33,401 nucleotides of DNA from an uncultured Bifidobacterium sp. (GCA_964609875.1 CAZSUF010000001.1:17923-51323); one strand, 5' to 3'; shown: positions 1 through 33,401, counted from the stretch's first letter. Numbers and translations: made by a program. The notes: generated from the sequence alone by a model not told the origin.

Positions 1-1
1 T

Positions 2-55
2 TTTGATGTGACTAACACTGGTGAGTATCTGACAGCTAAAGAGATGAATGAATAA
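2..55 (+). CDS. 3' end of an ORF running off the left window edge (...FDVTNTGEYLTAKEMNE*). It is either the C-terminus of an N-terminal IleRS fragment or the end of an unrelated or inserted ORF.
   Basis: Manual translation of frame 2 is open from the window edge to TAA at 53-55. This is the same frame as the ileS ORF that starts at 107. NTGEYLTAKEMNE only loosely resembles the GTGLSSHELNQ-type segment that precedes CP1 in type-2 IleRS. Confidence 0.3.
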   Translation, partial: FDVTNTGEYLTAKEMNE

Positions 56-106
56 AAAGAAGCTGCTTTAAAGGAGTATTAATAATTAAAACTCATTTAA
101 GCAGTT

Positions 107-2779
107 GTGGCAAACTATAAAAGAACAAAAGTAAATGTCCAGTCTTTCGAAAAACTCTTAAATGATCAATCAGATATTTATGTGATGGCTTGGACAACAA
201 CACCTTGGACTTTGCCATCAAATTTGGGCTTAACCGTAGGTCCAAATATTAATTATGTTTTAGTTAAAACCTTTAATCCTTATACACACGAATTGCAACA
301 TGTGATGCTTGCAGAAAATTTGTTATCTAAGTATTTTAAACACGAAGCAGAGGATGCAGATTTCGATGACTACACCGCTGAATCAAAAATAATTCCTTAT
401 CAAGTTTTAGCTTTATATAAGGGTTCGGAATTAGAAAATTTGCGTTATGAGCAATTATTGCCTTTTGAATCTAATCAATCTAGTTTGATTCAAGGGGATC
501 CGTTCAGAATTATTTTAGGAGATTTTGTCACAACAGAAGATGGCACAGGTGTAGTGCATACAGCACCTGCATTTGGCGCGGATGATTATAAAGTTGGGCA
601 AAAGAATAATTTAGGCATACTAACTTTAGTAGATCGTGAAGGTAAGTTTATTGAAGGAACTGGAGAGTATAGTGGCAGATATGTGAAGAACTATAAAGAT
701 CAGAAAGATTATCAGGACGTCAATGTAGATATTGCTGTTCATCTGAAAAAGATTGGACAGGCTTTTAAAGTGGAGAAATATGAGCATAGTTACCCACATT
801 GTTGGAGAACTGATAAGCCTATTATCTATTACCCATTAGATGCTTGGTTTATCAAAACAACAGCTGTAAAGGATAGAATGGTTGAACTGAATAAAACCAT
901 CAACTGGAAGCCTAAAGCCACAGGCGAAGGCCGTTTTGGCAATTGGTTAGAAAACATGGTTGATTGGAATTTAAGTCGAAGTCGTTATTGGGGAACTCCT
1001 TTACCTGTTTGGCGTTCTGAAGATGGCAAAGAAGAAATTTGTTGCGGTAGTATAGAAGAAATAAAATCTTTAATGCATGATGATAGTCCTGAAAAAGAAT
1101 TAAACGATGTTCACAAGCCTTATATTGATAATGTGATTTTGAAATCACCCAGTGGACAGAAAATGTATCGAGAACCTGATTTGATTGATGTTTGGTTTGA
1201 TAGTGGCGCTATGCCATATGCCCAATGGCATTATCCTTTTGAGGAGCCTAAAGGAGGATTAAGTGCAGTATTTCCAGCAGATTATATTGCAGAAGGTGTA
1301 GATCAAACAAGAGGCTGGTTTTATACACTTCACGCTTTGGCTGTATTATTATTTGATCAGGTAGCTTATAAAACAGTGGTGGCTAATGGATTTGTTTTAG
1401 ACAAGCATGGCAATAAAATGAGTAAGCGACTTGGAAATGTTGTAGATCCTTTTGAAACTATACATACATTCGGAGCAGATGCTACTCGATGGTATTTAAT
1501 TACCAATGCCGCACCTTGGGATAGTTTAAAATTTGATTTAGAAGGAATCAAAGAAACACAGCGTCGGTTATTTAATACCCTTTATAATACGTATAGTTTT
1601 TTTGCATTGTATGCCAATGTTGATGGATTTAGTTATCAGGAAGAATCTATCCCTGTTGCCCAAAGACCAGAAATTGATCAATGGATTATTTCTTCACTAA
1701 ATTCACTGATTGTGCAGGTGCAGGAAAGTATGGATGATTATGAGCCTACAAAAGCAGGCAGGTTGATTGATACATTTGTAGATGAGCAATTAAGCAATTG
1801 GTATGTGAGATTATGTAGAAGAAGATTTTGGAAAGGGGAGTATGAAACTGATAAAATTGCAGCCTACCAAACATTATATGAATGTCTTGAAACCTTGTGC
1901 CAACTTATTGCTCCATTTTCGCCATTTTTTAGTGATTGGTTATTTTTACGTTTAAATGAAATTACCCAAAGAAATAAAGTTGAATCAGTTCATTTAACGA
2001 ATTTCCCAGAAGTAAATGCCGATTTGATACAACCAGCACTTGAAGAAAGGATGCAGCTTGCCCAAGATGCTTGTTCCTTGCTACTTTCTTTACGTAAAAA
2101 GGCAAATATTAAAGTTAGACAACCTTTGCAAAAGGCTCTAATTCCTTTGATAGATCCAGCCATGGAACATAAGATTCGTGCAGTAGAAGATATTATACGT
2201 GCAGAAGTGAATATCAAAGAAATTCAATTTATGTCTGCAGAGCAAGATATCATCAAGAAAAAAATTAAACCTAATTTTAAAACTTTAGGCGCTAGGCTAG
2301 GATCGATGATGAAACAGGTTGCTGCAAAAATAAATAGCTTTCAGGCCGCAGACATTGCTATATTAGAAAGTAAAGGACAAGTTACATTAATCATTGAGAA
2401 CCAAGAAATTGAGTTGCATTTGGCAGATGTTGAAATAAGTTCTGATGATATTCCAGGTTTGTTAGTTGCTAACAAAGGTGCATTTACTATTGCCTTAGAT
2501 ATTGAACTTACACCTGAATTGATTGAGGAAGGTTTGGCAAGAGAATTTGTAAATAAAGTGCAGAAAATCAGGAAGGATAGCCGTTTTGAGCTAACCGACC
2601 GTATAGATGTAAGTGTGGAAGAGACCGAAATGTTAAAAAACGCGTTGAATAATTTTAATTCCTATATTTGCACGGAAATTTTGGCCGATAGCTTAACTTT
2701 TTCCTCCATTATTGAGGACGGAGTAGGTATTGAAGTCAATGATTTATCCATTAATGTAAAAATTTCTAAAACAATTTAG
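107..2779 (+). CDS. ileS: Isoleucyl-tRNA synthetase (class I, type 2), from the CP1 editing domain through the C-terminus. The N-terminal ~230 aa, including the HIGH motif, are not part of this ORF.
   Basis: IleRS hallmarks are present: WTTTPWTLPSN, GTGVVHTAPAFGADD, HSYPHCWRTDKP, NWLENMVDWNLSRSRYWGTPLP, DVWFDSGAMPYAQ, EGVDQTRGWFYTLH and KMSKRLGN (KMSKS loop). GTG at 107 is simply the first start-like codon after an in-frame TAA at 98-100. Confidence 0.9.
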   Translation: MANYKRTKVNVQSFEKLLNDQSDIYVMAWTTTPWTLPSNLGLTVGPNINYVLVKTFNPYTHELQHVMLAENLLSKYFKHEAEDADFDDYTAESKIIPYQVLALYKGSELENLRYEQLLPFESNQSSLIQGDPFRIILGDFVTTEDGTGVVHTAPAFGADDYKVGQKNNLGILTLVDREGKFIEGTGEYSGRYVKNYKDQKDYQDVNVDIAVHLKKIGQAFKVEKYEHSYPHCWRTDKPIIYYPLDAWFIKTTAVKDRMVELNKTINWKPKATGEGRFGNWLENMVDWNLSRSRYWGTPLPVWRSEDGKEEICCGSIEEIKSLMHDDSPEKELNDVHKPYIDNVILKSPSGQKMYREPDLIDVWFDSGAMPYAQWHYPFEEPKGGLSAVFPADYIAEGVDQTRGWFYTLHALAVLLFDQVAYKTVVANGFVLDKHGNKMSKRLGNVVDPFETIHTFGADATRWYLITNAAPWDSLKFDLEGIKETQRRLFNTLYNTYSFFALYANVDGFSYQEESIPVAQRPEIDQWIISSLNSLIVQVQESMDDYEPTKAGRLIDTFVDEQLSNWYVRLCRRRFWKGEYETDKIAAYQTLYECLETLCQLIAPFSPFFSDWLFLRLNEITQRNKVESVHLTNFPEVNADLIQPALEERMQLAQDACSLLLSLRKKANIKVRQPLQKALIPLIDPAMEHKIRAVEDIIRAEVNIKEIQFMSAEQDIIKKKIKPNFKTLGARLGSMMKQVAAKINSFQAADIAILESKGQVTLIIENQEIELHLADVEISSDDIPGLLVANKGAFTIALDIELTPELIEEGLAREFVNKVQKIRKDSRFELTDRIDVSVEETEMLKNALNNFNSYICTEILADSLTFSSIIEDGVGIEVNDLSINVKISKTI

Positions 2780-2782
2780 GTT

Positions 2783-3919
2783 ATGGCAACAAAAAAGACT
2801 GCTCCAAAGAAAGCGGCTGCAAAACCAGTGGCAAAGAAAGTAATATCAAAGAAATCGGCAAAACCGGCCCCAAAGCCCGCCACTAAAAAACCTGAAGTGA
2901 AAAAAGTGAATAAACCAGTTGCTAAGCCAGTAGCTAAAGCAGTATCAAAGAAGCCGGCACCTAAACCAGCCTCAAAGGTAGTAGCATCTAAAGCGCCTGC
3001 TAAAAAAGTGGCTGTAAAAGTTGTAGCCAAAGCTCCGGTGAAGAAAGTTGTAGCCAAAGCTCCGGTGAAAAAAGTAGTTGCTAAGGTTGCAGATAAAAAG
3101 CCAGTAGCTAAAGTCGTTGCAAAACCTGTTGCAAAGGTTATAGAAAAAAAGAAGGAAGTAAAACCTGTAGTTGTAAGTAAAAAAGTTGCCCCAAAACCTG
3201 ATGTAAAAAAAGAAAAGCTATCTTCTCCAAAACCAATTAGCTCAAAACCTGTTATGAATGAAGAGCCAAAAGTGAAGAAGGAGCCTAAAAAAGCGGTTAA
3301 AGCAGGTGGTAAAAAAACTGCCACAAAAACAATCATTTCCAGTTCCATGTCGAACTTGCCAAAAAGATTAGATGTTTTTAAAACAAATACTTTTGGTACA
3401 GCAAATTTGAAAAATGATACAGGCAAAGTAATTGCCCATAGAAAGACATCTGAATTAAAGAGAAAAACAGATTTAGGAGATATTAAAAAATACGAACCAG
3501 AACATACAAGATCAATATTAGATATGAGTCCAAGCAAAGAATCAACAAGTTACAGATATAGTGACGATGACTTACAAGAATTTCGTGAAATTGTAAGTAA
3601 AAAATTAGAAACCGCCAAGAATGAATTACAATATTTGCAAGGTGTAATTATGAGAAAAGATGAAGGTGGAACAGAAGATACTGAAAATAAATATCAAGGA
3701 ATAGAAGATGGAAGTGCTTCCATGGATAGAGAACAATTCAATCAGCTTGCAAGCAGACAAATTACATTTATCAGTCATCTTGAACAAGCCTTAGTAAGAA
3801 TTGAAAATAAAACTTATGGTATTTGTAGAGAAACTGGAAAGTTAATAGACAAGGCTAGATTAAGAGCTGTGCCGCATGCAACTTTGAGCATTGAAGCCAA
3901 AAATGCTAAAAAAAATTAA
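2783..3919 (+). CDS. DksA/TraR-family protein with a ~230-aa N-terminal lysine/alanine/proline/valine-rich (histone H1-like) extension
   Basis: The C-terminus has a coiled-coil (DDDLQEFREIVSKKLETAKNELQYLQ) and YGICRETGKLIDKARLRAVPHATLSIEAK, typical of the Bacteroidota TraR/DksA genes found right after ileS. The N-terminus consists of PVAKKV/KKPAPKP-type repeats. The start lies 3 nt after the ileS stop. Confidence 0.8.
   Translation: MATKKTAPKKAAAKPVAKKVISKKSAKPAPKPATKKPEVKKVNKPVAKPVAKAVSKKPAPKPASKVVASKAPAKKVAVKVVAKAPVKKVVAKAPVKKVVAKVADKKPVAKVVAKPVAKVIEKKKEVKPVVVSKKVAPKPDVKKEKLSSPKPISSKPVMNEEPKVKKEPKKAVKAGGKKTATKTIISSSMSNLPKRLDVFKTNTFGTANLKNDTGKVIAHRKTSELKRKTDLGDIKKYEPEHTRSILDMSPSKESTSYRYSDDDLQEFREIVSKKLETAKNELQYLQGVIMRKDEGGTEDTENKYQGIEDGSASMDREQFNQLASRQITFISHLEQALVRIENKTYGICRETGKLIDKARLRAVPHATLSIEAKNAKKN
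3020..3073 (+). repeat. Tandem 27-bp direct repeat (2 copies, 1 mismatch) inside the lysine-rich coding region. It encodes VVAKAPVKK twice.
   Basis: gttgtagccaaagctccggtgaagaaa (3020-3046) is followed directly by gttgtagccaaagctccggtgaaaaaa (3047-3073). Confidence 0.9.
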
Positions 3920-3945
3920 AATTAATTTACTCCAATACTAACATT

Positions 3946-3977
3946 GAGGTTGTCTGAATAAGGCAACCTCTTCTTTT
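3946..3977 (+). terminator. Rho-independent terminator downstream of the ileS/dksA-like pair
   Basis: Stem GAGGTTGTC (3946-3954) pairs with GGCAACCTC (3962-3970), including one T-G wobble. The loop is 7 nt and is followed by TTCTTTT (3971-3977). Confidence 0.7.
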
Positions 3978-4208
3978 GGTTGGACTGAGAGGCTACTTTT
4001 TATTTTAATCCGAATCGAGGGAAAGTACAGTCCTTCATAAATTGATTATAGTCAATGTCTCAAGGTATTATACCCTGATGAAATGGACTAAAACATTATT
4101 ACAAATGAATTGAGTTTGAACCTAACAACATTGAAGATTCATGTATATGGCTTCAAAGAATTTAGAAAAAGCGCAGACTTAATCAAGTATAGCTAGCATA
4201 CAAAAAAC

Positions 4209-6038
4209 ATGAAGGATCATCCTTATATAAAACATTTAATAGATTGTATTGAGCTTGAAGAAGCCGAAGAGTTTCGAAGATACAGAACCGACCAGGGAAT
4301 TCCGATAAAGCAATTAGTTTCCCAAGGTGTGGTATTATATCCAATTAAAGTAATTAAGAAAACATTTGGATTTGCAGATTATCCAGAAATGACCTTTCGA
4401 TTAAATTTTATTCCAGATCAACACCAATTTTACGGAGGAGCTTCTATTCAAATGTTTAAACAAGGGGAAGAAGTAATAAAAGGTGTGTTATTAAACCTTG
4501 ATGGAAAAATGGGTGAATGCAGATTATTTGCTCCCGATTTTCCTGATTGGTTAGAAGACGATGGTGTAGGTCTTCAATTAATTCCTGATGTGCGTACGAT
4601 TCAAATTATGAAACAAGGATTATACAAGATAGCTGAAAATGACCTTGTGTATAATTTATTCAAAAAGCTTCATGAAGTTGAGGAGTCAAAAAAAACTACA
4701 GAAAAGGAAATTGTTTCGGTGCAAGGGATTAGTGAAATATTGAATCATTCTCAGCAACTTGCCGTACAAGCCATTTTGGAAAACGAAGATTTGGTGATTT
4801 TGCATGGGCCTCCAGGAACTGGAAAAACAGTCACCTTAACAGAGGCAATCCGTTTATTAGTTAGTCTTGGAGAAAAGGTAGTGGTAACGGCACCAAGCAA
4901 TACAGCAACAGATCATCTTGCTTTGGGATTAATAGGAAAAGGGTTAAAGATTATTCGTGTAGGAAATACCACTAAGGTTGATGAGGCCATATATCCTTAC
5001 ACCCCTGAAGGTAGAATGCAAGATGAAAAAATTAAGAAGCAATTAAAAGAGCTACGAATTCGTGCGGTGGAATTTAGAAAAATGGCTTTACAGTATAAAC
5101 GTCGATTTGGAAAAGCGGAAAGAGAGCAGCGCAGTTTGTTGTTTAAAGAAGTCAAAGAAATTAGAAATGAAATAAGGCGTATTCAAGATTATCATCAAGA
5201 CAAATTTTTTGCAGATGCAGACGTTATGGTTGGGACACCGATAGCCTTAGCAGACGCAGGGCTAAAACCAAACCAATTTGATACCCTTATCATTGACGAA
5301 TCTGGGCAATGTTTGGAGCCTTTGGCTTGGGCAATATTTCCATTTGCGAAGAAGTATGTATTGGCTGGAGATCCATTTCAATTACCACCCACTGTACTTT
5401 CAGAAGCTGCAAGAAGAAAGGGTTTAAATCGTTCAATTTTGGAATTATGTTATACCAAATGGCCGAGGAATTTGTTTTTAGATACACAATATCGAATGCG
5501 AGAAGTTATTGCAGGTTTTTCGAGTGCATATTTTTATCAGCATCAATTAAAGACTCCAGAATTCTTGAAAAATAAGGGAGATCATTTGGTATTTATTGAT
5601 ACAGCTGGAAGCGGATATTATGAAGAGTCAGGTAATGATGGAACTAGTTTGATGAATACCCAAGAAATAGACATTACCCTTAAATTAATTGAGGAATCTA
5701 ATTTAAATACGAGTTCAATTGTATTTATTTCGCCCTATTCTGGTCAGGTTGCCAAGGCAAGTGATATGTTACCCAAGAAGGTAAAAGTTTCTACCATAGA
5801 TAGTTTTCAAGGGAAGGAGAAAGAAGTGGTATTACTTTCACTTGTTAGATCAAATGAAGAAGGTCAAATTGGATTTTTGAAGGATTATAGGCGAATGAAT
5901 GTGGCGTTAACTCGGGCTAAGGAAAAACTTTTTGTGATTGGTGATAGTGCGACCTTAGGGCAAGATGTATTTTATCAAGCATTTTTAAGCTATGTTGAAA
6001 AGCACGGAACCTACAGATCTGTATGGGAATTTATGTAA
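4209..6038 (+). CDS. Superfamily 1B helicase, Upf1/DNA2/IGHMBP2-like (AAA_11/AAA_12 type)
   Basis: Motifs present: Walker A ILHGPPGTGKT, motif II IIDESGQ, LAGDPFQLPPTV, TQYRM, STIDSFQGKEKEVVLLSLVRSN and RRMNVALTRAKEKLFVIGD. Confidence 0.85.
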   Translation: MKDHPYIKHLIDCIELEEAEEFRRYRTDQGIPIKQLVSQGVVLYPIKVIKKTFGFADYPEMTFRLNFIPDQHQFYGGASIQMFKQGEEVIKGVLLNLDGKMGECRLFAPDFPDWLEDDGVGLQLIPDVRTIQIMKQGLYKIAENDLVYNLFKKLHEVEESKKTTEKEIVSVQGISEILNHSQQLAVQAILENEDLVILHGPPGTGKTVTLTEAIRLLVSLGEKVVVTAPSNTATDHLALGLIGKGLKIIRVGNTTKVDEAIYPYTPEGRMQDEKIKKQLKELRIRAVEFRKMALQYKRRFGKAEREQRSLLFKEVKEIRNEIRRIQDYHQDKFFADADVMVGTPIALADAGLKPNQFDTLIIDESGQCLEPLAWAIFPFAKKYVLAGDPFQLPPTVLSEAARRKGLNRSILELCYTKWPRNLFLDTQYRMREVIAGFSSAYFYQHQLKTPEFLKNKGDHLVFIDTAGSGYYEESGNDGTSLMNTQEIDITLKLIEESNLNTSSIVFISPYSGQVAKASDMLPKKVKVSTIDSFQGKEKEVVLLSLVRSNEEGQIGFLKDYRRMNVALTRAKEKLFVIGDSATLGQDVFYQAFLSYVEKHGTYRSVWEFM

Positions 6039-6124
6039 GGGCTGCTGATTAATTCTGTAAACAAGCACTTGATTGATTGAATAGGTCAAATGTTTATATC
6101 ATTCACAAAATTCTATATTAGCAC

Positions 6125-7330
6125 CTAATATTTTCTGTATAATTTGAAAAGGATAAATGAGACGAATGCGAATCCGAAAAGTACAAACGAAGCTAATCCA
6201 AAATGTAACATAGAATTTCCCATCAATTTTGAGACAACATCAGGTGTTTTTATCATTAAAAAGCTTGAAGGAATAAAAGACAAACTGATTAGGATGGCAA
6301 GGTATTTAGGATTGCCATATTTGGTAAGAATAGAATAAAGAAGAGGAGCAATGAAAATTTCACCAATACTCATCATCACCATTGTAAAAAGGAGTGCTAA
6401 ATTGCTTGATGAAGAAACATCAGATTTTAAAAGCAATAAAAGTGCTAGGGAAAGGCCGGCTAAAATAAAGCCTATCGTCATTTTCTTATACTGATGAATA
6501 TATTTATTTGTCCAAAAAATACTTGCTCCAACAGCTACAACTAATGTAATCACTAGTTTTAAGGTCGCTAGCCAATTAGTACCATCATTTTCAAGCCAAA
6601 ATTCGCCACTTATTTTATCTTGTAAATCTGCTACATTATAGGAAGTAGATTCGTAAATAAACCAAAAAATACCAACTAATACAAAGGCAATGATCACCTG
6701 AGTAATTCTGGTATTGATATTAAATTTCTTTTCCTTTGTGGTGATTTCTTGATCAAATTCTACTTCGTTGGTGAAAGCGCACATGAAGGTAGACACTAAC
6801 ATCATTATGCCTGAAAGAATAAAGCCATATTTAATGTTTACTAAATTAGTCCCAGAAAGCATAACACCACCAATGAAGGCTCCAAGAATAATAGAAGTAT
6901 AAAAAATGGTGAAACCTGCATCCATCAATTTAGTTTTCTGCGAATAAAGTTTGCCAAATAAAGAAGCAATATTAGGACTGAACATGCCTCCTCCTATAAC
7001 TATTAATGCAATTGAAAAGTAAATGGTATTTAAATGAGGTATGCATAAAGTAAACATACCAATGGATTGTAATAATCCACCAATAACGAGTGTTTTTTTA
7101 TTTCCTAATAATAAATCTCCCAAACAAGCGCCAAATATTTTGGAAACAATTAATGCACCAAATATGACTTCTAATAAATGAATGGCTTTTGCTTCTGTAA
7201 AGGAAAAGGCATCACTCATGAGATATACAACAAGTAGAGATCGGATTCCATAATAAGAAGCACGATCTAAAAAATTGGCAAAGGCGTAGTAGTAGGTTTC
7301 TTTATAGTGACGAATGAAATAGGATATCAT
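6125..7330 (-). CDS. MFS transporter of the POT/PTR2 (di/tripeptide:proton symporter) family. It is shorter than typical members.
   Basis: FANFLDRASYYGIRSLLVVYL matches the ExxERFxYYG signature region. GACLGDLLLGNKKTLVIGG matches the second PTR2 motif. The protein is polytopic and hydrophobic throughout. Confidence 0.7.
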   Translation of the reverse strand: MISYFIRHYKETYYYAFANFLDRASYYGIRSLLVVYLMSDAFSFTEAKAIHLLEVIFGALIVSKIFGACLGDLLLGNKKTLVIGGLLQSIGMFTLCIPHLNTIYFSIALIVIGGGMFSPNIASLFGKLYSQKTKLMDAGFTIFYTSIILGAFIGGVMLSGTNLVNIKYGFILSGIMMLVSTFMCAFTNEVEFDQEITTKEKKFNINTRITQVIIAFVLVGIFWFIYESTSYNVADLQDKISGEFWLENDGTNWLATLKLVITLVVAVGASIFWTNKYIHQYKKMTIGFILAGLSLALLLLLKSDVSSSSNLALLFTMVMMSIGEIFIAPLLYSILTKYGNPKYLAILISLSFIPSSFLMIKTPDVVSKLMGNSMLHFGLASFVLFGFAFVSFILFKLYRKY

Positions 7331-7625
7331 AGTCGTTCACTTTTTAAGAGAATGCTAAAGTAGAGGATGAAATTTGTATTTGCAAGTTACATTTATATTA
7401 ATCGAAGGAAGAAAAAATCTACTTGTTATAAATACATCTGTATTGACCTGAATTTAAGCATTATACATATCAAGTCAGGAAGAAATTATTTTTTAAAAAA
7501 TATTAGAATCCTTGAAGGTTGAGAGAAGATAAATATGTATGTTGTAACTTGTATGTGTCATAATTGTTCTATTCAGTCGATTTTAAGGTTTAATTCTTGA
7601 ATTGTTTGGAGGTGATTTATATTAA

Positions 7626-10100
7626 TTAATCTTTCAAAATTTTGTTCAACATATATTCATGGGAAGGTGAACTTAATTTAATAAGATAAATTCCTTTGGC
7701 CCAATTTTTCGAAGCTATGGTAATCGTCTGATGTTTTGCTAGATTAAATGCTTCTTGGTAGATTGGTCTTCCTGCAATATCATATACAATTACTTGGAAG
7801 TCTTTTTCAGAGGCCATGTTTATAGAAGCTTCAATATGTATGACTTCATTACAAGGATTTGGGAAAATTTTAAATTGGTTAGCCAAACTAGTTTCAGGAA
7901 TTGGTGTGCATAATTTTATTTGAACGGCTAAAGTATCTATATCAAAGCAATTCGTGTTGAGGGATTGTTTTACACTCACAGAGCCTAAGCCTGAGTTCCC
8001 CCAAAGGATAGCGCAAGAATTGCTGGAGCTAGTACATCCATTTACGGCAGTTCCACCAGTAATTGTCCATTGATAACTAGCTGATGGAATAGAAGGAACT
8101 GTATATAAAAATTGAGAGTTATCGCATACTGTATTAAGACCTGTGAGTATGGTTGAGGGTTGTTGAATCACTACAAATTCTTGAGCAGTTTCGCATCCGT
8201 AGATAGACTTTACAGTTGCAGTGTAATTTCCGATAGGTGGTGCAGGAAAGAAGGAGGTGGCTGGGCCTGGGATAAAATTATAGGTGTACTGATTTCCCAT
8301 AAAAATATCAATGGGAGATCCACTGCATAGCTGTGTTTGACTAAGAGGTAATGGTGGAAAAACAGTATTCCCTAGTAATTTTTGATCCATCCAATTTAAT
8401 CTAAACAAGGCGATGTTTTCTAATTCATCTGGTTCAGCCCAATAATTTTGCCACCTCGCTACATTTCGCTGCAAGGAATTTCGCATATATAAATATGTTG
8501 AATCAATAAAGGTGGTAAAATTTGAATCAGACAGGGCGTTTTGTCTATAAGTAGCATATCTACATTGTAATCGTTTTTCAAATAAGCTATCAGTTCTTAG
8601 CTTAGACCACCAGAAAGGAAATTCCCAATAACCATGTGTTTTGATATGTACCCAATTTGTATCATACACATAACCTCGATCACTATCCCAAGGTGGTGCA
8701 AAATGAATTTTATTACCATCAGTACTTTTTTCTTTATACAAGTAAGTACTTCTTCCATAGGTATCATAGTTAGTGCTATACTCGCTTACGATAAGGAAGT
8801 CAATGACTGAATTTTCATTCACAAATTTGCGCCATCCACTTACGGGATTTTGAAAGTTGGCTCCATAGAGTACATTTTCAAAACTATCTACAAAACTATG
8901 AATATAATTCAACTGACTGGGATGTATAATATTTAATTTCGGATAGACCATTTTAAACTCAATATTTCCACCTAGGTTTATTCCTTGATAGCCTTGATAA
9001 TTTGAATACCATGCCGCTGGTGCACCATTCGGATTAATTTCAAAAATATACCCGCCAGTAAGTTCTGCGCCATTTGTATCGGTAGGATTTAGTTTAGCAA
9101 TATCCACCCGATTACTATCTCGCTTTATCTTTTCCATTAAAATATATAATCCTGCATAATCACCATTCACTATAATCTCTACATATCTAGTTCTGGGGGC
9201 ATAAAATCCCATGCGATTACTCATCTCAAAAGTTAGAGGATCTTTCATCATAAATTCATCAGTATAACAAGATTTTAAAATAAAGTCACTTTCCTTGGGC
9301 AGACCAAACAAACTCATCGCAGAATCATTTCCAAGCACTGTTTGAATTTCGAAATCATAATTAGGTTTATCTCCGCCTGAACTAGTATAACCTTGTTTTT
9401 CTATGCCTACATGAATTTCAAAATTTGGAAAAGGTGCACTAAAGCTATTCGTTTGATTCCATCCATTATCAAATACTTGAATTGTTCCTGGTGTTTTAGG
9501 TTCGTTGGGCACATAGCCAATAGGGGTATTTATTTTGAGAATAGGCAAAGTAGAACCTGCGCTATCTAATGCATCTTGAATAGGATTATTGATAAAATTC
9601 AATTGCCAATTGAGTAATACACCAACTATTCCATTCACTACGTTATCGATATAATGTAATTTCCAAACACCATTTGGATTTTGTCCATCATACAAGCTAC
9701 GCATATTGTCGTAAGGCATATAGCTTTTATTGAAAGGCGTATTGGCATATCGAATAGATTCATTTGCATATAATCTAAATTTGGCATTTGAAAAGTTACC
9801 TCCATTGCCATTGTTTTTGCATAGTTTGAAATAAGTGCCTGCTGGAGATTCTAATGCAAGATCTACATTATTGGTTTGACTATGATTTAAATTCAATGTA
9901 ACTTCAAATAATCCATAATTATTATCTTGGATATTTGGTAGCCCACTAGTTACAATAAAAAAAGTTTGATTACTCCCTTCAAGTAAAGTCTGATTTACAT
10001 TTGAATTAAAAGTTTGGGCTTGAAGTTTAGAAAAATGAATAATTGAAACTATCAAGATTATCATGCACTTTTTGATATTAGCAAAACTTCGTGGTTGCAT
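7626..10100 (-). CDS. Secreted CotH kinase-fold protein with an N-terminal proprotein-convertase P-domain-like module, two Ig-like modules and a T9SS type-A C-terminal sorting domain
   Basis: Signal peptide ...HFSKLQAQ. P-domain-like segment VDLALESPAGTYFKL...NPNGVWKLHYID...LLNWQLNF. CotH core RTRYVEIIVNGDYAGLYILMEKIKRDSNR...FAPPWDSDRGY. CTD FKIFPNPCNEVIHIEA...GIYLIKL. Confidence 0.8.
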   Translation of the reverse strand: MQPRSFANIKKCMIILIVSIIHFSKLQAQTFNSNVNQTLLEGSNQTFFIVTSGLPNIQDNNYGLFEVTLNLNHSQTNNVDLALESPAGTYFKLCKNNGNGGNFSNAKFRLYANESIRYANTPFNKSYMPYDNMRSLYDGQNPNGVWKLHYIDNVVNGIVGVLLNWQLNFINNPIQDALDSAGSTLPILKINTPIGYVPNEPKTPGTIQVFDNGWNQTNSFSAPFPNFEIHVGIEKQGYTSSGGDKPNYDFEIQTVLGNDSAMSLFGLPKESDFILKSCYTDEFMMKDPLTFEMSNRMGFYAPRTRYVEIIVNGDYAGLYILMEKIKRDSNRVDIAKLNPTDTNGAELTGGYIFEINPNGAPAAWYSNYQGYQGINLGGNIEFKMVYPKLNIIHPSQLNYIHSFVDSFENVLYGANFQNPVSGWRKFVNENSVIDFLIVSEYSTNYDTYGRSTYLYKEKSTDGNKIHFAPPWDSDRGYVYDTNWVHIKTHGYWEFPFWWSKLRTDSLFEKRLQCRYATYRQNALSDSNFTTFIDSTYLYMRNSLQRNVARWQNYWAEPDELENIALFRLNWMDQKLLGNTVFPPLPLSQTQLCSGSPIDIFMGNQYTYNFIPGPATSFFPAPPIGNYTATVKSIYGCETAQEFVVIQQPSTILTGLNTVCDNSQFLYTVPSIPSASYQWTITGGTAVNGCTSSSNSCAILWGNSGLGSVSVKQSLNTNCFDIDTLAVQIKLCTPIPETSLANQFKIFPNPCNEVIHIEASINMASEKDFQVIVYDIAGRPIYQEAFNLAKHQTITIASKNWAKGIYLIKLSSPSHEYMLNKILKD

Positions 10101-10148
10101 TGAAAGTGTTTTTTTAACTTCTGGGATTGCTAAAATTAATTGTAGTAT

Positions 10149-10628
10149 TTAAGTAAGGTCGTTCCCACTAAAACTAAATGGTAATAGATGCTTAGCTGTT
10201 TGAATGACCATCACCTCTCCTTGCATAGCTGAAAGAATTAAAGTAATTTCTTTTTTATTTCTGTCTTCACATTCGGAAATGAATTGCCTACACATACCAC
10301 AAGGGAATGCTGGCTTATTATTTTCACCACTCGGAGCCAAATAACTTATTGCGATGGCTAAAATTTCTTCATGAGGAAATTGCGAAATGGCAGAAGCTAG
10401 TGCGCTTCTTTCTGCACAAATACCTACTGGGTAAGAAGCATTTTCGATATTAATACCAGTAATGATTTGTTGATTGCTTAGCAAAACTGCTGCTCCTACT
10501 TTGAAGTTTGAATAAGGAGCATAAGCATTCTCTGTAATCTCTCTTGCTTTTTCTAAGAGTTTAGTATGTTTATCAGAAAGTTCATCTGCGTTTTGCAAAT
10601 GCTGATATTGAAATTGAAATGTAGCCAT
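10149..10628 (-). CDS. cdd: Cytidine deaminase
   Basis: Zinc-ligand motifs CAERSALASA and PCGMCRQF are present and the size is about 159 aa. The start is taken at MATFQF (ATG 10628) rather than the track start at 10649. Confidence 0.9.
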   Translation of the reverse strand: MATFQFQYQHLQNADELSDKHTKLLEKAREITENAYAPYSNFKVGAAVLLSNQQIITGINIENASYPVGICAERSALASAISQFPHEEILAIAISYLAPSGENNKPAFPCGMCRQFISECEDRNKKEITLILSAMQGEVMVIQTAKHLLPFSFSGNDLT

Positions 10629-10886
10629 AGTTAAATAACAAAAATACAAGAAAAGAAGGTGAATTGATAAATTATTATATCATTCGAAAATTGTGCTTGA
10701 ACCAACATTTTTGCTTTGACTTGCCCTAGCTGTAAAACTATAGTCCAAGTTCCATATTTCTATACATCAAACTTTGCTTAAACAAGGACTTGAAGGAAAG
10801 CGAGGTACATCAATATTTTGAATAATATTGGTCGATATGTTTATGTATTGACCGATTTTACTTTGTGTAAACAAAATAGTATATAA

Positions 10887-13800
10887 TTAAAAAATAGCTC
10901 TGACACTTGCCCTTCCTGTATGCACAGCTGCATTTGTTGCGGGTTTTCTACCTTCATATTCTATACTCATCTCAATACTTTTTGAGATACGTTTTTCGAA
11001 GCTAGCTTGCCATTGCCAGTTTTTTCCTACTTGAAATCCATCCAGCATCGTATAGCCTAATCCAGAATTAACCACACCATCATATTTGATTGAAGAGAAA
11101 GTTGATCGTAAATTAATAGATCCTGAACTAATAATATTGTATTTGATATCTGCATTGATGCTATGAATCACTGCTTTTTCTCCACCATAAAGAGGCGCAT
11201 TTTTTCTTACATCAAATTTGTAATTGCATTGAATTCTAAATTGATTTTTTTTAAAAAGATAAGTGAAGCCAGGATCAGTAGCCCAATACTCAATACGGAA
11301 AGTGCGACTTTCAAGAAATTGAGAGCTGAATATTTTTTTTCCATATTTTCCAGAAAGGCCCAAGGTAAATTGTTGTGTAAGATTATATCGACCTCTCAAC
11401 AGATGTTCATTGTTTTTTCGTGAATCTATGCCATAGTTCAATAAGGTTTTATTTGTATTGGTTGTTTGAATATAATCTAATCCCCATTGATTGCTAAAAC
11501 GATTCAGTATGATAGAATTAATCCAACTTGATGTATTATTGATGAGTAAACTGTCGTCAAGTACGCGCACGAATGGATTGTATTGGCTAAGACCTTGTTT
11601 GCCAATAAATCTATTGTTTAGTTGTATAGCTGATTGAATATAAAATATTGAAATTATTTTTTTAATACCATGCAATTGTGAAGTATTAAAAAATGTTTTC
11701 GGATTTAATGAGACTGTTTGATTGTAAATACCATATTTAGCTTTTACATATTGATTTGTTGGAGTTAATACTTTGATGAATTTTTTTTCATCTGGGAATA
11801 TGGCTAATTCAAATTCATTGAGTTGTTGCACATTGTCTTGGTTATAATCTCTCCATACATACAAGCCTTGTCCTATAGGAACTTCCACGTAGGCGTATTC
11901 ACGTTTGAGTTCTTGTCGTGATCCAAATTCGTACAATAAATTTCCAGCTAATAGCCCTTTCCAAAATGAAAAATCATATTCTATTCTTCCAAGTAAACTT
12001 TCATCCGGTTTGAGTGAAGTAAGAGTGGTATCTTGTATGCTCAAGATTCTATAAGCTGCAGTACCTCGGATTTGTTGGTTTTTTATTGATGAAATATTGG
12101 AGGATAAAGAAAAAGTATTCCCTAAGGTGGTAGGTTTAAATTCATTCTGAGAAGCGGCTCTGTCATGACGTAATGTATATTCAGCTTGAAAAGTATTAGC
12201 CGCTGAAGGGTTATTTTTTAGATATAGAGAGGTTGCATCAAAAGAGAAGGCACCTTTAGATAAGGTATCGGATTGGTTATCTCGAAGTATATTATGCTCA
12301 AGTAAAAATCTTGTGCCGAGGGTTAATTGATTAAGGGATTTAAATTTTTTCTCTAACTGAAAAAAGGGTCTATAAAAGGTACTTTTATTCAAAATAGATT
12401 CTTGTTTCATTAGATCATTTTTTAAAATGATTTGATAAGATTTGTATTGTCCATTGAATAAAATATTATGTTGAGTACCACGAAAAGAATTTCCTCGATA
12501 GTAAGTGGCAAATTTGTATCCTAGATTACCCTTGTCTTTAAGGTCTATTAGAAATGAAGCATCGCCTAAGTGCTCATTTTCTGATTTGTCTGTAGGATTG
12601 ATATTCCAATCTCTAGCGAATTCGACATTTCTAAATCTTTCGATAGCTTTAAATTTATCTTGAACAAATTCGTAATTTATTTTACTATAGAGTGAGAGTT
12701 TGTGCTTTTTATCTAGTGTGCGTTTTTCATCATATTGTAATTTACCTGCTAATCCAATATGATTTGGGTTGTCTATTTTGGAAAAAGTATTTGGATCATA
12801 ATCACTGAGAGCAATTTCTGCTTGAATATTTTTTGCACTATCAATTTTATACGTTGATCCTAAGGTAAACATTTGTTGTTTTTTGGGTGTGACTAAAACT
12901 ATCACTGGTTCGTACTCTCCTTGCCGTACTCCATTGTTAGGCGCTATCCATGCATATACTCTTCCATTAGCACTATTAATTGATTGACGATAATTTCCAT
13001 TCCCTAATCCCACATAAGAAAAACTTAATTCGTATTTAGCACTATCTGGATTCGTAGAATATACATACACGTTTGGATATAGAGTTCCTAGTACTAGGGT
13101 ATCTATTTTTTTGAATAAGATTTTGCCAACTTGAAAAGTATCTTGATATTTTACACTAGGATAAAAGGCTTGTTGAATGCTATCGCCAATGGTAGCCAAG
13201 AATCTTTTTTGTGTCGAATCTAAATCTTGTTGTACGGGTTGGTTTTTAGCATCTTGGTTAGAAAAAACATCCAGCCTGATTTGTAGTTTGGCATTGGGTT
13301 GCCAATCATGGTGCACATAAATTAGTGAATTGATATAATTACGATCTGAAAATTCGAACTCGACGACTACACGAAGATCCTTGGTAATAAGTCTTTTGGG
13401 CATGAAAGTAATTTCGGCTGTATTATAATCAATTACATAGTCTTGATCTTCTCCACGATTCATTTGTATGCCATCGATATACACTCTTTCTGTACCTGCT
13501 AGAATAACAAAATATTGTTCGCCATTTGGTCCAGTAAGTTTATAAGGTCCTTGATTTCCTTCAAGAGCTTTCAGTATATTTCGTACAAATTTTCCTTTTG
13601 CTAAGGATACACCTACAGCTGTATGTTGTTCCCCAACATGCCCAATATTATAGGAGCTCGAAATAAATCCTCCTTGAACTCTTTTGTAAAAATTCATAAA
13701 GTAAGATTGTGGTTTTTGTATATCATAATCGCCAGCAATCAGCATACTTTTTTTTCTTTTAAATTGGAGAAAGACTCTGTCGAATTCTTGAAGTTGCTGT

Positions 13801-14366
13801 GTATTTCCTTCTGGTTGAAAGGGAATGGTATTGTCGGTGATTGCCCCTGTAAGTTGAATACTATCTCCTAGGTTGCCTTCTAATTGTAAATTAAATTGGG
13901 AGTTAAGTACCACATCTTGACTATTTCCAAATGAAAGAGCTCTGCCAAAACTGCCAGCATAGTTTACATTACCAAAATCAATAAATGGTTGATTGCTTTG
14001 TGCTTGGGTACCATCGTAATAAAAAGGCCTAAGACTTAAATTAGTTTCCATGAATCTAATATCTTTATGATAATAGGGCGAAACAAGTAAAGAAGGAAAT
14101 ACTCGATACGAAACTTTAATACTATCTAGCAGTGGTTTTGTTTTCCAAAACAATATGGCTTTGCTCCAATCCAAGGTATATGAACTTGAATCGGCACCTT
14201 GAAGGATGAGTGAATTTGGTACTATACTAAGAGAATCAATTTGCAATGAATCGGTGTTAACCTGAATATATTTTTCGCGCAAGTTCGACAGATCAAATGT
14301 CTGGGAAAAAATTGGTCTACTTATGATGAAGCAACCTAATATGAAAATTATAAATTTTAGATTCAA
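10887..14366 (-). CDS. Large (1159 aa) predicted outer-membrane beta-barrel protein, family not recognised
   Basis: Signal peptide MNLKFIIFILGCFIISRPIFSQ. Long stretches show alternating hydrophobic/polar beta-strand patterns rich in Y/N/S/G. The C-terminal ...ASVRAIF ends in an aromatic residue, as in OMP beta-signals. Confidence 0.55.
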   Translation of the reverse strand: MNLKFIIFILGCFIISRPIFSQTFDLSNLREKYIQVNTDSLQIDSLSIVPNSLILQGADSSSYTLDWSKAILFWKTKPLLDSIKVSYRVFPSLLVSPYYHKDIRFMETNLSLRPFYYDGTQAQSNQPFIDFGNVNYAGSFGRALSFGNSQDVVLNSQFNLQLEGNLGDSIQLTGAITDNTIPFQPEGNTQQLQEFDRVFLQFKRKKSMLIAGDYDIQKPQSYFMNFYKRVQGGFISSSYNIGHVGEQHTAVGVSLAKGKFVRNILKALEGNQGPYKLTGPNGEQYFVILAGTERVYIDGIQMNRGEDQDYVIDYNTAEITFMPKRLITKDLRVVVEFEFSDRNYINSLIYVHHDWQPNAKLQIRLDVFSNQDAKNQPVQQDLDSTQKRFLATIGDSIQQAFYPSVKYQDTFQVGKILFKKIDTLVLGTLYPNVYVYSTNPDSAKYELSFSYVGLGNGNYRQSINSANGRVYAWIAPNNGVRQGEYEPVIVLVTPKKQQMFTLGSTYKIDSAKNIQAEIALSDYDPNTFSKIDNPNHIGLAGKLQYDEKRTLDKKHKLSLYSKINYEFVQDKFKAIERFRNVEFARDWNINPTDKSENEHLGDASFLIDLKDKGNLGYKFATYYRGNSFRGTQHNILFNGQYKSYQIILKNDLMKQESILNKSTFYRPFFQLEKKFKSLNQLTLGTRFLLEHNILRDNQSDTLSKGAFSFDATSLYLKNNPSAANTFQAEYTLRHDRAASQNEFKPTTLGNTFSLSSNISSIKNQQIRGTAAYRILSIQDTTLTSLKPDESLLGRIEYDFSFWKGLLAGNLLYEFGSRQELKREYAYVEVPIGQGLYVWRDYNQDNVQQLNEFELAIFPDEKKFIKVLTPTNQYVKAKYGIYNQTVSLNPKTFFNTSQLHGIKKIISIFYIQSAIQLNNRFIGKQGLSQYNPFVRVLDDSLLINNTSSWINSIILNRFSNQWGLDYIQTTNTNKTLLNYGIDSRKNNEHLLRGRYNLTQQFTLGLSGKYGKKIFSSQFLESRTFRIEYWATDPGFTYLFKKNQFRIQCNYKFDVRKNAPLYGGEKAVIHSINADIKYNIISSGSINLRSTFSSIKYDGVVNSGLGYTMLDGFQVGKNWQWQASFEKRISKSIEMSIEYEGRKPATNAAVHTGRASVRAIF

Positions 14367-14542
14367 ACTTAGATATATTGCGAATAACGCATAAAATTAA
14401 GTATTCTATACAGCATACACATGAATTATTTACCTTGATTCTTCTTAGTAATTAATATGGATTGTTTTGTGACCGATAAAAATCTTTGCCTAACCTCAAA
14501 TATTTTAGTATCATCTCAGTTAGGAGTATATTTATTTTTAAG

Positions 14543-15583
14543 ATGAAAAAACTGAAACAGCCCTATGTTATTGCCTTGCATGTATTGGCTTGTTTATTGT
14601 TTTTAATTGCACCTATATTTTTAGCTTCTCATTCTTTTCTTTCTCTTAAGGGGGTGCCCATGAGTTTTATCTTCAAAGATTTAATTCGTAATTCGATCAA
14701 TATTTTTTTCTTTTACTTAAACTATTTTTATCTTATTCCTGTTTTATATATTCCTAAAAAATTTATTACCTATTTATTAGTCTTGATAGTCTCCTTGTTG
14801 TTGATCACTTTTCTGCCCACTTTACTCGTTTTTCATCAATTTATTCCTGTTTTTCCTGGAGGCGGAGAAAGGCATTATCATGAAACATCGATCTTTGGTT
14901 CTATCATGTTAGAAATTAGGTTGGCATTATATATTTATATTTCGGTTGTTTTTGCTTCTATATTATTCAGGTTAAATTATCATCTTAAAAAATTACAAGC
15001 AGAAAAAATGAATTCTGAATTATCTTATTTAAAAGCTCAAATCAATCCTCATTTTTTGTTTAATACTTTGAATAGTATTTATTCACTTGCCATTGAAAAA
15101 TCACCCAATACGGCTCCTTCAATAATCAAATTGTCGAGCATGATGCGCTATGTCATTAGCGATACTTCACATAAGTATGTGTCACTTGAAAAGGAAATGA
15201 ATTATATCAAAAGCTATATTGAATTGCAAAAAATCAGGCTAGGGGATACTGCCAATGTAAATTTTTCATTTACCGGAGAAACTGAAAATAAAATGATAGC
15301 GCCTTTGGTATTGATTCCCTTTATAGAGAATGCATTCAAACATGGTGTAAATCCCGAAGAGCCGTCGCAAATTGATATACAAATAAGTTTCACAGATGCT
15401 TATATTTATTTGCACGTATTTAATTTAAAGGTGCCTCATATTCAAGACCCGAAAACTAAATCGGGTTATGGTTTGAAAAATGGAAGCGAACAACTAAATT
15501 TACTATATCCGAACAAGCATATATTAACGATTGAAGATAAAGAACATAGTTTTACAGTATCACTTAAAATTGACATATCATGA
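14543..15583 (+). CDS. LytS/YehU-type sensor histidine kinase (membrane 5TM-like N-terminus plus His_kinase/HATPase)
   Basis: AQINPHFLFNTLNSIYSLA (PF06580 signature). LIPFIENAFKHG (N-box). GYGLKN (G-box). Several N-terminal TM helices. ATG at 14543 is preferred over the TTG at 14486. Confidence 0.85.
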   Translation: MKKLKQPYVIALHVLACLLFLIAPIFLASHSFLSLKGVPMSFIFKDLIRNSINIFFFYLNYFYLIPVLYIPKKFITYLLVLIVSLLLITFLPTLLVFHQFIPVFPGGGERHYHETSIFGSIMLEIRLALYIYISVVFASILFRLNYHLKKLQAEKMNSELSYLKAQINPHFLFNTLNSIYSLAIEKSPNTAPSIIKLSSMMRYVISDTSHKYVSLEKEMNYIKSYIELQKIRLGDTANVNFSFTGETENKMIAPLVLIPFIENAFKHGVNPEEPSQIDIQISFTDAYIYLHVFNLKVPHIQDPKTKSGYGLKNGSEQLNLLYPNKHILTIEDKEHSFTVSLKIDIS

Positions 15584-16278
15584 TTAAAGCCATTGCCATA
15601 GACGACGAACCATTAGCCTTAAAAATTATTGAAAATTTTTGTAAGGATGCCCCAAATATTCAATTAGAAAAAACATTTTCTAAGCCAACGGATGCCTTAA
15701 AGCATATCAATAATTTCCCAGTCGATTTATTATTTTTAGATATACAAATGCCTTCTATTTCTGGTATTGATTTTTATAAAAATCTAAATCAAGATATGAT
15801 GGTAATCTTTACAACTGCCTATAGCGAATACGCAGTTGATGGTTTTAATTTAAATGCGATTGATTTTTTATTAAAGCCATTTACCATGGAGCGTTTTTTG
15901 CAAGCCGTCAATAAAGCAGAAGATTTCTATAGCTATGCACATTCTAAGGAAAATGTAAATAATCCCTATTTGTTTGTTCGAGCAGATTATAGTTTGGTGA
16001 AGATTAAAATCCAAGATATCATTTACATTGAAGGCCTAAACGACTATTTGAAATTTCATATTGAAAATCAAAAGCCTGTTGTTGCAAGAATGACCTTGAA
16101 GACTTTGCAGGAAAAATTACCTTCCAAAGATTTCGTGAGATCACATAGGTCTTATATTGTGCCTATACAACGAATTGTACAAATTAAAAATAAGAATATC
16201 TATCTTTCTCAAGATGGTAAAATGATAGAACTTCCAATTGGTAAGAGTTATGAAGAAGAATTAGCCAAGTTTTTCTAA
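15580..16278 (+). CDS. LytR/AlgR-family response regulator (REC plus LytTR DNA-binding domain)
   Basis: REC domain: IAIDDEPLA...DLLFLDIQMP...LLKPF. LytTR domain: FVRSHRSYIVPIQRI. There is a 4-nt ATGA overlap with the kinase gene. Confidence 0.9.
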   Translation: MIKAIAIDDEPLALKIIENFCKDAPNIQLEKTFSKPTDALKHINNFPVDLLFLDIQMPSISGIDFYKNLNQDMMVIFTTAYSEYAVDGFNLNAIDFLLKPFTMERFLQAVNKAEDFYSYAHSKENVNNPYLFVRADYSLVKIKIQDIIYIEGLNDYLKFHIENQKPVVARMTLKTLQEKLPSKDFVRSHRSYIVPIQRIVQIKNKNIYLSQDGKMIELPIGKSYEEELAKFF

Positions 16279-16300
16279 GAGAGTTACCCCACAAAAGAAA

Positions 16301-16329
16301 TATCTTATCTCAAAAATAGGTATATTATC
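16301..16329 (+). promoter_or_regulatory. Candidate LytTR box: two 9-bp imperfect direct repeats with a 20-bp period, upstream of the T9SS-cargo operon
   Basis: TATCTTATC (16301-16309) and TATATTATC (16321-16329), each followed by a CAAA-type tail. They lie in the 126-bp gap between the response regulator and the next gene. LytTR regulators typically bind 9-bp direct repeats about 21 bp apart. Confidence 0.25.
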
Positions 16330-16404
16330 AAATGGTTATTTTATTTTCGAGCAGAATTGTAAAGCTTGACTTTTACAGTTCAGCTTCAATTTAAAATACT
16401 CATT

Positions 16405-18087
16405 ATGATTAAAAAATTATTCAACCTATTTTTATGTTCAATAGCTCTTTGTGGTTCAATGAATGCACAAAGATATAATGGCTATACATTATATAGCATT
16501 CAAAATTCAAATGCAGCTACCTTACTCGATTCGAATCAAAATGTCTTTCATACTTGGTCTGGTTTGTCAGCCTCAACAGGTTATGCTTCTTATCTAATGC
16601 CAGGAGGTATTTTAGTTAGGGCAGCCAAAGGAGGCACTCCACCTTCAGGAGCACCAGGAGGTCCGATTTGCGGAAAGGTGCAAAAGCACGATTATGCAGG
16701 TGCACTAACATGGGATTATACGTATACTGGAACAGATTATGTTACCCATCATGATATTTGTCCCATGCCTAATGGCAATGTATTGGTTATAGCTTATGAA
16801 AGAAGAACAGCCGCTGAAGTTACAGCCGCCGGTGGAAATTCAGCCATTCAAATGTGGCCTGATAAAATTGTAGAAATTCAACCTACAGGTGCAACAACCG
16901 GAAACATCGTGTGGGAATGGAAGGCTTTCGATCATCTGATGCAGAATGTAGATGCTACTAAACCCAATTATGTGACAAGTTTAGTTAATAACCCACAACG
17001 ATTGAATATTAATTACAAGCAAACTTCTGATTGGTTGCATATGAACGGTCTAGATTATAACCCAATTTTAGATCAGATCGCTTGGAGCTCTCATAATTTG
17101 AATGAATGGTATATCATAGATCATAGTACCACTACTGCTGAAGCGGCTGGTAGCACAGGTGGAAATTCAGGTAAGGGAGGAGATATACTCTATCGATGGG
17201 GTAATCCTGCTGCTTATGGAGCAACGGGTACTGCTATTTTAAATGTAACTCATGATGCCCATTGGATCAAAGAAGGAATTCCGAATGCAGGACGATTGGT
17301 AGGATTTAATAATAAAGGTGTCTCTTCGAATATTTCTGCAGTAGACCAAATCATCACACCTATAAATGGCTATACCTATAATATTGCAGCAGGGCAAGCC
17401 TACGGACCAACAACTTATACAGAAAGAGATACATGTAATGGCTATACAAGTAATATGGGTAGTTCAGAGCAATTGCCTAATGGAAACATGCTAATTTGTA
17501 TTGCTACCTCAGGTAAGTTTTATGAAATTAATAGTGCAGGCACACAATTATGGACTAAAACTGTGACAGGTTCAACAGCACAAGTACATGCTTATGATAG
17601 TTGTTATTTATTTGGCACACCTCCCGCAATTCCTACAATTACTTTGAGTGGATCAAATTTAACTTCAAGCTCTGCTACCACATATCAATGGTATATGAAC
17701 GGGGTATTAATTTCAGGTGCAAATAGCATGAACTATACACCCACAGTAAGCGGTGTTTATGTAGTTCGAGTGACTAATGCGAGTGGTTGCGTTTACCAAT
17801 ACTCACCAGGATTTAAATACACCAAACCTAATGCTCTTCAAGAATATGATTTGACTCATTCAATTACGGTTTATCCTAATCCTGCAAATGATGTTTTATT
17901 TATTCAAGATAATATGAAGTTGGGACAACAATTTTTAGCAAGTATTTACAATAGTTATGGACAATTAGTGAAGAATAGCTATAATAAAAGAGAAATAGAT
18001 TTATCTTCATTGGCAAACGGATATTATACTTTAAACATCACTTCTCAACAAGGTACAGCTACCCAAAAATTTATCATTCAGAGATAA
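16405..18087 (+). CDS. Arylsulfotransferase (ASST)-like beta-propeller protein with an Ig-like module and a T9SS type-A sorting domain
   Basis: Signal peptide MIKKLFNLFLCSIALCGSMNAQ. GYTLYS...VTHHDICPMPNGNVLVIAYE...IVWEWKAFDHL is an ASST-like pattern. CTD ITVYPNPANDVLFIQ...GYYTLNI. ATG at 16405 is preferred over the track start at 16366. Confidence 0.7.
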   Translation: MIKKLFNLFLCSIALCGSMNAQRYNGYTLYSIQNSNAATLLDSNQNVFHTWSGLSASTGYASYLMPGGILVRAAKGGTPPSGAPGGPICGKVQKHDYAGALTWDYTYTGTDYVTHHDICPMPNGNVLVIAYERRTAAEVTAAGGNSAIQMWPDKIVEIQPTGATTGNIVWEWKAFDHLMQNVDATKPNYVTSLVNNPQRLNINYKQTSDWLHMNGLDYNPILDQIAWSSHNLNEWYIIDHSTTTAEAAGSTGGNSGKGGDILYRWGNPAAYGATGTAILNVTHDAHWIKEGIPNAGRLVGFNNKGVSSNISAVDQIITPINGYTYNIAAGQAYGPTTYTERDTCNGYTSNMGSSEQLPNGNMLICIATSGKFYEINSAGTQLWTKTVTGSTAQVHAYDSCYLFGTPPAIPTITLSGSNLTSSSATTYQWYMNGVLISGANSMNYTPTVSGVYVVRVTNASGCVYQYSPGFKYTKPNALQEYDLTHSITVYPNPANDVLFIQDNMKLGQQFLASIYNSYGQLVKNSYNKREIDLSSLANGYYTLNITSQQGTATQKFIIQR

Positions 18088-18126
18088 TTTTCATGCTGAC
18101 TAACTAATTCCTTAAACCTTCAAAAT

Positions 18127-19122
18127 ATGAACAAGAAAATATATATCCTCTTTTTTTTCATGCTGTGCTCATTTTTCATGCAAGCAAAAAAAGTTAAATT
18201 CACCGTTGATATGTCGGGGCAAGTACTAAGTTCTTTAGGCATACATGTTATTGGTGATTTTCAAACTATTGCTGGTTTAGGAGCAGACTTTATACCAGAT
18301 CCATTATGTAAAATGACCAAAGACCTCACTGACACTAATTTGTATTATTTATTTGCAGACATTCCAGCATTCGCTAAATATGAATACAAATATGTAAATG
18401 GAGACCAAACTTATGAAGTTGAAATAGTTCCAGAATTATCTCAAGTAGGCTATAATTTTGATGATAATCGTTGGATTTATATTGATTCCTTAGCGAATGA
18501 CACCACAAAATTAGCATCTGTACAATTCTCACAAAATGGCCCTAAAGGATTAAATACGATTCGCTTTAAAGCAGATATGACTTTGCAAACCGTTTCCCCT
18601 CAAGGTGTACACGTTGCTGGAAGTTTTCAATCTAATGATCCTAAAACACATAAGCTATATAGTTTTGGCAATAATGTCTATGAAATTATTGCGTATATGC
18701 CTGCTGCTTCTTATGATTACAAATATTATAATGGAAGCACCTTGGCCGATGCAGAAACTGTTCCTTCAAGTTGCGCCGTAAGTGGTAATCGCACCATTGC
18801 TTTAAGTCAAGATACTTTGCTCAATGTGTGTTATGCCCTCTGTACTTCTTGCTATCCAGCTTCTACAATAGCACTTGAAGAATCAAACATGGAATTTTAT
18901 CCCAACCCCATGAATGATCAGGCTATCTTAAAAATGAATGTAAATCATTTGCCCAATGAAGTTATTGTGTTGGATGTTTTTGGAAGAAAAGTACAACAGT
19001 ATACGTCCATAACAAGCCCGATATTGTCAATTCAACGAAACAATCTTTCAGCAGGAATTTATTCCATCAAATTAAAATATACTGATGATAAAGTGCAAAC
19101 ATCCACATTCATTATTCAATAA
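18127..19122 (+). CDS. Secreted protein with two tandem CBM20/48-like beta-sandwich modules and a T9SS type-A sorting domain
   Basis: Two internal repeats are seen: KVKFTVDMSGQVLSSLGIHVIGDFQ...YEYKYVNG and IRFKADMTLQTVSPQGVHVAGSFQ...YDYKYYNG. CTD MEFYPNPMNDQAIL...GIYSIKL. A signal peptide is present. Confidence 0.55.
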   Translation: MNKKIYILFFFMLCSFFMQAKKVKFTVDMSGQVLSSLGIHVIGDFQTIAGLGADFIPDPLCKMTKDLTDTNLYYLFADIPAFAKYEYKYVNGDQTYEVEIVPELSQVGYNFDDNRWIYIDSLANDTTKLASVQFSQNGPKGLNTIRFKADMTLQTVSPQGVHVAGSFQSNDPKTHKLYSFGNNVYEIIAYMPAASYDYKYYNGSTLADAETVPSSCAVSGNRTIALSQDTLLNVCYALCTSCYPASTIALEESNMEFYPNPMNDQAILKMNVNHLPNEVIVLDVFGRKVQQYTSITSPILSIQRNNLSAGIYSIKLKYTDDKVQTSTFIIQ

Positions 19123-19123
19123 A

Positions 19124-21391
19124 ATGAGCATGAAAAAATTTAGTCAAAAAGCAAGTATCTTACTTGCTTTTTTGTGTTTAATACAATTTGCAAAGGCCCA
19201 ATCTTTGTATGATGTAAACACGATACAAGAAATTAAAATCACTTTATCGCAAGCAAATTGGGATTATCAAATGGATACAGCCAAGTATGGCAAGGAAGGC
19301 TATTTAATGGCGGCAACTGTAGATATCAATGGTGTTGTTTTTGATAGTGTGGGTGTTAAGTATAAAGGCAATAGCTCTTACGATTCTACAAGAAAAAAGA
19401 ATCCTCTGCATATCAATTTAGATAAATTTAAAAACCAAAAGTATAACAACTATACAAGCATTAAATTAAGTAATGGCTATGGCGATCCTTCTTTAATTCG
19501 TGAAGTTCTCGCCTATAGATTATTAGGTAATTATATGCATTGTCCTAAATCTAATTTTGCCAAAGTATATATCAACGGAGAGTATATTGGATTGTATTCA
19601 AGTGCCGAAGATATAGGTTCAAGATTTTTAGGCGATCATTTTTACTCAAATCAAAATACCTTTATTAAATGCAACCCAACAGTAAATCCTGGTCCAACAA
19701 CTAAAAGTAATTTCAAGTATATAAATGCCGATAGCACGTCGTATCAAACATTGTATGAAGTTAAATCAGACTTTGGCTGGAACGATTTGGTTAACTTATG
19801 TGATTCTGTGACCAACAATCCTGCAAGTCTCGATCGTGTGTTAGATATGGATAGAGTTATTTGGATGTTAGCTTTTAATAATGCCACTGTAAATTTAGAT
19901 AGTTACAGCGGTGTCTTTGCGCAAAATCATTATACCTATAAAGATAAAACAGGCCATTTTAATCCCATCATTTGGGATTTGAATATGTGCTTTGGCGCTT
20001 TTCTATTTGCGGGGGCAGGTGGTACCTCTATGGGCAATCAAACTGTGGCTACCATGAAACAGTTTGCCTACAATAATCATAGCACCGATACTTTTTGGCC
20101 TTTGATCAATGCCATTCATGCCAATGACACATATAAAAGAAAATATATTGCTCATATGAAAACTATTATCAATGATATGATAGATTCTACTTCATATAGA
20201 CCCATAGCCATGCAAATGCAAGCACTTATTGATGCCTCTGTATTAGCTGATACCAATAAGTTTTTTACTTATACTAAATTTCAAGAAGCATTAGATAGCA
20301 ACTTTGTTGTTGGAAGTTACACGGTTCCAGGAATCATGACATTAATCGATGGTCGAATAGCCTATAAAAATAGTACCAGCGAATTTACCGTGGCAGCGCC
20401 TATTGTTTCCAATATCTTAGTCACTCCTGCGGCACCAAACTATAATACTAATTTTACTTTAACAGCGCAAATCAGTGCCGCAAATATCAATGGAGTTACC
20501 CTTGGTTACAGATTCGATAAAACCCTCAAGTTCGAGAAGGTGGTCATGTATGATGATGGCGCACATAACGATGGTGTCGCCAATGATGGATTATTTGGCG
20601 CTAACCTAACGATGCAAGGTGCCCAAATGCAGTATTATATGTATGCCGAAAATAATGATGCAGGTATTTTTTATCCTGCGCGCGCCGAACATGAATTTTA
20701 TACACTCACAGCCACTTCGGCAAATGCCAGTGCAGGACAAATTGTGATCAACGAATTTTTGGCTGATAATATTGGCTTGCAAAAAGATGAATATAATGAT
20801 ACTGAAGATTGGATAGAATTATTTAATACCACCAATCAAATAATTGATTTGAGCAACTGCTATTTATCAGACGAGGCCACGAATTTAAAGAAATGGAAAA
20901 TTCCAGCTAACACATTTATCCTGCCCAACGGATATCAAACGATGTGGACCGATGATGATTCTTGGCAACAAATTTTGCATACAAATTTTTCTATCAGCAA
21001 AGATTCAGGCCACTTATATTTTAGTTTACCTGATACCACCATTTCAGATCAAGTTACCTTTGGTACGCAAACCACTAACGTTTCTTATGGCAGGTATCCG
21101 AATGGCACCGGACCTTTTGTAAGCATGAATACCACCTATGGATATATCAATGATAATTCTCCTTTGCTTATTCAAAATCTAAGCATGCATGCGCCCTTAT
21201 TCGTTTATCCTAATCCTGCTACATCGCGACTCACCATTTCCACCACTAACCCATCCGATATTGAAATATATAATTCCATGGGCCAATTTGTATTCAGAAC
21301 AAGCAGTCATGAAATTGATGTAACAAACTTCAGTAGAGGATTGTATTTTGTACAATGCGGACAAGAAGTAAGCAAGGTTGTTTTGAAGTAA
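19124..21391 (+). CDS. Secreted CotH kinase-fold protein with a lamin-tail domain (LTD) and a T9SS type-A sorting domain
   Basis: Signal peptide ...LCLIQFAKAQ. CotH core NFAKVYINGEYIGLYSSAEDI...NPIIWDLNMCFG. LTD IVINEFLADN...EDWIELFNTTNQIIDLSNCYLSD. CTD LFVYPNPATSRLTIS...GLYFVQ. The start lies 1 nt after the preceding stop. Confidence 0.85.
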   Translation: MSMKKFSQKASILLAFLCLIQFAKAQSLYDVNTIQEIKITLSQANWDYQMDTAKYGKEGYLMAATVDINGVVFDSVGVKYKGNSSYDSTRKKNPLHINLDKFKNQKYNNYTSIKLSNGYGDPSLIREVLAYRLLGNYMHCPKSNFAKVYINGEYIGLYSSAEDIGSRFLGDHFYSNQNTFIKCNPTVNPGPTTKSNFKYINADSTSYQTLYEVKSDFGWNDLVNLCDSVTNNPASLDRVLDMDRVIWMLAFNNATVNLDSYSGVFAQNHYTYKDKTGHFNPIIWDLNMCFGAFLFAGAGGTSMGNQTVATMKQFAYNNHSTDTFWPLINAIHANDTYKRKYIAHMKTIINDMIDSTSYRPIAMQMQALIDASVLADTNKFFTYTKFQEALDSNFVVGSYTVPGIMTLIDGRIAYKNSTSEFTVAAPIVSNILVTPAAPNYNTNFTLTAQISAANINGVTLGYRFDKTLKFEKVVMYDDGAHNDGVANDGLFGANLTMQGAQMQYYMYAENNDAGIFYPARAEHEFYTLTATSANASAGQIVINEFLADNIGLQKDEYNDTEDWIELFNTTNQIIDLSNCYLSDEATNLKKWKIPANTFILPNGYQTMWTDDDSWQQILHTNFSISKDSGHLYFSLPDTTISDQVTFGTQTTNVSYGRYPNGTGPFVSMNTTYGYINDNSPLLIQNLSMHAPLFVYPNPATSRLTISTTNPSDIEIYNSMGQFVFRTSSHEIDVTNFSRGLYFVQCGQEVSKVVLK

Positions 21392-21576
21392 GTTTTCTTT
21401 TTTGCCCCCGATGAATTTTTTGTCTCAAGGGATCTTTCCGTACGGGGACCCTCCGCCAATTGCTGAATTAAAATCTACTTTTCTTGACTTGTCTAAGTTA
21501 CTGAGGCAGATCTAATTGTCTTTTATATTCAATTCCACTTTTGCTAAACCAAGCTTAGGTTCTGTGCTTCTCATCT

Positions 21577-22272
21577 CTATTCAGTTTTTTTTGTTGTTTT
21601 CATTTGTATGATGTCCACCAAAAAAGCAAATGCCATGGAAAAATAAATATATCCTTTAGGAATTTCAACATGAAAACCTTCTGCCAAAAGTGAAACTCCA
21701 ATCATCATTAAAAAACACAAGGCGAGTATTTTAAATGATGGATGTTTTCTAATAAATTCGCTTATGGGTTTTGATGCAAAAAGCATGATAAGCACTGTGA
21801 CAATAACCGCTGTATACATTACCCAAAGTTCTTGAACCATACCCACTGCCGTAATAATTGAATCAATAGAAAAAACCAAATCCAATATAATGACTTCGGA
21901 AAGTAATCTTTTAAAACTGCTGTTCTTTGGTACATTAGGTTTTGATTCGTTGGCTATTTCAGATTTATGATAAATTTCTTTGGTGCTTTTATAAATTAAG
22001 AAGAGTCCACCTACAATGAGGATTAAACCTTTGCCAGAAAAGTCAATGTCGAAAAATGTAAAGAGTGTTTGGTCAAGTTTTAATATCCATGCGATAAAGG
22101 CTAAAAGACATAATCTCATGACCATCGCTAAGCCTATTCCCCAAAAACGAAGTTGACTTCTTTGGTTATCCGGCAACTTGTCTGCCAAAATAGATATGAA
22201 AATAATATTGTCAATACCAAGAATTACTTCTAAAGCGATTAAGGAAAGTAAGGGAATTATAGATTCTGTCAT
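21577..22272 (-). CDS. TerC-family integral membrane protein (YjbE/YkoY-like, putative metal exporter)
   Basis: LGIDNIIFISILADKLP and DLVFSIDSIITAVGM are the paired TerC-family motifs. The protein has about 7 TM helices and is 231 aa long. Confidence 0.85.
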   Translation of the reverse strand: MTESIIPLLSLIALEVILGIDNIIFISILADKLPDNQRSQLRFWGIGLAMVMRLCLLAFIAWILKLDQTLFTFFDIDFSGKGLILIVGGLFLIYKSTKEIYHKSEIANESKPNVPKNSSFKRLLSEVIILDLVFSIDSIITAVGMVQELWVMYTAVIVTVLIMLFASKPISEFIRKHPSFKILALCFLMMIGVSLLAEGFHVEIPKGYIYFSMAFAFLVDIIQMKTTKKTE

Positions 22273-22373
22273 ATGTATAATTTTGTCTGTGTTTTAGTTA
22301 ATGTATTATCTTCTGTGCCATGCAACTCACCAGTTGGGCTTGTCGAAGATTAGACATTTGAAACACGCATATT

Positions 22374-22381
22374 CAAAAGTA
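22374..22381 (-). promoter_or_regulatory. Candidate Bacteroidota -7 promoter element (TACTTTTG = TAnnTTTG) for terC
   Basis: Exact match to TAnnTTTG on the minus strand, about 100 nt upstream of the terC ATG (22272). No clean -33 TTG was found. Confidence 0.3.
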
Positions 22382-22463
22382 GTACATGTATCATAAAATT
22401 TCACATATTGAGGCTTGCAATTTTGCTGGCACTGTTCATTGAGGCATGCATATCATAAAGCAT

Positions 22464-22812
22464 GTTCTACGAAGCGTCTTCGCTTCGTAGTTTTATTCTA
22501 TTGCTTTCAGCAATAAACGCAATGATCTTATGAAAACAAAATAGTAAATTAATGTTCTAAGTTTTCAGAAGGCTACAAAATTAGAATTTAGTTCTTCAAG
22601 TCATGAGCACTAAACAGTATGTTTTGCGAACCATGAACACTTCGTAGTTTGTTGGACTTGTATTGTTTACGAAGAACAAGAATACATATATAGCTGCGCT
22701 TCAAATTATGTTCATTTGGAAACTATAATTGGCTTTTATTTTTTATAATTCTATTTTCAGATTTGCTACAAGCAAAAGAATATAGCTGCGAAGCGAAGAC
22801 GCTTCGCAGAAC
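22464..22812. mobile_element. MITE-like, palindrome-bounded non-coding element, copy 1 (349 bp)
   Basis: The ~50-bp imperfect terminal inverted repeats match at 43/50 by hand alignment. Each contains a perfect hairpin: CTACGAAGCG-tctt-CGCTTCGTAG (22467-22490) and CTGCGAAGCG-aaga-CGCTTCGCAG (22786-22809). No coding capacity. Confidence 0.4.
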
Positions 22813-22913
22813 GGTTCAAAGCGTGCTTCGAATGACACATTCAAAACCAATTCATCATATCGGAACTGTAAAGCCCTAGCTCAGTTCATTGAGACATGCA
22901 TATCATGAAGGAT

Positions 22914-23262
22914 ATTCTACGAAGCGTCTTCGCTTCGTAGTTGTATTCTATTGCTTTCAGCAATAAACGCAATGATCTTATGAAAACAAAATAGTAAATT
23001 AATGTTCTAAGTTTTCAGAAGGCTACAAAATTAGAATTTAGTTCTTCAAGTCATGAGCACTAAACAGTATGTTTTGCGAACCATGAACACTTCGTAGTTT
23101 GTTGGACTTGTATTGTTTACGAAGAACAAGAATACATATATAGCTGCGCTTCAAATTATGTTCATTTGGAAACTATAATTGGCTTTTATTTTTTATAATT
23201 CTATTTTCAGATTTGCTACAAGCAAAAGAATATAGCTGCGAAGCGAAGACGCTTCGCAGAAC
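22914..23262. mobile_element. MITE-like, palindrome-bounded non-coding element, copy 2 (349 bp)
   Basis: Identical to copy 1 except at 22914 (a vs g) and 22943 (g vs t). The hairpins are at 22917-22940 and 23236-23259. Confidence 0.4.
23223..23259 (-). terminator. Terminator-like hairpin plus T-rich tract on the minus strand, downstream of the permease operon (right end of element copy 2)
   Basis: The minus strand reads CTGCGAAGCG-TCTT-CGCTTCGCAG followed by CTATATTCTTTTG. The equivalent structure occurs at 22773-22809. On the plus strand the left-end hairpins (22467-22490, 22917-22940) are followed by TTTTATT and TTGTATT. Confidence 0.3.
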
Positions 23263-23330
23263 GCTACAAAGCGTGGTTCGGCACACCCTCTTACAACCAA
23301 TACTTCATATCGGAACTGTAAAGCCCTAGC

Positions 23331-23403
23331 CCCGATAGTAGCGGATACCCCGCACCACGTGCCTCACGTGGGAGGAGTAGCAGCGGATAGCGGGAATAGC
23401 TAC
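23331..23403. other. GC-rich structured patch immediately downstream (minus strand) of the permease gene. Function unknown.
   Basis: Hairpin CCACGTG-cct-CACGTGG (23355-23371). It is flanked by direct repeats containing AGCGGATA (23340-23347 and 23382-23389). Possible outer pairings are CCCGC/GCGGG (23349-23353 / 23390-23394) and GTAGC/GCTAC (23338-23342 / 23399-23403). The patch is conspicuously GC-rich against an AT-rich background. Confidence 0.5.
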
Positions 23404-23413
23404 AAAAAAGAAA

Positions 23414-24529
23414 TCATAATTTAGTCTTTAGATCTAATGCATCTCTGAGTCCGTTGCCTAAAATATTAAACGCGAGTACGATCAACATGATGGCCACGCC
23501 GGGAATGATGGCGAGTAATGGCCTGTTGGTGATGATGAAATTATAATTTTCTTTAATCATCAATCCCCAAGAAGAGGCGGGTGGTTGAACGCCTATCCCT
23601 AAAAAACTTAAGCCCGCTTCGATTAAAATAGCTGTGGCAAAATTACTTGCAGCCATCACGATTGTTGGCCCCATGACATTGGGTAAAATATGTTTGATGA
23701 TAATACGCATAGATGAAAAGCCCATAGTTTTGGCAGCCTGAATAAATTCTAATTCTTTAATCGACATCACTTGTCCACGTATTAAGCGCGCCGTACCAAC
23801 CCACATGGTAAGTCCTACCGCGATAAAAATTTGCCAAAATCCTTTACCCAAAACAAAGGTGATAGCGAACACAAGTAGCAAGGTTGGAATAGCCCAAATG
23901 ACATTGATTAGCCAAGTAACCAATTGATCTGTGAAGCCGCCGAAATATCCACTGACGGCACCCAAGAATACACCAATAAAAATAGATAAGATTACGGCAA
24001 TAAATCCTACGGCTAAGCTAACTCGCGTGCCGATGAGTAGTCGCGAAAATAAATCTCTTCCATATCGATCTGTACCTAACCAAAAGGTGCGTGAGGTGAT
24101 GAGTTTTTCTTGTAGGTCTTGTGGGCTGAAGGTTTCCTGGGAACTGAGTTTTTTGATAGCAAAGGTTAGAGGCTCGCTCATGGTTTCGTCGATGATATGA
24201 TTTACATGTATGCTATCCTGCGTAAACTGAAAAGAGCTAATAGGAATTAATTCGTAATTTTTTTCTGTACCAAAAAAAACATGATGCAACCACGATTTTT
24301 TTTCGAGAGGAATAGAATTATATTTTTTGAGAAATAAAGATTTGAAGCCCGGAGGTTTAGTGGCTATTTCGATGATTAAAGTATTGGCATCTGGACTATC
24401 ATCTGTAGAAATCGGATAAGCAAAAACAGCTACAAAAACCATCATCAAAATAAACGCGGCTGCTATTAAAGCGGCTTTGTTTTTTCTGAATCGAATCCAG
24501 AATCTTGAGGTATGTATTGCATCTGCCAT
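23414..24529 (-). CDS. ABC transporter permease, OppC/DppC (binding-protein-dependent transport) family
   Basis: N-terminal OppC_N-like segment FWIRFRKNKAALIAAAFIL. EAA-loop region IQAAKTMGFSSMRIIIKHILPNV. About 6 TM helices. Confidence 0.8.
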   Translation of the reverse strand: MADAIHTSRFWIRFRKNKAALIAAAFILMMVFVAVFAYPISTDDSPDANTLIIEIATKPPGFKSLFLKKYNSIPLEKKSWLHHVFFGTEKNYELIPISSFQFTQDSIHVNHIIDETMSEPLTFAIKKLSSQETFSPQDLQEKLITSRTFWLGTDRYGRDLFSRLLIGTRVSLAVGFIAVILSIFIGVFLGAVSGYFGGFTDQLVTWLINVIWAIPTLLLVFAITFVLGKGFWQIFIAVGLTMWVGTARLIRGQVMSIKELEFIQAAKTMGFSSMRIIIKHILPNVMGPTIVMAASNFATAILIEAGLSFLGIGVQPPASSWGLMIKENYNFIITNRPLLAIIPGVAIMLIVLAFNILGNGLRDALDLKTKL

Positions 24530-24535
24530 GAAATA

Positions 24536-25669
24536 TTATTTGACTTGTCTACCCTTCCAATCATAAGTTCCAAACTGCCCTAGCATACCGGAAATAAGTA
24601 TATAGGGGATATGAACAAACTGCAAGATATAAAAAGTATAGAGTTCTTTTCGTTTATCAAAAAATGAGGTTACGGGAATTAAAAAATACAATTCGACCAA
24701 CACTTTACAGAGTAAAAAACCGAAGAAAGTTGTCCAATGTAATGGCCTAAACAAAGCGGCTAACAACAGGAAGACAAACATTAAATTATACAAATATACT
24801 AAAGCCAATACGGCAATAATTCTTTTGTCTTTGAATTTTCTGGCTTTTGAAGCCCATCGAATTCGTTGCTGCATAAATTCTTTGGGTAAAGTCATGGGTT
24901 GTGTGCTGATGATACTTTCTTTGCATTTCAAATATCTTGTTTTGCGTGGGAACTGTTGTTCGATTTTATACATAAGCAACATGTCATCGCCGCTAGCAAT
25001 ATCATCAATATCTTTAAAGCCGCCGACAGCATCAAATGCTTTGCGTGTGTAGGCTAAATTCGCTCCATTGCACATGGTACCTGATTTCATATGTACCACT
25101 GCGCCTGTGATTCCTTGCATGGTCATAAAATCTAAGGATTGAAACTGTTGAAACCAAGAAACATTACTACTCATGATCACGGGTGAGGCAATTAGCTCCA
25201 CTTGATGTTTTTCGAAGTAAGAAACAATACTCAATAACCAGTATGCACCCATATTGCAGTCTGCGTCGGTCGTTAAAATGAGTTCGCCTCTACTTTGACT
25301 GATGGCAATTTCTATGGCTTTCTTTTTGTAGGAGTTTAATATTTTCCCATCGGTGTATTGATCAAGAGAAATGTACTTGACACCTTGAAATGATTGAACA
25401 ATGTTAGAGGTTTGATCTGTAGAGTGATCGTCGACTACAATAATTTCTAATAGATTTGTTGGATAGTATTGAGAAAGAATATCTTTTAAAATGGAGCCTA
25501 TATTTTTTTCTTCATTTCTTGCCGGAATGATAATGCTCACTAAAGTCTTTGGGTGGTATTGCTTATTTAATTTGTAGATTGGTAAATCATTCCACCCTCT
25601 GCGATAAAACAAAATCAGGGCAGCATAGCCCAAAAATAAAAGTAATGCAATAAGAATCAGAAAACTCAA
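24536..25669 (-). CDS. Membrane-bound family-2 glycosyltransferase (processive NodC/ceramide-glucosyltransferase-like architecture)
   Basis: Motifs: IIIPARNEEKNI, VVDDHSTD, TTDADC (DxD), SGDDMLL and QQRIRWA (QxxRW). There is one N-terminal TM helix and several C-terminal ones. The TTG start sits in a TTGA overlap with the upstream hydrolase gene. Confidence 0.8.
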   Translation of the reverse strand: MSFLILIALLLFLGYAALILFYRRGWNDLPIYKLNKQYHPKTLVSIIIPARNEEKNIGSILKDILSQYYPTNLLEIIVVDDHSTDQTSNIVQSFQGVKYISLDQYTDGKILNSYKKKAIEIAISQSRGELILTTDADCNMGAYWLLSIVSYFEKHQVELIASPVIMSSNVSWFQQFQSLDFMTMQGITGAVVHMKSGTMCNGANLAYTRKAFDAVGGFKDIDDIASGDDMLLMYKIEQQFPRKTRYLKCKESIISTQPMTLPKEFMQQRIRWASKARKFKDKRIIAVLALVYLYNLMFVFLLLAALFRPLHWTTFFGFLLCKVLVELYFLIPVTSFFDKRKELYTFYILQFVHIPYILISGMLGQFGTYDWKGRQVK

Positions 25670-26430
25670 CTCAACAATTTGTTTGCAATATCATCAAATA
25701 ATTCTTCATCTAAAAGATTGTGGCCTTTATTTAGTTGTATTATTTGTGCAGAGGGCAATTTTTGATGAAACAAATTGGCATATTTCAATTTAATCACTTG
25801 ATCTTTATTACCAAAATAAGCCAAAACTTTTATTTGATTCAATTTCACATTTTTCTGTATCAAGTGCCAATTGGGTGTGATGTTTTTCATATTCATCCAA
25901 ACATGGTATACTTTTTTTCTGCTCATTTCATCACGCATATGCCATTTTGAAAAAGCATATAATTGGTCTGGTAAAAGTTTGACTTTATGTAAAAATCCAA
26001 TCAAAGAGAGATAGGCCGAAGAATGATGCACAAAGTAGGAAAATAAGGCGTGTCCTAGTTTTGTATGGGTAGCTAAATGATTCCAATATCGAATTTTAAC
26101 TCCATCGGGGGCAATAAAAAAGGCAGATTGCATCACTGTGGGAATTACTTCAAGCATGGCAAAATTATATCTGCTGCCCATACTGTAAGAAATACCGATT
26201 ACCTGTTTTATGTCAAATTTTTTAATTAATTCATTCAACAGAGTTAAAAAATGTTCTTTTAGAATATCTTCATTAGCGTCTTGCAAAGGGATATCTACCA
26301 CTAAAAAGGAATACTTTTTTTCTAATTTTTTTGCGAGGTAATTAAATACCTCTTTTTGCTGTCCGAATCCATAAAAGGCAATCACCCATTGTGAAGTACT
26401 TTGAGATAATATGTGATAGGTGAAAGGCAT
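25666..26430 (-). CDS. Alpha/beta-fold hydrolase
   Basis: Size is about 254 aa. Nucleophile-elbow-like GISYSMGS. C-terminal GHNLLDE fits a catalytic His region. It is the first gene of the hydrolase-GT2-permease operon. Confidence 0.6.
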   Translation of the reverse strand: MPFTYHILSQSTSQWVIAFYGFGQQKEVFNYLAKKLEKKYSFLVVDIPLQDANEDILKEHFLTLLNELIKKFDIKQVIGISYSMGSRYNFAMLEVIPTVMQSAFFIAPDGVKIRYWNHLATHTKLGHALFSYFVHHSSAYLSLIGFLHKVKLLPDQLYAFSKWHMRDEMSRKKVYHVWMNMKNITPNWHLIQKNVKLNQIKVLAYFGNKDQVIKLKYANLFHQKLPSAQIIQLNKGHNLLDEELFDDIANKLLS

Positions 26431-26474
26431 TGAGCGGTAAAGATAAAAGGCTAAAGTAATTATTCGGAAGCATT

Positions 26475-26639
26475 ATGAAGGTGGTGATCAAGCTTTTCTT
26501 TGCAATTCTAGTCATGGTTTGCGATTTAAAAGGAGAAAGCAAGTTGAAATTTGGGCGACTAATGATTTTTCTGAGGAGAAAAAGGAAGGAATTGAAAGAA
26601 TTTATAAGAAAAGGTAGGAAGCGAAGTCGCAAAGAATAG
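26475..26639 (+). CDS. Possible small ORF (54 aa): hydrophobic N-terminus plus a highly basic tail. Not in the ORF track.
   Basis: Manual translation gives MKVVIKLFFAILVMVCDLKGESKLKFGRLMIFLRRKRKELKEFIRKGRKRSRKE*. It lies in the 515-bp divergent intergenic region. An open frame of this size could arise by chance. Confidence 0.2.
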   Translation: MKVVIKLFFAILVMVCDLKGESKLKFGRLMIFLRRKRKELKEFIRKGRKRSRKE

Positions 26640-26945
26640 GGATTATTTTTGATGAAATCGCTAAAAAAGTTCGAATTAATGTGGAGGAGGAAACTAGGTC
26701 AAGTTATCATTATTTTACGATGAATCCTGAAAAAAAATAGTTGAATGGGTGAAAGACTTTACTTTGACAAACTCATGACAATTTTATGGCATCATTCTTG
26801 CCTGAATTCGGTATTATCATCGATATTTGGAAGAACACTACTTAGATTCATGAAAAGATTTTTACTTCAAGTATTTCATTTTAAAGCACTTGTACTCAAA
26901 TGGCTATTGTATGCCTATAATTTGACGTATAAATTTATTGGGAAA

Positions 26946-27398
26946 ATGGGGCAGAATACAATTCTACAACCTCGGCTTATTCCAATAAAAATACCCGTAA
27001 AGCGTGGTTTTACAATTTTTTTTATGATGCTGTCGTTTCATGTATTTGCCCAAACATCCACAAATCATTTTACAAGCACAGCAGCTAGTTATCAAGTTGA
27101 TAAATTGACGAATGAAGAAAAGGCAGAATTAATTCAACAAATGGTTAATTCAAGTCGTGAAATCGAAATTCCTACGGAGATGGAAAAAAGTTTCAAGGAT
27201 TTTTTTGCGAACAAAGAATTTGGACCCAAGTTGTATTTAAAATTTAGAACGCTGTACGTGGTATTGTTCAATGAGAATATATCTAAAGTGAATCGTTTGC
27301 TGATGTGCAATTTTTTGCTGGATAATATGAGTAGTTCTGAGTTTCCTATAGATAGGGTATTAGATATCAAGCAAACTTTACTTAATTCAAGCAAGTGA
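26946..27398 (+). CDS. Small hypothetical secreted protein (~150 aa) whose stop overlaps the start of the giant adhesin gene
   Basis: The start at M68 of the track ORF gives a charged n-region plus the hydrophobic core FTIFFMMLSFHVFAQ. The 67 upstream codons look like translated AT-rich spacer. The TGA stop (27396-27398) overlaps the GTG (27395-27397) of the next gene. Confidence 0.5.
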   Translation: MGQNTILQPRLIPIKIPVKRGFTIFFMMLSFHVFAQTSTNHFTSTAASYQVDKLTNEEKAELIQQMVNSSREIEIPTEMEKSFKDFFANKEFGPKLYLKFRTLYVVLFNENISKVNRLLMCNFLLDNMSSSEFPIDRVLDIKQTLLNSSK

Positions 27399-30300
27399 AC
27401 AAATTAATAAAATATTATCTTGTAATCCTGCTTTGTTTGTGTACGTTCTTAGTATCGCATGCACAAGTCATTACTGTTTCTGGTGTTTCCGTTACAGGTC
27501 GATTTAATTCATGTAATGGATCTAATTTACCAACCATAACAGCAAACTTGATAAGCAACAATGGAGGTGCCAGTGTAAGCAATGGCTCATTTATTTGTAA
27601 TAATCAATGTGATTCGTCTACAATACGTGTGTCGATTTCTAATATTCGTTGGAATCAAAGTCCCAATGCAGAATGGTTGCATGGTATATTTTTGCCAGCC
27701 AATTTAGGATTTACTGTAAGTCCTGTAACCTTACCTGCTGGATTTATCACTTATAATGCAGGTTGTATAGGTCAATGTCCTTCTGGTTCAGGCACTAATG
27801 GTGGCCCTGGCTTTTATTTTGACAATTCGGCTGGTCAATCTTGTTGTTCAGGAGCTACTGCCAATGATGGTTATCCTTGTAACAATTATGGTAATGTGGG
27901 CATTACTTGTAACAACTCATTTTCTATGACTTTTGATATCAAGTTTTGCAACAGCTTGATTACAACAACAGGCTATACTTTTGTATTTAGTGGAACATCT
28001 GACGGAGAAACAGGATGTTGGAATGTGGATGATAATCAAATTCATCACATCAGTTTTACCATACCCACCAATGCATGTGCCCCTGTAAATCTGGCACCTA
28101 CAGCTACTACACCTATTAGATCTTGTGTGGGTTCTGTGGTGAATTATACATCAACCCTTACAGCGAACTGTAATTTAAATAATGTGTATTGGTGGGATGC
28201 ACCCACTGGGGGAAATTTAGTAGGTACAGGATCTCCATTTACTTATGACCCTTCGGGGTCTGCATGTCCAGCAGGTACTACATTGTATGCCACTTGTTGT
28301 GCTGGAACGGTGAATGGATGTGTTACACGAACACCAATTATCATACCTGGCTCTTGCGATTCTTTGTTTATTAGTGCCGTTAATTTTACAAATCCATTAT
28401 GTTATGGGCAAGGTATTGTTTCATCCATTGTCGTGCAGAACGCAAATGGAATTGTTACCTATACGTTGCAACCAGGTAATGTAGTGAATACCACAGGAAC
28501 ATTTACAGGCTTGAATCAAACATCTTATACAATCACAGCTTCTGATGCATCTGCTTGTTCTGTGGCTACTGTAATTAGTATGATACAGCCCACGCCCATT
28601 GTGTTTGGTACCCCAACTATCACTGGAGTTACATGTGATTTGCCTTCTTCAGGAACAATTTCAATCAATGCAAGTGGTGGAAATGGAGCTATTAATTATA
28701 GTATTAATCCTACAGCCACACAAAGTTCTAGTGGGTATTTTACAAGCTTAAGTGCACAAACTTACACCATCACTGCTTTAGATGCATCGGCATGTTCAGT
28801 AAGCACATTGGTTACTATAGCTCCCCCGCCAGTATTAAATTGGGTGAGTACAACTCAAGTCAATATTGCCTGTAATAATGTTCCCATTGGTTCTATTAAT
28901 GCGACAGCAGGAGGTGGATTTGGGACAATAAATTATACTTTACAACCAGGTTCTGTGACTAATTCGAGTGGAGCTTTTAATACATTAAGTGCAGGCACAT
29001 ATACTGTAACAGCTCTTGATGCAAACGGGTGTACATTATCTACAAGCATTACGATCACTCAACCTGCAGCCTTAACTTGGAACACACCCAATGCAACCAA
29101 CGTGGCTTGCTATAATACCAATTCAGGAGGAATAGCCATCACAGTGAATGGAGGTGCTCTGCCTATTTTATATACCTTGTTACCAGCAAATACTAGTAAT
29201 AATACGGGTACGTTTAGTGGACTTATTGCGACAACGTATACAGTAAACGCCTTAGATGCAAATGGTTGTACTTTGAGCACACAAATTACCCTTACTCAAC
29301 CAACTGCCTTCAATCTAAACAGTGTTACCTTTATTGACCCGACATGTATACCAGGAAATAATGGAAGTATAACTATCACAGCTTCTGGAGGTGTGACCCC
29401 ATATACTTATACATTGAATTCAGTATCTCAACCCGGAAATGTGTTTTCAAATTTACAAGGTGGAACATATACGGTGACTGTGAAAGATGCAAATAATTGT
29501 TCGAATACAAGTATCGTGAGTCTTATTGCACCAGGCACCCCTGTGTATTCATCAGTTAACAATGTGAACCTAGTGTGTAATGGATCTAATACAGGCAGTA
29601 TCAATGTAACAGCTACAGGAAGTTTGGGAGGATTTACGTATAATCTACAACCCACCAATACCACAAATGTTACAGGAAGTTTTACTGGATTAGGTCCAGG
29701 TACTTATACGGTTACAGCCACAGATAATAATACCTGTTATACCCAAACGCTTATTACAATAACTACGCCTGCTCCTATTGTGATGAATAGTTTAACAGCC
29801 ACTAATGTGATTTGCAATAGTGGAAATACAGGAACTATTACTGCTATTGCAAGTGGGGGTTTTGGCACCTTAACCTATAATCTTCAACCCGGAAACGTGA
29901 CCAATACAACAGGCTTATTTACTGGTTTAGCTATTGGGAATTATGCCATTACTGTAAAGGATGCAAACAATTGTAGTATCACCAGTTATATTGCCATTAT
30001 CCAACCTCCCATTGTTACATGGGTAAGTGTAACTAAAGTTGATGTAGGATGTAATGGAGGTGCCAATGGTAGTATTCAAGCGAATGCAACAGGTGGAGTT
30101 GCTCCGATAACTTATACACTTAACCCAGGAAATGTATCAAATCAAACTGGAACCTATTCAAATCTAATCACAGGCATTTATGTAATTACTGCTGCCGATG
30201 CAAACAATTGCACGACAGTCACTTCAGTCAATTTGTTTCAGCCTTCACCTATGTCCATATCGAATGTAAATATTACGTATCCTTCATGTGTACCAGGGAA

Positions 30301-33300
30301 TGATGGAATAGTTGTTGTTGCAGCTATTGGAGGTACATTAAATTATAATTATACATTAGGTGCTTTAACACAAGCTTCAAATACATTTTCAAATTTATCA
30401 TCGGGTGGATATCTAATTTCAGTGACAGATGCGAACAATTGTTCTGCAACAAGTTTTGTAAATATTATCCCACCGAATGCCCCTGTAGTGAACATTTCAG
30501 TTATTCAAGACGTATCATGTTTTGGAGGGAATAATGGCTCTGCACAAAGTAGTGCTACTGGTGGAACAGGGACAATCAATTTTAATCTTCAACCTGGAAA
30601 TCTAAATAACACGAGTGGAAATTTTACTAATTTAATTGCTGGGACCTATACAGTAACTGCCACAGACCAATTAGGTTGTTCTGGGAATGCAACTTTTTCT
30701 GTTTTACAAAATGTCTTACTCACCTTAAATGCCCCTGTAGTGAGTTTGCCTTTATGTCAAAATAGTACAAATGGAATTTTAAATGTGAGCGCACAAGGCG
30801 GAACGGGAACATACACCTACAACTTAATGCCTGGGAATATTTCAAACACGTCAGGGTTATTTAATAATTTAGGAGGGGGCTCCTATACCGTTTCTGTAGT
30901 TGATGGGAATGCTTGCACAAATACGCAGTTAATTACTTTATCAGCCCCCACAGCTATCACATGGACTAGTGTCTCAAATAATAATTTAAGTTGTAATAAT
31001 TCAAATAATGGGTCTATCACAGCAAATGCTTCAGGTGGGGTTGGATTAATTGATTATGCGCTACAACCTGGAAATATTGTAAATAATGTAGGTGTGTTTT
31101 CTAATTTGAGTGCAGGTACTTATACCGTAATGGCAAAAGATGCGAATGCATGTTCAATTAGTTCAATTGTGATTCTTACACAACCTTCTACCTTAACAAT
31201 TAACGCAGTACAAACCACCCCTGCATCTTGCATCCCAGGAAATAATGGAACATTAACAGTGAATGCAGGAGGAGGCACTTTGCCTTATAATTATTCCATT
31301 GGATCTGGCACGCAAACATCTGCAGTCTTTAATAATTTAATTTCAGGTATTTATAATATCACTGTAACCGATGGGAACTTATGTTCGGTAACCTCAACGG
31401 CTACAATTATTACACCCAATGGTCCAACTATTAGCTCAATAAATACAGTAGCTGTAAGCTGTAATGGCGGTAATGATGGACAAGCAACTGTAATCAGTTC
31501 AGGAGGAACAGGTTCTTCTTCCTATAATTTATTACCTAATAATATTACCAATACAACGGGTGTTTTTTCAAATCTGAATGCTTCAACTTATACCGTAGTT
31601 GTGACTGATGCAAATGGTTGTTCAGTTACAAGTAGTTTTTCAATTATTCAACCAACACCTTTAAGTATTCAGACTGCAAGTCCAACAAATATTACTTGTA
31701 ATGGTTTAAATAATGGGGTCATTAATATTTCAGCAAACGGTGGAACGGGTGCCATAACTTATGTATTAAACCCAGGGAATGTTTCAAATGCTACAGGTAT
31801 TTTTAATAACCTTTCGGGTAATAATTATACTGTAACTGTGAAAGATGCAAATTTATGTACCTTAACAACATTGGTAAGCATCATTAACCCACAAGCACTC
31901 ACAATACTGCTTGCCACTTCTTCAAATTTAAATTGCTTTGCGGGCAGTGAAGGAGCTATTCAAATGAATGTGATAGGAGGAACAGGAACGATAAATTATG
32001 TTCTTCAACCTTTAAACATTTCAAGTGCCTCAGGTCTGTTTAGTAATCTTGCAGCCAACACATATACAGTTGTTGCCAACGATGCAAATGGATGTTCAAT
32101 ATCGTCTGTATTTACATTAACTCAGCCTGCTGCACCCATTTTTACCCCTGTTATCGTGAGTCCTTCATGCACACCTGGCAACGATGGAAGTATAACCATC
32201 AATACTTCTGGTGGAACGCCTCCTTATAATTTTACTATAAACGGAGGTAGTGCTCAAACTTCAAATACCTTTAGTAATCTAGCAGCTGGTATTTATACAA
32301 TTGTAGTAGCTGATTCGAATGATTGCAAAGAAATACTTACCATTACAATTGCACCTCCCAATGCTCCTATCATAAATAATGCAGTGGCTTCCATTGTGAA
32401 TTGTTTTGGCGGGAATGATGCTATTATACAAGTAACAGGTGCTGGAGGTGTGGGCGCATTAAATTATAAATTACTTCCAAATAGTACTATCAATAATACG
32501 GGTATATTTAATGGGCTAACAGTAGGCACTTATACTGTCATTGTATCTGATGCAGGCAATTGTACAGTAAGTACTATTTTGACAGTTAATCAACCCGTTC
32601 AACTTGTATGGACTGGATCTGTTACTACTCCTATTAGTTGTTTTGGTGGTAACGATGGACAATTATCTGTGAATGCGAATGGAGGTATCGGACAAATTAA
32701 TTATACACTTCAACCCGGCAATATTACCAATACTACAGGTATGTTTTCCAATTTAGGTGCAAATGTGCACACCATTACCGCCATGGATGCTAACAATTGT
32801 TTTATTACAACCACACTTCAAATTACCCCTCCTTCTCAAATTTTAGTGACTAATGTAAATCTTGTTCAAGCCTCTTGTTTTGGCAGCAACGATGGTTCAA
32901 TACAAATTACTGCAACAGGGGGTACTGGTCAATTAACTTATCAGCTTTTACCTGGTTCTGTGAATAATCTTACTGGACAGTTTTCTGCTTTAGTTGCAGG
33001 GAATTATACAGTAATTGTTACTGATGTTAATAATTGTAGTACTTCTACCACAATGACAATTTCTCAACCAGTCGTTTTGCAAATTTCAAATTTACTTAGT
33101 ACTATTCCAAGTTGTATACCCGGAAATGACGCCTCTATTACAGTTTCTGCTTTAGGTGGTACTTCTCCTTATTCTTATTCAATCGGTGCGGGAAATCAAA
33201 GTTCAAATGTGTTTTTAAATTTGGGTGCGGGCAATTATACTATTCAAGTTACCGATGCAAATAATTGCACTGCTACTAGTGCCATACTTATTAGTAATCC

Positions 33301-33401
33301 AAATTCACCTGCTATCAATTCTGCAACATCTTCATTTGTCAATTGCTTTGGTGGAAACGATGCGATCATACAAGTAAGTGCAAGTGGTGGCACCGGTCAA
33401 T
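27395..33401 (+). CDS. Giant SprB-repeat cell-surface adhesin-like protein, 3'-partial (>2002 codons, runs off the right edge)
   Basis: I translated frame 2 by hand from GTG 27395, the first start-like codon after TAA 27383-27385. It begins (M)NKLIKYYLVILLCLCTFLVSHAQ (signal peptide). A Cys-rich region follows, then the Ig-like segment CVGSVVNYTS...VYWWDAPTGGNLVGTGSPFTYDP...TLYATC. After that come 22 repeats of the type C-N-G-G-N-D-G...GG.G...Y.L.P...N.TG.F..L..G.Y.V.V.DANGC. The frame was re-checked at 33341 (NCFGGNDAIIQVSASGGTGQ). The gene is absent from the ORF track only because no stop codon occurs before the window end. Confidence 0.9.
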   Translation, partial: MNKLIKYYLVILLCLCTFLVSHAQVITVSGVSVTGRFNSCNGSNLPTITANLISNNGGASVSNGSFICNNQCDSSTIRVSISNIRWNQSPNAEWLHGIFLPANLGFTVSPVTLPAGFITYNAGCIGQCPSGSGTNGGPGFYFDNSAGQSCCSGATANDGYPCNNYGNVGITCNNSFSMTFDIKFCNSLITTTGYTFVFSGTSDGETGCWNVDDNQIHHISFTIPTNACAPVNLAPTATTPIRSCVGSVVNYTSTLTANCNLNNVYWWDAPTGGNLVGTGSPFTYDPSGSACPAGTTLYATCCAGTVNGCVTRTPIIIPGSCDSLFISAVNFTNPLCYGQGIVSSIVVQNANGIVTYTLQPGNVVNTTGTFTGLNQTSYTITASDASACSVATVISMIQPTPIVFGTPTITGVTCDLPSSGTISINASGGNGAINYSINPTATQSSSGYFTSLSAQTYTITALDASACSVSTLVTIAPPPVLNWVSTTQVNIACNNVPIGSINATAGGGFGTINYTLQPGSVTNSSGAFNTLSAGTYTVTALDANGCTLSTSITITQPAALTWNTPNATNVACYNTNSGGIAITVNGGALPILYTLLPANTSNNTGTFSGLIATTYTVNALDANGCTLSTQITLTQPTAFNLNSVTFIDPTCIPGNNGSITITASGGVTPYTYTLNSVSQPGNVFSNLQGGTYTVTVKDANNCSNTSIVSLIAPGTPVYSSVNNVNLVCNGSNTGSINVTATGSLGGFTYNLQPTNTTNVTGSFTGLGPGTYTVTATDNNTCYTQTLITITTPAPIVMNSLTATNVICNSGNTGTITAIASGGFGTLTYNLQPGNVTNTTGLFTGLAIGNYAITVKDANNCSITSYIAIIQPPIVTWVSVTKVDVGCNGGANGSIQANATGGVAPITYTLNPGNVSNQTGTYSNLITGIYVITAADANNCTTVTSVNLFQPSPMSISNVNITYPSCVPGNDGIVVVAAIGGTLNYNYTLGALTQASNTFSNLSSGGYLISVTDANNCSATSFVNIIPPNAPVVNISVIQDVSCFGGNNGSAQSSATGGTGTINFNLQPGNLNNTSGNFTNLIAGTYTVTATDQLGCSGNATFSVLQNVLLTLNAPVVSLPLCQNSTNGILNVSAQGGTGTYTYNLMPGNISNTSGLFNNLGGGSYTVSVVDGNACTNTQLITLSAPTAITWTSVSNNNLSCNNSNNGSITANASGGVGLIDYALQPGNIVNNVGVFSNLSAGTYTVMAKDANACSISSIVILTQPSTLTINAVQTTPASCIPGNNGTLTVNAGGGTLPYNYSIGSGTQTSAVFNNLISGIYNITVTDGNLCSVTSTATIITPNGPTISSINTVAVSCNGGNDGQATVISSGGTGSSSYNLLPNNITNTTGVFSNLNASTYTVVVTDANGCSVTSSFSIIQPTPLSIQTASPTNITCNGLNNGVINISANGGTGAITYVLNPGNVSNATGIFNNLSGNNYTVTVKDANLCTLTTLVSIINPQALTILLATSSNLNCFAGSEGAIQMNVIGGTGTINYVLQPLNISSASGLFSNLAANTYTVVANDANGCSISSVFTLTQPAAPIFTPVIVSPSCTPGNDGSITINTSGGTPPYNFTINGGSAQTSNTFSNLAAGIYTIVVADSNDCKEILTITIAPPNAPIINNAVASIVNCFGGNDAIIQVTGAGGVGALNYKLLPNSTINNTGIFNGLTVGTYTVIVSDAGNCTVSTILTVNQPVQLVWTGSVTTPISCFGGNDGQLSVNANGGIGQINYTLQPGNITNTTGMFSNLGANVHTITAMDANNCFITTTLQITPPSQILVTNVNLVQASCFGSNDGSIQITATGGTGQLTYQLLPGSVNNLTGQFSALVAGNYTVIVTDVNNCSTSTTMTISQPVVLQISNLLSTIPSCIPGNDASITVSALGGTSPYSYSIGAGNQSSNVFLNLGAGNYTIQVTDANNCTATSAILISNPNSPAINSATSSFVNCFGGNDAIIQVSASGGTGQ
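28394..33401 (+). repeat. Array of 22 tandem SprB-type coding repeats (231-240 nt each) organised in a ~942-nt, 4-module super-repeat
   Basis: A leading Cys codon occurs every 231-240 nt. From the fifth module on, every fourth module begins C-[IVT]-P-G-N, with Cys codons at 29345, 30287, 31229, 32168 and 33113. The first module, Cys codon 28400 (LCYGQG), occupies the same register but is a diverged variant. Confidence 0.9.

Follow-up and report, generated by a model that had tools for sequence, protein, structure and literature searches.

What is the 349-bp element that occurs twice, in near-identical form, within a tandem repeat whose flanking sequences have diverged, and how did so uneven a pattern arise? 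The repeat lies in a 33,401-nucleotide stretch of DNA (the window) that has a G+C content of 35% and whose best protein matches are Chitinophagaceae, the best named match of its TerC being a Ferruginibacter MAG. These matches suggest a Chitinophagaceae bacterium as the source; no record of the identical TerC protein was found. The repeat fills most of a 1.14-kb spacer between a TerC-family gene and an OppC-like ABC permease gene, and a separate intergenic repeat outside the element, the Flavo-1 RNA motif, follows directly after its second unit. The region is laid out as follows:

21577-22272, minus strand: TerC-family gene, whose start borders one side of the 1.14-kb spacer
22431-22880, plus strand: tandem unit 1, 450 bp, made of a 33-nt left flank, a 349-bp core (the probable deleted-RAYT cassette discussed below) and a 68-nt right flank
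22813-22913, no strand assigned: inter-core spacer, made of the unit 1 right flank (68 nt) and the unit 2 left flank (33 nt)
22881-23330, plus strand: tandem unit 2, 450 bp, with the same layout as unit 1; its last 7 nt overlap the Flavo-1 match
23324-23401, plus strand: Flavo-1 RNA motif (RF01705), detected by cmscan at 49.6 bits against a gathering score of 42
23414-24529, minus strand: OppC-like ABC permease gene, whose stop borders the other side of the spacer

The tandem repeat and its uneven divergence

Positions 22431-23330 form a head-to-tail tandem repeat of two 450-bp units; Tandem Repeats Finder reported 22434-23330 with a period of 450, 2.0 copies and 95% matches. When the sequence was compared with itself at an offset of 450, the two 349-bp cores differed at 2 positions and the flanks, about 101 bp per unit, differed at 19, which is exactly the contrast between core (2) and flanks (about 19) to which an earlier note on this DNA had drawn attention. 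The mismatches of the left flank were located at 22431, 22433, 22444, 22457 and 22461 and those of the core at 22464 and 22493, whereas 22494-22813 was free of mismatches, forming an identical run of 320 nt. The other 14 mismatches were concentrated in a 41-nt patch adjoining the right end of the core (22814-22854), and none was found at 22855-22880. In a gapped alignment this patch resolved into a few substitutions and three small indels summing to zero, and overall the flanks of the two units have diverged by 15-20%. If 21 mismatches were spread uniformly over 450 positions, the probability that a given 320-nt block would remain untouched is (130/450)^21, or about 5e-12, indicating that the uneven divergence of the units is real.

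The 101-nt spacer between the cores consists of a 68-nt part homologous to 23263-23330 and a 33-nt part homologous to 22431-22463, the duplication junction being 22880/22881. A single tandem duplication of one 450-bp segment would yield exactly this layout. Because the flanks are homologous just as one such duplication predicts, there is no need to invoke two independent insertions of the core, a possibility that had been raised earlier. A weaker third copy of the right-flank sequence, suspected to precede unit 1 at about 22355-22430, did not withstand analysis either: its local alignment score of 17 was not significant, being reached by 131 of 1000 shuffles.

Hairpin arms and the RAYT genes that they bracket

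Each core is bounded by a pair of inverted arms, which are listed here with their nhmmer scores against the family model described below:

22464-22514, plus strand: left REP arm of copy 1 (59 bits, E 3e-19)
22762-22812, minus strand: right REP arm of copy 1, inverted (52.6 bits, E 3e-17)
22914-22964, plus strand: left REP arm of copy 2 (57.5 bits)
23212-23262, minus strand: right REP arm of copy 2 (detected by nhmmer)

Over 50 nt, the arms at 22464-22513 and 22763-22812 are 86% complementary (43/50), in agreement with the imperfect inverted repeats of about 50 bp described in the earlier note. That description also included a palindrome with a 10-bp stem at the core ends and a second small hairpin in each arm, and we recovered both. 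The 24-nt palindrome CTRCGAAGCG-N4-CGCTTCGYAG occurs four times in the window, always at a core end, and was matched in 0 of 100 shuffles; the second hairpins are located at 22499-22515 and 22762-22776. In the left arm of copy 1 the palindrome (22467-22490; 10-bp stem, ending in GTAG) is followed by a T-rich linker and then by hairpin 2 (22500-22514; ATTGCT-ttc-AGCAAT). In the right arm of copy 1 the palindrome is located at 22786-22809 and hairpin 2 at 22762-22776, and GCAG replaces GTAG; the left arms of the window thus carry GTAG at one foot of the palindrome and the right arms GCAG. Beyond these four, no further arm was found within the 33-kb window, and the flanks contained no degenerate ones. 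The sole additional hit was a weak, partial REP fragment inside the core (22622-22649, E 0.04), near the deletion junction discussed below, which carries no weight in our reading.

When 185,579 species genomes were scanned for the palindrome, 62 loci were recovered and fetched; nearly all came from Chitinophagaceae/Bacteroidota MAGs, and single MAGs gave about 20 loci each. Blastn revealed that the whole arm of about 50 nt, and not only the palindrome itself, was conserved at 80-92%. Using blastn and nhmmer with a profile built from 25 arms, we identified 99 arms in the 62 loci, so that a search for the palindrome in related genomes, as had been advised, showed it to be dispersed there. The arm consensus reads GTTCT[A/G]CGAAGCG, a 4-nt loop, CGCTTCG[T/C]AG, a T-rich linker and a second hairpin of 6 bp. 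In the alignment of 25 arms, 99.8% of the stem cells were paired and 28 cells had changed on both sides, a result reached by 0 of 500 shuffles. Hairpin 2, which was outside the search pattern, showed compensatory changes in three of its six pairs and occurred in the variants ATTGC/GCAAT, ATGGC/GCCAT, ATCGC/GCGAT and GTTGC/GCAAC. The proposed covariation check therefore gave compensatory changes in both stems. Because the stems pair at 99.8% with compensatory changes, the alignments indicate that the arm hairpins are under selection as structures, as is typical of REPs. The GTAG at the end of the stem was kept in 21 of the 25 family members, even where its 5′ partner varied between A and G. As far as we could find, a two-hairpin arm of this kind, with a 10-bp palindrome and a covarying 6-bp hairpin, has no earlier description in the literature for Chitinophagaceae. 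The literature that we found gives no more than a general account of REP-RAYT systems in the phylum Bacteroidetes (Quentin et al. 2018, PMC6006769), and the present analysis documents a two-hairpin REP family together with its cognate RAYTs in Chitinophagaceae.

In four loci (L045, L021, L027 and L039), inverted arms bracketed intact RAYT genes, which shows one of the options listed in the earlier note, a palindrome-associated element of the kind linked to REP-associated tyrosine transposases, to be right in kind. The intact RAYTs are 185-193 aa long (185 aa for the ORF between the arms of L045) and match Pfam Y1_Tnp. They scored 93.8-107.4 bits on the NCBIfam model NF047646, ‘REP-associated tyrosine transposase’ (cutoff 80), and 18-24 bits on the IS200 model NF033573, below its cutoff of 55, and their sole PDB match was E. 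coli TnpA_REP (4ER8). They carry the motifs NH[IV]H and YIHQNP (YIHLNP in L045) and an SS tail. The signature tabulated for TnpA_REP subclass 2.6 comprises a length of about 180-190 aa, NH[IV]H, YIH[QN]NP and an SS tail (PMC6006769); this subclass corresponds to RAYT group 5, which is found mostly in Bacteroidetes (Bertels et al. 2017, PMC5581495). Judged by length and motifs, the intact relatives fit subclass 2.6. Their cassettes measure 709-734 nt, with a gap of 607-632 nt between the arms. Two of them, L021 and L027, belong to one MAG and are 84% identical over 745 nt. Since the homology of the two extends only about 5 nt beyond the arms and their neighboring genes differ, the arm-gene-arm cassette behaves as a discrete unit. 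In two further loci, L017 and L061, decayed RAYT remnants of differing structure adjoin an arm.

Compared with these cassettes, the interiors of the window's cores contain the following remnants:

22515-22551, plus strand: RAYT 5′ leader remnant, copy 1 (unit positions 32-156 aligned by blastn to L039/L027 with 75% identity over 130 nt, a match that spans the left arm, the 5′ leader and the first codons)
22552-22590, plus strand: N-terminal RAYT remnant, copy 1 (tblastn and frame translations)
22638-22748, plus strand: C-terminal RAYT remnant, copy 1, about residues 149-184 plus the stop TAA at 22746-22748 (tblastn and RAYT HMM)
23002-23040, plus strand: N-terminal RAYT remnant, copy 2, identical to copy 1 (offset-450 map and tblastn)
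23088-23198, plus strand: C-terminal RAYT remnant, copy 2, identical to copy 1 (tblastn and RAYT HMM)

Stripped of its arms, the core matched L061, L045 and L021 at E values of 1e-6 to 5e-5. The N-terminal remnant of copy 1 starts at the ATG at 22552, is interrupted at codon 3 by a stop and then shifts frame by 2 nt, and its KFSEGYKIR (22559-22585) agrees with EFSEGYQIR, RAYT residues 4-12, at seven of nine positions. The C-terminal remnant of about 36 codons, which includes IVYEEQEYIYSCASNYVHLETIIGFYFL near the stop, gave a tblastn match of 36 aa at 44%, with an E value of 6.6e-5 when the whole window was searched, and its tail, YSCASNY, is of the subclass-specific type (YSSATNY). When a RAYT HMM was compared with the six-frame peptides of the window, only the two C-terminal stretches matched (E 5e-6). 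The order of parts in the core is colinear with that of intact cassettes, namely left arm, leader, N-terminal codons, an unassigned stretch, C-terminal codons and right arm. The inverted cognate REPs flank it in the orientation and spacing seen in L021, L027, L039 and L045; arm and ATG are 38 nt apart in the core and 39 nt apart in L021, and the spacing from stop to arm is also kept. About 360-400 nt, equivalent to some 125-135 codons (roughly residues 13/20 to 145/148), are missing from the core, the endpoints being approximate, since no more than 9 and about 36 residues survive at the protein level and the mid-core DNA aligns with much noise. Residues of about 4-12(20) and 149-184 survive, the region of the HUH motif falls within the deleted part, and both copies of the core carry the same internal deletion.

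Taken together, these results make it very probable that each 349-bp core is a vestigial REPtron/RAYT cassette whose catalytic middle was deleted and which was later duplicated in tandem. No intact RAYT was found within the window, and a Y1 transposase with the HUH and catalytic-Tyr (YIH[QN]NP) motifs is not encoded by the element, which, as judged from its sequence, is a relic of a REPtron member unable to encode the transposase. The earlier statements that the core is non-coding and that the window holds no transposase are accurate in that there is no real gene and no intact transposase, but the interior is a RAYT pseudogene and the core itself the remnant of a RAYT gene. Similarly, the longest plus-strand ORF had been given as 14 codons; allowing ATG, GTG and TTG starts we found ORFs of 23 aa (22462-22533), 21 aa and 38 aa, the last crossing the core edge, but it remains correct that none is a real gene. 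The 349-bp unit has no further copy elsewhere in the window. Metagenome scans returned 0 matches to a 25-nt stretch of the core interior and 0 to two palindromes 280-310 nt apart, and no contig encoding the 38-aa ORF of the core was found.

Several other identities were tried and rejected. A MITE had been suggested on account of the architecture, and the terminal inverted repeats of a DDE-type MITE are indeed present (43/50), but the sequences at the core edges (...AAAGCAT/GGTTCAA... and ...AGGAT/GCTACAA...) contain no direct repeat. The recommended search for target-site duplications thus found none flanking either core. Nor does the window contain another copy, and the metagenome scans gave no element of this size class, so that the MITE reading is not supported. 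A structured-RNA gene pair, also put forward earlier, is disfavored by the pseudogene interior and by the lack of any Rfam match above noise: with Rfam 15 over the window only Flavo-1 passed gathering, and matches to the core had E values of at least 1.9, far below gathering. IS200/IS605 proper was discarded, the relatives being below the cutoff of the IS200 model and above that of the RAYT model. Judged by eye, the repeats are far too long for a CRISPR array, and an integron attC or diversity-generating retroelement was dismissed in the same way, there being no integrase or reverse transcriptase nearby and the flank differences not being adenine-specific. The region is most probably a decayed, duplicated RAYT cassette and should not be annotated as an RNA gene or a novel MITE.

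Duplication history and alternative readings

We propose the following history for the locus. A REP-RAYT-REP cassette, still recognizable as such, would originally have been situated between the OppC-like permease gene and terC, beside Flavo-1. Its RAYT gene would have been inactivated through the internal deletion, frameshift and early stop that both copies now display, presumably before the 450-bp segment (33-nt left flank, relic and 68-nt right flank) was duplicated in tandem across 22880/22881. Since the right edge of the duplication falls 7 nt within the Flavo-1 match, Flavo-1 was probably already in place at that time. Thereafter the flanks would have diverged, acquiring a clustered patch of differences by the right arm, whereas the cores stayed near-identical or became so again, gene conversion from one tandem copy to the other being the most likely cause. 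Sequence comparison shows the identity of the cassette, the inactivating changes in its gene and the tandem duplication; the original position beside Flavo-1, the order of inactivation and duplication and the mechanism of homogenization are proposed. It is the pattern of identity by itself that suggests gene conversion; the simplest account of it would be that one tandem core converted the other, or exchanged unequally with it, and that the conversion tracts ended where identity breaks down. The patch at 22814-22854 may also go back to a small number of mutation events clustered in a quasi-palindromic sequence, which in copy 1 reads TTCAAAGC-GT-GCTTCGAA. The right edge of the identical block (22813) is only 1 nt from the end of the cassette, and copying of the element as a unit fits so sharp an edge equally well as conversion does.

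Homologous loci were compared with the window. The nearest genomes with long contigs had an OppC identity of only about 74%. TerC homologues at 93-94% identity had different neighbors and shared no synteny, and the loci of OppC-like homologues kept the GT2-OppC pair with a different downstream gene; neither an empty site nor a one-copy state was recovered among the TerC/OppC homologue loci compared. As a close relative sharing the window's gene junction was not found among these homologues, the history is not polarized by an outgroup. The closest relatives, whose OppC is 99% and 87% identical, are represented by Logan contigs 1.3-1.4 kb long, which end in or at Flavo-1. A single contig, L069 (OppC 99% identical), comes from the same species. 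It breaks off at 23324, and we rejected this end as support for the tandem arrangement: the 5′ end of the Flavo-1 match falls at precisely this position, and the two units share a run of no more than 26 nt there. Homology was not found between the spacer sequences and the fetched loci, and the region from the right arm to Flavo-1 showed no convincing homology between the window and L021.

The near-identity of the cores could also be explained if the 349-bp unit were an active, non-autonomous ‘mini-REPtron’ (proto-REPIN), recently mobilized or recopied in trans by an intact RAYT elsewhere. The arms are still intact and structured and belong to the family found beside live RAYTs; one MAG has whole cassettes at two sites, the homology of which ends at the arms, and another MAG contains nine REPIN-like doublets in which the same convergent arms are separated by 9-10 nt. 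Combined with the lack of target-site duplications, which fits Y1 (HUH) transposition, and with an identical block that ends 1 nt past the right arm, these observations are in keeping with the idea. We nevertheless consider it unlikely. Homology extends through the flanks on either side of the two copies and the junction is that of a single tandem duplication, no other copy is present in the window, the metagenome scans for the interior stretch and for palindromes 280-310 nt apart gave nothing, and no contig encodes the 38-aa ORF. In addition, the right arms carry GCAG in place of the GTAG that 21 of 25 family members retain and on which E. coli TnpA_REP depends (PMC3333891), and the remnants in L017 and L061 differ in structure, pointing to independent decay and not to a spreading derivative. 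There is, by the same measure, only a slim chance that the unit represents a snapshot of REPIN birth, that is, a deleted cassette recopied in trans by a RAYT located elsewhere, an interpretation that would explain why identity stops at the arm.

It is very unlikely that the cores were exapted, whether as bidirectional terminators or as insulators in the spacer that separates the oppC-like operon from terC, or as a small or antisense RNA, and have been held alike by purifying selection. Such selection fails to explain 0 differences over 320 nt of pseudogene interior beside flanks that differ by about 20%, a pattern that homogenization would explain. Across genomes the interior is conserved at 71-78%, no better than decaying RAYT sequence, and it belongs to no Rfam family; the ssDNA fold of the core beats shuffles (z = -7.2), but this signal stems from the inverted arms. 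On the other hand, REPs have been reported to influence termination and mRNA stability (PMC3733652), and the four arms, each with a 10-bp GC-rich hairpin and a T-rich run, are terminator-like where 0.8 would be expected, all facing into their own cassette (plus strand for the left arm of copy 1, minus strand for the right arm of copy 1). Any present-day effect would be predicted to stem from these four hairpin and T-run arms, which resemble inward-facing intrinsic terminators, and read-through from the oppC-like operon would reach Flavo-1 and then the right arm of copy 2.

An assembly artefact, in which a short-read assembler made two copies of one real unit or collapsed differing cores into one consensus, is highly improbable. 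The units differ at 21 positions, and the sequence in which the unit 1 right flank meets the unit 2 left flank requires adjacent units. It is true that an exact repeat of 320 nt exceeds typical k-mers and that no independent contig spans the region, L069 breaking off at 23324; this break is more simply attributed to the 5′ end of Flavo-1, with which it coincides, and bubble-popping could mask a core divergence of a few per cent but not of about 20% as in the flanks. The duplicated element, a RAYT cassette with its middle deleted, is an ordinary decay product of a known REP-RAYT system.

Size classes and comparison with known systems

Convergent pairs of arms fall into three gap classes: 607-632 nt in intact RAYT cassettes, 249 nt in the cores of the window and 9-10 nt in the REPIN-like doublets, most of the nine being located in the MAG to which the L045 RAYT belongs. 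Bertels and Rainey raised as an open question whether REPINs derive from the flanks of an IS200-like element (PMC3337134), and three size classes with one arm architecture bear on it in a suggestive way only. The classes form the pattern expected if doublets arose from cassettes by internal deletion, although they were drawn from different genomes and the reverse origin, with a RAYT gene sitting inside a doublet, may also apply. If the snapshot interpretation were true, the series of 607-632, 249 and 9-10 nt would be direct evidence that REPINs arise from REPtrons, as MITEs do from insertion sequences.

Among known systems, the element shares its arms, leader spacing and type of C-terminal tail with REPtron subclass 2.6/RAYT group 5, from which it differs in having lost about 125-135 codons including the HUH region, in being frameshifted and in being present as two tandem copies with a non-functional gene. 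Its left arms are marked by a conserved GTAG as in GTAG-tagged REPs (PMC3733652; Ton-Hoang et al. 2012, PMC3333891), the tetranucleotide that E. coli TnpA_REP needs for both binding and cleavage (PMC3333891); unlike in the E. coli REP, however, the GTAG is located inside a perfect stem. Some E. coli strains have lost tnpA_REP through deletion and still carry the BIMEs on either side (PMC3333891), and in the window, too, the gene was deleted while the flanking REPs stayed. The E. coli deletion is described as precise, leaving no gene fragments (PMC3333891), whereas the window keeps both ends of the gene, the relic was duplicated along with its flanks, and the RAYT subclass and REP type differ.

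A REPIN consists of two inverted REPs with a short spacer and is non-autonomous (Bertels and Rainey 2011, PMC3116915, PMC3337134). The inverted cognate REPs of the window may likewise fold into one long hairpin, but the core has a spacer of 249 nt derived from a transposase pseudogene compared with about 10 nt in REPINs and 9-10 nt in the doublets of the arm family. A REPIN-type population of near-identical copies was not found in the 33-kb window, the metagenome scans or the ORF look-up. In MITEs derived from insertion sequences, as in the core, terminal inverted repeats (43/50 here) bracket an internally deleted transposase gene; the core, by contrast, lacks a target-site duplication, its ends are hairpin REPs of a Y1/HUH system and not DDE-type terminal inverted repeats, and its mobility is only putative. 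Finally, the cassette resembles IS200/IS605 in its Y1 HUH transposase of the ancestral type, its hairpin ends and the absence of a target-site duplication, but IS200/IS605 elements have distinct left and right subterminal hairpins on one strand, whereas the ends of the cassette are inverted copies of one REP.

Genomic context of the relic and the 3′ end of the window

The relic sits in a spacer (window 22273-23413) that is a synteny breakpoint when compared with loci L072-L076 and L063-L068. The GT2-OppC pair is kept in relatives, but each relative compared has a different gene downstream of OppC, and TerC homologues have upstream neighbours unlike those of the window. A single open reading frame (~27385-33401, + strand) spans 2005 codons or more and runs past the window 3′ end. 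Its N-terminus is signal-peptide-like and, because T9SS sorting domains are present in other genes of the window, its product may be a giant surface protein.

RAYT decay, a second RAYT and arm doublets

MAG JAGNOY carries two more decayed RAYT remnants, each adjoining a single REP arm. Their deletions are unlike those of the window relic, and RAYT decay therefore appears to be recurrent in the REP family of the window arm. REPIN-like arm doublets lie on either side of ORF6N-domain genes (PF10543, 286-287 aa) at two loci, indicating that REP doublets can flank non-RAYT genes in MAG JBIKQE. MAG JBIKQE contains a second, distant RAYT, with 30% identity to the protein of L045, an intact arm-flanked RAYT locus of the same MAG. 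The cognate REP of this second RAYT, CCCGTGGTTTGTG-TCTT-CACAAACCAC, occurs as seven tandem copies (period ~46 nt) on one side of the gene and as one inverted copy on the other. MAG JBIKQE exemplifies RAYT-REP specificity inside one genome.

RAYT and REP features in fetched loci
L017 640-851, decayed RAYT remnant
L061 1167-1316, decayed RAYT remnant
L031 4216-5606, ORF6N gene with flanking doublets
L036 4302-6057, ORF6N gene with flanking doublets
L033 204-510, 565-1020 and 1124-1157, second RAYT with its own REPs

Flavo-1 beside REP arms

Flavo-1 (RF01705) was recurrently found near REP arms or RAYT cassettes.

Flavo-1 (RF01705) matches
Window 23324-23401
L021 490-566
L013 459-556
L019 7466-7565
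L004 579-683
L033 105-158, sub-threshold

Five of the seven gathering-level matches have an arm no more than ~200 nt away, in loci sampled by the presence of arms. The right arm is followed by Flavo-1 after 61 nt in the window and 48 nt in L021, which carries an intact RAYT; in both, Flavo-1 is on the RAYT strand. Its 5′ end in the window (23324) is the exact end point of the same-species Logan contig L069. Since arms guided the choice of loci and neither element fits into a short spacer, this closeness may reflect mere co-residence. A DNA-level repeat nature of Flavo-1 is consistent with the Flavobacterium psychrophilum transcriptome, where Flavo-1 matches are sense or antisense to transcribed regions or fall outside them (PMC9723704).

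Follow-up and report, generated by a model that had tools for sequence, protein, structure and literature searches.

Among the described systems close to the locus analyzed here is SprB (Fjoh_0979) of Flavobacterium johnsoniae, a 669-kDa mobile gliding adhesin of 6.5 kaa that is repetitive, carries PF13573 repeats and a Sec signal peptide, and ends in a type-B sorting domain (PMC9143113). Coupling of cargo to the moving track takes place through a carrier whose C-tail Cys-x-Cys is disulfide-bonded to the GldK track (PMC12635249). [quoted passage not shown] Outside the Flavobacterium lineage, the CHU_C proteins of Cytophaga hutchinsonii (CHU_3220; the sprB-like chu_2225) are large T9SS type-B surface proteins (PF13585/TIGR04131), some of them with SprB repeats, and their functions extend beyond gliding: type-B CTD proteins of this species are involved in cellulose degradation and glucose uptake, and deletion of chu_2225, a sprB homologue, left gliding unaffected, as reported from unpublished data (PMC11611037). 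Proteins combining SprB repeats with a type-B CTD form a large and functionally mixed class.

The last 6 kb of the window, by which we designate the whole 33,401-nucleotide stretch of DNA analyzed, hold approximately the first two-thirds of a real giant gene for a repeat-built surface protein, of a kind that is ordinary for the phylum Bacteroidota. A preliminary description of this DNA had reported a giant adhesin frame missing from the supplied ORF track. Translation to the window end confirmed the frame: an in-frame stop was sought in frame 2 from GTG 27395 onwards and none was found in 2002 codons, and the frame is still open at position 33401, so that the gene runs past the window end. Its absence from the track is also genuine, but the cause is a listing rule and not biology, since the list omits ORFs that run off an end. 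At the base composition of the region, a frame 2 devoid of stops has a chance probability of log10 P = -58.8 (~1e-59); the other five frames stay open for 91 codons at most, and complete ORFs with start and stop reach no more than 78 aa elsewhere in the region. An in-frame TAA at 27383-85 precedes GTG 27395 with no other start codon in between, the N-terminus read from this GTG aligns with the signal peptides of orthologues, and one of these (L009) likewise begins with GTG ('VNKILHFF...'). The closest relatives of the giant ORF show 40-49% identity at 99-100% query coverage. The encoded protein has almost no charged residues (K+R+D+E = 3.2%) and abounds in Thr, Asn, Gly and Ser. It is probably at least 3000 aa long when complete, at least 2002 aa being encoded in the window.

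The possibility that this region is repeat DNA without coding function, a pseudogene or the product of faulty assembly is raised by the frequent misassembly of repetitive genes, by the interruption of some relatives at contig ends or by premature stops, and by the omission from the ORF list, which the listing rule explains. Given the length of the open frame, its protein-level conservation with syntenic orthologues over the whole length and the divergence of the repeat copies, which at the DNA level are just 60-85% identical and hence unlikely to have been collapsed, this explanation is extremely improbable and, for the part inside the window, effectively refuted.

Table 1. Features of the giant gene and of its upstream region, with positions counted from the first nucleotide of the window.
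Feature	Position	Strand	Protein coordinates and details	Evidence
TAnnTTTG match	26644..26651	+	possible promoter of two-gene operon	pattern scan, consensus match only
Small partner gene (P0130)	26745..27398	+	longest ORF, 217 aa from ATG 26745	orthologue alignment, locus survey
Giant ORF, 5' part	27395..33401	+		2002 stop-free codons, ends at window end
Sec/SPI signal peptide	27395..27463	+	aa 1-23, VNKLIKYYLVILLCLCTFLVSHA followed by Q	read from sequence; orthologue alignment
Cys-rich N-terminal head	27464..28078	+	aa 24-228, 205 aa	family alignment, AF2 model
Ig-like module and linker	28079..28363	+	aa 229-323, 7 Cys	Ig_7 score, AF2 model
SprB repeats, 21 complete	28364..33307	+	aa 324-1971	Pfam PF13573, unit table
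Repeat 22, cut by window end	33308..33401	+	first 31 aa	unit table

Most of the encoded protein consists of SprB repeats. A PF13573 HMM search, proposed in the preliminary description, matched 21 stretches (380.1 bits against a cut-off of 28, E=1.6e-116; Pfam), and the 22 SprB-type repeats counted there correspond, after phasing by hand, to 21 complete units and one that lies only partially inside the window. Units measure 77-79 aa, and each contains a conserved pair of Cys at a spacing of 51-53 residues. Starting with unit 5, they are organized in a 314-aa super-repeat of four units, and units 5, 9, 13, 17 and 21 stand apart as a 'C[IVT]PGN[ND]' subtype with a length of 77-78 aa; autocorrelation of the protein peaks at lags 314, 628 and 79. 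Tandem Repeats Finder reported no array in the repeat DNA because the repeats are too diverged at this level, and a PDB sequence search with the repeats returned nothing meaningful.

The three modules assigned earlier to the N-terminus (a signal peptide, a Cys-rich head and an Ig-like module) are all present. The signal peptide had been quoted correctly: on inspection and alignment it displays n-, h- and c-regions and ends in SHA/Q (the slash marks cleavage), in register with orthologue signal peptides ending in AQ or SQ, and the exposure of Gln24 by cleavage fits the Bacteroidetes Q-rule (PMC5837995). A lipoprotein signal was considered and rejected, since the contexts of Cys14 and Cys16 (LLC, LCLC) have no small residue at -1. 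Of 12 Cys in the head, 10 are conserved in the family; His, Asp and Asn are also found at invariant positions, and the motifs are EWLHG[IL]F[FL]P, GPGFYFD, NDGxPCNNYG and GTSDGxTGCW. No Pfam family matched the head, and a PDB sequence search with it returned nothing meaningful. In an AF2 model of head and Ig-like module (pLDDT 84, pTM 0.77), the head is a predicted disulfide-rich beta-sandwich, and the Ig-like module is beta throughout, with seven strands. Aa 234-315 of the latter match PF19081 Ig_7 ('Ig-like domain CHU_C associated') with E=1.2e-4 and 22.7 bits, below the 27.3 cut-off. Foldseek against PDB detected nothing significant for the model (best E=4e-3, TM<=0.25); the weak matches are to proteins with two beta domains, such as GH2 N-terminal domains and pilus chaperones.

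Directly upstream lies a gene for a small secreted protein. Alignment with orthologues of 111-139 aa indicates that its real start is likely ATG 26946, which gives 150 aa; a signal peptide, called like the others by inspection and alignment, ends in ...HVFA/Q at about 27050, and the mature protein of ~115 aa is modeled by AF2 as a six-helix bundle (pLDDT 85, pTM 0.74, from an alignment of 10 sequences). Its stop codon (TGA 27396-98) overlaps the GTG of the giant gene (27395-97) in the sequence GTGA, and no terminator-like site was found between the two ORFs. The TAnnTTTG site of Table 1 is the sole match to this Bacteroidota -7-type pattern in the intergenic DNA preceding the small ORF; a sigma-70 scan, whose consensus is of the wrong type for Bacteroidota, yielded matches at or below shuffle expectation. 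In our reading, the giant gene is co-transcribed with the small gene, and the GTGA overlap makes translational coupling probable. Neither a Pfam match nor a PDB fold match (Foldseek with the model, best E=0.9) was obtained for the small protein, the family of which comprises 131 representative clusters, all of small stand-alone proteins. In 44 of the 46 loci surveyed, a homologue is located directly upstream of the head gene irrespective of what comes after the head, and no homologue turned up elsewhere in these loci. The same head also occurs on T9SS cargo of ~900, ~1050 and 309 aa, and the builds associated with the pair comprise giant SprB-repeat stalks, type-B proteins of ~900-1080 aa and 309-aa type-A proteins.

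This distribution suggests that the small protein may be a head-specific periplasmic helper or binding partner. We give somewhat less than even odds to a more specific form of this idea, in which partner gene, signal peptide and head constitute a dedicated two-component cassette shuffled as a unit onto varied T9SS cargo, and the partner is either a head-specific chaperone or blocker in the periplasm or a co-displayed subunit. If true, the partner would be a cargo-specific T9SS accessory factor of a kind not yet described. The strict linkage of a small secreted protein to the head, independent of what comes after it, also resembles that of effector-immunity pairs, and together with the invariant His, Asp and Asn of the head and the existence of stand-alone head proteins with a type-A CTD it could point to an enzymatic or toxic effector displayed or delivered by T9SS, the small protein then being a periplasmic inhibitor or immunity factor and not a chaperone. 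This is improbable. The head shows no likeness to enzyme or toxin families in the Pfam, PDB sequence and fold searches, a position N-terminal to a very long stalk of repeats, as here, is usual for adhesin tips, and the conserved Asp/Asn/aromatic pattern would suit the binding of Ca2+ or of a glycan just as well. The usual place of immunity genes is downstream of C-terminal toxin domains.

The stop codon and the C-terminal domain of the giant gene fall outside the window, and an NCBIfam search with the 2002 aa inside it returned no match, TIGR04131 included, because the CTD is absent from this part. The type-B T9SS sorting domain that had been expected at the C-terminus is nonetheless backed by orthology. 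Both syntenic orthologues, one of 2696 aa from Filimonas sp. and a metagenomic one of 2381 aa, carry the type-B sorting domain TIGR04131 (P0006, 46.8 bits; P0009, 50.4 bits; cut-off 35), and the same CTD motif is found at the end of every complete head-bearing relative (19 of 19). Over their C-terminal ~1000 aa the orthologues are mutually collinear, and no stretch of the window protein is collinear with this part. Upstream of the giant ORF, the window encodes the small helical protein, an a/b-hydrolase, a GT2 and a permease; the Filimonas sp. locus (L001) shows the syntenic order OppC-like permease, GT2, a/b-hydrolase, small ORF and giant gene, and a further locus (L003) has the same order, but with no gene call for the a/b-hydrolase. 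Proteins with a type-A sorting domain (PF18962) are encoded by four genes of the window, from which it follows that the host organism has a T9SS, the core genes of which lie elsewhere. A Flavo-1 RNA also points to Bacteroidota. N- and O-glycosylation were considered, given that the GT2 and GT4 genes on the flanks are conserved and that 78 N-x-S/T sequons are present; the giant protein contains only one Bacteroidetes O-glycosylation motif (D[ST][AILVMT]), and its glycosylation is a matter of speculation.

We consider it likely that this region holds the 5' portion of a gene whose product is a giant fibril-like surface protein of a Chitinophagaceae-like Bacteroidota, exported through T9SS as a type-B substrate, with the partner as helper, and serving as a static adhesin or fibril. 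Judging from the syntenic orthologues, the missing C-terminus would hold additional repeats of an atypical kind (~1000 aa) together with a type-B T9SS sorting domain (TIGR04131/CHU_C). For the secretion route and anchoring, which we infer from orthology at 45-65% identity, the protein would be exported by Sec, cross the outer membrane via T9SS and, as an 'orphan' type-B substrate, be retained on the surface through its C-terminus by a carrier of the PorP/SprF family whose gene lies at another genomic site. The head would then stand at the tip of a stalk whose length is on the order of 100 nm. The protein would most likely act as a static adhesin or as an aggregation fibril, its head binding a ligand that may be a glycan; a binding head is proposed here because of position and architecture only.

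The preliminary description had equated the gene with the mobile surface adhesins of gliding Bacteroidota and suggested that sprF-, porP- or gld-like genes might lie downstream. A true SprB-type mobile adhesin, linked by disulfide to the moving GldK track through an SprF-like carrier and propelled so as to drive gliding, would agree with the SprB repeats of the giant protein, with the type-B CTD of its orthologues, with the architecture of SprB itself and with the database label of its relatives ('gliding motility-associated C-terminal domain-containing protein'), and the track-following orphan-type fusions of F. johnsoniae are in line with it. The genomic context speaks against this reading, which we regard as unlikely. 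The sprC-sprD-sprB-sprF operon context was absent, as no sprC/sprD-like gene was found upstream in the window and no sprF, porP or gld gene within 10 kb of the syntenic orthologues, in which a GT4 glycosyltransferase gene comes after the giant gene instead. The PorP/SprF carriers beside head genes in 8 Weeksellaceae/Flavobacteriia loci contain 0 Cys and therefore have no C-tail Cys-x-Cys for track coupling. In addition, the same head is found on the 309-aa type-A proteins, many other SprB-repeat proteins bear other heads (e.g. choice-of-anchor L), and the type-B CTD proteins of C. hutchinsonii have non-gliding roles. The equation with a mobile gliding adhesin is not borne out: the giant protein is no orthologue of SprB, and a motor-driven role in gliding like that of SprB is improbable for it.

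In annotations, the final 6 kb should be treated as coding and labeled as a partial gene for T9SS cargo with SprB repeats and an expected type-B CTD, and neither as non-coding repeats nor as 'SprB'. Chitinophagaceae genomes encode giant surface fibrils in numbers, and the window gene alone is ordinary. The point of interest is the head with its small helical partner, both outside Pfam and PDB, which co-occur across two CTD types and several families and offer a concrete lead to the handling of a tip domain in T9SS cargo or to its binding target. Moheibacter sediminis is a cultured host of head and partner.

Compared with SprB, the window protein is likewise giant and repetitive and begins with a Sec signal peptide, and its likeness in the type-B sorting domain is seen only in orthologues. 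These are smaller (2.4-3.7 kaa), the head differs and brings its own partner gene, and movement and a role in gliding are described for SprB, not for the window protein. The syntenic orthologues share with the F. johnsoniae orphans the arrangement of a gene unlinked to a porP/sprF-like gene; the proteins of the window family are much larger and repeat-dominated. The CHU_C proteins of C. hutchinsonii have other N-terminal domains, and a small upstream partner is not described for them. Counterparts of the head itself, at 40-44% identity, are those of the short cargo proteins P0125-P0128 (309 aa, type-A CTD) and of the M. sediminis locus L029 (1034 aa, type-B CTD). Short head-bearing cargo differs in having no SprB-repeat stalk and, in one class, in using a type-A CTD; most Weeksellaceae/Flavobacteriia-class head loci have a PorP/SprF gene downstream, unlike that of Moheibacter. 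In P0125-P0128 and L029, as in the window, the same small partner gene stands directly upstream of the head.

Translation of the window from GTG 27395 to its end yielded 2002 codons without a stop, a run with a chance probability of about 10^-58.8 given the base composition of the region, and thereby bore out the open frame 2 claimed in the preliminary description. The five remaining frames of this region contain 86-198 stops each, with a longest open run of 91 codons and a longest start-to-stop ORF of 78 aa. The first start codon downstream of an in-frame TAA (27383-85) is GTG 27395, which forms a GTGA overlap with the stop codon (TGA) of the preceding ORF; a GTG start is also found in the orthologue at locus L009 (VNKILHFF...). 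The N-terminus, VNKLIKYYLVILLCLCTFLVSHA followed by QVITVSG..., can be aligned with orthologue signal peptides, and its predicted cleavage would expose a Gln, in agreement with the Bacteroidetes Q-rule, under which Gln is exposed on signal-peptide cleavage (PMC5837995). The ORF listing leaves out ORFs running off a sequence end, and the absence of the giant ORF from it is therefore a product of the listing rule, with no bearing on biology.

The SprB repeats were recovered by Pfam as 21 stretches matching PF13573 (380 bits, E=1.6e-116). Phasing by conserved cysteines, of which each complete unit holds two, 51-53 residues apart, resolved 21 full units, each 77-79 aa long, plus the initial 31 aa of another, so that the count of 22 repeats proposed initially stands for 21, the 22nd being present only in part. 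Autocorrelation of the protein peaks at 314, 628 and 79 aa, and units 5, 9, 13, 17 and 21 form a distinct 77-78-aa subtype (C[IVT]PGN[ND]...GG..PY.Y), with 41-55% identity among themselves versus 23-45% (mostly about 30-35%) to other units. Since every fourth unit belongs to this subtype, the array is a super-repeat of four units. At the DNA level the copies share only 60-85% identity, and no tandem array was found in the repeat DNA by TRF; these are old repeats, and within the window the assembly is credible. The related proteins P0001 and P0006 contain several nearly identical 314-aa super-repeats, pointing to recent expansion, unlike the window protein, in which super-repeats are only about 42% identical to one another; P0001 breaks off within such repeats, where its contig ends. 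Within this family the number of repeats is evidently quick to change. Charged residues are nearly absent from the window protein (K+R+D+E = 3.2%), in which Thr, Asn, Gly and Ser are abundant.

The Cys-rich head and Ig-like module described earlier were likewise recovered, N-terminal to the repeats (see table). The head has no Pfam match and no PDB sequence match, and Ig_7, the family approached by the Ig-like module, is described as "CHU_C associated". Given an alignment of 21 sequences, AlphaFold2 produced a confident model of aa 24-335 (pLDDT 84, pTM 0.77) that is almost all beta, and a Foldseek search with it returned no convincing solved structural relative (best E=4e-3, TM<=0.25).

The C-terminal end was approached through orthologues. 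The window gene order (OppC-like permease, GT2 glycosyltransferase, a/b-hydrolase, small ORF, giant gene) is shared by Filimonas sp. GCA_003569345.1 (L001, 2696 aa) and, apart from the lack of an a/b-hydrolase gene call, by metagenomic contig L003 (2381 aa), and both orthologues pass the curated cut-off for the type-B sorting domain model TIGR04131. Each of the 19 head-bearing SprB-repeat relatives that are complete (1754-3086 aa) terminates in the sorting-domain motif ...KKGD..L.R, and the relatives devoid of it are cut at contig ends. The giant gene thus probably ends, as the preliminary description expected, in a type-B sorting domain. Because the C-terminal ~1000 aa are collinear between the orthologues but match nothing collinear in the window, the full protein probably reaches 3000 aa or more; some relatives exceed 3650 aa.

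The head is a shuffled module, found on three further classes of shorter protein (see table). The small ORF whose stop overlaps the start of the giant gene, here called the small partner, has homologues in L001-L045. One lies directly upstream of the head gene, on the same strand, in 44 of the 46 loci, separated by 0-64 nt or overlapping by up to 27 nt, and no further homologues occur elsewhere in the fetched loci or the window. This linkage holds across giant SprB-repeat proteins, ~900-aa Ferruginibacter proteins, ~1030-1080-aa Weeksellaceae proteins (without SprB repeats) and 309-aa type-A proteins; hence, the small partner tracks the head rather than the stalk or sorting signal. Orthologous partners span 111-139 aa, most with a signal peptide ending in AQ or SQ, and the start in the window is likely ATG 26946 rather than 26745. 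The mature partner, named only "hypothetical protein" at source, is predicted with confidence to fold into a six-helix bundle (pLDDT 85, pTM 0.74), with no Pfam match and no PDB fold match. When 1.84 billion representatives were searched exhaustively with a profile, only 131 clusters emerged, each of small stand-alone proteins. We infer that it would serve the head specifically, as a periplasmic helper or binding partner; a less likely alternative is that it acts as an inhibitor of, or immunity factor against, an enzymatic head.

The GC content of the window (about 35%), a Flavo-1 RNA, type-A T9SS sorting domains in the products of four window genes and the closest head sequences, which are from Chitinophagaceae (P0121, 80% identity; genome representatives, <=69%), identify the host as a Chitinophagaceae-like bacterium with a T9SS and without a species-level match in the collections searched. 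Among other window genes, the isoleucyl-tRNA synthetase-like ORF has four in-frame stops just upstream of its start, and the expected N-terminal ~200 aa are absent from the window; gene splitting or interruption, or an assembly junction at the window edge, could account for this. The 378-aa ORF is either an over-extended call or carries an unusually long N-terminal extension.

Features of the window, the giant protein and comparison loci
Feature	Location	Strand	Remarks
Isoleucyl-tRNA synthetase-like ORF	1-2779	+	start only at GTG 107; 890 aa
378-aa ORF	2783-3919	+	sole Pfam match, C-terminal DksA/TraR zinc finger (aa 344-374)
Second CotH-like T9SS cargo gene	7626-10100	-
1159-aa ORF	10887-14366	-	no Pfam match at E<=1e-3
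LytTR-type two-component pair, then three T9SS type-A cargo genes	14486-21391	+	cargo: arylsulfotransferase-like; 331-aa protein; CotH-kinase-like with lamin-tail domain
Stretch without ORF of 40 aa or more	22273-23323		between TerC and permease genes
Flavo-1 RNA	23324-23401	+	RF01705, 49.6 bits; ends the ~1-kb stretch without ORF >=40 aa
GT2 glycosyltransferase	24536-25669	-	upstream of giant gene; also in L001, L003
Small partner	26745-27398	+
Giant gene (partial)	27395-33401	+
Head	aa 24-228		205 aa; 12 Cys, 10 conserved family-wide
Ig-like module	aa 229-323		sub-threshold Ig_7 match (22.7 vs cut-off 27.3 bits)
GT4 directly downstream of giant gene	L001 18585-19736; L003 17192-18343; L008 17130-18302; L016 11426-12625
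CBASS-like defence cluster (Chitinophagaceae MAG)	L002 3997-9312		directly upstream of small-partner and giant-gene pair; products match patatin, DncV-like NTase, E1/E2-like, JAB, Cap15-like and mCpol families
Head on 309-aa type-A proteins	L039-L041, P0125-P0128
Head on ~900-aa Ferruginibacter type-B proteins	L027, L028
Head on ~1030-1080-aa Weeksellaceae/Flavobacteriia type-B proteins	L029-L045		includes cultured Moheibacter sediminis

A GT4 glycosyltransferase follows the giant gene in four giant-gene loci, and the protein contains 78 N-x-S/T sequons; the flanking GT2 and GT4 genes may possibly be linked to glycosylation of the predicted fibril.

The preliminary description got the anatomy right and is probably also correct on the type-B sorting domain; in casting the protein as a mobile gliding adhesin it overreached, and the evidence points away from that role. 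Neither sprC nor sprD is present in the window upstream of the giant gene, and no PorP/SprF gene lies within 10 kb in the giant-gene loci, a situation resembling that in F. johnsoniae, whose "orphan" type-B substrates share a distal shuttle (PMC12618676). PorP-like carriers hold type-B proteins on the surface (PMC9143113), but movement needs a Cys-x-Cys in the carrier's C-tail, disulfide-bonded to GldK (PMC12635249), whereas the eight carriers examined beside Weeksellaceae/Flavobacteriia head genes contain no cysteine. Such a carrier gene follows the head gene in most loci of the ~1030-1080-aa class (Pfam-confirmed in three), the Moheibacter locus (L029) being without one. The head is, moreover, shared with the 309-aa type-A proteins. 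In C. hutchinsonii, type-B proteins have roles outside gliding, and deletion of the sprB homologue is reported, as unpublished data, to leave gliding unaffected (PMC11611037). Since this evidence disfavors a mobile gliding adhesin, the giant protein would most likely be a static adhesin or an aggregation fibril whose binding head lies distally. The giant gene is a member of the well-known class of giant T9SS surface proteins, to which the uncharacterised head and partner cassette adds a modestly novel element.
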